Below, in pieces: positions 1-64,000 of a stretch of DNA of 64,000 bases. The first letter of the stretch is position 1. Every line of letters begins with the position of its first letter. The stretch lies in assembly GCA_047947115.1 (NCBI GenBank), contig CP170459.1:3232001-3296000 (forward strand), in the 5' to 3' direction. This DNA comes from Verrucomicrobiota bacterium. GTDB lineage: Bacteria; Verrucomicrobiota; Verrucomicrobiia; Limisphaerales; AAA164-E04. Position numbers and translations under genes: made by a program. Below the pieces are notes generated by a model. It was given only the letters and a program-made list of their open reading frames with translations. It had not been told where the DNA came from and searched no databases.

Positions 1-199
1 ATTCCGGATCCGCCAAATCCAGCTGGGCGGAAGCGTCCAGAATGGCTGCGGGCCCCAACGCCGTTCCCGCTCCATAGGATACGGTGACTTCCCATGGCAC
101 GGGTAGCAGTATGACTGATGCGCTTTGTTCCTCTGCCGGCAGGCCGAACAAAGTTCCTTTGATGCCAACGCCGTTGGGGTCAAATGATAAGGATGACAT
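1..199 (-). CDS. Agmatinase/arginase (ureohydrolase) family protein, N-terminal part (runs off window edge)
   Basis: Manual translation from ATG at 199: MSSLSFDPNGVGIKGTLFGLP...VILLPVPWEVTVSYGAGTALGPAAILDASAQLDL; the PWE.T.SY..GT..GP.AI..AS motif is typical of agmatinases. Not in the ORF track. Confidence 0.8.
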   Translation of the reverse strand, partial: MSSLSFDPNGVGIKGTLFGLPAEEQSASVILLPVPWEVTVSYGAGTALGPAAILDASAQLDLADPE

Positions 200-238
200 A
201 TATAAACTGAATGATGTTGAGTGTTGGGTGAACGGCCT

Positions 239-1237
239 TTATGGGAGTCGGCTGCCCAATGCCGCCTCGGTGAGTCGATACCAGTGGTCCCGTGATAATT
301 CAATCTGTGAAGCCTGCATTGCCTTGCGAATACGTTCCGGCTGAATGGAGCCAATGACCGGCATGATTCCTGCCGGATGTTTCAATAACCATGCCAATGC
401 AAGGCCGCTTCGATTTGTCTCAATTTCACCGGCTATCTCATCCATCGTCTCCAGCAGGCTGGAACCGGTCTCCGAAGTCTGATGCTCGAAGTCGGGACGC
501 AGTCCGTCTCCGAGGAACCCTCTCGAAAGGGGGCTCCAAGCCATGGGGGTGATATGATGTTGGATGCATTGATCCAGTCGGCCATCCGAAACGGCTTGGT
601 GGGCCACCAGGCTGATTTCGATCTGGTGGACCGCTATCTTGACTCCCGCCCGATGATACATTTCAATTTGAGAAAGGGAAAAATTGCTGGCCCCGAACAG
701 CCGGATCATTCCCCTGGATTGAAGATGCCCGACGGCTTCCGCCACTTCATATGGGTGGCCCAGAAAGTCCGGCCGATGCAGCATGAGAATGTCCAGGTGG
801 TCGGTTCCTAATCGCTTAAGAGATCCTTCGCAGGACCGAATGATATGGTCTTTTGAAAAATCGTAACGATAAGGGGATTGCGGATCAGGTTTGCCGGCAA
901 ATCGGATGCCGCATTTGCTTGCGAGTATGATTTTTTCTCTAAGGGATGGTTGTTTTTTTAGCGTATCACCGAACAATTGCTCCGCTTCGCCATCGCAATA
1001 GATGTCAGCATGATCAAATACGGTAAATCCGGCATCAATCGCTGTCATGACGGCTGTTTCCGCCTGCTTTCTTCTCTCATCATCTATCGCCGCAGCATTC
1101 CAGGTGCCTGCCAGTCGCCAGCACCCATAAGCCAATTTGCCAGGGGGGACGGGCAGTTGGTCCAGTGGGTTGCGTGTTTGATCTTGAGATAATGCCGGCG
1201 GCTCCATGACGAAATCGTGTGGACTTGTCTCGGACAA
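239..1237 (-). CDS. Aldo/keto reductase (YdhF-like)
   Basis: GCWRL, FDHADIY, SKCGI, SLKRLGTDHLDILMLHRPD, GASNF, AWSPL motifs; alternative ATG at 1207. Confidence 0.9.
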   Translation of the reverse strand: MSETSPHDFVMEPPALSQDQTRNPLDQLPVPPGKLAYGCWRLAGTWNAAAIDDERRKQAETAVMTAIDAGFTVFDHADIYCDGEAEQLFGDTLKKQPSLREKIILASKCGIRFAGKPDPQSPYRYDFSKDHIIRSCEGSLKRLGTDHLDILMLHRPDFLGHPYEVAEAVGHLQSRGMIRLFGASNFSLSQIEMYHRAGVKIAVHQIEISLVAHQAVSDGRLDQCIQHHITPMAWSPLSRGFLGDGLRPDFEHQTSETGSSLLETMDEIAGEIETNRSGLALAWLLKHPAGIMPVIGSIQPERIRKAMQASQIELSRDHWYRLTEAALGSRLP

Positions 1238-1259
1238 ATCAAGTCAGATCGACATCGAA

Positions 1260-2990
1260 TCAATAACCGACCGCACAACCGTCCTTGCGTGGATCGGAAC
1301 CTCCGAAATATCTGAGAGGGTCATCCATTCGCCAGATGCTTTGGTAGCCGCCAAAAGCACCCGTTCCGCTGCGTAAGTTGTGGCCCATGGCTGTAAGCTT
1401 TTCTTTGACAGAATCATCAATCAGATTCTCGCAGCCCACCGATCCGGGGCCGGTGGATCGTTCGCCTTTTGGGGTTGAACTCTCGAAATGGGCGACGCGT
1501 GGTTGTTCGCCAGCTTGTTGGGGAGACATGTTGAAATCAATCATGTTCATCAATACCTGGGCATGGCCTTGCGGTTGAAAATCGCCTCCCATCACTCCGA
1601 AAGACATTACGGGTTCCTTGTCCTTTGTCAGGAATCCCGGAATGATGGTGTGGAAAGGCCGTTTCTTGGGTTCGAGTTTGTTCAGGTCCTCCTCGTTCAG
1701 TGAGAACAATTCGCCTCTATTCTGAAGCGCAAAGCCCATGCCGTCTGGAACCCATTTCGAACCCCATCCATGGTAGATGCTTTGGATGAACGATATCATG
1801 TTGCCATCCCGGTCGGCCGCAGTGAGGTAAACAGTGTCGGAAGGTCCGGTTAATCTGCCTGCCGCAACTTGTTGAGCCGCAGTGGTAGGGTTGATGCTTT
1901 TGACGCGTTCCGCTGCGTATTCCTTTGAAATGAGTTGCTGCAGGGGAACCTTGGCAAAATCCATGTCAGCGTAATAGATGGCTCGATCTTCAAAGGCCAG
2001 TTTCTTTGCTTCGATGAACAAATGCAGGTGTTCGGCCGAATTGGGCTCCATGGAAGCGATGTCAAAATGTTCCAACAAGTTGAGTATCTGCAATGCGGCA
2101 ATGCCCTGACCGTTGGGGGGCAGTTCCCAGACGTCATATCCACGATAATGGGTCGACACCGGATCAACCCAGTTGCACGTATGGTGTTTGAAATCTTCCA
2201 GAGAAAAACGTCCTCCTACTCTGTCCGAATAGGCAACCATACGTTCGGCCAATTCACCTTCGTAAAAAGCCCGGGGACCTTGTAGGGCAAGGGTCTTGAA
2301 AAAGTCGGCGAGATCGGGGTTTTTGATCCAGTCACCAAATTGCGGTTTTCTCCCTTCCGGACAGAAGGTCTTGTATAGGTTTTTGAAAGAAGAAGAGGAA
2401 GGTCCAATCCAACCGTCGGCAATGATGGGCGACAGCGGCCAACCTTCCTTGGCATAATAAATGGCTGGTTCCATCAATACATCAAATTTCAAATCTCCAA
2501 ATCGCCGGGAAAGCGCTTCCCATCCGCTGACGCAACCAGGGATGCTCCATGAGAGAGGGGAGTAGGGATCAATGCTATTCAATCCCAGCTCTCTGGCAGC
2601 GTTCAGGTTCCAGTTTGCGGGGGATCTACCACTGGCATTCAATCCGTGAAGTTGCTTCTCTTTTTGATCCCAATAAATGGCAAACAAATCCCCGCCGGGA
2701 CCGTTGCTCATGGGTTCGACGACACTGAGTACCGCATTGGCGGTGATGGCGGCATCGATTGCGTTGCCCCCTTTCTTCAATATGTCCAGTCCCGCTTGAG
2801 CGGCCAGAGGTTGACTGGTTGCCACCAACCCTTGTGAACAGGCTAGAGTGGAACGGTTTTGATTCCGTGTCCCTATGCCGCGCTTTTGAAAGGGGACTTG
2901 TTGATGGGCGTTCAGTTGCATTGATGCGGTGGACATGCAGCCGGCCGATACCACTGATCCAAATTTGAGAAATTCTCTGCGATCCATCAT
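1260..2990 (-). CDS. ggt: Gamma-glutamyltransferase with Tat signal peptide
   Basis: GGNAIDAAI, GPGGDLF, autoprocessing Thr in SDTVYLTAADRDGN, KRPFHTIIP, GVMGG, GGSDPRKDG; N-terminal DRREFLK. Start placed at ATG 2990 (ORF extends to 3029). Confidence 0.92.
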   Translation of the reverse strand: MMDRREFLKFGSVVSAGCMSTASMQLNAHQQVPFQKRGIGTRNQNRSTLACSQGLVATSQPLAAQAGLDILKKGGNAIDAAITANAVLSVVEPMSNGPGGDLFAIYWDQKEKQLHGLNASGRSPANWNLNAARELGLNSIDPYSPLSWSIPGCVSGWEALSRRFGDLKFDVLMEPAIYYAKEGWPLSPIIADGWIGPSSSSFKNLYKTFCPEGRKPQFGDWIKNPDLADFFKTLALQGPRAFYEGELAERMVAYSDRVGGRFSLEDFKHHTCNWVDPVSTHYRGYDVWELPPNGQGIAALQILNLLEHFDIASMEPNSAEHLHLFIEAKKLAFEDRAIYYADMDFAKVPLQQLISKEYAAERVKSINPTTAAQQVAAGRLTGPSDTVYLTAADRDGNMISFIQSIYHGWGSKWVPDGMGFALQNRGELFSLNEEDLNKLEPKKRPFHTIIPGFLTKDKEPVMSFGVMGGDFQPQGHAQVLMNMIDFNMSPQQAGEQPRVAHFESSTPKGERSTGPGSVGCENLIDDSVKEKLTAMGHNLRSGTGAFGGYQSIWRMDDPLRYFGGSDPRKDGCAVGY

Positions 2991-3054
2991 CTGGCTATTG
3001 AATCCTGTGTCATCCGGAATCGCAAGCAAGGATGTTTGTTGTGTCGGGGGGCGG

Positions 3055-3090
3055 GAAAAAACAAGACGGGCCTGTCGCCAGGCCCGCTTT
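3055..3090 (-). terminator. Rho-independent terminator after 3123..3530
   Basis: On the minus strand AAAGCGGGCCTG-GCGA-CAGGCCCG followed by TCTTGTTTTTT. Confidence 0.7.
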
Positions 3091-3122
3091 TATTCATCTT
3101 GGTTGCTTGGTTGAAGGGATGC

Positions 3123-3530
3123 CTAGTTCTTTTTGTTGCGGACGGCTTTCTTCTTTGGCTTGGCCGCTTTGCTGGCCGCTGTTCCCTTGAGAGAGTACAT
3201 CTGTCCGTCCTTGATGAACTGCTTGTTGGTGTATAGCGCCGCAGACAAGGAGTTTAACGGGTTATTTGTCGAAAACTGGTAACCCATTCCCCGTACCGCT
3301 TCCAGAATCTCGTGACGGCTCTTGGGACCATCTTCAAGTGATTTGCTGATTGCCTGTTTCAAGTTGATTTCATTCTTGGGTCGGCGACGCTTTTGTCCGA
3401 TCACGAAGGTAGGAGGAGCCCCTGCATTGCCCAGTAACTGGTCAATTTCACGGATTTTCTCCACAATCTTGGCTCGCGTTTGAAGCAGACTGTCCCGCTT
3501 CTCCAAAAAGATTTTCAGTTTTTCTTCCAT
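3123..3530 (-). CDS. Small basic protein: coiled coil + winged-helix-like domain + Lys/Ala-rich tail; putative nucleoid-associated protein
   Basis: Heptad-like N-terminus, KRRRPK linker, LKQAI..L...PKSRHEILEAV...GY....NPLNSLSAALY helix pattern, tail AASKAAKPKKKAVRNKKN; has its own terminator. Confidence 0.6.
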   Translation of the reverse strand: MEEKLKIFLEKRDSLLQTRAKIVEKIREIDQLLGNAGAPPTFVIGQKRRRPKNEINLKQAISKSLEDGPKSRHEILEAVRGMGYQFSTNNPLNSLSAALYTNKQFIKDGQMYSLKGTAASKAAKPKKKAVRNKKN

Positions 3531-3813
3531 AATATTCGATTCGAGTTGGTTTACTCAAAGTGCATACAAATACTAAACAGGAAACTTTGATTTGCAAACA
3601 AAAACAGTGCGCCTATAGCTTTGATGTTCTGTTTTTTGAATTGTCATTTTTTTGTCATGTTTTGTTTTGTGAATTTTTATGTAAAAACAGATAATAACCA
3701 TATTACTAATTGGTAATGGAATGTTAGAATTAGTTTTTACTCTTTTAAATATTTAGGTTTCATTCGTTCTTGATGAAGTTTTTTTTGGCATATTAATCTG
3801 TTTCAACCTTGTT

Positions 3814-6800
3814 CTAATTCTGGGGCGTTGGAGTGATGCTTTCTAGTTCCAGTTGGTTGGCGTTTTCATTTTTGGTTTCAGCTGTCAGGTCCATGGCAAA
3901 CAAGATCTTGCGCACAACTCGCTCCAGTGCTGGATCGTGAAATGTTGCATCCGGGCCAATGTAGCGGGCCTGCACGGCTTGTATGCAGATGTCTCGCGCC
4001 CGGTCCAGTTGCCCTCGGCGCCACCAGTATTCGGCCATCAGGGAGAGTGTGCGGTGGGGGGCCAACGGATCGGCTGAAAAGTCTGCCGGACCGAACAAGG
4101 TTTCATCCGGGTCAAAGGCTTCCTTGCTATACTGTTGAAAGGATGCGTCATCTTGCTTGTCCCATGCCAATTCCACCAGATTCATACGATATACGCGCTG
4201 GTTGGCCGGATCCGCCTCGATCAGGTGCTGCAGCATGGCAGAAAGAAGTTCGGTGTTCGGTTGGTGAAAGATGGTTCTTTGTCCCCGATAGGCCATCAAT
4301 ACCTGATAGGTCGTCTGTTTGATCAGGTCCAGAGGAGGTTGCTCCTCTGCGGAAAAAGTTCGAATATAAGACCTTAGCCGAGCCGCTTCAAATGCCCATT
4401 CACTTTCGGCGTTTGAGGTGGAGGCGGACAACAGGTGCAGGGCTGTTTCTTCGGGTGATGATTCCAGCCATCGGCGGACAATGGAGCGGAATACGGCCGG
4501 CTCAAAAAATTGCTGATCCATCTGGAGCAGGCTCAAAGCCCGCATTTGATCCATAGACCAATCCGCATGGCGGGAGTACTCCGATAGCAACAGGGGAGGA
4601 TTTGCCTGAAACTGCTCGTTTGCGTCTTCAAAGAACAACGGCTTGTCGGGAGCCGGATGAGCCCTGGTCGCGGTGACTCGAAGTGATGGGAACTCGATTG
4701 AATGCATGATGGATTCGTCCGGCACGAGATGAAATCCGTTTTCGAACGAGGTGATTTGAGTGGTCAGCAACATCGGCCATATTTCCAGTCCCTGTGTTTG
4801 CAGGACGCTTTGTACCTCCGGTTGCTGGATGCGTTGTTGCAGGGTTTCCATGGGCCAGGACCGGGGGGTGGCGGTACCAATCAGGATATGTTCGCCATGC
4901 CCGATATTCCAGATCGAAGTTTGCGGGAAGACTGAGCCAAAAGTGGCCACCACGGTTTCAATGGTTGGATCATCCAGATGGGATAACTGCAGGTTTTGGA
5001 TCATCAAACCATCTTCACCCAAGTGATCTCGGCATTGTTCGTAAAATTCCAAGGTGAACGTCGAGACATCCATGGATCTCCATGGTCTGGCGTATTGATT
5101 GATGATGACGTCGTATGAGGCAGAGTTGGCGCGAAGGAAGTTAACCGGAGTCACCGGATGATACCGAAAATTCGTTCGCTCCAGCAACTTTCCGTTGGAT
5201 GCAGAAAAAGAGGCAATGACTTCGCGCAGGGAGGTTCGAGGTTCGATGCCGTCCAACTGTTGCACCGTAGGCATGGACGCAAATATTCCGGCTGTCATTC
5301 CTGCTCGAAGTCCAAAAATGGCAACTTGTTGCGGGCGGCCATGAAGCACGTAGGGGATCATGGTGTTCAGGACAGGTTTGATCTGGTGCACGTAGCCGCG
5401 TTCGATCACTTCGCCGTTGATGCGCAATTCCAGTTGCGAGTCCTCGGGGTAATCATAGGAGTGAATGGCCACCGTGCCTTGCGGATCTTCCCGATAGTAG
5501 ATCTGATCCGATCGATATGCCCATTGCATGGAGTGTTCTTTGGTTCTGAAGAATCCGGTGGACAAATCGTCGGCCTGACTGAATGCCAGTCTCCAGGCAT
5601 GTTCAAATTTGGATCCCGCATAGGAAACAATCAGCACGAACAGGATCGAACTTGCGAGCCGGCTCATGCCCGCCCATTTGGGCCTTTGCTGAAGCAGGAG
5701 AAACACCGCGAGCGCCAATGTGGATGCCGCCGGAATGACAGCCATTCTTGACAGCCCCAGGCCGGGTATGAGGACATGGCGAAGCATGATCCAGGCTATG
5801 CTGCCGGTTATCAGGAGGCGGACGAAATGTGAGCGAATCATTTTCCTGGGTCCCACATGCTGAGCCAGGCATCCCAATCCATACATCGGGATGAAGATGA
5901 TTCCACCGAAAAGGCTGATGTATAAAAAGGCATGAACGGTGAAGCCTCCCGTGGAACCGGTCAGTTTCTGTTTCAGATCCACCAGCCAAAAGGGAATCGG
6001 TTCGTAAAAATACAAAAGTGCAAAAGTCAACAAACCATAGATGCCCAGACCCCATACGGTGCCATTGGATTGGGGTTGTTTTGTGCCGGACGGAAAGAGG
6101 AAGCCCAGTCCGATCGCGGTCAAAGCGAGGCAGGACCAGCACACGTGCCAGAAAACAATGTCCCCCCACACCCAATCAGAAAACCGCAACCAGACCGTCA
6201 ATGCACTTGCTCCCATGATGCCAAGATACAGCCACATCCTGTCCTGTTGCCCGGATGCGGATGCTGTGTCCGCACTGGTTTCCGGATCGCTGCTCAGCCT
6301 GTCTCCCAGGATGCTGCCGGCTTTTGCAATCAATCCACCCGCTCCCGTGAGCAGCCACACCAGGGCGGTCATCGGGACACTGAATTCCAAACCAAAAAAA
6401 GGATGGAAAAAGAGATATGCCGCCCCAAATCCGGAGGAAGCAGTCACCAGGACCCATCCCAAACGACCGTGATGACGGTTGTCATGGTCGTGTTGCGGTC
6501 TGTTCGATGGTGACAGGGGAGAGTGACAGCCAGCCCCGCAGGCTGTCCCTGCAAACAGCCCGGGAATGGCACCGAGAGTCAAGGAGGTGGCTGCCGCCGC
6601 CATCAACCATCCAAAGGGTGCTGATGTGGATGTGACCCAGAGCCCATCCATAAAAGTTGCGAGCATGGGTTGCAGCCATGCCTGGATTCCGGTGACCAGC
6701 CCGGCCCATCCCAACAATCCCCAACGATGGATGCGGCCGGATTGGATCCATCGGTCGGACCAGAGCAATCCCAGGCATGCTCCAATCATGAACGCCGCCG

Positions 6801-6969
6801 GCAACCATGAACTTATCAAGTGCGAGGAACCGGATGCTTTATTCCCGAAATGAAGGCAAAGCGCCAACAACATGCCGGAGCCAAGTCCTGAGACCAGGAC
6901 AGCTGGCAAGTCGCCGATCCGGGGTCGTTTGCTTTTCGATGATGTAATGGGTGTGGATGTCCAACTCAT
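3814..6969 (-). CDS. Fused multi-pass membrane / spermidine-synthase-like protein with helical (TPR-like) C-terminus
   Basis: Many TM segments, then LRINGE, VAIFGLRAGMTAG, GIEP, YDVII, FTLEFYEQCRDHLGEDGLMIQ, TFGSVFP motifs. Start uncertain (6969 or 7050). Confidence 0.75.
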   Translation of the reverse strand: MSWTSTPITSSKSKRPRIGDLPAVLVSGLGSGMLLALCLHFGNKASGSSHLISSWLPAAFMIGACLGLLWSDRWIQSGRIHRWGLLGWAGLVTGIQAWLQPMLATFMDGLWVTSTSAPFGWLMAAAATSLTLGAIPGLFAGTACGAGCHSPLSPSNRPQHDHDNRHHGRLGWVLVTASSGFGAAYLFFHPFFGLEFSVPMTALVWLLTGAGGLIAKAGSILGDRLSSDPETSADTASASGQQDRMWLYLGIMGASALTVWLRFSDWVWGDIVFWHVCWSCLALTAIGLGFLFPSGTKQPQSNGTVWGLGIYGLLTFALLYFYEPIPFWLVDLKQKLTGSTGGFTVHAFLYISLFGGIIFIPMYGLGCLAQHVGPRKMIRSHFVRLLITGSIAWIMLRHVLIPGLGLSRMAVIPAASTLALAVFLLLQQRPKWAGMSRLASSILFVLIVSYAGSKFEHAWRLAFSQADDLSTGFFRTKEHSMQWAYRSDQIYYREDPQGTVAIHSYDYPEDSQLELRINGEVIERGYVHQIKPVLNTMIPYVLHGRPQQVAIFGLRAGMTAGIFASMPTVQQLDGIEPRTSLREVIASFSASNGKLLERTNFRYHPVTPVNFLRANSASYDVIINQYARPWRSMDVSTFTLEFYEQCRDHLGEDGLMIQNLQLSHLDDPTIETVVATFGSVFPQTSIWNIGHGEHILIGTATPRSWPMETLQQRIQQPEVQSVLQTQGLEIWPMLLTTQITSFENGFHLVPDESIMHSIEFPSLRVTATRAHPAPDKPLFFEDANEQFQANPPLLLSEYSRHADWSMDQMRALSLLQMDQQFFEPAVFRSIVRRWLESSPEETALHLLSASTSNAESEWAFEAARLRSYIRTFSAEEQPPLDLIKQTTYQVLMAYRGQRTIFHQPNTELLSAMLQHLIEADPANQRVYRMNLVELAWDKQDDASFQQYSKEAFDPDETLFGPADFSADPLAPHRTLSLMAEYWWRRGQLDRARDICIQAVQARYIGPDATFHDPALERVVRKILFAMDLTAETKNENANQLELESITPTPQN

Positions 6970-7060
6970 GGATTCAATGGGTTTTGCCTTAACAAGGCTT
7001 GAATAATTGACTGCCAAAAGACTCCATGAATTCCATCGAGTCGCAAGCAAATCTTCCTAA

Positions 7061-9130
7061 TTAATTGGCCAGTGGGAGCCAAACCGACATCGCGGACGGA
7101 CCGCGGTTGGCCCACGCGTAATACGGAATGAATCGTGTGGTGATTCTTTGTTCGTCCCTCTTTTCCAGGGGACGGTAAAGCACGCCTTCCCAATCCGAAG
7201 GCGATTCGATGATGATTTCACCCCGCAATGTGCCGACTCCGTTCAGCAGTTGTGGCAGGTATTCCACACTTGAATGAAAATCGGAGGGTATCTTGACGGA
7301 ATGGATGCTGACGTCCTTGGGGAGATCCGGTGATTCCAGACAATAAACAATCGGGCCCCGTTTCAAGGCAACCTGTCCCCGGGTTTCTTCCACCAGGGGA
7401 TGCGAAGTCATCAATTGCGGGGTCATTTCAAATTGGAGTTCAATGATGTCTCCCGTTTTCCAGTCTCGTTGCAGCGTCAGGTATTGGCCGGGTTGTGCCG
7501 GTTCCTCTGTCGCATGTCCGTTGATGTTGACTTGCGCTGATCGGGTCCATCCGGGTATGCGGCATTTGAGTGAAAAAGGGATTGTGGGGCACACCTTCCA
7601 TTCCAGACGCACCCCGCTGGCCCAGGGATAAAGAGTGGTTTGTTCGAGATGGATGTCGCCGTTTGCGGGAAGTTTGGTTTGGAGTTCGCTGGATCCATAC
7701 AGATTCACCCAGAGCGTTTTGTCCGAAAGAGCGTATGCGTATTGAGGTGTGCGTGCAATGGTGCGCACCAGGTTAGGGGGGCAGCAGAACGAAGTCACGA
7801 AAGGTACTCGGGTGCGTGACCAGCGCAGGTCGACGGGAAGGGGATCCACGTTGCGCAGCGGGTTCACGTAAAAGAAGTCTGTTCCATCCAGACTGACTCC
7901 GGACAAGACACTGTTGTACAGCGCCAGCTCCAGCACATCGATGTATGCGGCATCGCCTGATGCCTGGAACATGCGCCAGTTCCACAGCACATTGCCGATG
8001 TTGGCGCAGGTTTCGTTGTGAGCCGTTAAGTTGGGTAATTGGTAATTGCGTCCGTATGCCTGATGAACGCGTGTAATAATCCGCTGTTGAGTTGAGCCGT
8101 CCGGTGCAGCCCCGTCATAGAGTGCTCCACATCCTCCCGTGATGTAGAGCTTTTTCTCAACAAGGTTTTGCCATGTGGCCTGCAATGGAGGCCAAAGGGA
8201 TTCATCCTTGGTTTCCAGGAACAAATCGGCGACTCCTGAGTAGAGATAATTGGCTCTCACTGCATGCCCGTGGATTTCCTGATGATTCCTTAAAGGTAGC
8301 CGATCCTGATTGTCATCGCCTCCATCCTCCACCAGATCACGCATGTCGATCAAATGCTTAGCCAACAACAACCAATCCGGATTGTTTGTCGTGCGGTACA
8401 AATCGATCAATCCCATGTAATGCGACGGGCACACGGAATTTCTGGCCAGTTCGGGCGTGGGATTTCGAAATGCTTCTTTGAGAAAGGAGGCCGCCTTGAT
8501 GGCTACGTTCAGGAAAGTGTCCTTTCCGGCGACTTGATGGTGTGTCACGGCAGCGGTCATCAAATGCCCCATGTTATACATTTCGAAATTGAATCGATCC
8601 TGAAAAGGGCGGGCGGTGGTGTCACCATTCCGAACTTTTACCAGAACCGGTGTGTGAATGTATCCGTCCGTTCGTTGGGCCAGTGCAATGGTTGCGATGA
8701 TCTCGTCCAGCAGTTCATCCCAGTCCGGATCGAAATGAATCGACTGGGCCAGGCAGAGAGCTTCCATCCATTTGTAAAAATCGCCGTCATTCCATTGGGC
8801 GCCATGATAGCCCCCCTCTTCCAGACCTGCCGCGATGCGGAAATGTTGATAGAAGGGTTTGTAGCGGTAGCCTTTCATCAAATCCCACATCTGAGGAATC
8901 ATGGATGTGCGGCAATTTTCCCATCGATCTTTCCAGAATCCGTTCAGCCATTGAGCGTCACCGGATGGGGTCTCATGAATGGCATGCTCAAGTCTTTGGG
9001 GCTCTTTGGATGCTGCCTGGAGGTGGGGCATTGCCAAATACATCAACCATCCTGTCAAAATGAAAAACAATCCGGGGCGGGCGGTGATCCTCAAGAGGTA
9101 TCCTGTCGTTGGTGTCTGTTTTGTCTGCAT
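7061..9130 (-). CDS. Glycoside hydrolase family 127 (beta-L-arabinofuranosidase-like, DUF1680)
   Basis: DGDFYKWMEA, EMYNMGHL, GHAVRANYLY, YITGGCG, NETCANIG, CCPPN, IPYYAWANRG; signal-peptide-like N-terminus. Confidence 0.92.
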   Translation of the reverse strand: MQTKQTPTTGYLLRITARPGLFFILTGWLMYLAMPHLQAASKEPQRLEHAIHETPSGDAQWLNGFWKDRWENCRTSMIPQMWDLMKGYRYKPFYQHFRIAAGLEEGGYHGAQWNDGDFYKWMEALCLAQSIHFDPDWDELLDEIIATIALAQRTDGYIHTPVLVKVRNGDTTARPFQDRFNFEMYNMGHLMTAAVTHHQVAGKDTFLNVAIKAASFLKEAFRNPTPELARNSVCPSHYMGLIDLYRTTNNPDWLLLAKHLIDMRDLVEDGGDDNQDRLPLRNHQEIHGHAVRANYLYSGVADLFLETKDESLWPPLQATWQNLVEKKLYITGGCGALYDGAAPDGSTQQRIITRVHQAYGRNYQLPNLTAHNETCANIGNVLWNWRMFQASGDAAYIDVLELALYNSVLSGVSLDGTDFFYVNPLRNVDPLPVDLRWSRTRVPFVTSFCCPPNLVRTIARTPQYAYALSDKTLWVNLYGSSELQTKLPANGDIHLEQTTLYPWASGVRLEWKVCPTIPFSLKCRIPGWTRSAQVNINGHATEEPAQPGQYLTLQRDWKTGDIIELQFEMTPQLMTSHPLVEETRGQVALKRGPIVYCLESPDLPKDVSIHSVKIPSDFHSSVEYLPQLLNGVGTLRGEIIIESPSDWEGVLYRPLEKRDEQRITTRFIPYYAWANRGPSAMSVWLPLAN

Positions 9131-9232
9131 GTATCAATGAGGATGCTGTTTTTGTTTTATTCAATGGATTACGACTTGTCCAGTGCTGTCGTTTTGGCAT
9201 GATGAAGGGACCATGAACCACGCGACAGAGCT

Positions 9233-10708
9233 ATGAAAAAGCACATCACCCAGCGCTTGTGTTCCAGGAGGCATTTTCTTGCTTCCTCGGCGTTTTCCTT
9301 GAGCACGGTAGCCACGCCTTGGTTGTTGAGGCAGGATGGCCTGCTGGCGGCTGAAAAAAAAGCCCTGGCCAAACCCGTGACGCCTCCGGAATCGTTTGAC
9401 CTTCTCCCCAAACAACCCATTGGACCTCCAAGGGCGAAGGCCATGATTTCCATGTTCATGCTGGGAGGGCCGAGTCAGATTGATTTGTTTGATCCCAAGC
9501 CGGAGCTTTACAAATGGCACGGCAAAAACTTTGAGGGCGACATCAAATTTGACAATGCTGCCCAGGCCAGTCGTGAGATCATGGCACCCTTGTGGAAATT
9601 CAAGGCGCATGGTCAATGTGGCATGGAGTTGTCGGAATTGGTTCCGCATCTGGGAAGCATTGCCGATGAAATCACCCTGATTCGCTCGATGCACACCGGA
9701 GTGAACAATCATCTTCCTTCCAATTATGCCATGAACACCGGACAACATCGGGGTGGACGAGCGGTGTTGGGGAGTTGGTTGTTGAATGCTCTGGGCAGCG
9801 AGACCCAGGAATTGCCGGCCTATGTTGCCTTGACCGATCCAAGGGGACTTCCTCTGTTGGGCGGGGAGAACTGGAGCAATGGCCCGCTGCCCTCGATATT
9901 TCAAGGAACATTGGTGCGGCCCACCAACCCGCGCATATTCAATCTGGAAGCTCCCCAACATCTTCGTGGTGACGTGCAAAAAGCTCAATTGAAATTGTTG
10001 CATGAACTCAACCGCAGGCATCTGGAAGAACACCCGGGCGAAAACGACCTGCAGGCACGCATGGCCAGCTACGGGCTCGCCGCGCGCATGCAATCCGCAG
10101 CCAAGGAGGCTTTTGACATTTCCGGTGAATCCGAGACCACTCGAAAAATGTACGGGATTGATCAGGAAGTCACCAGAGACTATGGAACGCGATGCCTGAT
10201 TGCACGACGTTTGGTGGAGCGCGGGGTGCGGTTTGTTCAAATTCTTTGCAATGGTCAGATTTGGGATCACCATGGTTCCATCAAAACCGACTTGCCACAA
10301 CGGTGTGCTGAAATTGATCAACCTGCTGCCGCGCTGGTCAAGGATCTGAAACAACGCGGTCTGCTTGATTCTACCTTGGTTCATTGGGGAGGAGAGATGG
10401 GGCGCCTTCCCGTGATCCAGTTCCGTGAAGGTTTGGATAAACGCGACAAGGTCGGGCGTGATCACAATACCTACGGATTCAGTATGTGGGTTGCGGGTGG
10501 CGGCATGAAGAAGGGGTATGTGCACGGCCAGACCGATGAGTTTTCGCACTATGCTGTGGACGGAATCGTACATCATTATGATTGGTTGGCAACGGTGCTT
10601 CATTTGTTCGGGTTGAACCATCAGGAGTTGGTCTATCAAAATGGTCCACGTAAGTATCAATTGGTGGAACAACCTGAGGCCAGGATCGTTCGGGAGTTAT
10701 TGGGATGA
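9233..10708 (+). CDS. DUF1501 domain protein (Tat signal)
   Basis: SRRHFL, MLGGPSQIDLFDPKP, ARRLVERGVRFVQ, WDHH, DQPAAALVKDLKQRGLLDSTLV, GRDH. Confidence 0.92.
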   Translation: MKKHITQRLCSRRHFLASSAFSLSTVATPWLLRQDGLLAAEKKALAKPVTPPESFDLLPKQPIGPPRAKAMISMFMLGGPSQIDLFDPKPELYKWHGKNFEGDIKFDNAAQASREIMAPLWKFKAHGQCGMELSELVPHLGSIADEITLIRSMHTGVNNHLPSNYAMNTGQHRGGRAVLGSWLLNALGSETQELPAYVALTDPRGLPLLGGENWSNGPLPSIFQGTLVRPTNPRIFNLEAPQHLRGDVQKAQLKLLHELNRRHLEEHPGENDLQARMASYGLAARMQSAAKEAFDISGESETTRKMYGIDQEVTRDYGTRCLIARRLVERGVRFVQILCNGQIWDHHGSIKTDLPQRCAEIDQPAAALVKDLKQRGLLDSTLVHWGGEMGRLPVIQFREGLDKRDKVGRDHNTYGFSMWVAGGGMKKGYVHGQTDEFSHYAVDGIVHHYDWLATVLHLFGLNHQELVYQNGPRKYQLVEQPEARIVRELLG

Positions 10709-13029
10709 CACTATTATTGACACGTTTTTTTTACATGGGAGATGGGCCTTCATTGCTTCGGGGTTCAAAAGGTTATTCGATATGCTTGGGTGTCTTACTA
10801 TCGATTGTTTCGATGGGTTGTCCGCCTGTTTACGCTGAACCTTTTTCTCCAGGATTAGTTCAGACAGATGGACTCGCATCGCACGTGCGTGGAAAAGTAT
10901 GGATCGATGCGCTTGGCTGTGAGGCCTGTCACGATGATGGATCACTTGATAAGCCTCAGGAATTTGGACCTGATTTAACCCATGTTGGCGATCGGGTGCG
11001 TCCGGAGTGGTTGGTGTCCTATTTGTCTGATCCGCACACGTTCAAACCAGGCACACTGATGCCCGATCTGGTTGCTGCTTTGCCATCCAATGAAAGAACG
11101 GAAACGGTAGAGGCGTTGGTTCATTTTCTGATGGCTCAGAAAGCTGCGGATGAGCAGTCAGTAAAGCAAACAAGCGGATCGGTCGAGAACGGGCAGCGGT
11201 TGTTTCATTCCATCGGTTGTTTTGCATGCCACCCTTATGGGGAGGATTTGAAATCTTCCGGTTGGCTTGAAAACCTGCAATCCAAGTACACACCAGACGG
11301 ATTGGTGTCATTCCTGAAAGATCCTCTCAGTGTGCATCCCAACGGGATCATGCCCGACCTGGGCCTGTCGCATGATGAAGCATCGGATCTGGCCTCTTTC
11401 CTGATGGGGCAAAGTTCATCAGCCAAAAGTTCATTTCAGTTAATCAACAACAAGATTGAACGTGGACAGAGTTTGTTTGGCGGGCTTGGCTGTGTTCAGT
11501 GCCACTCAGCATTGACAACGCGAAGGCTTGGAGCCGGCAACAAAGCGAAGTTGACGGCTCCAAGCCTTCGCGTTGTCAACCCTTCGAAAGGATGTCTTTC
11601 CCATGAAGAAGGTTCCTGGCCGGATTATGATTTATCAGATCTACAGATACGGGATATCACAGCGGCTTTCGATTCTCTGGAGCACTTGTCGGAATCGGAA
11701 CTGATTCAATCCCATCTGGTGCGATTCAATTGTATCGCCTGTCATGAACGGGAAGGGGTGGGAGGCGTCAGTGAATCACTGGATGCCTTGTTCACAGTCA
11801 CCGACCTCAATCTCGGTGAGCAGGGAAGGGTGCCGCCTTCTCTGAATGGTGTCGGAGCCAAGTTGAATCCGGTGTGGTTGCGCAAGGTGCTGGTCCAAGG
11901 CGCCGTTGCTCGGCCTTATCTCAATGTGCGGATGCCGCGTTTTGGCTCAGCGGTGGCGGATCTTGTGGTGGGTTTGTTTGTGCATGCAGATGTATTGCCT
12001 CCTGTGGGTGTCATTGAAATGCCCAATCAAAATGACAGTCGGCGCGCGGGACGTGATCTGGCGGGTGTCGATGGGATGGCGTGTATCACCTGTCACACTT
12101 TCAAAGGAACCAAAACCGGCGCAATGGGAGCGATGGATTTAACCTTGCCCGGGCAGCGGCTGACGCGCGATTGGTTTCATCATTACATGCTCCAGCCCCA
12201 ACGATTCCGTCCGGGCACTTTGATGCCGGACTTCTGGCCTGAAGGACATTCTTCCAAACCGGACATCCTGGAAGGGAATGCCTCTCAACAAATCGAAGCC
12301 TTATGGGTGTTTCTTTCCGATGGATTCAGCATTGATACGCCCAAGGGGGTTCATCGAGAACCCATGCGATTGTTGGCCACGGACGCCGAGGCTGTGATGT
12401 TGCGTCGTTCCTATCCGGGCATCGGTAAACGCGGTATTGGTGTCGGTTACCCAAAAGGAGTCAATTTGGTGTTCAATGCTGAACAACTTTGTCTGGCCAT
12501 GATTTGGAAAGGTGAATTTGCTGATCCAGCCGGCGTTTGGCTGAGTCAGGGGCACGGCAATGTGCGCCCCATGGCACGCCAACAAATTCGGTTTCCCAAC
12601 ACGCCGCAGGTGCAGTTGCTTCAAGATGCCCTTTCCCCCTGGCCTGATTCAGGCGAACGTTCGGCTGTCCACGCTTTCAAAGGGTATCGGCTGGATTCCC
12701 AACGGCGACCGACCTTTTTATATGAAGTTGAGGGCGTCCTGTTTGAAGACACGTTTCGCGATGAGACCAAAGGTGATTCCGTATGGCTTCGCCGGGAAAT
12801 CAAAACCAACACATTCGAAAACGCCGGATCCTACATCATTCGAGCAGCCCTCGGTGAGGCGATCATCGATCAGGGAGATGGTCGTTTCCGCGTGGATAAG
12901 GATTTGACTATCGAAGTGCCGGAAGGAGCCGAAGCATGGGTGGTGAACGGAAACGAAGGTCAGGAACTGCGCGTTCGAATACCGGATAGTGGAGATGGCA
13001 AAGCATTGAATCTGAATTATGGATTTTAA
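10705..13029 (+). CDS. Pentaheme c-type cytochrome (PVC type)
   Basis: Five CxxCH motifs (CEACH, CFACH, CVQCH, CIACH, CITCH) with MP distal-Met motifs; ATGA overlap with the DUF1501 gene. Confidence 0.88.
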   Translation: MTLLLTRFFYMGDGPSLLRGSKGYSICLGVLLSIVSMGCPPVYAEPFSPGLVQTDGLASHVRGKVWIDALGCEACHDDGSLDKPQEFGPDLTHVGDRVRPEWLVSYLSDPHTFKPGTLMPDLVAALPSNERTETVEALVHFLMAQKAADEQSVKQTSGSVENGQRLFHSIGCFACHPYGEDLKSSGWLENLQSKYTPDGLVSFLKDPLSVHPNGIMPDLGLSHDEASDLASFLMGQSSSAKSSFQLINNKIERGQSLFGGLGCVQCHSALTTRRLGAGNKAKLTAPSLRVVNPSKGCLSHEEGSWPDYDLSDLQIRDITAAFDSLEHLSESELIQSHLVRFNCIACHEREGVGGVSESLDALFTVTDLNLGEQGRVPPSLNGVGAKLNPVWLRKVLVQGAVARPYLNVRMPRFGSAVADLVVGLFVHADVLPPVGVIEMPNQNDSRRAGRDLAGVDGMACITCHTFKGTKTGAMGAMDLTLPGQRLTRDWFHHYMLQPQRFRPGTLMPDFWPEGHSSKPDILEGNASQQIEALWVFLSDGFSIDTPKGVHREPMRLLATDAEAVMLRRSYPGIGKRGIGVGYPKGVNLVFNAEQLCLAMIWKGEFADPAGVWLSQGHGNVRPMARQQIRFPNTPQVQLLQDALSPWPDSGERSAVHAFKGYRLDSQRRPTFLYEVEGVLFEDTFRDETKGDSVWLRREIKTNTFENAGSYIIRAALGEAIIDQGDGRFRVDKDLTIEVPEGAEAWVVNGNEGQELRVRIPDSGDGKALNLNYGF

Positions 13030-14536
13030 AAAGACGATAGCTTTTCGAAAGACCGTTTGCTGGATGGTTGTGGGGTGTGGATGTCTGGCTGCGCAGGTGC
13101 AGGCGGAGAAATTGGCGAGTTTTTGGGGCACTTCCGAACAGGAATCGCCTTACTACCGGATTGTGGATGTGCCGGTGCCGGATGAGATTGTGCTTGAGGC
13201 CGGCAGCTTTGATTTACTTCCGGATGGGCGTTTGGGGATAGGCACCCGGCGGGGTGATATTTACCTCGTGGAAGGCGCTTTCGATGATCCGCCCAATCCT
13301 CGGTATCATCGGTTTGCGAGTGGACTGGATGAAGTCACCAGCCTGTCCTGGCACAATGGTTCTTTCTACATCACTCAACAAACCGAAGTGACCAAAGTTA
13401 CCGACCTGAATGGTGACGAGCGGGCTGACGAATTTTTGACCTTGAGTGACGTCTGGGGTTTTGCGAACTACCACGAATTTGGATTCGGTTCCAAAGTGGA
13501 TCCCGATGGAAATATTTGGGTCGCCCTTTGCCTGTCCAGATCCTATGAGTCGCTGGTTCCATTCCGCGGCTGGTCATTGAAAGTATCCATTGATGGAGAA
13601 ACATCACCCGTTGCCAGCGGTATTCGAAGTCCTTGTGGCGTGGGCCCCAATGCTCAAGGAGTCATGTTTTATGCCGAAAGTCAGGGACCCTGGAATGGTT
13701 CGTGTTCCTTGAAACAACTAAAACAGGGAGGGTTCATGGGACATCCGGTCAGCTTCAACTGGTATGATCTGGCTCCCGAAATGGGGCCGGCTCCGGTGGA
13801 ACCCTATACCCGATCAAGAATGGAAATGGAACGTGAACGCGTCAAAGAGCTGGTTCCTTATGCGGTGGTGTTTCCCTATCGACGCATGGGACAGCAGTTG
13901 TCCGGTTTTTCACTGGACACCACCAAGGGTGCTTTTGGGCCTTTTGATGATCAAATTTTCATCGGGGACTATACACTGAGTATTTTGATGCGGGCCACCA
14001 CCGAAGAAGTCAACGGCGTCTGGCAGGGGGCCTGCTATCCATTTCGGGAAGGATTTGCGACCGGTTTGCTGGCGAATCAGTTTACGCCCAAAGGACAATT
14101 GATTGTTGGCGGAACCAACCGTGGTTGGCCCGTGCGCGGCCCCAAACCATTTGCCTTGGAACGCGTCGAATGGACGGGTGAAACGCCTTTTGAAATCAAG
14201 GAAATCAACGCCAGACCGGATGGGTTTCTGGTGACTTTCACCAAGCCGGTAGATGCGGATTCCGCAGACACTGCTGAAACATTCCAACTCGAGACCTTCA
14301 CGCATGTTTACCAACAGGGATATGGCAGTCCCGAAGTGGATCAAACCAACCCCAAGGTCACATCCGTTACCCTGTCTTCCGACAAAACCAGCGCGCTCCT
14401 TTCGGTGAGCGGTTTGGTCAAAGGACACGTGCATTCATTTGATTTATCCAACCTCAAGTCCGCAGATGGAGAAGCGCTGGTGCATGCTCATGCCTACTAC
14501 ACACTAAACGAAATTCCAGAGCACACTCACAGGTAG
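13019..14536 (+). CDS. Secreted beta-propeller protein (PVC large secreted / sugar-dehydrogenase-like family)
   Basis: Signal peptide; TRRGDIY, DLNGDERAD, YHEFGFG, ASGIRSPCG, QGPWNG, VGGTNRGW; overlaps upstream cytochrome gene. Confidence 0.7.
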   Translation: MDFKKTIAFRKTVCWMVVGCGCLAAQVQAEKLASFWGTSEQESPYYRIVDVPVPDEIVLEAGSFDLLPDGRLGIGTRRGDIYLVEGAFDDPPNPRYHRFASGLDEVTSLSWHNGSFYITQQTEVTKVTDLNGDERADEFLTLSDVWGFANYHEFGFGSKVDPDGNIWVALCLSRSYESLVPFRGWSLKVSIDGETSPVASGIRSPCGVGPNAQGVMFYAESQGPWNGSCSLKQLKQGGFMGHPVSFNWYDLAPEMGPAPVEPYTRSRMEMERERVKELVPYAVVFPYRRMGQQLSGFSLDTTKGAFGPFDDQIFIGDYTLSILMRATTEEVNGVWQGACYPFREGFATGLLANQFTPKGQLIVGGTNRGWPVRGPKPFALERVEWTGETPFEIKEINARPDGFLVTFTKPVDADSADTAETFQLETFTHVYQQGYGSPEVDQTNPKVTSVTLSSDKTSALLSVSGLVKGHVHSFDLSNLKSADGEALVHAHAYYTLNEIPEHTHR

Positions 14537-14678
14537 ATCCGAATGTTTCGTTCCGCCCGCGGACGAAGCGTGCGGGCGTGAGAAGATCGAATGCCGGAGA
14601 TTTGCAAAACCTTTGGCAAACGAGCCCACGGAGAGATGACGCTTCGGGCTTGGCCAAAGCGCGTCCTCTCAACTCATG

Positions 14679-14705
14679 AAAAAGGGCACACCTTGGTGTG
14701 CCCTT
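14679..14705 (-). terminator. Rho-independent terminator between convergent genes
   Basis: AAGGGCACAC-CTTG-GTGTGCCCTT hairpin; A-run at 14679-14683 gives a U-tail on the minus strand. Confidence 0.75.
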
Positions 14706-14727
14706 CGTTGCTTGATAGATCGTGAAA

Positions 14728-17367
14728 TCAGTTTTTAAACACGGCGTCTGTCTTGTCGCCTCCGCTCAGGATGTAGGCACAAAGGTCCAGGATTTCCTCC
14801 TTGGTCAACGCTGCCAACAATCCCTGCGGCATGGGGGAGACATCGGAAACCTCGATGCTGGATACCTTTCTGCGGTCAATGTTGGTGCGTTGGTTTGGAT
14901 TGGTCAAGTCGGTGTTGATCGAGACTGAATCCCCGTTCAGATTGACCACTATGCCCGTTACAGTGTCACCATCTTCCATGGTTACCACAATCGGGACAAA
15001 TTGATCGCTGATGACTTTGCTCGGGTTCAGAATGTTATCGAGCAGATCGTGCGGATTAAACTTGCCGGCCGCGGCGGTGAGATCAGGTCCGTTCATGCCG
15101 CCCGCATTGCCGAATCGGTGACAGGCAAAACAGGCTGCTGCGGAAAACATTTTACGTCCGTTTTCAAAATTACGATGCTTGAGTCCGGTTTTTGTCGCGG
15201 CGCTGAGTTCTTCCAGCGTCCACATTTTAGGGGTGCGTCCCGCAAACATTTCGCCGAGGTTTTCGATCACGGATTTTTGTTCCGGTTCCCGGGCGATCAA
15301 CTCGGCGTGTTCTTTCAACTCTGCTTCGGTGAAGGTGGCCAGGCTGTCCTGTTTGATGAAACTGATGAACCGTTCGAAGCTGGCGCCTCCTCGATAGTTG
15401 GCTGCTTTGAGAAACCATTCCAATTGTTGTTTCCTCAGTTCGGAGGTCCAGCCGGTCTTCAGGAAACGCAGGCTTCGTGCATATTGCATCTGGGGTTCCT
15501 GGCTTTCTGCTTCCGCGATCAGGGCCATTCCTTTTGCTGCTGTGTTTGGGGACTGGAGGTATGCGAGTGTCTCGCAAAGGAGCCAGTTCAATTCAAAGGT
15601 GGCAGCCGGAAATGCCGGATCGAGTTTGGCAATAATGGCGTTGACCTTGTCCTGAGATGGTTCATCAAAACGGATCAGCATTATCTGCATTGTGCGGACA
15701 TAATCCATTTTTTCCGTTTGGGATAGTGCGTTGAAGTTCAAATCCAGCAGCGAATTCAACAGCTTGTTGCGCATGCCGGTGTCCACGGTGTAACCGGTTT
15801 CAGGTCGATGACTCGGGCTGACTCCGGTTGTTCGCGCCAGGGCCAGCAGCGCAGGGATCCTCTTGCCGGCGGTAGGTTCTGATAAAGCTTTTGAAGCCCA
15901 TCGATCGACGGGCTGATGTTCAAGGACGACTCTTGCGGCAGCTCGGATGAATCGGTCGGCGTGATCCAGATGCGGCCACGCGGCGTCGATGGCTTTTGAA
16001 TCTTGTTTTCCATGATATGCCTCCAGTGAATGCCGCAGTTTTCTCAATGGCGTGATGTGCGGAGTCATGTCCGCCGGAGTCGTGTTTTCTTTCCCTGTGT
16101 AGCGGACACGGTAGAGGCCGGACTGAACCCGGCGACCGCCGATTGCAAAATACATGGCGCCATCCCTGGGGTGGATGATGACATCGGTGACGGGCAACGG
16201 GGCTCCGGTCACAAATTCTTCCTTGGTTCCTTTATAGCTTGCCCCGTCCTCTTCAAGGTGCACGGCGTAAATTTTACCCCAGCTCCAGTCGAGAATGTAA
16301 AACGCTTCCTGATACTTTCGAGGGAATTTGGCTCCATAACCGAATCGAGTCCCCGTCGGAGAACCCGGTCCGATGTTGATCGGGGCAGGCAGGGTTTCGG
16401 CATAGAAGTCAGGGTATTTGCCTGCGCCATTGCGCCATCCGAATTCTGCGCCGCTGACCACATGATTCACGCGTGTCGGACGATACCAGGGAGTGTTGAA
16501 ATCGTACTCCATGTCGGCGTCATACGCGAAAAGTTCACCGTCTTTGTTGATACCTCCGCCATAGATGTTGCGGAAACCGGATGCGTAGATTTCGAACTCT
16601 TTGCCGTCTCTCGACACGCGGTACACGATTCCGCCCGGAGCAAGCACGTCCCGGTTGTGTCCCCGTCCATCTGGCATGCGTGAAAGCAGATGATCGTCGC
16701 CCCATATTTTGGCCACTGGGGATTGATCCGATGTGGCTTCTTTATATCCGGGTGAAATGATCGCGTTGTTGCCCGTGATCAGATAGAAGTATTTTCCATC
16801 GGGTGTGGGAAGAACGGCATGCACGCCATGATCCCCACGTGATTCGAAAGCCTGAAGCAGATCCGCTTTATCGAGTTCGCCGTCTCCATCCGAATCGGTG
16901 ATACGGTAAAGACCGCTTTGTATTTTGCGTTCGTAATCATTGACACCGGCGTAGAGCACGTCGTCGACAAAAATCATGCCGTTAATGGCGCGAATGTCTA
17001 CCGGGACTTTTTGGATGTCTTCTCGAGAGAGCGTTTTCCCCGGGGCAGGTGTGTCGAATCTGTAAAGAGCGCCATATTGATCGCTGGCATAGATGGTGCC
17101 TCTGCTGTTGGCTGCCAATGCCACCCACGAACCCAAATCGCTGTTGGGGACGGAATAAAGCAGTTCGACCTCAAAGCCGGGAAGGACCTTGATCCGATCC
17201 ACGGGAGTGGCCTTGTTTTCTCCAATGGCTGCGCCTCGGTTCGGGTCGGGACCTCTGCCTCTTTGGGCGTTCACGGGGAGACTTGCCAGAACGGCTGCCG
17301 CAATCGTTGTCAGCATCCGGAGACGAAGCATTCCGGAACGTACGCGTGGATGATGTTCTTTTCGCAT
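14728..17367 (-). CDS. PVC-type heme-binding membrane-bound dehydrogenase-like protein (propeller + HEAT-like + cytochrome c)
   Basis: VLPGFEVELLY, GFRNIY, YDADMEYD, WYRPTR, IGPGSPTG; C-terminal CFACH, GPDLT, ILNPS..I, SPMPQGL. Start uncertain. Confidence 0.88.
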   Translation of the reverse strand: MRKEHHPRVRSGMLRLRMLTTIAAAVLASLPVNAQRGRGPDPNRGAAIGENKATPVDRIKVLPGFEVELLYSVPNSDLGSWVALAANSRGTIYASDQYGALYRFDTPAPGKTLSREDIQKVPVDIRAINGMIFVDDVLYAGVNDYERKIQSGLYRITDSDGDGELDKADLLQAFESRGDHGVHAVLPTPDGKYFYLITGNNAIISPGYKEATSDQSPVAKIWGDDHLLSRMPDGRGHNRDVLAPGGIVYRVSRDGKEFEIYASGFRNIYGGGINKDGELFAYDADMEYDFNTPWYRPTRVNHVVSGAEFGWRNGAGKYPDFYAETLPAPINIGPGSPTGTRFGYGAKFPRKYQEAFYILDWSWGKIYAVHLEEDGASYKGTKEEFVTGAPLPVTDVIIHPRDGAMYFAIGGRRVQSGLYRVRYTGKENTTPADMTPHITPLRKLRHSLEAYHGKQDSKAIDAAWPHLDHADRFIRAAARVVLEHQPVDRWASKALSEPTAGKRIPALLALARTTGVSPSHRPETGYTVDTGMRNKLLNSLLDLNFNALSQTEKMDYVRTMQIMLIRFDEPSQDKVNAIIAKLDPAFPAATFELNWLLCETLAYLQSPNTAAKGMALIAEAESQEPQMQYARSLRFLKTGWTSELRKQQLEWFLKAANYRGGASFERFISFIKQDSLATFTEAELKEHAELIAREPEQKSVIENLGEMFAGRTPKMWTLEELSAATKTGLKHRNFENGRKMFSAAACFACHRFGNAGGMNGPDLTAAAGKFNPHDLLDNILNPSKVISDQFVPIVVTMEDGDTVTGIVVNLNGDSVSINTDLTNPNQRTNIDRRKVSSIEVSDVSPMPQGLLAALTKEEILDLCAYILSGGDKTDAVFKN

Positions 17368-17501
17368 GACGATCAATGATTATATTTCAAGGAATTGGTT
17401 GCGGGAATCATCACGTTCGTTGCGGAAGAATTCAACACTCAATTCAAAAAGGTGGTAAAATCAACCTTCGGAGTATAGTCTTTCCCAAAGATTCAGATAC
17501 G

Positions 17502-18417
17502 ATGCAGTCCTTTAAATTCATTTGTCCAGATTGCGGCGCACACATCGAGGATGAGCCTTCTTCAGTCGGATGCCTGATTGAATGTCCCCAATGCTCGGAA
17601 GAACTCGTAGTTCCTGCCTATAATCCATCAGCCATGTCCATGCCGATTGCCAAACATTCCAGGCATTTTCCGGCACATGCGCGTCATGAAGAACAGGCAA
17701 ATGCGGATACGCGCCAGGCCCCCCCCCTCAAAACATGAGAAGGCGGTTTCCTCAACATCCTTGAACTACGTAGAGCAGGATGTACCTGCTGTTCCCGACC
17801 ATGAAGGGAAAGTGGCTCATGTGGGTGTGCTGACTCCAGCTGTAAAGTTGGATGTGGTCAGGTGGGCTTTTCGAAGAATTGAAAATTCTGCGGTATGGTT
17901 GCCTCATGAACGCAATGGGCATCATTACATTTATGCTCAACGCAGGAATGCGAACGGATATGAACCGGTGAGTTACGATCACCCCGAAGCGCGGAGGTAT
18001 TCATTGTTGGGCGCCGTCTTGCTGGAGCTGAAGATACAACATGCTTCCGTTACAGCTGAAGGTCGTGAGGCGTTTCTGGATCACGAAATTGTGGCTGCTG
18101 CCGAGAAGGTGCTGGCAGAGGTGTCCGAGAAGGTCGGAGAAGGTGAAGACCCTTTGTCGAAACTGGATCACGCCCAAACCTTGTCCGCATTACGCTTGTT
18201 GGAAAGTAAATACCTGGCTGATTGCGAACATTTGGATGATTTGGTAGAATCTGCACGGATTCCCGGAGTGACCATGACGGAGCTGATCCGGCGGGCGGAA
18301 AAAGGTGGACTGGTCACCAGTAACGAAGTGCTCAGTGTGCTCTACCATGAAGTGCATCTTTTAAATCGACGCGTGGAAGAACTGGAAGATGTCATCAAGA
18401 CTCGGTCGCTCCAATGA
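17502..18417 (+). pseudogene. Zinc-ribbon (CPDC...CPQC) protein split by a frameshift in a C9 tract
   Basis: ORF 17502-17738 (MQSFKFICPDC...CPQC) and ORF 17647-18417 fuse if the C9 run at 17719-17727 loses one C. Could be a sequencing error. Confidence 0.6.
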
Positions 18418-18476
18418 CCTTGTTTCCTGAACGAATTCAGGTGTTGGTTCCTGTCTCCCTGTTCTTTACAGACCAT

Positions 18477-19976
18477 TCAGGATGCAAACGCCTCCATGAA
18501 TCTGGCCAGCAGAGTTCCGGGAAACACTCCCAGCAGTATGGTGATGAGTGCCGTGGTAATGATCAGACTGATCTGGTAGCCATTGGCTTCAATGGTTCCG
18601 GTTTGGGTGGCGTCTTTGCAGAACGCTGCCTTCAACATGCCCAGATAGTAATACAGTGAGACGGCACTGGCTCCCAATGCCAAGGCAACCAGCAGAATTA
18701 AACCGAGCGGATTTCCCGAGGTTTTCAGCGCCGAGATAAACAAATTGAATTTTCCCAGGAACCCGATCAATGGGGGAATGCCGGCCATGGACAGAACCAA
18801 CAGCATGAAACAAGCCGCCAACCAGGGAGATCGATGGCGCAAACCTTCCAGTGCCCGCCAATCGGATGCCTGCCCATTCTGGCTCAGTACGTGCAACAAT
18901 CCGAACACGCCAATAATCGAAACCCCGTAGGTGATCATGTAAAACGCCGCCGAAGCGGGACCGCTTGATGATGGTGACAGGATGCCCAGCAAGGCGTAAC
19001 CCGAATGAGCCACGGCGGAATAGGCCAACAACCTTCTGATGTTGGATTGTTTCAGCGCTGCGAGATTGCCGATGATCATCGACAAACAGGCCGGTAATCC
19101 AAGGACGACCATCCATCCGGCACTCCAATGCCATCCATGGATCGAGCCTTCAAATCCACCAAATCCGCCCCATAAGAATCGGCCAAGCACGAAAAAACCA
19201 GCCACTTTGGAAGCGGAGGCGATCAAACTGGCAACTGGCGTGGGGGCCACCTGATACACATCGGGCGCCCACATGTGGAAAGGCGCGGCGGCAATCTTGA
19301 ATCCAAAACCAATCAAGGACATGACAAGCCCCATGGCCAACAGGGGATCCGTTGGCTTGCCGGTCAAGGCCACTTGAATGTCGGACAGACTGAGATATCC
19401 GGTCATTCCATAGATCAAGCTGAATCCATACAGCACAAAGGCGGCCGAGACGCCTCCGATCAAAAAGTATTTGAGAGCCGTTTGAGTGGCCACAGGTTTT
19501 GATTTTTCAAAACCTGTCAGGATATACAGAGAAAGCGCCGTCAACTCCAGGGCCACAAAAATCATCAGCAGATGATCGGCTCCCACCAGCAAGAACATGC
19601 CTACCATGGCAAGCAGCAGCAAGGCATGGAATTCGCCCTGATGTGGGAAGGGGCGTTGATTGCCCATGTGCAGCCAGATGGAAGCAGCCCCAAGCGCTGC
19701 GATACCGAGTTTGACCATACGGCAGGCGTCATTGGTATAAAAAAGACCTCCCAGCATGTCGCCCGCAGGTTGGTTGAACAGAAGCACTCCACTGGCAAGG
19801 CCAAGGCCCAGTATGGACAACCAACTCAAAGTCCTGCTTAAGCGCAATGCTTCCATACGTCCGTTGAAAGCAAACGAAACGGCCAGTGCGACCAGCGCTG
19901 TGACCACCAGAATACATTCCGGCGCCGTGAGCTTCAGGATGTCTCCGTGGGTGGCTGCTTGTATCAACTGGTTCAT
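18477..19976 (-). CDS. nuoN: NADH-quinone oxidoreductase subunit N
   Basis: FVALEL, ALKYFL, GFKIAAAPFHMWAPDVY, IRRLLAYSAVAH, LSMAGIPP..GF.GK; start placed at ATG 19976. Confidence 0.93.
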   Translation of the reverse strand: MNQLIQAATHGDILKLTAPECILVVTALVALAVSFAFNGRMEALRLSRTLSWLSILGLGLASGVLLFNQPAGDMLGGLFYTNDACRMVKLGIAALGAASIWLHMGNQRPFPHQGEFHALLLLAMVGMFLLVGADHLLMIFVALELTALSLYILTGFEKSKPVATQTALKYFLIGGVSAAFVLYGFSLIYGMTGYLSLSDIQVALTGKPTDPLLAMGLVMSLIGFGFKIAAAPFHMWAPDVYQVAPTPVASLIASASKVAGFFVLGRFLWGGFGGFEGSIHGWHWSAGWMVVLGLPACLSMIIGNLAALKQSNIRRLLAYSAVAHSGYALLGILSPSSSGPASAAFYMITYGVSIIGVFGLLHVLSQNGQASDWRALEGLRHRSPWLAACFMLLVLSMAGIPPLIGFLGKFNLFISALKTSGNPLGLILLVALALGASAVSLYYYLGMLKAAFCKDATQTGTIEANGYQISLIITTALITILLGVFPGTLLARFMEAFAS

Positions 19977-19995
19977 ATTTCTATCGCTGAAATGA

Positions 19996-21492
19996 TCATT
20001 GTGTTCCCGCAACACTGCCGATGAGAGGTTCCAGCAATGGTGAATGAAGACTGGGAACAACCAGATCGAGAATGAGTCTTGGGTAAATGCCAATGATCAA
20101 ACTCGTTCCAATTAAAAGGACGGATCCAATTTTTTCCTGTGCGGTGATGGCCGGAAGAGGTTCATGCCTCAGGGGGGGACATCCTTGATTGGACGGCCAG
20201 AACACCGTCAACAACGCCCGCAAGGAATAAGCAACACCGATGACAATTCCGATGCCTGCCATGATGGCTGTGTAGGAAAAACTGCTCCAAGCTCCCGTGA
20301 TAACATGCAGTTCCGCGACAAATCCGCTAAAGCCCGGCAATCCCACCGATGCCAGCGCTGCGATCAGAAACACCGTTGCAGCAAAGGGAAGCTTTCTGCC
20401 AAGATCCATTCCATCCAGCTGACTCAGTTCACGCGTATGGGTTCGTGCGTAAACCATGCGGCCTACCACCGCAAACAGCAGCCCTGCCAGAATGCCATGT
20501 GAAAACATCTGCAACACGGCACCGCTCAGACCCGTCTCTGTAGTCGCCAGCAGACCCAGCAGAACAAAGCCCATATGACTGACACTGGAATACCCAATGA
20601 TGAACTTGAAATCACTTTGTACCAGCGCGACAAGGGCTCCAGCGACAATGCTGATAGCGGCCAGCAAGGCCAATTCTTCACGCCACATTGTGGCTCCCAT
20701 TGGAAACAAGGTCATGGGAACACGTAAAGCCCCGTATGCTCCGAGCTTCATCACAACCCCCGCCAGTAACATGGAAGCGCCCGTCGGTGCGGCGACATGA
20801 CCCGTCGGAGCCCAGGTGTGAAACGGCCACATACCTGCCAGAATGACAAACCCGATAAAAGTCACTGGAAAGGCCCACCGTTGAAACTCGGGTGTGTAGG
20901 GGTGCTGGATCAATTGCTGCAGTTCGAAGGAATGTGCTCCCGATACCACGAATGCGGCCATGATCCCGATCAGCGCCAGCGCACTGCCGATAAAACTGTA
21001 GAGCACGATCTTCATTGCTCCATACGATTTTCGGGTGGAACCCCAGATGGCAATCAGAAAGTATTTGGGGATGATTGCGATTTCATAGAAAACAAAGAGC
21101 AGAAACAGGTCAAAGCTGATGAATACTCCGTAAACGCCGCCTATCAAAGTCAGGAAGAAGCCGAAAAATTCGTTGGCACGGTCTTCGATGTTCCACGAGA
21201 AGAGCACGGCAGCCACTGAAGCGATTCCCGTTAGGACTACCATTACCACACTGATGCCATCGGCTGCCAGGTAGTATTGGATGCCCAAAGAGGGGATCCA
21301 TGAAGCCTTCACCGTATCGACGATGGGGTTGCCATCCACCGGGGCGTACAAAATGGCGCAAATCAAACCCACCACCGCAGCCGCGATCGTGCCGGCCAAT
21401 GCCAGGCGGCGACTGAGATCGGGCCTTTCCTTGGGAACAAGGAAACATCCCAGAGCACTCAAAAAGGAAATGTAAACAGTCCAGGCCAACAT
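19996..21492 (-). CDS. nuoM: NADH-quinone oxidoreductase subunit M (second copy)
   Basis: DGIS, FYE, WPFHTWAP, MLLAGVVMKLGAYG, YSSVSHMG, GLPGFSGFVAE. Confidence 0.92.
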   Translation of the reverse strand: MLAWTVYISFLSALGCFLVPKERPDLSRRLALAGTIAAAVVGLICAILYAPVDGNPIVDTVKASWIPSLGIQYYLAADGISVVMVVLTGIASVAAVLFSWNIEDRANEFFGFFLTLIGGVYGVFISFDLFLLFVFYEIAIIPKYFLIAIWGSTRKSYGAMKIVLYSFIGSALALIGIMAAFVVSGAHSFELQQLIQHPYTPEFQRWAFPVTFIGFVILAGMWPFHTWAPTGHVAAPTGASMLLAGVVMKLGAYGALRVPMTLFPMGATMWREELALLAAISIVAGALVALVQSDFKFIIGYSSVSHMGFVLLGLLATTETGLSGAVLQMFSHGILAGLLFAVVGRMVYARTHTRELSQLDGMDLGRKLPFAATVFLIAALASVGLPGFSGFVAELHVITGAWSSFSYTAIMAGIGIVIGVAYSLRALLTVFWPSNQGCPPLRHEPLPAITAQEKIGSVLLIGTSLIIGIYPRLILDLVVPSLHSPLLEPLIGSVAGTQ

Positions 21493-21494
21493 AT

Positions 21495-23051
21495 CTAAAA
21501 CCGCATTGCGCTGATGAGTTCGTTAATAACAGGATTCAATCCGTCGAGAATGAAGTGAGGGAAGAACCCCAGCACCACCATCAAGATGACAAAGGGTGCC
21601 ACCAGGATGGCGTCCAGCAGGGACAAATCGTGAAATCCTTTTGCCGATTGACCTGCCGGACCGTGAAATAATTTTTGAAGCAACCCGAGCAGAAAAACTG
21701 CTGTGATCAACAGAGCCGGAATGGCAAGAACCGCCGCCCAGGGAACCAGTCCAAACACACCCTTGAAGATCAGGAATTCTCCAATGAAACCGTTCAAGCC
21801 TGGCAACCCGACCGATGCGAAAACGGCCAGCCCCATCGTTCCGGCCAGCAGAGGTGCCACATGACGCAACCCTCCATGTTCATCGATCATGACTTTGCCT
21901 CCTGTTCTCACTTCCAGGATGCTGGCAAAATAGAACAACACCGAGGCAATGATTCCGTGTGCAAACATTTGAAGCATGACCCCCCCCAGCGCGGACGTTT
22001 TTTGGATGGCCAGTTTCATTTCACCATTCGTGGCGAGTCCCAGGACCAGCAATCCCAAGAGGCAATAACCCAGATGGTTGATGGAGGAGTAGGCGAGCAT
22101 ACGCTTGAGGTTGCGTTGTCCCATGGCCGCAAACGCAGAATAAACAATACCGAAAACGGTGATGACGAGCAGCGGCGTCAGTAGTTTGCCGAGAGCGTAG
22201 GGGAACATGGGGATCCCCATCCGGATGAGGCCGTAAAGGCCCATTTTGGACATCAGACCGGTCAGGATCATGGTGACCGGTGTCGGCGCATGGTCATAGG
22301 TGTCCGGCAACCAGGCGTGAAATGGGATCATGGGCACCTTGATTGCAAGGCCGAAAAAAATCAGAGCAAAAATGATCGCAGTGAGCCACCCGAGATGCAT
22401 GTCATACCATCCCAGATTGGAACCAATGACGGAGAGCAGTGAGCCATTGGCGGAAAGCTCCGCAATGTCGGCAAATTCAAACGTTCCCGCTGCTGCCGCC
22501 AGCGCCAGGAAACCAACCAGCAGTGAGATGCTGCCTACCATTGAATAGAGCAAAAACCTCAAGGAAGACTGATCTTTGCCAGGTGAACCCCACAGGCGAA
22601 CCAGGAAGAAAGCGGGAATCAGACTGATTTCATAGAAAAAGAACCACAAGAAAAAATTGGTCGCTGTAAAAACACCCGCCAGACTCCCTTGGATGATCAA
22701 TAAACATCCGAAATACTTGGGTTCATCGTGATCGATCCTCCACGATGCGGCATAAGCGAAAGGCATGATCAAAGAAGTCAGCAAAACCATCAGGCCACTC
22801 AATCCATCCATGCCCAGCGAATAACGAACACCTAACGTGGGAATCCAATCAAACTGTTCGGAAACCGCCTCTCCCGAACCTGAATAACGGGTCGCTAGCC
22901 ACAGGATGATGCCGATGGCAGAGGTCAACAGGCTGACACCCATCCCAAAATGCCGTGTTTGCTTGTGGCCGGGGCCATTCAGGAACACCAGGCGGATGCC
23001 GGCCAGCAGGGGCATCCATATCATCAAACTGATCCACGGAATCGATGTCAT
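21495..23051 (-). CDS. nuoM: NADH-quinone oxidoreductase subunit M (first copy)
   Basis: GMDGLS, FYE, IKVPMIPFHAWLPD, SKMGLYG, KRMLAYSSINHLG, GLPGLNGFIGEF; ATGA overlap with nuoL. Confidence 0.93.
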   Translation of the reverse strand: MTSIPWISLMIWMPLLAGIRLVFLNGPGHKQTRHFGMGVSLLTSAIGIILWLATRYSGSGEAVSEQFDWIPTLGVRYSLGMDGLSGLMVLLTSLIMPFAYAASWRIDHDEPKYFGCLLIIQGSLAGVFTATNFFLWFFFYEISLIPAFFLVRLWGSPGKDQSSLRFLLYSMVGSISLLVGFLALAAAAGTFEFADIAELSANGSLLSVIGSNLGWYDMHLGWLTAIIFALIFFGLAIKVPMIPFHAWLPDTYDHAPTPVTMILTGLMSKMGLYGLIRMGIPMFPYALGKLLTPLLVITVFGIVYSAFAAMGQRNLKRMLAYSSINHLGYCLLGLLVLGLATNGEMKLAIQKTSALGGVMLQMFAHGIIASVLFYFASILEVRTGGKVMIDEHGGLRHVAPLLAGTMGLAVFASVGLPGLNGFIGEFLIFKGVFGLVPWAAVLAIPALLITAVFLLGLLQKLFHGPAGQSAKGFHDLSLLDAILVAPFVILMVVLGFFPHFILDGLNPVINELISAMRF

Positions 23052-25111
23052 CGTCCACCTCCCCAAATCCAGATGATTGTCAAAACCACAAACCCTAATG
23101 CAACGACCTGCAGGTAAAGTTGAATGCGGCCGGTGTGTGCGTTCGAGACCCGTTCAGCTTGGTTTTGAATACCTTTGCAACCACGATCGAAACCGGCGTT
23201 GATCACCCATTCATCCCAGAAACGGCTGATCCACGAAACGACGCGTGTGCCCAAAGCAACCACTTGCATCATGGGAATCATGAAGTGACGTTCAAACCAT
23301 GCGGCTCCATTGGCGAGCAAACGCGCGCCCTCAATGACTGTTGATTCATAAAATTCGTCCAGATAAAACTTAGCTCGCAAGGTGCTGAACCAACCTGAAG
23401 GTAGTTTTTCGTCCAATGGATCCTGGTCTCGTAGGGGATCAAATACCAGGCTGCTGTAAAACCACCAACCTGTAACCAAACCGCCGATTACCAGAGCGGA
23501 AGAGCCGACCAGTAATCCAAAGGTGGAACCATGGAACAAAGCCGTCCAATGCCAATCGAGGACTCCTCCTTCCAGAAAAGTCCGGAACCATGGGGAAATG
23601 GGAGTGCCCACAAAGCCTGCGACGATCGCCAGCCCCGCCAAGATTCTCAAGGGTATCAGCATGGAAGCCGGGCTTTCATGCGGAATGACAGGATGTTCTC
23701 CAGTGGCATTCTCACGTTGTTGCAACCTGTTTTTGCCGAAAAATACGTGGCACATCTGGCGTGTCATGTAGAACGCGGTCAGAAAAGCACCGGCAAGGGC
23801 CATGAGAAATGGAGCCGGATGACCGTGCCAATGGGCTGCTGCATGCAAGATTTCGTCCTTGCTCCAGAATCCAGAGGTAACCAGCGGAAAACCGGCCAGC
23901 GCCAACATCCCTATACCATACGTGACGAAGGTAACGGGCATGGCTTTTCTCAGTCCGCCCATATAACGGATGTCCTGTTCATCGTGGCAACCGTGAATGA
24001 CTGATCCCGCCCCGAGGAATAAAAGGGCTTTGAAAAACGCGTGAGTGATCAGGTGAAACATGGCCACCGCCACTCCGCCGGTACCCAAGCCCAGCATCAT
24101 GTAACCCAGTTGCGAAATAGTGGAAAAAGCGAGAATGCGTTTCAGATCATTCTGGGCGCATGCAACCAGGGCGCCGATCAAAGCCGTAATGGCTCCAACC
24201 CACGTGATCAAGGACAGTGCCTGCGTTCCCGTGCCGGAATAGGCGAGCAGCGGGTGTACACGAGCCATCAGGAACACCCCGGCGGCTACCATGGTCGCAG
24301 CGTGAATCAAAGCGCTGACCGGCGTGGGACCCTCCATGGCATCCGGCAGCCACACGTGCAGTGGAAATTGACCGGATTTGCCCATGGCACCGAAAAACAA
24401 CAGACAGCCGATGGTTGCGGCGGCGGTCATTCCTGCCATGCCGGGCGCAGAAGCAATCCAGCGAAGTGAGGATGCTTCCAGGCAGCCTTGTCCGGCATCA
24501 TAGAAAAGCAGGGAACCTGCCTCGCCGTAGAGCCAGACCATGCCAATAAAAAGCCCAAGATCCCCAATACGTGTGGTGATGAAGGCCTTCTTGCAGGCGG
24601 CGGCGGCTGATGGCTTTTGAAACCAGAAACCAATCAAAAGATATGAAGCCAGGCCCACCACTTCCCAGCACATGAACAGGATCAGGAGGTGATTGGCAAT
24701 CAGCAGACCGAGCATGGCCCCGGCAAACAATGACAGGAAGGCGTAAAACCGCACAAATCGCGGGTCTTTTTCCATGTAGCCCATGCTGTAAATAAATACC
24801 AGTAAGGAGACAAAGGTCACCATGACGAGCATGACGACGTTGAGCGGATCCAGAATCCAGCCGATACGCATGGAGGTGGTTCCCACATCGAACCAGTTGA
24901 AGTTATGCACCAACCTCGTCACCGCCCCTTCTTCCGCTGATCGAGGCACGGCTCCAAATGCGAAAAGGGACATCACAAAACTCAAGGCCATGGCTACGAT
25001 CGCCAGCCAGGAAGCGCCTTGACGCTTGTCAACCGGCCAGAAAGTCAGCGCCAGAGCCGCCAGGATAGGGAGTCCGGGGATCAACCAAATGTAAGAAATC
25101 AAATCGTTCAT
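23048..25111 (-). CDS. nuoL: NADH-quinone oxidoreductase subunit L with extended amphipathic helix
   Basis: WEVVGLASYLLIGFW, KAFITTRIGD, GKSGQFPLHVWLPDAMEGPTPVSALIHAATMV, THAFFKALLFL, GFWSKDEI; 687 aa. Confidence 0.95.
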   Translation of the reverse strand: MNDLISYIWLIPGLPILAALALTFWPVDKRQGASWLAIVAMALSFVMSLFAFGAVPRSAEEGAVTRLVHNFNWFDVGTTSMRIGWILDPLNVVMLVMVTFVSLLVFIYSMGYMEKDPRFVRFYAFLSLFAGAMLGLLIANHLLILFMCWEVVGLASYLLIGFWFQKPSAAAACKKAFITTRIGDLGLFIGMVWLYGEAGSLLFYDAGQGCLEASSLRWIASAPGMAGMTAAATIGCLLFFGAMGKSGQFPLHVWLPDAMEGPTPVSALIHAATMVAAGVFLMARVHPLLAYSGTGTQALSLITWVGAITALIGALVACAQNDLKRILAFSTISQLGYMMLGLGTGGVAVAMFHLITHAFFKALLFLGAGSVIHGCHDEQDIRYMGGLRKAMPVTFVTYGIGMLALAGFPLVTSGFWSKDEILHAAAHWHGHPAPFLMALAGAFLTAFYMTRQMCHVFFGKNRLQQRENATGEHPVIPHESPASMLIPLRILAGLAIVAGFVGTPISPWFRTFLEGGVLDWHWTALFHGSTFGLLVGSSALVIGGLVTGWWFYSSLVFDPLRDQDPLDEKLPSGWFSTLRAKFYLDEFYESTVIEGARLLANGAAWFERHFMIPMMQVVALGTRVVSWISRFWDEWVINAGFDRGCKGIQNQAERVSNAHTGRIQLYLQVVALGFVVLTIIWIWGGGR

Positions 25112-25419
25112 CCCTTCAGATCCTCCAGTATTTCGGGGTCGGTGTTTCGGTAGTGGCGGAAAATTGAAATCACCAGGGCCAAACCAACCGCCGCTTCGGC
25201 TGCTGCAATGGCAATGGCAAACAAGACCATGACCAGTCCCGACATGTCATCCGCACTCGGGTGGAAACGCCAGAAGGCGACAAAATTGATGTTGGCGGCA
25301 TTTAACATCAGTTCCACACCAGCCAGAATCAGGATCGCATTACGACGCAGCATGACACCCGTCAAACCGACGCAGAACAATCCGGCGCTGAAAAGGAGAT
25401 AGGGAGTCAGGGTATCCAT
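25108..25419 (-). CDS. nuoK: NADH-quinone oxidoreductase subunit K
   Basis: RRNAI...ELMLNAAN, AAAEAAVGLA, C-terminal LKG. Confidence 0.95.
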   Translation of the reverse strand: MDTLTPYLLFSAGLFCVGLTGVMLRRNAILILAGVELMLNAANINFVAFWRFHPSADDMSGLVMVLFAIAIAAAEAAVGLALVISIFRHYRNTDPEILEDLKG

Positions 25420-25420
25420 G

Positions 25421-25969
25421 TTAATGGGTTGGATCTCCTTTGGTTTGCGGTTTTGCCCCCGGTACTGCAGATACTTCTCTGCGTTCAGGCATCGCCAGTA
25501 ACGCGGCTCCGATCAATGCAACAGTCAGCAGGATTGCGAGCGCTTCGAGGGGAAGCACGTACTCGTTCAGCAGGGATTCGCCGATAGTTTTCACGCTTTC
25601 GGTTTTTGATTCTGGCGCGGCGGTTTGTGCCGGTGAAGATTTGACAATGCCGGCCACCATCACGGCAAATGTGAGCAGTCCGGTAACCCATCCCAATAAC
25701 GAGTTCATTGGGTTCCAGTTGCGCAGGTTCAATTCGTTGCCTCCCCGGGTCATCAATAACGCGAAAATCACCAGCACGGATACAGCGCCAATATAAACCA
25801 TAACCTGTGAGAACCCGACAAATTGGGCGCTGAGTTGCAGGTAGGTCATGGCAATTCCTGCGAAGGTCACAGTGAGGCAGAGCACGCAATGAACCAGATT
25901 ACGCAGACACATCGCCGCGATGGCGGATCCCAGCGTGATCAATGCGATGATGGCAAAGACGAGGTTCAT
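25421..25969 (-). CDS. nuoJ: NADH-quinone oxidoreductase subunit J
   Basis: RNLVH, AQFVGFSQVMVYIGAVSVL, YVLPLE...LLTVALIGA. Confidence 0.93.
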   Translation of the reverse strand: MNLVFAIIALITLGSAIAAMCLRNLVHCVLCLTVTFAGIAMTYLQLSAQFVGFSQVMVYIGAVSVLVIFALLMTRGGNELNLRNWNPMNSLLGWVTGLLTFAVMVAGIVKSSPAQTAAPESKTESVKTIGESLLNEYVLPLEALAILLTVALIGAALLAMPERREVSAVPGAKPQTKGDPTH

Positions 25970-27144
25970 ACAGTTGCTTTGGTTTCTTCGGCGTAGCGGT
26001 ACACCCTGGGTTTAATTCTGGAATTCCGGCTGAGCAGTCTGCTCCATCCAAAGTAGCCGCCGGTGTTCATCACAGTCCCGACAATCCAGGCGAATACACC
26101 TCCTCCGAGACTGATCCAAACCCCTGTGGTGATCAGATTCATCACGGACATGGGCAGCATGAACTTCCATGCGAACTCCATGAGCTGATCCGCCCGGAGG
26201 CGGGGCATCGTGCCTCGGATCCAGATAAAGAGCAAGACAAGCAGGATTAATTTTGCAAATAACCAGAAAGGACCGGGAATGAAATCCAAAATAGGAAGCG
26301 GCGCGTGGAACCCACCTAAAAACAAAGTGGCCGTCAGGGCACACATGGCAAACATTGCCACAAATTCAGCTAGAAAAAAGATGGCGTACTTGAAACCGGA
26401 ATACTCGGTCATGTGACCCGCAATCAATTCCGATTCCGCTTCGGGAATGTCGAAAGGGGATCGGTTAACCTCTGCCAGAGTGGAAATCAGAAACAGGATG
26501 CAACCCAGAAAACCCCATGGAGTCCAGATGAACCATGCTTGGATTCCGCCTTCCTGCGCTTGTACAATTTCCGGGAGGGAAAGTGTTCCGGCGGCCATCA
26601 ACACGGCGACGCTGGAAAGTATCAGCGGGATTTCATAGCTGATCATCTGTGCGATGGCTCTTAATGCTCCCAGCAAGGCGTATTTGTTGCGACTGGCCCA
26701 ACCAGCCATGAACACCGCCAGTTCGGCCGCCCCTCCGATGGCAAAGAAAAAGAGAATGCCCGCCTCGAATTCCACCGCCACCAATTTGTGACCAAAAGGA
26801 ATGACCGCCAGTCCGAGCATGGCTGTCACCAGCAGGAACAGGGGAGCGAGCAGATGCAAAAATTGATCGGCACTGAATGGGATGATATCCTCCTTGGTGA
26901 GCATCTTGACCCCGTCCGCGATGGGCTGAAAGATACCGCCGGGACCAACACGGTTTGGACCGAAACGATTCTGAATGCGCCCCAGCATCTTACGTTCCAC
27001 CAGTGTTGCAACGGCAAAAAGCCCTCCAAATGCACTTATGATGGGGATGCAGGACAGCATGGCGGAAAGCACCGGACGCAGATTCTCCGGAGCGATCATG
27101 ACGATCTGCTGTTTCAGTGCAATGAGGAGATCTTCAAACCACAT
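25966..27144 (-). CDS. nuoH: NADH-quinone oxidoreductase subunit H
   Basis: ERKMLGRIQNRFGPNRVGP, ADGVKMLTKED, RAIAQMISYE, RSPFDIPEAESEL..G..TEYSG, PRLRADQ. Confidence 0.95.
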   Translation of the reverse strand: MWFEDLLIALKQQIVMIAPENLRPVLSAMLSCIPIISAFGGLFAVATLVERKMLGRIQNRFGPNRVGPGGIFQPIADGVKMLTKEDIIPFSADQFLHLLAPLFLLVTAMLGLAVIPFGHKLVAVEFEAGILFFFAIGGAAELAVFMAGWASRNKYALLGALRAIAQMISYEIPLILSSVAVLMAAGTLSLPEIVQAQEGGIQAWFIWTPWGFLGCILFLISTLAEVNRSPFDIPEAESELIAGHMTEYSGFKYAIFFLAEFVAMFAMCALTATLFLGGFHAPLPILDFIPGPFWLFAKLILLVLLFIWIRGTMPRLRADQLMEFAWKFMLPMSVMNLITTGVWISLGGGVFAWIVGTVMNTGGYFGWSRLLSRNSRIKPRVYRYAEETKATV

Positions 27145-27149
27145 AACGG

Positions 27150-27788
27150 CTATTTGGCTAACATCTGCTGTTCTTCTTTGTCTGCCTGATCCGCAGCCGC
27201 TTTTTCAGCGGCGGCTTGTTTCGCCTGAGCGGCTTTTTCAGCTTTGGCGCGTTCCTTGGCCAAGTGATCCTGACGTTTTTGTTCCCGAACGGCATCCGTT
27301 TCAGTGGCTTCAGTGGGATGGATGTCGTGGTAGTAGGAGTCGGATTTGGCCAGGTCTTCCTTGTGCAATATCAGGCGGCTGAAACGGTTTTCACCGGCGT
27401 ATTCGAATTCCCGGTCCATGCGGATGGATTCAAAGGGGCAAACTTCCACACAGATCTGGCACCCCATGCAAACCGAGATGTCGATGTCGAACACCTTGGG
27501 CTTGAATTGGGCCTTCCCAAGGAAATCAGGTTTCTTCTCGGTGTCTTTTTCGATGTAGATGCACTGCGGGGGGCATTCCTTTTCGCAAATCTGGCACGCG
27601 ACACAGCGCAGACCGGATTCCCAGTCTTCTCCGTCAAAGATCAGCATCGGAAAATTGCGGGCCGATTCCTTGGCGGGAATCTTTTGTTCGGGATACTCCA
27701 CTGTGACCATTCGCTCCGGATCATGAAAACTACCCACCATGTTGCGGGCTGTTTCCACCATTCCTTTGAGTATGCCTTTGCCAATCAT
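27150..27788 (-). CDS. nuoI: NADH-quinone oxidoreductase subunit I (2x[4Fe-4S])
   Basis: TVEYPE, CVACQICEKECP, CMGCQICVEVCP; Ala/Lys-rich C-terminal extension; start at ATG 27788. Confidence 0.92.
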   Translation of the reverse strand: MIGKGILKGMVETARNMVGSFHDPERMVTVEYPEQKIPAKESARNFPMLIFDGEDWESGLRCVACQICEKECPPQCIYIEKDTEKKPDFLGKAQFKPKVFDIDISVCMGCQICVEVCPFESIRMDREFEYAGENRFSRLILHKEDLAKSDSYYHDIHPTEATETDAVREQKRQDHLAKERAKAEKAAQAKQAAAEKAAADQADKEEQQMLAK

Positions 27789-27810
27789 ATTTCTTTCAAC
27801 TCTCCTTTTC

Positions 27811-28992
27811 TTATCGGTCGACTTCTCCCAATACAATATCCACACTGCCCAAAATAATCACCGAATCCGCAATCGTGTGCCCAAGACACATGTCCTCCAG
27901 AATCGTCAGATTGATCAAGCTGGGAGGACGCACCCTGAAACGATAGGGTTGCGGTGATTTGTCGCTGATCAGATAAAAACCAAGCTCTCCCTTGGGCGCT
28001 TCAATACGTCCGTAAGCTTCTCCGGCAGGAGGTCTCAATCCGCGTGACTTGGCCTTGGGGTGAACGAAATTACCCTCCGGAATATCTCTGAGGGCTTGTC
28101 GCAAGATTTTGACAGACTCACGCATTTCCAGAATGCGCATCATGTAACGGTCATAGGTGTCACCATGATCACCCAACGGGACCCTGAAGTCGAAACGATC
28201 ATAGATGCCGTAACCATCCACTTTTCGAATGTCATAATTCACCCCTGATGCTCTCAGGATCGGCCCCGTCACCCCCGCATCAATGGCCAGGTCCTTCGGA
28301 AGAACGCCCACTTCCTGTGAACGGGACATCAATACTTCATTTTCCGAAAGGAGCGCTTCGAATTCATCAAGAAACTTCGGGAACGCTTCGACGACTTGAT
28401 GGGCTTGTTCGATCCAACCCTGTGGAAAATCGCATCGACACCCTCCAAAACGCATGTAGTTGCACATCATGCGCGCTCCACTCAATGATTCGAAGAGGTC
28501 CAGGATGCGCTCGCGCTCGCGAAAAGCATACATCAACGGAGTGCCAAGCGCCCCCATGTCCTGAACCAGAAATCCGATCAGGCAAACATGATTCTGCAAA
28601 CGGCTGAGTTCTGCCGTGATCACCCGCATGTATTCGGCTCTCTCGGGAACTTCGATGCCCGCCAATGTCTCAACACTCAAGGCATAAGCCCAGTTGTTGG
28701 TCATGGAATTGAAATAATCCAGGCGGTCGGTGTAGGGCATGGAGCCCAGATAGGAGGTGCCTTCGGCAATCTTCTCGTGATTGCGGTGCAGGTAACCAAA
28801 GACCGGTTTGAGTTTGGTGATCGTTTCACCGTCCAGTTCCACATCCATACGAAACACACCGTGAGTGGATGGATGATGCGGTCCCATTGACACTTCCATA
28901 CGTTCCGTACCTTCGGGACTGTGCTCGCTGGAGGCAGTCAGTTCATATTGAGGGCCTGTCCCCATCATGGGATCATTCAACATCTCACTCAC
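27811..28992 (-). CDS. nuoD: NADH-quinone oxidoreductase subunit D
   Basis: [42 protein letters not shown]; no NiFe-binding CxxC motifs. Confidence 0.95.
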
Positions 28993-29648
28993 TGGTCGCC
29001 TCCTTTTGCCGGTGGATTCTGATGTGCGGCTGACTTTTTCAGCACATCCGCATGGGGCGTGGGTTCGTACTCATAATCGTCCGGTTCCACATAGTCTTTC
29101 CGCATGGGATGTCCTTTGAAGGAGTCCCACATCATAAGGCGTCGCAAATCCGGATGTCCTTTAAAGTGAATGCCATACAGATCGAAAATTTCCCTTTCCT
29201 GCAGTTCGGCGCTTCGCCAGACCGGTGTCATGGAGGGGAGGGAAACATCGTCACTTCGATTCCCCGTGCGGGTGCGGAAAACCAATGGGCCAACCGGGGC
29301 TTCCATGGAATAAAGGTGGTAAACAGATTCCAGAAAACCCCTGGTTTCCTCGGGTTCCGCGTCCTTGCCGAACTTTACCTTCAGGGCATCCTCGGTCCAG
29401 TCGATCCCGGTGACATTGGACAGATAATCCAGCTTCCATGGAGACTCCTGCTTCAGCCATCGGGCACAAGCCACTGCGTGCTCGTTTTGAAAGAGCAGGG
29501 AATGCTGTCCTGATGGATTCTCGTTCTCGATAACGAGTACACCTGCGCCGGCGATAGCGTCGTTGATCGCATCCGCGACAGATTGTATTTCCGGTATATT
29601 AACTGACATGTTCTCCATATGGGGACTTGCTGGTAAGCGATGCTCCAA
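28989..29648 (-). CDS. nuoC: NADH-quinone oxidoreductase subunit C
   Basis: [33 protein letters not shown]; alternative ATG 29618. Confidence 0.93.
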
Positions 29649-29651
29649 ATG

Positions 29652-30260
29652 TCAGCCTCTTATAACGGGTTCAGGGTTCCAGATCTTTGCATTTTTTGGC
29701 GGTTGCAGGTCATGAACGCCACATTCTGGGATGGGAAGATCCGCCATGAGTTCCTCTTCCTCTGCCTTTCGGCGATCCCAGTGAAGACTGTCCCCTGCAA
29801 TTTTTCGCTGGAGGGTCATGATGGCATGCAACAATGCTTCCGGCCGTGGAGGACATCCTGGAATATGGATGTCCACCGGGATAAAACGGTCAATGCCTTT
29901 CAGGACGTTATATCCATGTTTGAACGGGCCGCCGGAAATGGCGCAAGCTCCCATGGCAATAACGTATTTGGGGGATGGCATCTGTTTGTAAAGGCGCACC
30001 ACCTGGGGGGCCATTTTCTTGGTCACTGTTCCAGAGACAATCATGAGATCCGCCTGACGGGGAGATGGCCGGAAGACTTCGGCGCCGAATCGCGCCAAAT
30101 CGTAGCGTGACATGGAGGTGGCGATCATCTCGATGGCACAGCACGCTAATCCGAATTGTAACGGCCACAATGAATTGCGACGTCCCCAATTGTAGATTTC
30201 GCTCAGGGTTGTCGTGAAGATGCCGGCTTTTTGCAGTTCGCTTTTCAGACCTTCGTCCAT
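29652..30260 (-). CDS. nuoB: NADH-quinone oxidoreductase subunit B
   Basis: [39 protein letters not shown]. Confidence 0.96.
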
Positions 30261-30312
30261 AGATTGTTTGCTCGATTCCTTTTTCCCTCTGCTTGGTTGA
30301 AGGCCCGTTGGA

Positions 30313-30720
30313 TCAACGGCCTTTTTGTATCGGCGTGAACTGCCACTTGAGAAGCCCCTTTGCCCACGCCCAGGCCAACCCTTCCATCAATAAAAAGACA
30401 AAAAGGATCAAGGCTCCAACCGCTCCCCATGGCAGATCCCGATAAACCGATGCAATGGGAAGTAAAAATAAAATCTCCACGTCAAAAACCAGGAAAATGA
30501 TGCCGTACACGTAGTATTCGGCTTTGAGCGGCATCCATTGCGTGTCTCCTGTTTCCAGGCCGCACTCATACACCGCATTTTTTACTTCATCAGGCCGGGC
30601 GGTGCCCACCCAACGCGTCCAGATGCGCGCCAGCAAAACAGGAACCAGACCCATCAACAGTGCTGAAACAGTAAACACACCCAATAACAGATAGGGAGGA
30701 TAGGCAGTGCTGGATTCCAT
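30313..30720 (-). CDS. nuoA: NADH-quinone oxidoreductase subunit A
   Basis: [25 protein letters not shown]. Confidence 0.95.
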
Positions 30721-30765
30721 TGGTTGAAGTGACGGTCTTGCTGTGTTTCCGGGTTTCGTTGTTGC

Positions 30766-31044
30766 TCAATTGTCTTTGGGCGGTGCCTGCGGGATCAGAC
30801 CTACAGAATGGGCGATGTCGGCAAATTCTTCTCTGGAAACATTGTCCAGGTTCTTTCCTCTTTTGGACAGCCTCTCATTGATCTTGACGGCTTTTTCCAC
30901 CATGCAATCGTGCGTTTCCGCTGACCCACCCACCAGGGCGAAGTTTTCACCTTTGGTAATTCGCTTATGGCCATCGGAATCCAATCCGACACCCAGCATC
31001 ATTGTCTTGCCGTTTCTCTTGCTGTTGTTTGGTATGTTGGCCAT
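30766..31044 (-). CDS. Small hypothetical protein upstream of nuoA
   Basis: 92 aa ORF with protein-like motif LGVGLDSDGHKRITKGENF.LVGGS.ETH..M; same strand as nuoA, 45 bp gap. Confidence 0.7.
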   Translation of the reverse strand: MANIPNNSKRNGKTMMLGVGLDSDGHKRITKGENFALVGGSAETHDCMVEKAVKINERLSKRGKNLDNVSREEFADIAHSVGLIPQAPPKDN

Positions 31045-31130
31045 ACGGTTTTCAAAGTAATCGCTTCAACCAAATGTGCAATGATGAACTGAATAAAAGT
31101 AAAGTTTCTACCTCCGAAACGGCTCGGAGA

Positions 31131-31159
31131 TTGACATTGTGCAAGGTTCCTCTTCTATT
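31131..31159 (+). promoter_or_regulatory. Possible sigma70 promoter for the SH3-folD operon
   Basis: Perfect TTGACA at 31131-31136, 17 nt spacer, weak -10 TCTATT just upstream of ATG 31167. Confidence 0.3.
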
Positions 31160-31166
31160 GGATGGT

Positions 31167-32327
31167 ATGATGAAATCGTACGTCAGATTCTTCGCCGTTA
31201 TTGGCGGATACATCATGGGCTGGACAGTGGGGGTGAACGCCGCCCAAACCGGCGTGATCAATGCCGAACGTGTGAATGTGAGAACCCAGCCTTCCATTGT
31301 CAGTGAAGTGGTCGCTCAGGTGAACACCGGTGATAAGGTGCAGGTGCTGGAATTCATTACCTTGAACGACACTATTCCCGGTAATCCCGCTGAATGGTAC
31401 CGCATTGCCGTGCCGGAAGGCGCCAAGTTCTGGGTTTCGGGAGATTACATTGATAGCGGAGATGATACAGTCACCGCCAGCCAACTGAATGTGCGAGCCG
31501 GTCCGGGACAATCTTATACGGTTATGGCCCGGTTGAACCGGGGGGAAAAAGTGGAGCGTATTCTCGAGTCAGACGGATGGGTCTCCATCAAGCCTCCAGC
31601 CGAAGCTTTCGCATATGTCGCAACAAGTCTGGTGGATCTGGACGATGCAGTCGCGGAGGAAACCAAATCTCAAGAACCTCCGCCGGTTGTGATCCTGGAT
31701 GATCCCAGTTCCGGTCACACAACCATTCTCAAATCAACCGTTGAAGGCAATCAAGCCGATGAAACTGTTTCCGAAGAGTCAACTCAACCAACGGAACCTG
31801 AAAAATCCCGGGAAGAGGAGGAGGTTGTAAAGGAAGTGGAATCGATTCCTCCTGCTGAAGTCAGCACTCAGGAGGAAATGGCAGAAATCAAACCTCAAGA
31901 CGAACAGGCGACCCCGATCACCGAAGAGAACACAGCGACCGAAGTGCAGGAATCCGGACTCAGGCCCATTGATGTGCCTGTTCCCATGATTCCTTCCGAC
32001 GGTCGGCGGCTCCCGGCGGAAACTCTGGTGGCAGAGAATCCGGTGGACCCTGCTGATGAGCTGCGTCGTATTGTAACCCGTGAGGGCATTGTCAAACGAA
32101 GTCGCAGTATTCAATCCCCAACCTACCACCGCCTCGAGGATCCGGATACACATCGCACCATGAATTATCTTTACACGGGACGCCTTCACTTGGAGACCAG
32201 CGCCAGCAGCGCTGATTTGGTTCCTTATGAGGGATACAAGATTCGGGTGACCGGACAAGAATCCGTTGATCCACGCTGGCCCAGGATTCCCGTGATTGAA
32301 ATCGAAAAGCTGGACTTGGCAGACTAA
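31167..32327 (+). CDS. Secreted SH3 (SH3b) domain protein with acidic linker
   Basis: Signal peptide; two xNVRxxP repeats (RVNVRTQPS, QLNVRAGPG) with WxxI motifs; Glu/Pro-rich linker; start at ATG 31167. Confidence 0.82.
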   Translation: MMKSYVRFFAVIGGYIMGWTVGVNAAQTGVINAERVNVRTQPSIVSEVVAQVNTGDKVQVLEFITLNDTIPGNPAEWYRIAVPEGAKFWVSGDYIDSGDDTVTASQLNVRAGPGQSYTVMARLNRGEKVERILESDGWVSIKPPAEAFAYVATSLVDLDDAVAEETKSQEPPPVVILDDPSSGHTTILKSTVEGNQADETVSEESTQPTEPEKSREEEEVVKEVESIPPAEVSTQEEMAEIKPQDEQATPITEENTATEVQESGLRPIDVPVPMIPSDGRRLPAETLVAENPVDPADELRRIVTREGIVKRSRSIQSPTYHRLEDPDTHRTMNYLYTGRLHLETSASSADLVPYEGYKIRVTGQESVDPRWPRIPVIEIEKLDLAD

Positions 32328-33217
32328 TGTCGGACATGGAAAACTTGATTGATGGCCGTCGCATCGCAGCGACCATACACGATGAGACTGCTGTAAGGGT
32401 GGCGCAGTTGAAGGACAAAGGCATCACTCCCGGATTGATTTTTATCCGAGTCGGTGAAGACCCTGCGTCGAAGGTTTATGTCGGCATGAAGGAACGTAAG
32501 AGCCAGGAGTTGGGCATTGCGTCGTCCACACAGGTGTTGGATGAGCAGACCAGCCAGGATCAATTGCTTGCCATCATTCGTCAGCACAATGCCGATCCTT
32601 CGATCCATGGTATCCTTGTTCAGGCGCCTCTGCCTAATCACATCGATGAAACCGTGATTTATTCCGCCGTGGATCCAGCCAAGGACGTGGATGGTTTCCA
32701 TCCTGTGAATGTGGGCAAATTGATGCTCCATCAGCCCGGGGGATTCCTGCCTTGCACACCCGCCGGCGTGCATGAACTGCTGATTCGAAGCAACATCAAG
32801 CTCGAAGGCGCGGAAGTGGTCGTGCTGGGGCGGGGGAACATCGTAGGCAAACCGATGGCTGCGATCCTCATTCAAAAAGCCGAACACGCCAACGCCACCG
32901 TGACCGTGTGCCATTCAAGGTCCAGGGATATTGTCGAACATTGTCGGCGTGCCGACGTCATCATTGCGGCGCTGGGAGTGCCGCAGTTTGTGAAGGCGGA
33001 CATGGTGAAGGAAGGGGCTGTCATCATGGATGTCGGAGTCAACCGTATTACGGATCCTTCCGCCAAATCCGGATCAAGGCTCGTGGGAGATGTTGATTTT
33101 GAAACCGTCCAGCCCAAGGCGGGAGCCATTACTCCAAATCCCGGTGGTGTCGGCCCCATGACCATTGCCATGCTTATGAAAAACACCGTGCTGGCCGCCG
33201 AGCAGCAATCCAGATGA
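32327..33217 (+). CDS. folD: Bifunctional methylenetetrahydrofolate dehydrogenase/cyclohydrolase
   Basis: VGEDPASKVYV..K, GILVQAPLP, KDVDGFHPVN, PCTPAG, GRGNIVGKP, PGGVGPMT. Confidence 0.97.
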   Translation: MSDMENLIDGRRIAATIHDETAVRVAQLKDKGITPGLIFIRVGEDPASKVYVGMKERKSQELGIASSTQVLDEQTSQDQLLAIIRQHNADPSIHGILVQAPLPNHIDETVIYSAVDPAKDVDGFHPVNVGKLMLHQPGGFLPCTPAGVHELLIRSNIKLEGAEVVVLGRGNIVGKPMAAILIQKAEHANATVTVCHSRSRDIVEHCRRADVIIAALGVPQFVKADMVKEGAVIMDVGVNRITDPSAKSGSRLVGDVDFETVQPKAGAITPNPGGVGPMTIAMLMKNTVLAAEQQSR

Positions 33218-33368
33218 CAAACTGTCGAAAAATGGTGGAAGTTACGCGGTGCTCAGCGTAAGCAAACGCGTCAAAACCTTTGAAAGCAAAACACCATTTG
33301 ACCGCGCTGCAGGCGAGCGGCAGCCCAGCCCTGCCTTTCAAAAAAACAGAATAATTTTTTAAAAAACT

Positions 33369-33818
33369 ATGGAACCATCAAGAATATTGCCGGACCTGCA
33401 GACATCATTGCTTTGTGAAGATGTCCGCCAGGAATCCAATGGAAATTTTATGCTCATCGGGGTGTTGGGGTTGGTGCGGGTGCCGCGCCTGCCTGTGACC
33501 GCCCTCAAACTTTGCGTGTTCAATCGCTGGACCGCTGGATTTGGACAGTTCACGGAAGAAGTGCGCCTGATTTCGCCCGATCAAACCTCGGTGATTCGTA
33601 AGAGCACGGTTAAGTTTGCATTGAAGGATGTGAACACCCACGCGACCAACGTGTCATTGTTCGGTCAGGTTGAGTTCAAGGAAGCAGGAGTTCATTACAT
33701 TGAAGTTCTGGTAGATGAAGTCATGAAATTGCGTTACCCTCTGAATGTGGTTGTGGCCCCGCAGCAGCAACAGGGCGGCCAGCAGCAAGCACCCCAGAAT
33801 CCACCGCAGCAATCCTGA
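33369..33818 (+). CDS. Hypothetical beta-sandwich protein with Gln/Pro-rich tail
   Basis: LLCEDVRQE.NG...LIG motif, F...G.H.IEV; 149 aa. Confidence 0.75.
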   Translation: MEPSRILPDLQTSLLCEDVRQESNGNFMLIGVLGLVRVPRLPVTALKLCVFNRWTAGFGQFTEEVRLISPDQTSVIRKSTVKFALKDVNTHATNVSLFGQVEFKEAGVHYIEVLVDEVMKLRYPLNVVVAPQQQQGGQQQAPQNPPQQS

Positions 33819-33863
33819 TCGTTCCAACGTGATCCAAGGATCGCCGTTGGCGGGAGCACGAGC

Positions 33864-34721
33864 ATGACTCTTCCCTGCACACCTCGAGGTATCGCGGATT
33901 GGGCTTCACGGCGCAAAACCGCGGTCCTCGTCTATGTGCTTGGCATGGGCTGCCTGGTGGCCACGGTCATGGGGTGGTTTGTCTGGACGCGCTGGCTTCC
34001 GGTCTGGGAGGAAGCTATCGTCTCCTTTCCTCCCGGGAGCCGCATCGAAAAAGAGCAGTTGATGCTCGCATCCGATGCCGGGCAACCCTTGACCGATAAT
34101 CTGTTTTTGTCCTTTGAGTGGATCTCCGATCCGGATGAGGAAAGTGCTTCCACCTCGGACATACGCATCATTTTTCGGTCGAATGAATGCCGGATAGGGT
34201 CGCTGCTCGGATATGTTTCACTACCTTATCCGTATGGATATATCATTGATCTTGATCCGGACAAACTCCAGCCATGGTGGCTGACACGCAGATATTTCTT
34301 CTATCTTGGCGGATGGGGTTTGTTGTGGCTTGGAATGCTGGGCTGTTGGTGGGGCCTGGCAATTGCCTATGCCATTCCGGTTTTTTTGCTGGCCTATTTT
34401 CTGGGTCGGGAAACCGGAGTAAGAACCGTTTTCAGATTGAACCTTATGAGCTTGATGCTGCCTGCTCTGTTTATGTCCACCGCGTTCGTGCTCTACGCCT
34501 TTCGGCGGCTGAATCTGCAGGAATTCCTCACCGCCGGGGTGGTGCACATTCCGATGGCATGGGGTTTGATCTTTCTGTCGACCTTGCGCCTTGATCGCAA
34601 AAAGTCCCTCTCAGATCATTCAACCCCTGCCGGGACGCTTTCTTCCAATCCATTCGGGCATTCCGAATCGGGAGGAAAATCTTCCAGCTACAATCCTTTT
34701 GGAGGAGGGGATAAACACTAA
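33864..34721 (+). CDS. Hypothetical membrane protein
   Basis: N-terminal TM, soluble domain, several C-terminal TM helices, NPF repeats in tail. Confidence 0.65.
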   Translation: MTLPCTPRGIADWASRRKTAVLVYVLGMGCLVATVMGWFVWTRWLPVWEEAIVSFPPGSRIEKEQLMLASDAGQPLTDNLFLSFEWISDPDEESASTSDIRIIFRSNECRIGSLLGYVSLPYPYGYIIDLDPDKLQPWWLTRRYFFYLGGWGLLWLGMLGCWWGLAIAYAIPVFLLAYFLGRETGVRTVFRLNLMSLMLPALFMSTAFVLYAFRRLNLQEFLTAGVVHIPMAWGLIFLSTLRLDRKKSLSDHSTPAGTLSSNPFGHSESGGKSSSYNPFGGGDKH

Positions 34722-34728
34722 TCCAGAT

Positions 34729-35874
34729 TCAATGCTGATCTGCCAGGTAAAAGGACCGGAGCCCGACCGCTTCGTTCACTTCCGTCAATGCCATCTTCAG
34801 AATATTTAAATCCTCTGGTTGATGCTCTGAGGAAATAGCCAATCGAATGGGGAATCCTTCGCTGATTCCCGGATAACGAACAATACTAGGATAGACCCCG
34901 TGCTGAATGAATGTGTGTTCGATTTCTGCCCGCTTATCGGGATCTTTCATTCGGTCGCCTGCAAATGAAAAGACCGGAAATGAAAGTTTGGCGCCAGGCA
35001 ACTCCTTGGATTGCCTCAACAGCCCATCCATCACCGTCAGGTTATCCTTCAGACGTTGGTGGCGTTCCTGATCCTCGATCAACACCTTCAGTCCGGCAGA
35101 ACAAGCCTCACCTAATCCAACCGGGAAAGGGGTGTGTCCGGACCAGACAGGCGACTTGGATTTGACCGCCTCGATCACCCGATGGCCGCCTACAACCGCA
35201 CCCCCGTGACAACCCAATGCCTTGGCCAGTGAGATGGTTCTGATGATGTTTCTCTCTCCCCAGTCAATCTCCGAACCGGTTCCTTTCCCCCTCACTCCCA
35301 TGACCCCGAATCCGTGCGCATCGTCAATGACAAATCCGATCTTTTCGGAGAGTGACGTGTGGAGATCGGATAGAGGCGCCACCGTGCCGTCCAATCCAAA
35401 CACTCCATCCGTCAAAAGAAAACACCTCGAAGGAACTTTCAATGTGTTACAAATCTCACTGGCCGCTTTCGCATTGCGGTGTTGGTAAGAATGAATTGGA
35501 ATGCCCGAGAGGCGGGCGGCATCCTTCAGACTTGAATGAGCCATACTGTCGATGATCAAGTGTGAAGCGTGTTCTCGAAAAAACTGAGCCAGACTCAGGT
35601 TGGCCAGGTAGCCGGCTCCTGTGAGCACCGCGGATTCGCCGTCCAGGAACGTGGCGAGTTCGGTCTCCAATGTTTCAAAGACTTTATGATTGCCTGTGGT
35701 GTTGCGGGATGCCCCCACGGAAACATGTCCTGTTTGTTGAATAGAAGAATTCAAGCGGCCAAGCACCTCCAGATGGCTGCTTAATCGAAAATAATCGCAA
35801 CCCCCAAAATACAGCAGCGCCTTTCCCTCGAAATCGACCAGCCGCTCGTTAATATGTGACAGGGCCGGACTCAT
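34729..35874 (-). CDS. PLP-dependent alpha-oxoamine synthase (BioF/Kbl family)
   Basis: DYFRL, GASRNTTG, GYLAN, AHSSL, TDGVF..DG, DDAHG, SLAKALG..GG. Substrate not resolvable by eye. Confidence 0.85.
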   Translation of the reverse strand: MSPALSHINERLVDFEGKALLYFGGCDYFRLSSHLEVLGRLNSSIQQTGHVSVGASRNTTGNHKVFETLETELATFLDGESAVLTGAGYLANLSLAQFFREHASHLIIDSMAHSSLKDAARLSGIPIHSYQHRNAKAASEICNTLKVPSRCFLLTDGVFGLDGTVAPLSDLHTSLSEKIGFVIDDAHGFGVMGVRGKGTGSEIDWGERNIIRTISLAKALGCHGGAVVGGHRVIEAVKSKSPVWSGHTPFPVGLGEACSAGLKVLIEDQERHQRLKDNLTVMDGLLRQSKELPGAKLSFPVFSFAGDRMKDPDKRAEIEHTFIQHGVYPSIVRYPGISEGFPIRLAISSEHQPEDLNILKMALTEVNEAVGLRSFYLADQH

Positions 35875-35875
35875 G

Positions 35876-37336
35876 TCATGTTCCGCAGAAAGTTGCCTGC
35901 ACCACTTCTTCCGGTTTTGGGGGTGTCTCGAATGCTTCGTATTGGGGGCGGTCCTCGAAAGGCAATCTCAGCGCTTCGCGCAGAGTATGGAATGGCTGGA
36001 AATCATGACGATAGGCGGCTTGAATGGCCTCTTCGACCCGATGGTTCCTTGGAATCACGACTGGATTGGAACCGCGCATGCGATCCAGCGAAGTTTGCTT
36101 GTTTTCCTGCGTTAAACGCGATTGCCACTCTTCGAACCAGCTCATGAATTGAGGTGCATTGCCAAACAACGACATGAATGGGGCGGTGTTGCCGGTTTCT
36201 GCGGATTTTGTGAGATAACGAAAGGTGAGGGTGAAGTCCGCCTTGTGATCCGCCATGAGGTTCAATAGCGATTGGGCAATCTGCCAATCGTCCTGGCTGA
36301 AACTGTCGAGTCCAATCTTGGTGTTGAATCGCCTGGCGAGTGCTTCGGTATAAAGAGTGGAAAACTCACCCAGTACGGGGGTTGCTTTTTCAATCGCCGT
36401 TTCCTGTTTGAGATCGATCAAGGGCAACAAGGTTTCTGCAAATCGTGCCAGATTCCAGTGAGCCATCGAAGCCTGATTACCATAGGCATAGCGTCCCCCG
36501 TGATCGATGGAACTGAATTTTTTATGCGGGTGATAGGTGTCCATGAACGCGCACGGACCGTAATCGATCGTTTCACCTGAAACATTCATATTGTCCGTGT
36601 TCATCACCCCGTGGATGAAACCAAAGGACATCCACTGCGCGATCAGGTTCGCCTGACGCTTGATAACCGAACCGAGCAGGGCAAGGTAGGGTTCCTTTTC
36701 GTTTGCCACATCGGGATACAGACGGTCGATCACATAATCAGCCAGTTGTTTCAGGTGCAGGTGGTCTTCACGAATGGCAAACCATTGAAACGTGCCCACC
36801 CGGATATGTGATTTCGCCACTCGGGTGAAAACGCCTCCTGGTTGAGGGATTTCTCGAAACACCATTTCACCGGTCGAAACCGCCGCCAAAGCCCGCGTGG
36901 TCGGGACCCCAAGCGCCGCCATGGCCTCTGAAACCAGAAACTCACGCACCACCGGTCCCAGGGCCGACAAACCGTCGCCCCCCCGTGAAAAGGGCGTCCG
37001 CCCCGAACCTTTGAGCTGTATGTCACGCCGGATGCCGTCCCGATCAATGACCTCGCCCAGGAGCAGGGCACGTCCATCGCCCAATTGCGGAACCAGGTTG
37101 CCGAACTGATGTCCGCAGTAAGCCATGGCCAAAGGCTCGGCGCCCTCCGGAATCTGACGGCCTGAAAGAATATCAAGTCCTGCTTGCGATTCCAATTGAT
37201 CAGGATCCAACCGCAGTGTTTCAGCCAGATCACGGTTAACACCCACGAATACAGGCTGCTCAGGCGCGGCAGGTCTGACGGGTTCATAAAATGCCGCCGG
37301 CAATCGAATATAGGAATTATCAAAGTCAAACATCAT
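35876..37336 (-). CDS. selO: Protein adenylyltransferase SelO (YdiU)
   Basis: YCGHQFG..VPQLGDGRA, QLKGSGRTPFSRGGDG, GFIHGVMNTDN, ETIDYGPCAF, IPRNH, TFCGT. Confidence 0.95.
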   Translation of the reverse strand: MMFDFDNSYIRLPAAFYEPVRPAAPEQPVFVGVNRDLAETLRLDPDQLESQAGLDILSGRQIPEGAEPLAMAYCGHQFGNLVPQLGDGRALLLGEVIDRDGIRRDIQLKGSGRTPFSRGGDGLSALGPVVREFLVSEAMAALGVPTTRALAAVSTGEMVFREIPQPGGVFTRVAKSHIRVGTFQWFAIREDHLHLKQLADYVIDRLYPDVANEKEPYLALLGSVIKRQANLIAQWMSFGFIHGVMNTDNMNVSGETIDYGPCAFMDTYHPHKKFSSIDHGGRYAYGNQASMAHWNLARFAETLLPLIDLKQETAIEKATPVLGEFSTLYTEALARRFNTKIGLDSFSQDDWQIAQSLLNLMADHKADFTLTFRYLTKSAETGNTAPFMSLFGNAPQFMSWFEEWQSRLTQENKQTSLDRMRGSNPVVIPRNHRVEEAIQAAYRHDFQPFHTLREALRLPFEDRPQYEAFETPPKPEEVVQATFCGT

Positions 37337-37555
37337 GCATCAGGTCCATCGAATATAGGTGCAATTGAGCGAAACGCAAACGGGATCTTCAGGATAAACA
37401 GGTTTTACAGGATGCCAAGTCAAGGAGTAAACACACTACGAAATCCGCCAGCGGTTCCTTTGCTGCGCGAGACTTGTTGAACGCTTTCCTGGATAGAGTT
37501 TTTATTTTTCCTTGCTTTCAATTTGTTCTTTAACAACAAGTGAGAACCCGCTTCA

Positions 37556-38581
37556 TTGTCCACCGTTATGAGTGAAGATGCCCGAATAGTATTCGTGCTC
37601 CTGGTCACCACCTTTTTGGTTGGTCTTGGAATACGGGAATTGAAAAGTGATGACGTGAACAATCCGGTGGCATCAAAGTATGAGTTGGTTGAACATTGGC
37701 CCCAGCTTCCTGGTGGGTTTGTTCTGGGAAATCCTACGGGAGTTGATGTTGATTCAGAGGGGAGTGTCTGGGTGTTTCACCGAAGAAGCAGGCGATGGTC
37801 GGTTCCCATGCCCCAAGCAAAGATCGTGGATAACACCGTGACTCAACTTGATTCCAGCACAGGGCAATTGTTGAAAAGCTGGGGATCAAATCGATTCATC
37901 ATGCCTCACGGATTGATGGTGGACAAAGCGAATCATGTATGGGTCACAGATGACGGCTTGCATCAGGTTTTCAAGTTTGATTCTAACGGTGAATTGCTCC
38001 TGATTCTCGGAGAAGCTGGCGTTTCGGGCCTGGACGATGCCCATTTCAATCTACCCGCCGATGTGGCTGTCTCTTCGGATGGATCGATATACGTTGCTGA
38101 TGGTTATGGTAACAGTCGGGTGGTCAAATTTTCCGCGGAAGGTCGCTATCTGACAGGGTGGGGAACCAAGGGGCGAGGGGAGGATGAGTTTCGGATACCC
38201 CATTGGATTGATTTGGATCGTGATGGTAACATATATGTCGCCGATCGTGAGAATAACCGCATCAAGAAATACAACGCGGCAGGGAGTCTGCTGTCGATCT
38301 GGCAAAACAAAGAGGCCGACCAGTTGTACTCGGTGTCCATGCACCCCAATCTTCCTCGACTATTCGGCATTGATTACGAAATAAGTGAGCAGGGTGAGAT
38401 TCTTGGTTCGGACATCATTCTGTTTGATTTGGATCTTAATCTGAAAGCTCGGGTTGGACGAAGCGGTGGCTTTAATGGGCCGATTTCAAGGTATCACGAC
38501 ATCGTGGTAGACAAACGAGGCAATGTTTATGTCGGGGATATTTTGGGGAATACCATTCAGAAGTTTAGCGTGACTCCGTGA
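37556..38581 (+). CDS. NHL-repeat protein, peptidyl-alpha-hydroxyglycine alpha-amidating lyase-like
   Basis: VFHR, F.MPHGL.VD, HFNLPADVAV, VADGYGNSRVVKF, PHWI, VADRENNRI. Confidence 0.85.
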   Translation: MSTVMSEDARIVFVLLVTTFLVGLGIRELKSDDVNNPVASKYELVEHWPQLPGGFVLGNPTGVDVDSEGSVWVFHRRSRRWSVPMPQAKIVDNTVTQLDSSTGQLLKSWGSNRFIMPHGLMVDKANHVWVTDDGLHQVFKFDSNGELLLILGEAGVSGLDDAHFNLPADVAVSSDGSIYVADGYGNSRVVKFSAEGRYLTGWGTKGRGEDEFRIPHWIDLDRDGNIYVADRENNRIKKYNAAGSLLSIWQNKEADQLYSVSMHPNLPRLFGIDYEISEQGEILGSDIILFDLDLNLKARVGRSGGFNGPISRYHDIVVDKRGNVYVGDILGNTIQKFSVTP

Positions 38582-38688
38582 CAGAAAAATCTCAATGGGA
38601 CACTATGTCAATTTCCTGAATCCCTCTGTTTTGAGAACGTATTGATGAGAATTCGTAGGGTGGGCGGTCAATCCTGTAGAGGGGACGG

Positions 38689-40389
38689 CTACTTGTCGAA
38701 AAGGCTGTCGTAAACTGAATCTATCTGAAATCCATCAACACCCTCTTCGGTAAGGCGCCGAATGTCAGCCTCTGCCTGCTCGAGATGATTTTCTGCTGAG
38801 TAGCGAAATGTGTTGATGGCTGGGAGGACCAACACTCCCGCTGATTTCAACAAAGCGATGTCGCCTGGTTCAAGTTGCCAGGGTAGTCCGAACCAGAATC
38901 GGTGTGTCAGATTGAGGTTCCTCCCTTGTCGCAGTTGTTTCAGTTCGAGGTCGGTTGTGGTGAACCTGACATGCTTCAGAAATCGTCTGGTCTCGTCATT
39001 TCCGGTGATGGATATCGTCGAGGTGTTCAACTGATGTTTGACAATGAGTTGATCGATTGTTTCAAGAAATGATTGGGAATCCCGATCGGTCTTGATGTCC
39101 AGCATCACGCCGAGTCCAAGTTCATGACATGTTTGCAATGCTGTCTCAAACCGTATGATCGAATCCTTGCTATTCAGGTAGGAGATGGATGTCAACTCGT
39201 TGGCTCTGTAATTCTTGACGCTTCCCGGTTTGCCGCAGGCTTTCTCAAGCATGGCGTCGTGGAACACCATAGGGATACCGTCGCTGCTTCTTTGGATATC
39301 GAGCTCGATCATGTCGTAGTGAGAAGCCCCGGCAAGCCGGATGGCGGTCAGGGAACATTCGTGTGATTCGGGTGTGATGATGCCTCCTCTATGGGCAATC
39401 AGTATGGGATGATGACGCGCAATGGAGGCCGGATCATTCAGGTGAATCAGATCCGGATTCTTCCGAGTAGCCGCCTGTGTGGTGTTGATGGCTGCTATTT
39501 GTTTGATAGCTTCGGGTGTGCGCGTTTCCGGGGTGTGGTGCAGTAGCCTTACTTTTCCACGTTTGTTTTCAGCGAAACATGCTCCCTGGAAGACGATTGT
39601 GTCGCTTAGCCTTACGATGCCATAACTGAAATCCGCAGCAGATACACCGACAAGCCTGAAGCTTTCATCGACCTTCAGCAGTCCAGGGTTATCCGGGCTT
39701 CCGTAGCATCCAAACCACCAATGTCCATCCATGTAGCCCGCGGTCTGAATGCCAAGTCGGGTCTGGCTGGTGGGTAAGTCGTGTCGCGCCTGGAATTGAA
39801 ATTGTTCGTCATATTCGAACAGGTAATTCTTTTGGTGATGGCCGGGCAGACCTCCGACCAGAATGAATTTTTTGTCGTGATAGGCGATTCCCCCGCACCC
39901 ATGCACCAATGCCGGGACTGGATGCCTGGATATCCGGTTGAGTGTTTCTGCATCATAAACGTATACCCAAGGATCGGATTCGCCGGCCGGGCGATTAAAG
40001 GATCCCAGTTCAACCGCCACGAAGACCTTGCCGTCGTGATAGGTCAAATCCCCATGATGACTGGCCACATCTATTTTGTTCAGAACTTTTCCGGTGAGAT
40101 CGGTTTTGACCAGTTGCACTGTGTGCGACCAAAAAATGAAATACCCGTCCGTCGCGACACCTTGAAGGTGCCCGCCATAAGTACCCTCACATTCTATCCA
40201 GGATTCGAAAAGGGGATGGTTGCCTTCTTCAAGCCTGGTGGCGGCATGAGTGGAAAAGGATGTCCCTGGCAAAAAGTTCATGCAGAACGCAATGAACGGC
40301 AGTACGCTGAATTTCAATCCAGCAATGATTGAACAAGGTGAACGTCGGATTCGGTGCCGTTTTATGAGTCGTAAGGTATTGGAATTCAT
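38689..40389 (-). CDS. Fusion: N-terminal beta-propeller-like domain + glycerophosphodiester phosphodiesterase domain
   Basis: GTYGGHLQG...HHGDL N-domain; IAHRGG, IELDIQRSSDG.PMVFHD, LDIK, GVDGFQID GDPD motifs. Confidence 0.8.
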   Translation of the reverse strand: MNSNTLRLIKRHRIRRSPCSIIAGLKFSVLPFIAFCMNFLPGTSFSTHAATRLEEGNHPLFESWIECEGTYGGHLQGVATDGYFIFWSHTVQLVKTDLTGKVLNKIDVASHHGDLTYHDGKVFVAVELGSFNRPAGESDPWVYVYDAETLNRISRHPVPALVHGCGGIAYHDKKFILVGGLPGHHQKNYLFEYDEQFQFQARHDLPTSQTRLGIQTAGYMDGHWWFGCYGSPDNPGLLKVDESFRLVGVSAADFSYGIVRLSDTIVFQGACFAENKRGKVRLLHHTPETRTPEAIKQIAAINTTQAATRKNPDLIHLNDPASIARHHPILIAHRGGIITPESHECSLTAIRLAGASHYDMIELDIQRSSDGIPMVFHDAMLEKACGKPGSVKNYRANELTSISYLNSKDSIIRFETALQTCHELGLGVMLDIKTDRDSQSFLETIDQLIVKHQLNTSTISITGNDETRRFLKHVRFTTTDLELKQLRQGRNLNLTHRFWFGLPWQLEPGDIALLKSAGVLVLPAINTFRYSAENHLEQAEADIRRLTEEGVDGFQIDSVYDSLFDK

Positions 40390-40487
40390 GATGGCTGAGA
40401 GATGATCATCCTACGGTTTATGCGATGACTCAAGCATTTGTGATATCTCCGGACTGCTTGCGCTTGATGTATCCCTTTTCCTGATCT

Positions 40488-42197
40488 ATGCATGAAGCCA
40501 TGAAACCAGTCACCTTGTTCCACATTTTGCTTGCTGCATTTCTCCATTCTTGGGTGCAAGCATCCGGTAAACCCAACGTGGTGATCGTTTTAATAGATAA
40601 CCACGGCTATTTTGAACTCAGCAGAAACGGTCATCCCGTGGTTCGAACTCCACACATCGACAGGCTTTCCGAAACGGGAGTCAACTTTACCGATTTCAAC
40701 GCCTCTCCTTTTTGTTCGCCCAGCCGGGGAGAACTCTTGACGGGCCGCTATGCCCTTCGCTATGGAATTCATAATACGGTGGGTGGCGTTTCCATTCTCC
40801 ATCAAAATGAAACCACCATGGCGGACCTGTTGAAATCCGCCGGATATAGAACAGCGGTGTTCGGCAAATGGCACCTTGGCATGTCGCACCCGTATACACC
40901 TGATTGTCGTGGTTTCGACGAACACTACATCCACGGTGGAGGTGGTGTGAGTCAATTGGAGGATTACTTCGGGAACAATCATATGGATGCCACCTACACT
41001 CACAATGGGCAGTATGTGAAATCGAGGGGGTTTTCCACCGACGTGTTGTTCGATCAGGGAATCGACTTCATGAATCGAAATCGTGAGCATCCATTTTTTT
41101 GTCTGATCACCACTCCTGCGGTTCATTTTCCAACACTGCTTCACCCCGAAACAGGCAAACGTCTCAAAGAGCGCGGAGTTTCCGATGAAAAGCAGCTGCC
41201 CATCTGGTCCATGATTGAAAACGTGGATGACAATGTGGGACGTCTTGTGGATTATCTTGAAAAAAGTGGACTGAAGGAGAATACCCTGCTTTTCCTGATG
41301 TCTGATCAGGGTGTGAATGACCGGGGTGTCATACATCGGGCGGGAGAGGGAACACAACGAGGTGTTCAATACGATGAAAAACATCAGGTCTACTGCATGG
41401 TTCAATATCCGCAGTTGACGGACGCAAAACCCGGAGATCGCTCGGAATTGACCGGCATGGTGGATGTGTTGCCCACGGTGCTGGATGTATGCGGATTGGC
41501 TCTGCCGCATAACTTGGATGGGAAAAGCATGAAACCGCTTCTGGCTCACCGTACAGGTTGGAACGACGAACGTAAACTGATCATTCAATGCCCACGGGCG
41601 AGAGATCGTTCAAAATGGGGCAATGTGTCGGTCAAATACAAAAAATGGCGACTGGTCGATGGAAAGGAACTATACAACATCGCAGAGGATTACGGCCAAA
41701 CGAATAATGTCATCCATCAGCATTCGCGATTGACGAAGGAATTGAGTGATGCTTACGAAACGTTTTGGGCTTCACTTCCACCCCAAAGGGAATTGTTGTC
41801 GGCGCATGTGCTCGGAGCCGAGGAAGCAACTTTCGTGAGATTAAACGGAATGGACTGGTATGAAGGCGGCCATCCATGGCCACAACAGGCCCTGGCAAAA
41901 CGCAATCAACAAGGAAAGTGGCGCGTGGAAATCGCAAGGGATGGAAACTACCGGTTTGAACTGCGCCATTATCCGCGTGAAGAACCTCGCCCAGTATTGG
42001 CAATGAAAGCCAGCGTTCAAATCGGGGAGCAGAAAAGGAGTGTTTCTCTTGATTTGACAGCCACGCACGCATTGTTGGAGTTATCGCTGAAGAAGGGAAC
42101 CTTCGATATGATGACAACCTTTCAACATCCGGTTGGACATGATGGAGACCCTGAGTGGGGTTCCTACTATGTTTATGTGGATTACCTGGGGCAATGA
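40488..42197 (+). CDS. Arylsulfatase (Cys-type formylglycine sulfatase)
   Basis: KPNVV, CSPSRGELLTGR, GKWHLG, DDNVGRL, ELYN...D.GQ. Confidence 0.92.
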   Translation: MHEAMKPVTLFHILLAAFLHSWVQASGKPNVVIVLIDNHGYFELSRNGHPVVRTPHIDRLSETGVNFTDFNASPFCSPSRGELLTGRYALRYGIHNTVGGVSILHQNETTMADLLKSAGYRTAVFGKWHLGMSHPYTPDCRGFDEHYIHGGGGVSQLEDYFGNNHMDATYTHNGQYVKSRGFSTDVLFDQGIDFMNRNREHPFFCLITTPAVHFPTLLHPETGKRLKERGVSDEKQLPIWSMIENVDDNVGRLVDYLEKSGLKENTLLFLMSDQGVNDRGVIHRAGEGTQRGVQYDEKHQVYCMVQYPQLTDAKPGDRSELTGMVDVLPTVLDVCGLALPHNLDGKSMKPLLAHRTGWNDERKLIIQCPRARDRSKWGNVSVKYKKWRLVDGKELYNIAEDYGQTNNVIHQHSRLTKELSDAYETFWASLPPQRELLSAHVLGAEEATFVRLNGMDWYEGGHPWPQQALAKRNQQGKWRVEIARDGNYRFELRHYPREEPRPVLAMKASVQIGEQKRSVSLDLTATHALLELSLKKGTFDMMTTFQHPVGHDGDPEWGSYYVYVDYLGQ

Positions 42198-42395
42198 ATT
42201 ATTCTGACACTCAGTCAAGCCAAGCCACGAAACAGGTGGACTGGCCCCACGCGTTCCGAACTTTGGGTATTTTTTAAATTGTGATCCTCACGTCCGCTGC
42301 GCCAGGATCGCCTTGACACAGAGGTAGTTTTGAAGTCGCGATTGAGCAGTCCTTTTAAAGCCGCTATGTAGCCTGTCACTGAAGAAAGCGAGCCA

Positions 42396-43757
42396 CTATA
42401 CTTCCTCCCAATGCCCAGGTGATGGTACGGGGAAACGACCTTCCTCATCGGGTTTGACAGGAACCTGGCTCTGGAAATCCAATGTTTCCAGTGGACGGCA
42501 TAATTGGAAGCGGGATTGCATCATGTCCTCCCATGTCACCTCTGCCCCTGTGTGTGTGGCGGCACGCCCCATCAATGAGGTCAAGTCGGAGTAAACCGCT
42601 CTTCTCGCTTCGTTGTAGGGTAAATCCTTGCTAATGGCTTCGATGAAATGATTCCATTCGTATTGCCAGGGACTGTGTTCATCCGCAGTGGGTGTCCAGG
42701 AAATGTGGTCGCGGCCAATGCGTTGATCCTTGAATTCATGAACCGTCGCACGGTGTGTTTGCCCGGAGAACTGCGCGGCACGCTGCGTGCCATGAATGAA
42801 GGTGGCAAATTCCGTTCGCGCGTTATGCTGACGGCGGAAACCACAAAGCGCCTTGGTGCCGTCCGCAAAGGTGTATTCCATGGAATAGGTGGCCAGGTTT
42901 TGACCGCAATCCGTGCTTCTGGCGTCCCGACCTCCCATGGCAACGCAGGAAACCGGCCAGGCATCTTTGATCCAACAACATTCGTCTATCTGGTGAATGA
43001 GGTTGTCAACCATGTGTCCGGAACCGACCCAGAACAGGTGGATTCTTCCAAAATTGAGCTGGGAGGCAAAATCAAATGCCTTTTCGCCCTGGGGATTCAA
43101 CCAACCGGCGCTGCCAAGACGATTCGCCCGGATCAACTGGATTTCTCCAAGTGCACCGTCACGAATACGGTCGATCAGAGCCTGTCGAGCGGGGGAATGG
43201 CGACATTGCAGGCCAGCTGCGATCTTGACGCCTTTTTTATCTGCAACCTCGGCGGTCTTTAACAAACGGTGGAGACCGGCCGGATCTGAAGCGAAGGGTT
43301 TTTCCATGAAGACATTGATGCCTCGACTCACGGCGTACTCGACATGGAGGGGCCGGATATACGCACGCGTCGTGCACATGGCGATGTCACCAGGGCGGAG
43401 CGTTTCGATCGCCTGCCGATAAGCATCGAACCCCTGAAATTGACGTTCGATCGGAACATCAATGTCTTTGCCGAAACTTTGCTTCAATGCGGTCAAACGC
43501 TCCCGGATGGGTTCCGAATGAAGGTCTGCTGCGGCCCAGAGTTTGACCGGTCCCCGGTAGGGAACCGACAAGGCGTCCCGAACAGCGCCCGTGCCTCGTC
43601 CGCCACATCCGATCAAGGCGAGACGAATGGTTGGATCATCGGCGGCGAACACATTTCCCGGGACCACAGAGAGAAGGGCTGCGCTTCCGGCCATTTGACC
43701 ACTCCGTTGCATGAACCGCCGACGACTCACCCCGGTGTGGTTAGGAGAACCTGCCAT
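42396..43757 (-). CDS. Gfo/Idh/MocA oxidoreductase, Tat signal
   Basis: SRRRFM, IGCGGRGTG, MEKP, GLQCRH, IHQID. Confidence 0.9.
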   Translation of the reverse strand: MAGSPNHTGVSRRRFMQRSGQMAGSAALLSVVPGNVFAADDPTIRLALIGCGGRGTGAVRDALSVPYRGPVKLWAAADLHSEPIRERLTALKQSFGKDIDVPIERQFQGFDAYRQAIETLRPGDIAMCTTRAYIRPLHVEYAVSRGINVFMEKPFASDPAGLHRLLKTAEVADKKGVKIAAGLQCRHSPARQALIDRIRDGALGEIQLIRANRLGSAGWLNPQGEKAFDFASQLNFGRIHLFWVGSGHMVDNLIHQIDECCWIKDAWPVSCVAMGGRDARSTDCGQNLATYSMEYTFADGTKALCGFRRQHNARTEFATFIHGTQRAAQFSGQTHRATVHEFKDQRIGRDHISWTPTADEHSPWQYEWNHFIEAISKDLPYNEARRAVYSDLTSLMGRAATHTGAEVTWEDMMQSRFQLCRPLETLDFQSQVPVKPDEEGRFPVPSPGHWEEV

Positions 43758-43923
43758 GATTCATATCTAGCGCAACTTCCGTCTGTTTGCTTGTCTTCGG
43801 TTGTTATATGTTGGGCGCATTTTGTTGTTCTGTCGTCGTAACCATGTTTCCTGGTTGGATTGCGCCGTTATAAACGGGGCTGTCTGTCTTCAATTCAGAT
43901 GTGGACTTCATGTCACGTGTGTC

Positions 43924-43963
43924 AAAAAAAAGCGGCATCCCATCTGACATGGGACGCCACTTT
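43924..43963 (-). terminator. Rho-independent terminator after 43994..45373
   Basis: Minus strand: AAAGTGGCGTCCCAT-GTCAG-ATGGGATGCCGC followed by T8. Confidence 0.75.
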
Positions 43964-43993
43964 CCACGACATGAGAATACACGTTACTTCTGG

Positions 43994-45373
43994 CTAGACC
44001 CAAGGCTTGGGTGTGCGAACGGGAGCATTTGTGTCATGATCGATCGGTTCGATTTCACGTCCAGTACCGTCGGTAAGCTTACGCGTCTTTTCATCAAACA
44101 GAACCGTCATGCTCAGGCGTTCGGAAATCTCCGACATGGCGATGACTGCATGTGAACGAACAGCCACTTCGATGTTTCCGTTGGGTTGTTCCCCGGATCG
44201 GATGCAGTCAAACCAGTTTTTCTCATGTGCGGGAACACTGCCGACCCGTTCCCCGATACTGAAGTCTTCGGGATCAATCTCGTCCGTGAAAGGTCTTTCC
44301 GGACGCAACTCCACGTTGTTCTGACTGGACGAAAAATTCATCGTGGCCTTGTGCCCGCGAATGGTGTCGGCAACTCCTTTTTCGTTCACCGTACTGCCTG
44401 CCACAAACAGGGTTAATCCGCTTGGAAATTCGGCCAGCAAATGAGTGGTGTCAGTGATTTCACGGTCTGTTGAAATGGCTCTGGTTCCGGTGCAGACAAC
44501 CCGGTGTGGGAATTCAAGTATCGGATTCACCATCAGCAGAGGCGTCACCCGGTGAGGCAGCAGATTGCCCAGAATGCCGTTGTTGTAGGCATAGTATTTG
44601 TGCCAACTGAAGTAATGGTCCGGATTGAAGGGGATCTTCGGGGCTTGTCCCAGCCAGCGGTTCCAGTCCAGATTTTCAGGAGTGGCATCCGGATCATTTT
44701 GATATGTCCATTCGCTGCGGGGATAGTTGTTGCGACAATACGAGGCCTGCATCCAGACAAGCGGTCCTGCCAGACCCTCTTTTACCCATTGGGCTGCTTG
44801 ATGATATTTTTTGTCGGAACAGAACTGGGAACCCAATTGAAACGTCATACCGGTGCGTTTGCAGGTGTCATACACCTCGAAAGCTTCACGCAGGTAACGC
44901 GTCATGGGTTTTTCGCAGTAAACATGTTTGCCGGCTTCCATGGCATCGATGGCACACGGAGCGTGCCAGTTGTCGACCGTGGATATGGTGACCGCGTCGA
45001 TATCTTTTCGCTCAAGCAGCTTGCGGTGATCCGTGTAGGTCGCATCGTCAGGTAACTGCAGTATTTCCTGCGCCTGTTTGAGTCGTTTTTGATAAACGTC
45101 ACATACGGCTGCGGTGGCGATATTGTTGTCGGCGGCATGCCGACTTTGGTAACGCACATGGGCCTGCCCCTGGCTGCCGGTTCCTATAAAACCGACGACG
45201 ATCCTGTCATTGGCTCCAAGGACTTTCCCCGCATATGGCGCCTTTTGTGCTTCGATCGCGGATTGTGCTCCCAGTCCGACTGCCGTGATGCCGGCGGAGA
45301 GGGTGGCGGTTTCTTTGATGAAGGTGCGGCGTGTGCGTCCTTCCCTAGGTTTGTTGGATGTTGAGGTTGGCAT
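43994..45373 (-). CDS. Gfo/Idh/MocA oxidoreductase, Tat signal
   Basis: TRRTFIK, IGTGSQG, DNWHA, YCEKPM, LDWNRWLG.AP. Confidence 0.9.
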   Translation of the reverse strand: MPTSTSNKPREGRTRRTFIKETATLSAGITAVGLGAQSAIEAQKAPYAGKVLGANDRIVVGFIGTGSQGQAHVRYQSRHAADNNIATAAVCDVYQKRLKQAQEILQLPDDATYTDHRKLLERKDIDAVTISTVDNWHAPCAIDAMEAGKHVYCEKPMTRYLREAFEVYDTCKRTGMTFQLGSQFCSDKKYHQAAQWVKEGLAGPLVWMQASYCRNNYPRSEWTYQNDPDATPENLDWNRWLGQAPKIPFNPDHYFSWHKYYAYNNGILGNLLPHRVTPLLMVNPILEFPHRVVCTGTRAISTDREITDTTHLLAEFPSGLTLFVAGSTVNEKGVADTIRGHKATMNFSSSQNNVELRPERPFTDEIDPEDFSIGERVGSVPAHEKNWFDCIRSGEQPNGNIEVAVRSHAVIAMSEISERLSMTVLFDEKTRKLTDGTGREIEPIDHDTNAPVRTPKPWV

Positions 45374-45475
45374 GGCTATTTAGGAATTTATCCAAAATAT
45401 GACCAACCACGGACAAAAGCTCCACCTGCTTTTTGGTGTTGGCTGTCCCTTTTTTGCTTTGACTTGGGGAGGGGG

Positions 45476-46555
45476 TTAATTGTCCGGTGAGAGAACTTCG
45501 CTTATCATGACTTCGCGTCCGAGTTTGAGAGAGCGTTCAGCTGCTTCCAGTGCAGCGATGACTTCCACTTCTTCGTCGATTGGAACGGATTCGTTGCCTG
45601 TCAACACGTAATCCATAAACGCCTCCAGAAGGTAGGAATATAGGTGGGCAAGATTCGGGATGACATGCCGCCACCCTTTGGTGCCGTGCAGGTTGATTTC
45701 ATATCCTGCACGCATCTTCTCCTGTTCCGCAACGGTGAGAACCACGTCGAGATCGTTGGCAAATCGAATGCGTGCGATGTTGGCTCCGGGTCTGCCCACG
45801 TTGATGGCGCTCACCGCTCCTCTGCCCAAAACCGCATAAATCATTGAGAGTGCATGGATGCCGTAATAGATCAGATCGTTCCCACAGGTTGCACTCGCCA
45901 GGTGGACGTTTCCGAGTTTTGGGAGTTCTTCACGGAGTCGAATGATATCCGGTACAAATCTCAAACTGCTGGCCGACATCAGGGGAGTGCCGGTTTGCTT
46001 GGAAAGTCGGGCAATTCTGGACGCATCACGTGCGTTCATGGCAAGGGGCTTGTCGCAAAAGGTCGGGATACCTTTTTCCAGGGAGTCGAGCGCGTATTTC
46101 CATTGTTCTCCAGTCCCGTCGTCGATCAAGATGACGGCGTCCACGTCGTCGCAGCATTGCTCGGGGGTGTCTGTCACGGTGTCGATGCGACACGCGGCGG
46201 CCATCGCACGTGCGGCCTGGGGATTCGTATCCCAGACTTTGACAACTCTTGCCGAACTCAGACGGCGTTGTGATTTGACAAACACTCCTTCAAACTCCGC
46301 GGCCTTGCCTTCATCCCAGCCATTGAAAGTGGTTGCAAAGGCCGTTCCATGATTGGAACCCGATTTGCGTTCTTCCCCCGGTCGTCCATAGGTCGCTGCT
46401 GAAACCAGTCCCAACCGAAGTTGTCTGCCGGGCGTTTGTCCATGGTTTTGAATGGCCAATCCGGTGGTGGATGCCGCTGCAAGCATGTGCATTGTTTTTT
46501 TACCAAACGTCCGGCGACACATTTTTGTATGATGTTGTTGGGGGTGAGGTTTCAT
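45476..46555 (-). CDS. Gfo/Idh/MocA-like oxidoreductase, Tat-like signal
   Basis: CRRTFG, VDAVIL, FCDKPLA, SASSLRF, YYGIH. Confidence 0.85.
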   Translation of the reverse strand: MKPHPQQHHTKMCRRTFGKKTMHMLAAASTTGLAIQNHGQTPGRQLRLGLVSAATYGRPGEERKSGSNHGTAFATTFNGWDEGKAAEFEGVFVKSQRRLSSARVVKVWDTNPQAARAMAAACRIDTVTDTPEQCCDDVDAVILIDDGTGEQWKYALDSLEKGIPTFCDKPLAMNARDASRIARLSKQTGTPLMSASSLRFVPDIIRLREELPKLGNVHLASATCGNDLIYYGIHALSMIYAVLGRGAVSAINVGRPGANIARIRFANDLDVVLTVAEQEKMRAGYEINLHGTKGWRHVIPNLAHLYSYLLEAFMDYVLTGNESVPIDEEVEVIAALEAAERSLKLGREVMISEVLSPDN

Positions 46556-46559
46556 GATG

Positions 46560-49500
46560 TCAGTTTCTAATGGGTTGGGAGATGCGCAGGTATGCGAAGA
46601 AATCCCTTAGCTGTTGATCACTCAGGTCGTTCAGCAAACCTTCCGGCATCAGACTGCGGCTGTTGGGTTCCATGGATTCGATCTCTGTGTTCGGCAGGGT
46701 CACATCCTGACCGTCCAGTCCTCGCAGCACTGTGACCTGATTGTCACGATCCACCTGAAACCCGGCAAGTGACCTGCCATCCTTGGTCTCAATGTTCACA
46801 TACTGATATCCCTCACGTATCTCTGCGTTGGGGTCCAGAATGCTGGTCAGCAAAGTGCCCAGATCCTTTCGCTGGTAAGCGGTCAGATCAGGTCCGACCT
46901 GACCGCCTTTGAAAAACAATTTGTGACAAACGCCGCATCGTTCGAGGAAAATGGGTTCCCCCTTGTAGGGATCTCCTGAACCACCCTGCAGTATGGTTTG
47001 GATATGACTCTGCTTGATGGGAATGGTTTGCTCGCTCCCGGACTGCTTCAATGGAAACATTTCGGCTGCTCTGTCCCGGATGCTTTGATTGGCATGTGAC
47101 CGGAACAGGTCGGCGATTTCATTTGGTATGAAAGACACACTCAATGCACCGGATTCAATGTTTTCAAACAGTTTCTCGGTCCATCGGGGTCTGTTGGCCA
47201 ACAAATTCAACGCTGCCAGACGAACGTCATCCGGAATGTCGGGTAAAAACTCGAGGATGGCATCGGCAATCGATTCGGACGTGTAGGCACTCAGGGAAGC
47301 GAATGCCGCTTTGCGCAGTTCGGGTGGAGCTTTTGATTTCGCAAGGTTCAGCAACACCGAGAGGTTGGATGTTCGCCGGGCTTCTCCCAAAGTGCGTGTG
47401 TAAAGCAGGCGATCTTCCAAGGCTTGCTCTTCGCTTGCTATGATCACGGCGGCTTCCTCAAATGCTGCATCCTCTCCCTGACGCAGACGAAGCACCAGAG
47501 AACGGGATGTGGCTTGTGCCAGTTCCAACGCGAGTTCGTCCGGAATCACCGGAATGGTGCGTCCGCGGAATGCCTGCTCATATCCTTGCAACAGGGCATC
47601 CGTTTGTTCTTCCGTATCTGCAAACGCCAGCAAGTTTGCCAATAAAACCAAATCCTGCCGCTTTCCGTCCACTGCCAACCTTCGAGCCAGTCTTGGCAGG
47701 ACTTGTTTGCGGATGATGGGCTGCCTCCAAAGGTCTTTGGTCATAAAAGATCTTACGATGCTCTGTATGTTCTCGGGAATATGGGCTTCCAATACCCACC
47801 AACTGAGCAGAGGGATGAACGGATCCTCCAGATCTTCGTCATGGTGCATGATGACCTTGATCAGTGAGAGGCCCTGTGCGAGTTCCAACCTGCGTGCGGT
47901 GGAGGCCATTTGCGACCTTGTCTCGGGATTGTTTTCAATACGTGCCTGATCCATAAGCGCTTTCATAAGCGCATCGGGTAGGGGAAGCGCCTTCAAACGT
48001 TTGCCGGGCAAACCAAGATTGCGATGGATCCCGTAGGTGTCTCCAATAAAGCGCACCGCCCAGTTACGCACCGCCGCTTCTGAATGTTGAAGCGCTTGAA
48101 TCGCTGTGCCGGAATCCAAACCTCCTGCCTGATACAAAGCCCAAAGCGCGTTCCATGCCGTCGGGCCCGTTGAATCAATGATTTTTCTGCGCAAGGTTTG
48201 AAAGGTGGAAGGGCTTCGTCGTTCTCCCAGAAGTCGGACAGCAGTCTGGCGATGCCATTTGTTCGGATGTCCCAGCAGGTCCATTAATTCAGAGTCGGAT
48301 TTGGCGGCCAGGTTCAGATCCGACTCGCGCGGTAAATCCTTGCCGGCTATGCGAAAGATACGGCCGGTGGTGGGATCAATCTGGTTCTGATAATGCTGAC
48401 CGTGCGCGATGTAAAACTCATACATGTCTGAAACCATGATGGAACCGTCCGGAGCGTTTGCGATATGGACTGGTCGAAACGCGGGATCGAAACTCTTCAC
48501 CACCACACCTTGATCCTTCGTTCTAAAGGTGGCTCCGCGTTCTTCCCGATGGGAGGCAATCACCTCGTTGTGCAGGGGGTCAATCGCAAATAACATGCCG
48601 TGCCATTGGGGCGGAATGGCGGAACCTTCCGCAAAAGCTCCAAAGTGGGTGAATCGTACCACGCGATCCGGTGTTGCCATCATGGGCAATTCCCCGAATG
48701 CATACGGGTTTCTTGGAGGTCCAAACTTGCCGGGATTGACTCCCTGCATCTGGTAAAAACCTCCCTGAACAAAATGCCATCCTCTGGTGCTTCCTCCGTT
48801 GTGCCCCGAGTACAAGCGACCTTCTGCGTCAAATTCCAAACCGTAGGTGTTACCGCCACCCTCGGCAAAGAGTTCAAATGCCCGGGTCTCCGGATGATAA
48901 CGCCACACCATGCATCCTTCAAAATAAACACCGGTTGCACCCTTCGCATCAATGCCTGGACGCGTGACTCGACATGAACAGGTGCTGCCCTGACCTCCAT
49001 AAAGCCAGCCGTCCGGCCCCCAGACCAGTCCATTGGAAATTGAATGAGAATCCTCGAAACCAAATCCGGTTAAATGCACTTCCGGATCTCCGTCAGGAAT
49101 GTCGTCGTTGTTGGCGTCTGGGTAGAACAGCAGGTGAGGTGTATGCATGATCCAGACACCCCCGTGTCCGCGAATGGCGGAGTTGGCCATGTTCAGACCA
49201 TCCACAAATGTCTTGTGCGTGTCGTAGGTGCCGTCACCATTGGTATCTTCGTGAATGGTGATCCGATCGGCTCCCGGCGTGTGATTGGGCGGAGCAGGGG
49301 GGATGGCATTGTAATGCGAGCGGTAATATTTGTCCCGGCTCAGCATTTCAATTCCGGCCGGGTAGGGATATTGTCTGGATTGAGCCACCCACATCCTTCC
49401 TCGTTCATCAAAAGTGAAATGGAACGGTTGGGTGACGGTTGGTTCGTAAAGCAGCAACTCCGTTTCCAATCCTTCGCTGGCAGTCATCCTCGCCGCCGAT

Positions 49501-50156
49501 TCATGGGGTGCCAGACGGGGACCGTGGACCTGCTCTGTTCGCGCCAGAACACGCTGTGACTCCCTGAACTGGTCAAAAGCCGCCCGCTGAGGTTGTACAT
49601 CGATGGCTGGCCCCGGTACGTAAGTGTCCTCTTTTAGAAACTCCCATTCGCCTTCAAACACACATTCAAGAAAGTAATCCATGATAAAAGGAGACTCTCC
49701 CAGGAACCCTCCCAGGCTGGCCGGGGCTTGTAAACGCAAGGTAAGCTCATTCCACTTACCTTTCTCAAGCGTGCCCGCCGGGATTTTATGTCGGAAGGTC
49801 GTGTTTGTTGATTCCTTGTTTTCGGGAGTCGAAACTTGGCCGGAGCCGACCTTGGTGCCATTCACCCACAAGGCGTGATTGCCCACCAGACCCCTTATAT
49901 GCATCCCCACTGATTCTTCAAAGAGGTTGCGTTCGTGTCGGCTGAAATAACTGTCCGGAACCTTCACCCAACACCGATACCAGCCTGTGGCGGTGCTGAT
50001 GGATGAATCAGGAAACGCTTGTGCCCAGTTTCCCGGGACCGAAAGGGTCTGCCAATCCGCCGAGTAGGTGAACGTGGCACTGGAGATCCAGGCTAAGGCA
50101 ATCCACGATACGTTGAAAAAACGATGAATGAACTTCATTCCATACGACTGGGACAT
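46560..50156 (-). CDS. PVC-type heme-binding membrane-bound dehydrogenase with N-terminal galactose-binding-like domain
   Basis: WQTLSVPGNW...GWYRCWV N-domain; EP.V.QP...FDERGRMWV..QYP, EDTNGDG, WGPDGWLYG, FRPV...APDG; C-terminal CGVCH, GPDLT, SLMPEGLL. Confidence 0.9.
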   Translation of the reverse strand: MSQSYGMKFIHRFFNVSWIALAWISSATFTYSADWQTLSVPGNWAQAFPDSSISTATGWYRCWVKVPDSYFSRHERNLFEESVGMHIRGLVGNHALWVNGTKVGSGQVSTPENKESTNTTFRHKIPAGTLEKGKWNELTLRLQAPASLGGFLGESPFIMDYFLECVFEGEWEFLKEDTYVPGPAIDVQPQRAAFDQFRESQRVLARTEQVHGPRLAPHESAARMTASEGLETELLLYEPTVTQPFHFTFDERGRMWVAQSRQYPYPAGIEMLSRDKYYRSHYNAIPPAPPNHTPGADRITIHEDTNGDGTYDTHKTFVDGLNMANSAIRGHGGVWIMHTPHLLFYPDANNDDIPDGDPEVHLTGFGFEDSHSISNGLVWGPDGWLYGGQGSTCSCRVTRPGIDAKGATGVYFEGCMVWRYHPETRAFELFAEGGGNTYGLEFDAEGRLYSGHNGGSTRGWHFVQGGFYQMQGVNPGKFGPPRNPYAFGELPMMATPDRVVRFTHFGAFAEGSAIPPQWHGMLFAIDPLHNEVIASHREERGATFRTKDQGVVVKSFDPAFRPVHIANAPDGSIMVSDMYEFYIAHGQHYQNQIDPTTGRIFRIAGKDLPRESDLNLAAKSDSELMDLLGHPNKWHRQTAVRLLGERRSPSTFQTLRRKIIDSTGPTAWNALWALYQAGGLDSGTAIQALQHSEAAVRNWAVRFIGDTYGIHRNLGLPGKRLKALPLPDALMKALMDQARIENNPETRSQMASTARRLELAQGLSLIKVIMHHDEDLEDPFIPLLSWWVLEAHIPENIQSIVRSFMTKDLWRQPIIRKQVLPRLARRLAVDGKRQDLVLLANLLAFADTEEQTDALLQGYEQAFRGRTIPVIPDELALELAQATSRSLVLRLRQGEDAAFEEAAVIIASEEQALEDRLLYTRTLGEARRTSNLSVLLNLAKSKAPPELRKAAFASLSAYTSESIADAILEFLPDIPDDVRLAALNLLANRPRWTEKLFENIESGALSVSFIPNEIADLFRSHANQSIRDRAAEMFPLKQSGSEQTIPIKQSHIQTILQGGSGDPYKGEPIFLERCGVCHKLFFKGGQVGPDLTAYQRKDLGTLLTSILDPNAEIREGYQYVNIETKDGRSLAGFQVDRDNQVTVLRGLDGQDVTLPNTEIESMEPNSRSLMPEGLLNDLSDQQLRDFFAYLRISQPIRN

Positions 50157-50247
50157 GTCCTACCTTTACAGTAATCATGGGCTCCAAGTCGAGCGGAGAC
50201 TCGAGGACTGATTCTTAATCTCTCGCCAAGGAGTCCTGATCAATCAT

Positions 50248-51534
50248 ATGATCAGGATTATGAGTGTTCTGAGGAATAGATTTTGCATGGAAGTGATGAA
50301 CCTCACATGCCTGCTTTTGATGACATCAGGTGTGTGCAGAGTTTTTGCACAGGAGGAAATACCCTGGTCAGCCAGACATGATCTGATCGAGCAGCTTTCC
50401 AAGAGACCTGGATTCAATTACGATGAATCCAAAGTGCCCGAGTATGTTCTTCCTGATCCATTGATTGCCGAAGATGGAACCCCTGTTTTGAGCGCGCGTC
50501 AGTGGAATGAATCACGCCGTCAGGAAATCCTGAATCTGTTTCGGGATCAGGTATATGGTCGACGTCCGACCACAGAGTATCAACTGACATTCGAGCAGAC
50601 AGCCGAAGAGAACGACGCACTCGAAGGAAAAGCGATCGGACGTAGCATGATTGCGAAAGTTTCAATACGGAATCGCTCTTTCTCATGGCCCTTTGTCCTG
50701 TTTCTGCCCAAGAAAACCAAAGAGCCGGTGCCAGCCATCATTCTCATCAACAATCGATACTTCATTCCGTTGGACAAGGCAGCCAAGGAGCATGATCCTT
50801 TCTGGTCCGTCAAGCAGATCATTGACCGGGGATATGCAACCGCATCCTTTCACACATCCGATGTCGATCCTGACAGAAAAGAAGGTTATGGCGAGGGTAT
50901 ACGATCCTTTTTTGCGGATGGCACTCCACCTGAAGACAACGCCTGGCGCAGTCTCTCCGCCTGGGGCTGGGCAGCAAGCAGGGTTTTGGATTACATGGAA
51001 ACCGTGGATGCGATCGATGCCGGACGCGTCGCGGTTGTCGGACATTCCCGTGGGGGGAAAACATCTCTTTGGGCTGCGGCCGAGGATGCTCGTTTTGCCA
51101 TCGCTTACAGCAATAATTCCGGCTGTGGCGGTGCGGCTCTTTCACGAAGAGCTTACGGAGAGACGGTCGCTATCATTACCAGAGGCTTCCCTCATTGGTT
51201 CTGTCCGCCATTTGCGGCGTTTGGCGGAAAAGAATCTGAACTGCCTGTAGATCAACACCAATTGATTGCGCTGATTGCTCCGCGAGGCGTTTACGTTACC
51301 AGCGCGGACGAAGATCTCTGGGCGGATCCGAAAGGTGAATACAGTTCCATTGTCGCGGCGTCTCCGGTCTTTCGCCTGTTGGACAAAACTTCGATTATCG
51401 AACCGCAAATGCCCTCATTGAATTCACCCAGAGTTTCAGGGCAAACCGGATATCACATACGAACCGGCGAACATAATCTGAAGGACCAGGACTGGACTTG
51501 GTTTCTGGACTATGCAGACGGTTTGCTTAAATAG
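50248..51534 (+). CDS. CE15 glucuronoyl-esterase-like alpha/beta hydrolase
   Basis: NYDESKVPEY.LPDPL, AWGWAASRVLDY, GHSRGGK, SGCGGAAL, LPVDQH, D.WADP.GE. Start uncertain. Confidence 0.9.
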   Translation: MIRIMSVLRNRFCMEVMNLTCLLLMTSGVCRVFAQEEIPWSARHDLIEQLSKRPGFNYDESKVPEYVLPDPLIAEDGTPVLSARQWNESRRQEILNLFRDQVYGRRPTTEYQLTFEQTAEENDALEGKAIGRSMIAKVSIRNRSFSWPFVLFLPKKTKEPVPAIILINNRYFIPLDKAAKEHDPFWSVKQIIDRGYATASFHTSDVDPDRKEGYGEGIRSFFADGTPPEDNAWRSLSAWGWAASRVLDYMETVDAIDAGRVAVVGHSRGGKTSLWAAAEDARFAIAYSNNSGCGGAALSRRAYGETVAIITRGFPHWFCPPFAAFGGKESELPVDQHQLIALIAPRGVYVTSADEDLWADPKGEYSSIVAASPVFRLLDKTSIIEPQMPSLNSPRVSGQTGYHIRTGEHNLKDQDWTWFLDYADGLLK

Positions 51535-51899
51535 CATTGTTTCGGCCATTATTGGAAAACTGCGAGTGTTGATCTTGCCAATGCTTTCTTCATTTCGAGG
51601 GGCAATTTGGAATGATTCTCGGAAACCCGCAAACCATCAATGAACAAGGCGTCACCATCGTGCCCTTCGACGTTCGATGACTCGAGAGCGACAACGTTTA
51701 TATTCAGGCCAAAGACCTGCTCCCGGAAGGCATGAACCATGCATTCATCGAACAAAGGAAGGAGACATTCCATGATAAATCTTCCTGACACATACAAGAC
51801 GAACGGTCGGGAACATTTCCAGGCGCAGATTTGGGAGCCTGTTTTCCAGTATGCAAATTCTGAACAGCAGCGGTGACATTTCCAATTGGAATAAAAAGG

Positions 51900-51915
51900 T
51901 TGCGATATACTCTCA
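51900..51915 (+). promoter_or_regulatory. Possible Fur/Zur-family operator
   Basis: TGCGA-N5-TCTCA imperfect inverted repeat, 25 nt upstream of the His-rich ORF. Confidence 0.3.
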
Positions 51916-51940
51916 GATGCATTAACTCCTATTTCAGAAA

Positions 51941-52309
51941 ATGAAATCCGTTCGCCACATCATCACTTTTTGGATGACAGCGAGTATCCTCGTTGCAGGA
52001 TTCCTCGCTCGTAGTGAGCAGTTTCATTCGTGGCTCCACGAGGGGGAGGAACATTGTCACGTCGAAGCATCCCATTGCCAAGATAAAGGACAAACGGGCC
52101 ACCACCACGAGGGTGAAAAAACGGAAGAACACCCGCATGGCCTTCTGACCTTGATGGCTGGAGCAGCCATGGAAAGTTCTTTTGTTCCGTGCGTCTGTCC
52201 CGAACCTGTTTTTTCTCAATACTCCTTTGTTGCCTGGAATCTCCAGGAAATTCCATGCGTTCGAACATGGAAGGCGACCCAGGGTCGCGCCCCTCCCATT
52301 CTTTCCTGA
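51941..52309 (+). CDS. His/Cys-rich DUF2946-like leader protein ending in RAPP
   Basis: Hydrophobic N-terminus, 11 His and 5 Cys, C-terminal GRAPPILS*. Confidence 0.8.
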   Translation: MKSVRHIITFWMTASILVAGFLARSEQFHSWLHEGEEHCHVEASHCQDKGQTGHHHEGEKTEEHPHGLLTLMAGAAMESSFVPCVCPEPVFSQYSFVAWNLQEIPCVRTWKATQGRAPPILS

Positions 52310-52417
52310 TCCTTTCTCTTATTTTTCGAACCAAGGCGTTTCACTTGTGGACAAACATGCTTTCCTGCGAAGCATGCCCTTTGGAATGCCGCTCATTAAA
52401 TCTTTTATATTATTGTT

Positions 52418-53179
52418 ATGTCAGAATCCTGTGAGCCCCCTCAAGTTGGCGCCAGGTTGCGTGGTATCCATCATTTTGGGTTCACGTTGATTGAATTGCT
52501 GGTGGTGATCGCCATCATAGGCTTGTTGGCATCGATGCTTTTTCCGGCTCTGGGAAAAGCTTCGGCAAAAGCCAAACAGGTCCGGTGTGCTTCGAATATG
52601 AGGCAGATCGGTCTCGGTATATCCATGTATGCCGATGACTTTGACGGTAAACTACCCCAAACAGCTCATGAAACGTTGAGCACCAATAAAATTTGGATAC
52701 GCCAGATTCACTCTTATGTGGGAAATTCAGACGACATCCGCCTTTGCCCGGCGGATCCGACCCGTATGGACCGTCGTGAGAGTGGTGGAACAAGTTATAT
52801 TTTGAACGATTTCATTTCGTTGCCGATCGTGGATTCTTTCGGACAGGTTCTAGTGCCTGTCCCAAAACTGGATCAACTGCGGCAACCTTCGGAAAGCATC
52901 CTTCTTTTTGAAGTGGCGGATGAATATGGGCCATCGATATTTTCCGATCACACCCACTCCCGCGCCTGGCTGAGAAGCGGCTGGGAAGGTGTGGTGTCGG
53001 ACATTCAACCCGATCGACATCGGGGAGGTGCTCCCAACGAGGATCGCACCAAGGGCAGGGCTAATTACCTGTTTGTGGATGGTCATGTTGAGTCCATCGA
53101 TGCAGCCGATTTGAAACGCCAGTTCGATCAAGGTATCAACTTCGCGCAACCACCTGAATTCCGCCAGCCTGTGCCATAG
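52418..53179 (+). CDS. Prepilin-type N-terminal cleavage/methylation protein with H-X9-DG-like (DUF1559-like) domain
   Basis: G|FTLIELLVVIAII..LASMLFPAL, C.SN.RQIG, CPAD, SY..N, RH...ANYLFVDGHV. Confidence 0.92.
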   Translation: MSESCEPPQVGARLRGIHHFGFTLIELLVVIAIIGLLASMLFPALGKASAKAKQVRCASNMRQIGLGISMYADDFDGKLPQTAHETLSTNKIWIRQIHSYVGNSDDIRLCPADPTRMDRRESGGTSYILNDFISLPIVDSFGQVLVPVPKLDQLRQPSESILLFEVADEYGPSIFSDHTHSRAWLRSGWEGVVSDIQPDRHRGGAPNEDRTKGRANYLFVDGHVESIDAADLKRQFDQGINFAQPPEFRQPVP

Positions 53180-53320
53180 GATTGTTTGACGACTCATCAC
53201 GTTTTCGAACCTGGATCATTTTTATCATGTGTCATCCACGACGGCTCTTTGTGCCCGGTATGGGGTTGGCAATCTTTCATCAAAATCAATTTTAAACTTT
53301 TATTTTGCTCATTTCTTTCA

Positions 53321-56300
53321 ATGAAACGATTTGTTTTTAAAAATCTTATCCTGCCTGTATGGGGCATGGTGGCAATGGCGGCATTCGCCGGTGAACGACA
53401 AATGTGGACAGATGGTCATGGTGATCTCCAAGTCGGATACCAAGGCGGTGAATGGAACTGGGGAGTATGGACAGGCAACGAGGTGGATGAAGTCATCATC
53501 GCGCTGGATCACTCTTCAAAGGCCTTGATTCCCGACCATCCTAATTTTGAATTTCTGGGTGCGGTGGATGATCCGGTCTGGATTGCTCCTCAAGTTGACA
53601 AACAAGGTGTGGTGTTTCTTGGTGCAAACACTTCTTCCACACCACAAGGAACGTTCGTTGGCAATCGAATTGATTTGAAACTGACAAGTGTCCGGGGACC
53701 AGGTGATTTCTTCGTGTGGACCACGGGCGGTGCTGGTTCGGTCGAAGTCCCCATGAATTCACGTGACGGCATTGATGCAAAGGATGTCATCAACGCACCG
53801 GCTCCCGGACATTGGCATCAGAACTGGGGGTTCAGTTCTCCCGGAACCTACCTTGTGGGATTCACGGCTGAAGGAAGGCTCGCTGGACAATCCAGTGTCA
53901 TCACCAGTGAAGAGGAAGTTTATCGGTTTGCGGTCAATGTTTTTGACCGGGGTGAACTGGACTTGGAAGTCGCCTATGAAGACGGTGAATGGGAATTGGT
54001 TCTACTGGATGAAGCAAACGAGATGGAAATAGAGGCAGGTGAAGCCGCATTGCACGCAAGTCCCGGTACCTGGCAAGCGGTGCCATCCGATCCTGCTTAC
54101 GGTTTTCTTGGACGTCCTGGAGACAGTATCCACATCCTTCCACAGGAGGAAAAGGAAGGAATCTTGTTTTTAGGGATTGCCGGTGACGAGATTGAAGCAG
54201 GTGTTTTTGAGAATGATCAGGTATCTCTCAATCTGGCATCCGTGGACGGACCCGGCGCTGTTTATCTTTATTCGACCGATTCATTTGGAACTCCAACCAA
54301 GTACTTTGATTCCGGCGACGGCATCTCCGAATCGGATCAGTTTCCGGTAAGCGTTGGTGGGCATTCTCACCAGAACTGGGCTTTTTCAGCTCCTGGTATC
54401 TACCGTGTCGGACTGAACGCCTCAGGCGTGTTGACGGACGGTACACCTACCAGGAGTGAAGATACGGTTTTTCTATTTGAGGTATTCGGCCCCACCATTA
54501 TCGGAGAAGGGGAACTTGATCTCGAAGTCGCCTATGAAAACGGCGAATGGGAACTGGTGGGGTTGGACGAAGCCAATGAACGGGAGATTTTTGCCGATGA
54601 GTTGGTGATTTTAGGCACGGATGCCTCGAAGGTGGTCGTTCCGGAGGATCCAGCCTTTGGATTCCTGGGGGCTCCTGGTGACTCGGTCAACGTGCTGCCT
54701 CAGGAAGAAAAAGAAGGCGTTTTGTTCCTGGGGATCGCCGGAGATGAAATTGAAGCAGGTGTGTTCGAGAACGACTTGGTCGGACTCAATCTTTCCAGCG
54801 TGGACGGACCTGGAGCCGTGTATCTCTATTCAACAGACGCCTTTGGTTCACCTACCGTATATTTTGATTCTGCCAATGGAATCAGCGAAGAAGACGTATT
54901 TCCGGTGAGCGTGGGGGGACACTCTCATCAGAACTGGGGTTTTACACAACCAGGTGTTTACCGGGTTGGATTGCAGGCTTCCGGTCAACTGGCTGGATCA
55001 GCTGATACACCCCAGAGTGATGTCGCGGTGTTTACATTTCATATTCAGTCCGATGGAGGCTCCCCGGCTATGCCTTCCGTTTTCGCAGACGGTGAAATTG
55101 ATCTTGAAGTCGCTTTTGAGGAGGGTGAATTCGAACTTGTCCTGCTCGACGAGGTCAACGAACGAGAAATAGAGGCTGCCGATGGTCTTTTGACGTGTGT
55201 GGCTGCCACATTGGAACCTGTCCCGAATGATACTTCCTTTGGCTTCCTTGGCAATCCGGGTGATCGAATCTTCGTCCTGCCACAAGACGAGCAGGAAGGA
55301 GTTCTGTTCCTGGGAATTGCCGGTGATGAAATTCCTGCCGGTGAATTCCTGGACGATTCGGTCGGGTTGAATCTGGTGGAGGTTGACGGGCCTGGAAATG
55401 TGTTTCTTTATTCGACGGATGAATTCGGAATCCCGATGAAATATTACGATTCCGCCGATGGTATCACTTCAGAGGACCTGTTCCCGGTCAGTGTGGGCGG
55501 TCATTCACATCAAAACTGGGGATTCTCAGCCGCCGGTCATTATGAAGTCAAACTCCAAGCCTCAGGTGTGAAAGCCGCTAATGGTGAAACCGTCACCAGC
55601 GAGGCCGTATCCTTCTTCTTCGAAGTGATCGAACCTGAGGTCTTCAATGCCGGTGAATTGGATATGGAAGTCGTCTATGAAGATGGCGAATGGGAGCTGG
55701 CATTGCTGGATGAAGCCAACGAACGCGAAGTGGAACCGAACGAGGCACTGCTTCAAGGAGCACGAGGAACAAGGCAAACCGTCCCTGGAAATCCCGACTT
55801 CAGCTTCCTGGGTGAAGCCGGAAATGTCGTCTGGGTGTTGCCTCAGGACGAAACCGAAGGTGTTCTGTTTCTCGGGATTGCCGGAGACGAAATAGCATCC
55901 GGCGTTTTTGAGAATGACTCCGTGGATCTCCAACTCGTTGGGGTGCGCGGACCCGGTGATGTTTGTCTTTACGCGGTGGATGCATTTGGATCGCCACAGG
56001 TGTTCTTCAACTCCGGTGATGGTTTTGATGAAACCGACTCTTTTCCTGTAAGCGTCGGTGGGCATTCACATCAAAATTGGGGATTCACAGCTCCTGGTGT
56101 CTACAAGGTATCACTGCAGGCTTCCGGGACCTTGACGGGAGCCGCGAACCCGATCCAAAGCGAAGTGGTGGAGTTTACTTTCGAACTGCTTTCGGAAGCC
56201 CCATCCATGCTGACGGTTTCACGAACGGAAGATCAAAGCATCCTGATTCAATGGCCTTCCGTAGCAGGTTTGAATTATCAGCTTCAATCCATTCCATCAT

Positions 56301-56437
56301 TTGGAGACGGAGACTGGGTGAATGATGGAGATGTCATCCCGGGAACCGGCGAACCCATCGTCATGGAAGCGCCGATCAACAGCGAGGTGGCCTCCCGATT
56401 TTACCGGTTGATGATGGTTCAAAACAACAATCCTTAA
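53321..56437 (+). CDS. Secreted protein with five choice-of-anchor-M-like (surface-anchored metal-binding) repeats and C-terminal FYRL domain
   Basis: Signal peptide from ATG 53321; repeats G(H/E)xD...LPQ...FLG...L..V.GPG...HxHQNW.F...G.Y; C-terminal W...G..YQLQS...W...RFYRL. Confidence 0.85.
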   Translation: MKRFVFKNLILPVWGMVAMAAFAGERQMWTDGHGDLQVGYQGGEWNWGVWTGNEVDEVIIALDHSSKALIPDHPNFEFLGAVDDPVWIAPQVDKQGVVFLGANTSSTPQGTFVGNRIDLKLTSVRGPGDFFVWTTGGAGSVEVPMNSRDGIDAKDVINAPAPGHWHQNWGFSSPGTYLVGFTAEGRLAGQSSVITSEEEVYRFAVNVFDRGELDLEVAYEDGEWELVLLDEANEMEIEAGEAALHASPGTWQAVPSDPAYGFLGRPGDSIHILPQEEKEGILFLGIAGDEIEAGVFENDQVSLNLASVDGPGAVYLYSTDSFGTPTKYFDSGDGISESDQFPVSVGGHSHQNWAFSAPGIYRVGLNASGVLTDGTPTRSEDTVFLFEVFGPTIIGEGELDLEVAYENGEWELVGLDEANEREIFADELVILGTDASKVVVPEDPAFGFLGAPGDSVNVLPQEEKEGVLFLGIAGDEIEAGVFENDLVGLNLSSVDGPGAVYLYSTDAFGSPTVYFDSANGISEEDVFPVSVGGHSHQNWGFTQPGVYRVGLQASGQLAGSADTPQSDVAVFTFHIQSDGGSPAMPSVFADGEIDLEVAFEEGEFELVLLDEVNEREIEAADGLLTCVAATLEPVPNDTSFGFLGNPGDRIFVLPQDEQEGVLFLGIAGDEIPAGEFLDDSVGLNLVEVDGPGNVFLYSTDEFGIPMKYYDSADGITSEDLFPVSVGGHSHQNWGFSAAGHYEVKLQASGVKAANGETVTSEAVSFFFEVIEPEVFNAGELDMEVVYEDGEWELALLDEANEREVEPNEALLQGARGTRQTVPGNPDFSFLGEAGNVVWVLPQDETEGVLFLGIAGDEIASGVFENDSVDLQLVGVRGPGDVCLYAVDAFGSPQVFFNSGDGFDETDSFPVSVGGHSHQNWGFTAPGVYKVSLQASGTLTGAANPIQSEVVEFTFELLSEAPSMLTVSRTEDQSILIQWPSVAGLNYQLQSIPSFGDGDWVNDGDVIPGTGEPIVMEAPINSEVASRFYRLMMVQNNNP
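53414..56190 (+). repeat. Five intragenic tandem repeats of about 540-580 bp
   Basis: Repeat-start Gly codons at 53414, 53951, 54509, 55091, 55652; near-identical DNA at GGxCAxTCxCAxCAxAAxTGGG and GGxATxGCCGGxGAxGAxAT in repeats 2-5. Confidence 0.9.
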
Positions 56438-56452
56438 TAGTTGCTTGGGATC

Positions 56453-56497
56453 GCATAGCGGCGCTCCAGCGCTTGTGCGTTTTGAGCGCCGCTATGC
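56453..56497 (+). terminator. 14-bp inverted repeat just after the repeat-protein gene (possible terminator)
   Basis: GCATAGCGGCGCTC...GAGCGCCGCTATGC, followed by a G/T-rich tail. Confidence 0.5.
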
Positions 56498-56607
56498 ATG
56501 GGGTTTTGTGGTTTGTGGACAACCACCACGGTTCCGGATAAAAGAAGAGAGCTGATCGAATCACGATTATGCACAAAAGCTCGTCCAGTCACTTTGAAAG
56601 GTGTGAG

Positions 56608-56960
56608 CTAAACCAAGACGGGAGGAGCGCGGGAAGGAGTCGAAGTGCGGAAGCGTTTTGTCTCGATCAGGTTGACCGTGAGTGAGGTTAGTTCAGTAAA
56701 ATGGAAGGATTCTCAACAAACTTTGACAGGCTCGATTTTAAGATCAACTCCCGATTGACAGAAGGGTTGCAGTGGATCTGGCGCTTTGGGTGTCTGATCG
56801 TTTGATGTGTGACCGCTTTCCTCCTCTTCACAAGCAGTACATACATGCTGTTAAACACACTGAACTTCCTCGCCACAAATCCAATGATGGAACGCATGAC
56901 TCCCAGCTCCAAGCGATACCAACCATACAAGCGCAATCACCATCAATGCTGACAGGATTT
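56608..56960 (-). pseudogene. Decayed second DUF2946-like RAPP leader
   Basis: Single frame: [49 protein letters not shown]...PFCQSG...KVC*ESF...TPSRAPPVLV*; internal stops at 56851-53 and 56713-15. Confidence 0.75.
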
Positions 56961-56961
56961 G

Positions 56962-57126
56962 GTGGATTCCGGTGGTGCGGAGATATTGCCTCAACGGGGT
57001 GTATGCATTATCCCCGACATTTTTCTGAATGCTGGAGGTGTCACCGTCTCCCACTTCGAATGGCCGAAGAACCGTGCCGGTGTCAGTTTTGACAGCATGA
57101 TTTCCTGCCTCCGAAGGCAAGAATGA
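56962..57126 (+). pseudogene. Fragment of a Glu/Leu/Phe/Val dehydrogenase (glutamate dehydrogenase) gene
   Basis: Manual translation: [32 protein letters not shown], matching the family motif PD...NAGGV.VSYFEW.KN. Confidence 0.8.
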
Positions 57127-57282
57127 TCAGCCATTGCTTATATATCACCGAGTATGGGGGGCATAGTTCATTGCAGATGCTGGCCGGAATCCTTCGCATT
57201 GTTTCAGGGGTTTGTTGATTTGTTCTGATGCTCATCTTTGAAGTTGATTCTTGAGCCTGATCGTGAAGAATTTCGTCAAATT

Positions 57283-59316
57283 ATGACCATGCTAACTTGT
57301 TACTTACACAAACCCTGGATGCTGCTTCTTGCTGCATGCTTTGGATTTGATTGGTGTGCGAACGGCAGTCAACTTGAGATTGCCGGATTGTCAGTGACCC
57401 CACATGTTCAATCCAAATCCATGCGTTACCGGCGTGATCCTGATCCCGAGCTGGGGGCACGGGTGGAACTTTTTTTGCGGAATCAAGATCAGGTGCCGCT
57501 GACCATGGCGCCTGAGTTTCCAGCGACCTTCGATGGTCAGAGTGCAGGGCATTGGCTCGCCTCCGGGGATTGGGCCTGGCACGACACCCCGTCGGCATGG
57601 AGCAACGAAACCCTTTCTTTGGCTCCGGGCGCGATGACGGTTTGGAGCTTTAACTCAAAAGTGTCCAAGTGGGGGGAGGGGAGTCACCATCAACTCGTGC
57701 TCGGCAATGATTCCTCGACTCCACTCGGATTTTACCTTGAAAAGCCCACTGTTTGGCTTTCGGCGGTGACGTTTGTGGGTGAGGGGGACTCGGTTCACCC
57801 TGTCCGGATTGTTATTCATATCGCCAATGAATCAGGGCACTCTGTCACACCGCAAGCTTGTCGCTTGTGGTTGCCCACCGGTCACTCCAACTATCGTGTG
57901 CTTTATCCCCAGGACTGGCTTCGAAACGTTCATCGTTTTCCAATAGGCACCGGCATTCAGTCTGGTGGGAAGGGGGGATTTGTGGTTGAGACCGGACCGT
58001 TGCCCTTGACTTACTGTGCTGTCGAGGTGGAAACCTCAACCCAGGAGGGAGTAGTGTCTTCCCTGTGGGCGCATCTCCGCATCAAACGCGAGATGTTTGA
58101 CATGGGTGGTGGTTGGGTTGCGGATCGTGTCGGTGACAGCAACACACTACAGGCTGTGCTCTATTTGAAAACCCTGCGTCGGATGCACATCAACAGCGGT
58201 ATGCATCAAGACGTCACAGGTTATTCCGACACTTCCCTGTTTGATCAGTATCCGCTGAAGTATATGAACCGACTGGAACCTTTCGAGCGATATGATACCG
58301 ACCTCATGCTGCCGCGGATTCACGCTGTGGAATTTCAGGGCGAACCGCAGTATGGCGGGGGGCGTCCGGTTCCGCCTCAGGAGGTGCTGACCCGTTTTTT
58401 ACCTTATGGTCCCACCCGGCTGCCCACATCAGTCACTCACAGTGAAGAACGCATCTGGAGGTATTACGCAGGTCTTTCCGACTATCCCCATTATGATGCC
58501 TATCGTGTGTGTGCTCCGGCACCCGATTCCTGGACGCGTTATGATCGTTGGGGTGGGGAACGGCTTCGTTGGGCGGCACCTCTCGAGACGATTGCAGACA
58601 TGACCCGCAGCCTGCGCGAACTCAATCGACCGCGTCCCATCGCCTACTGGTCTCAGGGGGCGCACGATGGCTGGGGACAATACGGAGGCCGACAGCGTAC
58701 TTCGCCTACGCCGGATGAACTGCGCGCACAGGCATATCATGCCCTTTCCCAAAGAATCACTTCACTTTATTGGTTTAATCTGAGTTTGAAGTCGTTGTTG
58801 AAGTTTCGCGATCTGATCGAACCGATCACGCGTGTGAACCGAGAGATCCGCTTGATGGAAGACCTGCTACTCGAGGGGGATGCTTTCGAATATCGTCGGG
58901 AGATCGAGGAAGGGCAACTCTCCTGGGACTTGGCCTCGGTGATGGGGCCCTCCGGCGGTCTTTTGTTTGCGCATGATTTGGCTTATGTTCCTGACCTTGA
59001 TGAAAAGGTGTTCAAATTCCGGCCTCGTGATGGCCTCTTTGTTTTCAAACTCCCCGCCTACTTGAGTCAGCCCACACAAGTGTTCCGACTGGATGCCGAC
59101 GGGCTGCATGATGTGACATTCACGGTGGAGGAAAATCGAATCATCCTGCGCGACCGGGTGAAGGTTGCCGGCATTTATGTTGTGTCACAGAACGATCATT
59201 TGCGGGCATCATTGGAGGCGCGTCATGCCAGCCTCATTGCTTTTGAACGAGGCTTTGGATTTGATCCAGCACACTCTGATTCCGACTTTGAAGCTCTCAA
59301 GCAAATACTCCCATGA
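57283..59316 (+). CDS. Secreted hypothetical protein (beta-rich N-domains + possible glycoside-hydrolase-like barrel)
   Basis: Long ORF with signal-like N-terminus; GEPQY, HYDAY, TPDELRAQAYHAL...ITSLYWF resemble GH-barrel C-terminal elements. Confidence 0.7.
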   Translation: MTMLTCYLHKPWMLLLAACFGFDWCANGSQLEIAGLSVTPHVQSKSMRYRRDPDPELGARVELFLRNQDQVPLTMAPEFPATFDGQSAGHWLASGDWAWHDTPSAWSNETLSLAPGAMTVWSFNSKVSKWGEGSHHQLVLGNDSSTPLGFYLEKPTVWLSAVTFVGEGDSVHPVRIVIHIANESGHSVTPQACRLWLPTGHSNYRVLYPQDWLRNVHRFPIGTGIQSGGKGGFVVETGPLPLTYCAVEVETSTQEGVVSSLWAHLRIKREMFDMGGGWVADRVGDSNTLQAVLYLKTLRRMHINSGMHQDVTGYSDTSLFDQYPLKYMNRLEPFERYDTDLMLPRIHAVEFQGEPQYGGGRPVPPQEVLTRFLPYGPTRLPTSVTHSEERIWRYYAGLSDYPHYDAYRVCAPAPDSWTRYDRWGGERLRWAAPLETIADMTRSLRELNRPRPIAYWSQGAHDGWGQYGGRQRTSPTPDELRAQAYHALSQRITSLYWFNLSLKSLLKFRDLIEPITRVNREIRLMEDLLLEGDAFEYRREIEEGQLSWDLASVMGPSGGLLFAHDLAYVPDLDEKVFKFRPRDGLFVFKLPAYLSQPTQVFRLDADGLHDVTFTVEENRIILRDRVKVAGIYVVSQNDHLRASLEARHASLIAFERGFGFDPAHSDSDFEALKQILP

Positions 59317-59349
59317 AACGTAAACGCCGCCCATTTTAATGTTTTTACG

Positions 59350-59421
59350 AAGCGGTAGCCACGCTTTTCAAAGCGTGGCTACCGCTTGTTGACGGGCGTA
59401 GACGCCTTCGCCAGAAGGTGT
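59350..59421. repeat. REP-like GTAG palindromes between convergent genes
   Basis: Perfect 18-bp IR AAGCGGTAGCCACGCTTT-TC-AAAGCGTGGCTACCGCTT (59350-59387); second GTAG-ACGCCTTC-GCCA-GAAGGTGT (59398-59421). Confidence 0.65.
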
Positions 59422-59439
59422 AGCGTCCCGAACGTTTAC

Positions 59440-60747
59440 TTACCTCAAAGGGCTCGATTCGGTGAGCGATCTTGGTCGTTTGTCATCGAAGTTTTGGGTC
59501 GCTTTGATGGTGTTGGTTTCCAGAGTGATGTCTTTTGCCTTGCTTCCGATACGGATTCCAGTGTGTTGCCTTCCGCTGCCTGTGTCTTCGATGCTGTTGT
59601 TTCGAATCACGGTTCCTCGGGTGGCTCCATCAACGAACAAGCCCCAACCCTTATTGTCGCGAACAGTGTTTTCCTCAAAAGTAATCCTATGTGCTGCCAT
59701 GGGCTCTGTTTCCGCACGCCAATAGACACCTCCACGTTGATTGCCCACAATGGTGTTTTGTCGGACCATATTTCCGCTGTCTTTGTGACCGATCGACATG
59801 CCGTAACCGCCATTTCCCTCAAGCCAGTTTCCTTCCGCAATCCCTCCTCTGACTCTCCAGCAAAAGAAGAAACCGTCCTCGTCGTTCTGGATGGCCCGAC
59901 AATGGGACACAGTAGGGCGTTGGGAACCGCTGCCCGGATGCAATCCAAATCCGGCGCAATGTTGGACCACACATTGTGTGACGGTGACGTCGTTGGACTG
60001 CTGAAAACTGATGCCGTCACCCTGGTAGTTGATGACTTCACAATCGGTGATCACGCAATGATCGCCTCGGTAAAGGTAGATGCCTGCCGTGCGGCAACCG
60101 TCTACCTTGGTGGGGTTGTTTTGCCGGTTGCCGTCCACGATCAGGTGTTCCACCCGGGCATCCTGAATTTCATAACCGCTGATCACCGGGTAAATGGTGG
60201 CGGCAAAGCCGCCGTCGGCTACCATGATATCGGCATTCATGGGGCGGGTGAGTGTGAAATGGTTTTCTTTGCCATTGAGGATGGTGGCGCAGACTCCGTG
60301 AAAATTGCGTTGTGTTCTGGAGGCGACATAAACACCTCTTCCAAGTTTGAAGCCATCTGTGTTTTCCACGGTGATGGCGGCTTCGCCATAGTCGCCGTCC
60401 GCAACCAGCGGGGATCTGTATTCCTTGGTCTTTTTCAAGATGGTTCGTCCGGGTGTTCCCCTGACAGTCACGCGGCTGCGCAGGTGAAGGGAATCATGCA
60501 TTGTAAACTCGCCGGGCCCAATCCTGACCAGGCCTCCCCCCAGGTTGCCCACGTAGTCCACCGCTGCCTGCAGGACGCGGTTGTCGTTGCCGATCATGTC
60601 CGCATCCTGCAATCCCACGGTGACCTCAATGGCCGGCTGGGCGTGCAGATCGTTTTCGGCATATTGACGTCCTGCCTGGTCTGCCGGTGATTGCCGGCTG
60701 AACAGGACCACCAAGCCCAACATCAAATGGAATTGTATGGATTTCAT
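59440..60747 (-). CDS. Secreted right-handed parallel beta-helix protein (pectin-lyase-like fold)
   Basis: LQAAVDY...GGG.V.I.PGEF, IVDGNR, repeated N...G(I/F) PbH1-like turns. Confidence 0.88.
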   Translation of the reverse strand: MKSIQFHLMLGLVVLFSRQSPADQAGRQYAENDLHAQPAIEVTVGLQDADMIGNDNRVLQAAVDYVGNLGGGLVRIGPGEFTMHDSLHLRSRVTVRGTPGRTILKKTKEYRSPLVADGDYGEAAITVENTDGFKLGRGVYVASRTQRNFHGVCATILNGKENHFTLTRPMNADIMVADGGFAATIYPVISGYEIQDARVEHLIVDGNRQNNPTKVDGCRTAGIYLYRGDHCVITDCEVINYQGDGISFQQSNDVTVTQCVVQHCAGFGLHPGSGSQRPTVSHCRAIQNDEDGFFFCWRVRGGIAEGNWLEGNGGYGMSIGHKDSGNMVRQNTIVGNQRGGVYWRAETEPMAAHRITFEENTVRDNKGWGLFVDGATRGTVIRNNSIEDTGSGRQHTGIRIGSKAKDITLETNTIKATQNFDDKRPRSLTESSPLR

Positions 60748-60866
60748 AAGGAAAGCATTATTTCCGCTTTTTGTTAAGACGGCGAGTATAAATTCGCTTT
60801 TACATCAAACCCAAATCCTGTTTGAACCTTGCCTTTATCCTCAAACATATTCAAGATTTCCGGGTC

Positions 60867-63634
60867 ATGATTTGATCAACCATCGCTCAATACACGATCA
60901 CCGCCAAATTGGGGAAAGGCGGCATGGGCGAGGTGTATCGCGCCACTGACACCAAGTTGAATCGTGATGTGGCGATCAAGGTTCTTCCTGAAGAGTTTGC
61001 AAAGGACAATGAGCGTTTGGCGCGATTCGAGCGTGAGGCGAAGGTGCTGGCTCAATTGAATCATCCGAACATCGCGGCTGTTTACGGGCTGGAGCAATTC
61101 GGCGATTCTCAGGCCTTGATTCTGGAGTTGGTCGAAGGGGATGATTTATCTCTGAGGCTGAAGGAAGGGGCCTTGTCGGTGGATGAAACGATGGAGATCT
61201 GCAAGCAGATTGCGGAAGCATTGGACAACGCCCATCAGAAGGGGATCGTACATCGCGATCTCAAACCCGGTAACATCAAACTGACCGAAGAAGGGCAGGT
61301 GAAGGTGTTGGATTTCGGTCTTGCCAAAGCTTTGTCGGAAGAATCGGATGTTGCAAATGTCTCCAATACCGAAGATTCCCCTACCATCACCGATGCTTTT
61401 ACCAAACCGGGGACCATCCTTGGAACCGCTGCTTACATGTCTCCGGAACAGGCCCGTGGAAAGGCCCTGGATAAACGGACGGATATTTGGTCATTTGGTT
61501 GTGTCTTTTATGAATGCCTTACCGGAAGGAGAGCTTTCAAAGGCGAGGATGTCGCAGAGACCCTGGCTAAAATCATTCAAGGTCAGCCTGATTGGGATCA
61601 ACTGCCCGCTGCCTTGCCTCCCATCATCCAGTTGCTCATACGGAAATGTCTGGCCAAGAAAAGGCACCAGCGGCTCAGGGATATGGGCGATGCTGTCGTG
61701 GATATCGATCAGGCTATTGCGGACCCGACAGGTTCTTCTCTTTCATTATCCAAAGCCGTTTTTGCAAACGATGCAGACATCGCCCCCGCCGGATCCGGTA
61801 TTCTGAAATGGGCTGCGATGTTGACCTTATTGATCCTGGGCGCTGCGCTTGGGTGGATTGGGAAAACGAATCCGCCAGCATCCACTGAATCACGGCCGAT
61901 CTATTCTGATATCATCCTTCCTGGCGAAGGGGCCTACACCTTGTTCATTTCGCCGGACGCGTCTCACATTGGATTTGATTCGGCCGGAAGGAGAGACGGT
62001 ATCCGTCTTCGCAATCTTGGTCAAAGCAGAGAGGTGAAGCTTTTTGATGTTGAAGAAAGTTATCTGATGGACTTCTCACCCGACTCTCGGGAAATCGTAT
62101 GGGTTTCAAAGACTCGGATCTGGAAAGCCAATGTGGATGGTTCTTCAATTGTGCCGCTTGTTGTTTTTTCTGACAATACATTTGGATTTACGCACGGAGT
62201 TTCCTGGTCTGATCGTGATGAAATCGTTTTTCCCCCCAACTATTATGCGCCATTGATGAAGGTCGCGGCAGTCGGAGGAAAGCCCGAGCCTTTGACGCGT
62301 TTGAAGGAGAATGAAAAGGCCCATTCTTGGCCGCACTGCCTGCCGGGAGGTCGGCATGTTCTATTCCTGGCAACCGTAACGGATGCGAGGCCCTCCGGTG
62401 TGTCTATTAGAAAGATGGCCATTGCCGATATGGATACCGGGGAACATTGGCTTCTCCCTGTGGATCAGAATTGTTCTGGTCCGCGGTATGCCCGCTCCGG
62501 ACATCTGCTTTATTTGGATGATGGAGTATTGTTTGCTTTGCCTTTTGATTTGGAGACGCTTCGGATCACTGGGGACAAAGTGGATGTCCTCCATGGAATT
62601 GCCGCTCGTGAGCATGGGCTTGGCATGTATGACCTGTCTGATGATGGTACTCTGGTATACCGGGAAAAAAAGTCTTTCAACAGGAGGAAATAAAATCTTC
62701 CCTCAAATGGCTATATTATGATGGCAAGGTCGAAGATGTTGGAATTGTCGATGGAAGTATCAAGAAAATGCTCATTTCCCCCGATGGAACCCATGTGCTC
62801 ATTGTAAAGAATACTGTTTTGAGGGGGGAGAAACAGGAGGACTTGTGGTTGTATGATTTGAAAAATCTGGTCCCCATGCGATTGACTCGTTTTGAGGGAA
62901 ATGATCAGACACCCGTTTGGTCTCGTGATGGAGAGTGGATTTACTTCAGATCGGATCGCACTCCAGGGCAGAAAGGTATTTGGAAGAAAAGTGCGCGATC
63001 AGCAGAAAGACCAGGTGAACTGGTGAAAGATTTTACTCCGTATAATGTTTATCCCGTCAGTGTGACCAATGGAGATGAACTCTTGAGCTTTGTTCGGGGA
63101 ATCAATACAACTCAGTATGACATCTATGCCTTGGACCTGACAACTTCCTCCGCTGAGGAACGGGTGCTGAAGGGGACTCCGTATAATGAACTTTGGCATG
63201 AAATTTCTCCCGATGGCAAATGGCTCGCTTATAGTTCGGACATTTCCGGGGAGTTCAACATATACATTGCCCCTATGTCGGTGCCGGACACCGATGTTCG
63301 ACCGGTGAGTGGCAGCGGTGGAAGGGAGCTGTTCTGGTCAGCATCCGGGGATCGGTTTTTTTACCGGGTGCCCGGGCTGGCGGCAGACTCTATTATGTTC
63401 GTAGAAGTGAGTGGGAGTGACGCCGACATCACGATTTCAACCCCGGAAAAGCTCTTGGATGTTCCATTTACTTTTTCAAAATGGACTCCAGATGTTCAGA
63501 ATGACAGGTTGCTCGTGGTCTATAATCAGGATACTGAAGATTCTGAAGACAAGGCGGTGGAACAAGAGCAAAACGTCGTCCGTCTGGTTTCAAACTTCTT
63601 CACCGAACTGAATAAAAAAGCTCCTACACATTAG
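60867..63634 (+). pseudogene. Ser/Thr protein kinase with TM helix and TolB/PD40-like propellers; interrupted (TGA at codon 3, frame break near 62670)
   Basis: MI*STIAQYTITAKLGKGGMGEVYRA, VAIK, HRDLKPGN, DFG, GTAAYMSPEQ in 60909-62693; SPDG repeats continue in the -1 frame through 63634. Confidence 0.8.
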
Positions 63635-63690
63635 CTTGATCTGACCACCATTTTACGCAGATGCCCATCTGCCACCATTTAAGGTCTAAC

Positions 63691-64000
63691 CTAAAACCCG
63701 GGCATCCCAACGTAAACCCTCCCATTCGGCCCCGCCGTAATGATCACATGGCTTCCTGGTGTCAAGGCAATCGCATTGGTAGTGATATCGGATATTCGTT
63801 TCCAGGATAGACCGTTGTCCATTGTGATATCGATCCCGTTGGTTCCGGCGGCGATCAACATTCCTGTTTTCACCTTGGATGCCGTAACCGCGGACCGAAA
63901 TCCGCTGGGTGACTCCACGGTAACGGGTTTCCAAGACTGACCGTTGTTGAATGAAATGGCGCAGTTTTGAGAAGTTTCCTCTGGCTGCGTATAGTTTCCT
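63691..64000 (-). CDS. BNR/Asp-box (YCF48-like) repeat protein, C-terminal part (runs off window edge)
   Basis: GNYTQP...AISFNNGQSW...GFRSAV...ITMDNGLSW...AGPNGRV; Asp-box-like motifs. Confidence 0.75.
   Translation of the reverse strand, partial: GNYTQPEETSQNCAISFNNGQSWKPVTVESPSGFRSAVTASKVKTGMLIAAGTNGIDITMDNGLSWKRISDITTNAIALTPGSHVIITAGPNGRVYVGMPGF

Follow-up and report, generated by a model that had tools for sequence, protein, structure and literature searches.

A candidate metal-sensing arrest peptide upstream of genes for a pilin-like protein and a putative zinc-binding surface protein in a Verrucomicrobiota bacterium

In a 64,000-nucleotide stretch of a Verrucomicrobiota genome (hereafter the window), three genes form a real, conserved unit, in which a short leader (P0001) ending in an RAPP motif precedes a type IV pilin-like gene (P0002) and a gene for a secreted five-repeat protein (P0003). 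Based on sequence comparison, we consider it somewhat more probable than its opposite that P0001 is a cis-acting, metal-sensing arrest peptide, one that, under zinc scarcity, would switch on the genes for the pilin-like protein and for the surface protein predicted to bind zinc. The features of the locus are the following.

51893..51903, + strand: AAAAAG(A/G)TTGC element, likely a promoter part, about 40 nt upstream of the leader start and kept in most of seven own-genus upstream regions
51941..52309, + strand: leader P0001 (122 aa) with a hydrophobic N-terminus, F-H-x-W-x-H, HHH, H-P-H and RAPP
52286..52297, + strand: RAPP codons of P0001 (residues 116-119), predicted stall site three codons short of the stop
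52298..52347, + strand: unstructured tract rich in pyrimidines (72%) and with more C than G (13 against 6), where Rho might load
52335..52390, + strand: intergenic hairpin GGCGTTTCA / TGGAATGCC, candidate pause hairpin, weakly conserved in the own genus
52418..53179, + strand: P0002, type IV pilin-like protein of the H-X9-DG/DUF1559 class, distinct subfamily
53321..56437, + strand: P0003, secreted acidic protein (1038 aa) with five choice-of-anchor M domains and a C-terminal domain of about 80 aa
56453..56497, no strand assigned: likely terminator behind P0003, an inverted repeat of 14 bp, part of it flagged by the scan
56608..57012, - strand: broken second leader with two in-frame stops and the tail SRAPPVLV, no pilin gene behind it

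The initial annotation had described three co-oriented genes, the first a 122-residue frame with 11 His, 5 Cys and RAPP three codons from its stop, which was confirmed at 51941-52309. The N-terminus of P0001 reaches a computed hydropathy of 1.94 across 15 residues, as predicted for an export signal or an N-terminal membrane segment, and its histidines include HHH at 52100-52108 (His54-56) and H64-P-H66 at 52130-52138, the latter at Arg-52/-50 relative to the motif. Among 59,952 six-frame segments of at least 50 aa, 24 were RAPP/RGPP-tailed (control window: 12), and of those 24 only P0001, on inspection by eye, combined a wealth of His with a hydrophobic N-terminus. The same annotation had named loss of RAPP or gene order in homologous loci as a refutation test; we found instead that 12 of 12 P0001 homologues keep GRAPP and HHHEG..E.HPH unchanged, that RAPP is maintained despite synonymous codon changes, and that P0001 heads a unit of conserved gene order. 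P0001 is under purifying selection (dN 0.14-0.28 against dS 1.9-3.2 in four of six pairs, the remaining two being saturated), and it matched a leader HMM built without its own subgroup at E 3e-8.

A leader stood ahead of 87 of the 105 distinct subfamily pilins with at least 600 nt upstream, a number that includes three weak leader calls (L222, L243, L257) omitted from the HMMs and from alignment A8. Since the compared genomes are related by descent, such counts overstate independence. The tails read RAPP in 53 leaders, RGPP in 21, CGPP in 6, RSPP in 4 and RPPP in 3, and the motif lies 1-9 (mostly 3-4) residues from the stop in sequences with only about 15% identity per column elsewhere. In the six CGPP tails the Arg is replaced; it is irreplaceable in ApcA, ApdA and ApdP. 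All leaders carry an N-terminal hydrophobic segment and always come first in their unit. By the RAPP/RGPP rule, none of the genome's 81 other pilin-like genes had a leader, nor did any of 97 generic pilins. An HMM without the tail gave 15 hits beyond its training set, 12 of them ending in [RC][AG]PP, one with RGPP farther from the stop and two truncated. Leaders were also found before AztC-like, ZigA-linked and ZnuD-like genes, and 63 of 84 leader loci had an HxHxNW-type motif no farther than 2.5 kb away. Pilin-repeat pairs of other classes are mostly leaderless, a leader being present at one of ten pilin-bearing loci. The ESM Atlas returned unnamed clusters plus one DUF6769 cluster, which give a lead only.

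The genome also contains leaders in decay. The broken copy at 56608..57012 is orthologous to the relatives' second leader-pilin cassette (44% identity, E 5e-39 to the L189 leader), and in run X1 contigs sense codons stand in place of both stops; in runs X1, X4 and X5 a different sequence continues past 56608. In all, two leaders of this genome besides P0001 are broken with their target genes missing, one of them with the motif itself altered, which fits a role in cis.

Pairing of a leader with a pilin is not new as such. The Fig. 4B source table of Fujiwara et al. 2025 (PMC12992588) contains RAPP/RGPP uORFs before 'DUF1559 domain-containing protein' (112 RAPP against 68 AAPP, 6.5-fold), including H-x-C type leaders like those of the present family, so the initial remark that no description of the arrangement was known does not hold as written. 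The available main text of that paper makes no mention of DUF1559, zinc or pilus and holds no analysis of the subfamily, third gene, operator, RNA switch or ligand.

The closest functional parallel is CruR (Bp2923, DUF2946/PF11162), which precedes bfrG and bp2921 in Bordetella pertussis and has Cys at Arg-49/-46 (PMC9426467, as far as accessible). Like CruR in that account, P0001 is short and of the exported type, leads a metal-uptake unit and carries RAPP with three residues left to the stop, and its putative metal ligands sit about 45-50 residues ahead of the motif. A long intergenic region, a C>G tract and the presence of Rho are further points in common. In contrast to CruR, P0001 uses H-P-H and HHH rather than CxxC and its context suggests zinc; where CruR has a TonB receptor and PepSY_TM as targets, P0001 is followed by genes for a pilin-like protein and a repeat protein of the surface. 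Across the family, His is most frequent at Arg-50 (43 of 87), and Cys occurs at Arg-48/-49 (39 and 24 of 87) or Arg-43 (17 of 87); CxxC is found in few relatives (L139, L199, L217). Nine of the 87 leaders, P0001 included, have neither CxxC nor any Cys at Arg-42 to -50, so its sensor would differ from the tested ones. The link to DUF2946 leaders drawn in the initial annotation did not survive as membership: a PF11162 search with P0001 gave no hit at E up to 1 (gathering cut-off 23.7 bits), and there is no CxxC about 45 residues before RAPP. DUF2946 is matched weakly (E up to 0.1) by 11 of the 84 leaders of the family, the best of them at 5.3e-5, and P0001 appears to be a distant CruR-like variant. 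Our literature search for zinc sensing by nascent-chain stalling found no zinc case, copper having been shown for CruR and CutF, and the P0001 switch is likely a histidine-only variant of the switch shown so far for copper.

The second gene had been called prepilin/H-X9-DG-like, and P0002 indeed exceeds the cut-offs of N_methyl (PF07963, 30.8 bits), DUF1559 (PF07596, 24.8 bits, cut-off 23.3) and H-X9-DG (TIGR04294, 20.7 bits, NCBIfam cut-off 19). It has the prepilin site G|F-T-L-I-E and conserved H84 and D177-H178-x-H180, the D-H-x-H invariance in alignment A6 stemming from the selection of sequences and being no evidence. The structure model (pLDDT 76) gave no Foldseek match at E 0.001, and its best wide structural match was a type IV pilin at a Z of only 5.5 (rmsd 3.5, 114 aligned). 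The genome encodes a prepilin peptidase and has 10 secretin-domain matches; at most, assembly into a pilus or pseudopilus is predicted. Among 351 genomes of this order, 95 carry a member of the subfamily (the pilin tree being a quick tree). A genome-contig scan with the pilin alignment returned generic patterns and unrelated pilins and was kept as a negative control only.

For P0003, ATG 53321 is a likelier start than TTG 53186, giving a signal-peptide-like N-terminus in agreement with relatives. The secreted protein with five HxHQNW repeats was borne out, with motifs at residues 164, 348, 534, 728 and 915 and five NF038134 domains (597 bits, cut-off 55); TIGR03769 scored 184 bits (cut-off 30.9), which assigns P0003 by sequence to the choice-of-anchor M or anchored repeat proteins. 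Against the definition of an HxD/HxH site as His-x-Asp about 150 residues ahead of His-x-His, repeat 1 has such a pair (H33-G-D35 and H164-W-H166, about 130 residues apart) and repeats 2-5 carry ExD/HxH; the HxD/HxH invariance in alignment A7 likewise stems from the selection of sequences and is not evidence. A single-sequence model of one repeat reached a pLDDT of only 35.6, and no solved homologue of the repeat was found by sequence. All three genes had been called His-rich; the conserved His motifs hold up, but P0002 (8 His of 253 residues) and P0003 (17 of 1038) are not His-rich overall.

In Corynebacterium diphtheriae, the available texts link HxD/HxH proteins (ZnuA, ZnuE, ZnuF, ZnuG, CmrA) to zinc (PMC12445094, PMC6711530), and the anchored-repeat ABC locus is Zur-repressed (PMC6711530). 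P0003 resembles this system in matching anchored-repeat NCBIfam models (NF038134, TIGR03769, TIGR03772 and TIGR03773 are listed with it) and in the HxD-HxH pair of repeat 1, and relatives encode a multi-copy surface protein beside a metal ABC transporter. It differs in its Gram-negative host, in lacking a sortase signal, in the ExD/HxH form of four of five repeats, and in its genetic company, a predicted stalling leader together with a pilin-like gene. That ZnuE/F/G may share the domain of P0003 we infer from the motif and from dip0438 being annotated as 'anchored repeat', rather than from an alignment. The domain is likely the zinc-linked HxD/HxH domain of Corynebacterium, with zinc binding predicted.

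Of the earlier picture, a conserved RAPP leader that precedes both a pilin-like gene and a gene for a choice-of-anchor M protein is supported, and the setting is one of metal uptake, with zinc as the most likely metal. A ZnuA/ABC/ABC-3 set lies immediately downstream in seven relatives' genomes, and other relatives have a ZIP or a ZnuD-like TonB receptor at the locus (ZnuD being the best TonB model, at a score under the cut-off). Further neighbours are CobW, AztC-like and ZupT-like genes, with ZigA and the Zur-repressed all3515 family over cut-off, and the zinc-type ones (ZigA, all3515, ZnuA/AztC-like, ZIP, ZnuD-like) recur across families and classes. The idea of a pseudopilin in place of a TonB receptor is therefore not supported as written, and the statement that no transporter is encoded stands for the window's locus but not for the relatives with such genes. 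The relatives' extra genes are absent from the window's locus, and its genome has no match to their substrate-binding protein. Because relatives carry ZnuABC-like, ZIP, ZigA and ZnuD-like genes and a Fur-type box, zinc appears the likeliest metal to be sensed and scavenged.

This Fur-type palindrome (at least 15 bits) precedes 28 of 77 non-training leaders against 0 of 87 control windows, and also occurs ahead of leaderless loci; the repressor linked to it has a weak Fur/PerR score and no named Zur. No box was found upstream of own-genus or own-subgroup leaders (0 of 7). At P0001 a 9/10 by-eye match failed the matrix test (best 6 bits), so no Fur-family operator places this operon in a Zur regulon. 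When the matrix was run over the window's own genome, its hits formed no coherent regulon. Nothing in this genome matches the Fur-family gene that relatives have locally, and PMC3087516 does not give a Zur motif for Verrucomicrobia. Since own-genus loci lack the box, the leader stands as their sole visible control, the ZnuABC-like set in G007 included. The sigma-70 scan did not flag the 51893..51903 element, and an Rfam scan of 49000-60000 placed no riboswitch or other family near its gathering score. RNA-library contigs of close strains (runs X1, X2, X3) span leader and pilin; such contigs cannot show transcription, level or ends and are given no weight as evidence.

Between leader and pilin, the tract's 72% pyrimidine is unusual: of the genome's 3844 long frames, 3 reach that content at this position. 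C>G follows the motif in 70 of 87 leaders, a bias that is partly codon-driven and hence no proof of a rut site, and Rho is encoded in the genome; we infer that the operon may be under Rho-type control through the C-rich tract. The hairpin at 52335..52390 has 8 pairs with two-sided change in 2 (fold z -1.2, not significant). In 16 sister-clade loci, a covarying helix masks the pilin start (cognate duplex -14.2 against -9.9 kcal/mol permuted, with 0 of 20,000 permutations reaching the cognate energy). This recalls CutF-cutO of Rhodobacter capsulatus, in which, according to the accessible part of the preprint (bioRxiv 10.1101/2025.02.05.636593), a PPP stall with copper controls detoxification and the halted ribosome unfolds a helix that covers the initiation region of the gene behind. 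The window differs from CutF in that the masking helix was not found there, nor in five of six own-genus relatives (p 0.12); own-genus locus L043 does have it. Pairing between leader and pilin start occurs in only 27 of 86 loci.

In the mechanism we propose, by analogy with CruR and ApdP, the ribosome would stall at RAPP with Pro118 in the P site and Pro119 in the A site, a register taken from PMC12992588. His54-56 and His64/His66, 50-62 residues upstream, would by then have emerged from the exit tunnel, might even have been exported, and would bind Zn(II) whenever present. Binding would release the stall, a CruR-type relief logic chosen because the targets resemble uptake genes. The stalled ribosome may cover the start of the C-rich tract and block Rho-dependent termination ahead of the pilin, to which we give about an even chance; in the sister clade, the same stall would open the helix over the pilin start region. 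P0003 would bind zinc at the surface and feed a transporter such as relatives encode next door, and P0002, in the weakest step, would probably be its dedicated display or export partner.

The same switch could respond to another metal (Cu as in CruR and CutF, or Mn, Co, Ni or Fe). The weak DUF2946 matches, whose tested members sense copper, point that way, as do FeoB-like genes in L148 and behind the box in G018, SCO/CusF near L048, the Fur/PerR-like rather than Zur-named repressor and the carboxylate-richer ExD/HxH sites of P0003; efflux-type genes, too, occur near some loci or boxes. Against it stand the recurrent zinc-type neighbours, the Zur repression of the domain's actinobacterial locus (PMC6711530, accessible part) and the lack in P0001 of a Cys pair typical of Cu(I) sites, and we regard a non-zinc ligand as unlikely. 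It is also conceivable that the metal-sensing stall acts here on translation initiation or mRNA stability, or that metal induces it, as the available account of CutF describes. The sister-clade and L043 helices and a window RNA fold that puts the pilin start within a weak stem agree with this, but the ribosome-covered codons and the pilin start region share 0.0 expected pairs in the window, and uptake-type neighbours with repressor boxes favour expression at low metal, which makes this version very unlikely.

Metal sensing by the leader may itself be doubted. RAPP peptides were originally described as secretion monitors of the SecM/ApdP kind, every leader has an N-terminal hydrophobic segment and both target proteins are exported, so translocon pulling might free the stall and tune the two proteins to export capacity, leaving metal control to the Fur-type box alone, which many leaders and leaderless loci share. 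However, His/Cys residues keep a constant distance from the motif, the His cluster is invariant in all close homologues, own-genus loci have no box that could take over such control, even at G007, and leaders also head AztC-like, ZigA-linked and ZnuD-like genes; we hold this reading to be quite unlikely. That P0001 is an ordinary secreted metal-binding peptide whose RAPP has no cis-regulatory role seems highly improbable. Its signal-like N-terminus and 11 His would suit such a peptide, and stalling is predicted from sequence comparison, but the motif is fixed near the stop in otherwise divergent leaders that always head their unit, copies are broken where targets were lost (one with a changed motif), and RAPP is selected against in ordinary proteins according to the accessible part of PMC12992588.

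The proposed cis-acting, zinc-responsive leader would connect one subfamily of orphan DUF1559 pilins with zinc uptake and extend the HxD/HxH zinc domain, reported in 2025 from Corynebacterium, to Gram-negative aquatic bacteria. A Cys-free, His-only sensor together with its natural variants (H-x-C, CxxC, lone Cys, CGPP tail) makes a series for tests of metal choice. More tentatively, and with some doubt, a His-only zinc-sensing arrest peptide may be the sole metal control left on pilin-displayed zinc scavenging here, with leaders of one family working through attenuation of the Rho type in one clade and through a switch of RNA helices in the sister clade; the pilin subfamily would then supply a first job for part of the large DUF1559/H-X9-DG family.

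The three co-oriented genes claimed in the initial annotation are present in the window as described, and their coordinates, the RAPP motif and the five HxHQNW motifs were all confirmed:

51941-52309, leader gene, 122 aa with 11 His and 5 Cys, RAPP codons at 52286-52297
52418-53179, pilin-like gene, with N_methyl, DUF1559 and H-X9-DG models all over cut-off
53321 (ATG) to 56437, secreted repeat protein, 1038 aa, with five HxHQNW motifs and five choice-of-anchor M domains

The leader gave no match to Pfam or NCBIfam models, and the naming of its nearest homologues marks the host as a Verrucomicrobium. The leader is a real gene under constraint: GRAPP, HHHEG and HPH are invariant across twelve homologues, dN against four relatives is 0.14-0.28 with dS of 1.9-3.2 (two further pairs were saturated), and the RAPP codons differ among relatives synonymously. 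The 5' neighbours (window 46560-51534), a PVC-type heme-binding CxxCH protein (-) and a glucuronyl-esterase-like hydrolase (+), are not kept beside the cassette in relatives.

The leader-pilin-repeat unit is conserved. Of the 22 genomes from the family, 21 have a pilin-subfamily match, as do 95 of the 351 from the order; loci were taken for most, not every one, of these places. Under a strict rule (tail [RC][AGSP]PP at most 14 residues from the stop, plus His or Cys at Arg-43 to Arg-53, counted upstream from the tail Arg), a leader precedes 87 of the 105 distinct subfamily pilins having at least 600 nt upstream, three doubtful leaders included; the tails are RAPP (53), RGPP (21), CGPP (6), RSPP (4) and RPPP (3). 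Among the 18 failing pilins, four (L034, L036, L049, L050) have a leader that was missed or is broken, and eight belong to one or other of two distinct paralogue clades (support 100 in a quick tree). As controls, a RAPP/RGPP leader precedes none of the 81 other pilin-like genes of this genome and none of 97 generic pilins. Because the strict rule selects for the tail, we built a tail-free HMM from leader bodies alone; 12 of its 15 matches outside training end in [RC][AG]PP, one carries RGPP farther from the stop and two are truncated. Of the 84 leader loci with sufficient 3' sequence, 63 have an HxHxNW-type motif within 2.5 kb downstream, and four additional leader loci carry BLAST homologues of the repeat protein; since the genomes are kin, these locus counts are not independent events. 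Across the phylum sample, NF038134 was found in 20 of 401 genomes, and 10 of 20 loci from such genomes have a related pilin next door, just one of them with a leader.

Some variant arrangements were also seen. At L285 (G672, 2049-9252, -), three serial RAPP leaders head a pilin-repeat pair, an AztC-like ABC set and one further gene, and at L042 (G011, 8526-11108, -) the leader-pilin pair is duplicated in tandem ahead of the repeat gene. In this genome, a pilin paralogue of a leaderless clade (G000:C1:418606-419100, +) heads another cassette, which by eye comprises a large unknown protein, a small lipoprotein-like gene and a cytochrome c peroxidase-like gene. A fused membrane/spermidine-synthase-like gene adjoins L027, L028, L030, L031, L142, L144, L145 and L147, across classes; the one scanned scored over cut-off for NF037959, and such neighbours possibly make a metal-binding polyamine.

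The leaders carry metal-type residues at recurrent positions: among the 87, His at Arg-50 in 43, Cys at Arg-48 in 39, at Arg-49 in 24 and at Arg-43 in 17, with a second His group at Arg-58 to Arg-63. In CruR, the copper-linked leader of Bordetella pertussis, Cys is placed at Arg-49 and Arg-46 (PMC9426467). The window's leader scored E 3e-8 against a leader HMM built without its subgroup and is, judged by sequence, a member of the wider family. It lacks Cys at the family's Cys positions, as do 9 of the 87 leaders, 7 of them in its own genus. Weak DUF2946 matches were obtained for 11 of 84 leaders and none at all for the window's. By anatomy the window's leader is like CruR; it is not in DUF2946. 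CGPP replaces RGPP at the leader end in L050, L219, L259, L261, L263, L267 and L269. PMC12992588 reports Arg as required in tested RAPP peptides, and the six CGPP tails among the 87 leaders are at odds with this. In a quick pilin tree, the window's pilin clusters with pilins whose leaders have Cys-43; L043 has a His-only leader like the window's, yet its pilin sits elsewhere. A leader swap is possible.

The structure model of the pilin-like protein (pLDDT 76) shows modest likeness to type IV pilins (Z 5.5). Its H84, D177, H178 and H180 are shared by all of 13 BLAST-chosen sequences and may form a candidate metal site. The genome encodes a prepilin peptidase and secretins.

The proposed leader switch is most likely tuned to zinc. 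In relative G007, genes for ZnuA, an ABC ATPase and an ABC-3 permease directly follow the repeat gene; look-alikes follow it in G002 (67% identity) and in G004, G018, G019, G020 and G021 (seen in loci, not individually scanned). Other neighbours in relatives include CobW-type GTPases, ZIP transporters, one ZigA and 'Zur-repressed' all3515 family proteins, all scoring above their cut-offs, and an AztC-like binding protein with a RAPP leader of its own; nearby TonB receptors have ZnuD as top model, below cut-off. The palindrome TAnTGCAAAnnnTTTGCAnTA, at 15 bits or more, lies upstream of 28 of 77 non-training leaders against 0 of 87 control windows, and G018, G004 and G002 each have a Fur-family gene that runs divergently from the leader. 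In G018 (L156-L162), the palindrome stands in addition before a CobW GTPase accompanied by a FeoB-like gene, before genes for a Fur-family protein, a permease and a P1B ATPase, and before a second leader-pilin pair; these predicted sites outline an undescribed regulon. In Corynebacterium diphtheriae, the literature describes an 'anchored repeat' ABC locus under Zur repression (PMC6711530) and a common HxD/HxH motif in ZnuE/F/G that is required for these proteins to work when zinc limits growth and whose metal binding is not settled there (PMC12445094). Repeat 1 of the window's protein has this motif, whereas repeats 2-5 have ExD/HxH, a pattern retained in relatives. Some neighbours speak against zinc as the sole metal, namely FeoB-like, SCO/CusF and efflux-type genes near loci.

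This genome is a reduced case of the system. Neither the relatives' binding protein nor their local Fur-family gene has a match in it, the window's leader has no Fur-type box, and two unrelated ZnuA-family genes lie elsewhere. It holds two further leaders:

56608-57012 of the window, -, second leader, broken by two stops, without a pilin behind it
G000:C1:79730-80100, +, third leader, interrupted by an in-frame stop, with the tail GCSPP

Estuary-labelled RNA runs contain contigs of close strains, and in those of a related strain (run X1) both stops of the second leader are sense codons. Past 56608, three runs carry other sequence, which differs between strains. At the third leader, this genome lacks the 2 kb that encode pilin and repeat protein in the orthologous locus of G001. 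Leaders are broken where their targets are gone, the pattern expected of cis elements, in whichever order the two events occurred.

The stall may be read out in more than one way. Sixteen sister-clade loci show base pairing between the codons that follow RAPP, together with the stop, and the stretch immediately 5' of the pilin start. The mean duplex energy is -14.2 kcal/mol for cognate partners and -9.9 for permuted ones (0 of 20,000 permutations as low, a result inflated by relatedness). If the final Pro occupies the A site, a register taken from PMC12992588, the ribosome would cover the helix arm after RAPP. Such pairing occurs in 27 of 86 loci overall and not in the window. There, 46 unpaired nt lie within a tract of 13 C and 6 G, and a weakly conserved hairpin lies 3' of it. 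The tract is 72% pyrimidine; among 3844 long frames of the genome, 3 come up to this value. As the genome encodes Rho, CruR-type attenuation through Rho at the tract is our best guess for the window, with the chances about even.

DUF1559 is among the genes enriched behind RAPP uORFs (112 vs 68; Fujiwara et al. 2025, Fig. 4B source table), and the main text of that paper is silent on DUF1559, zinc and the pilus. Literature on the domain names, on DUF1559 in connection with zinc, on arrest peptides for zinc and on Zur in Verrucomicrobia, with the Fujiwara supplements covered in part, yielded no description of the operon. The leader is read as a widespread, uncharacterised variant of the switch known from CruR and CutF (the latter of Rhodobacter capsulatus); this proposed switch is most likely tuned to zinc and would control a cassette of a pilin and a predicted surface zinc-binding protein.
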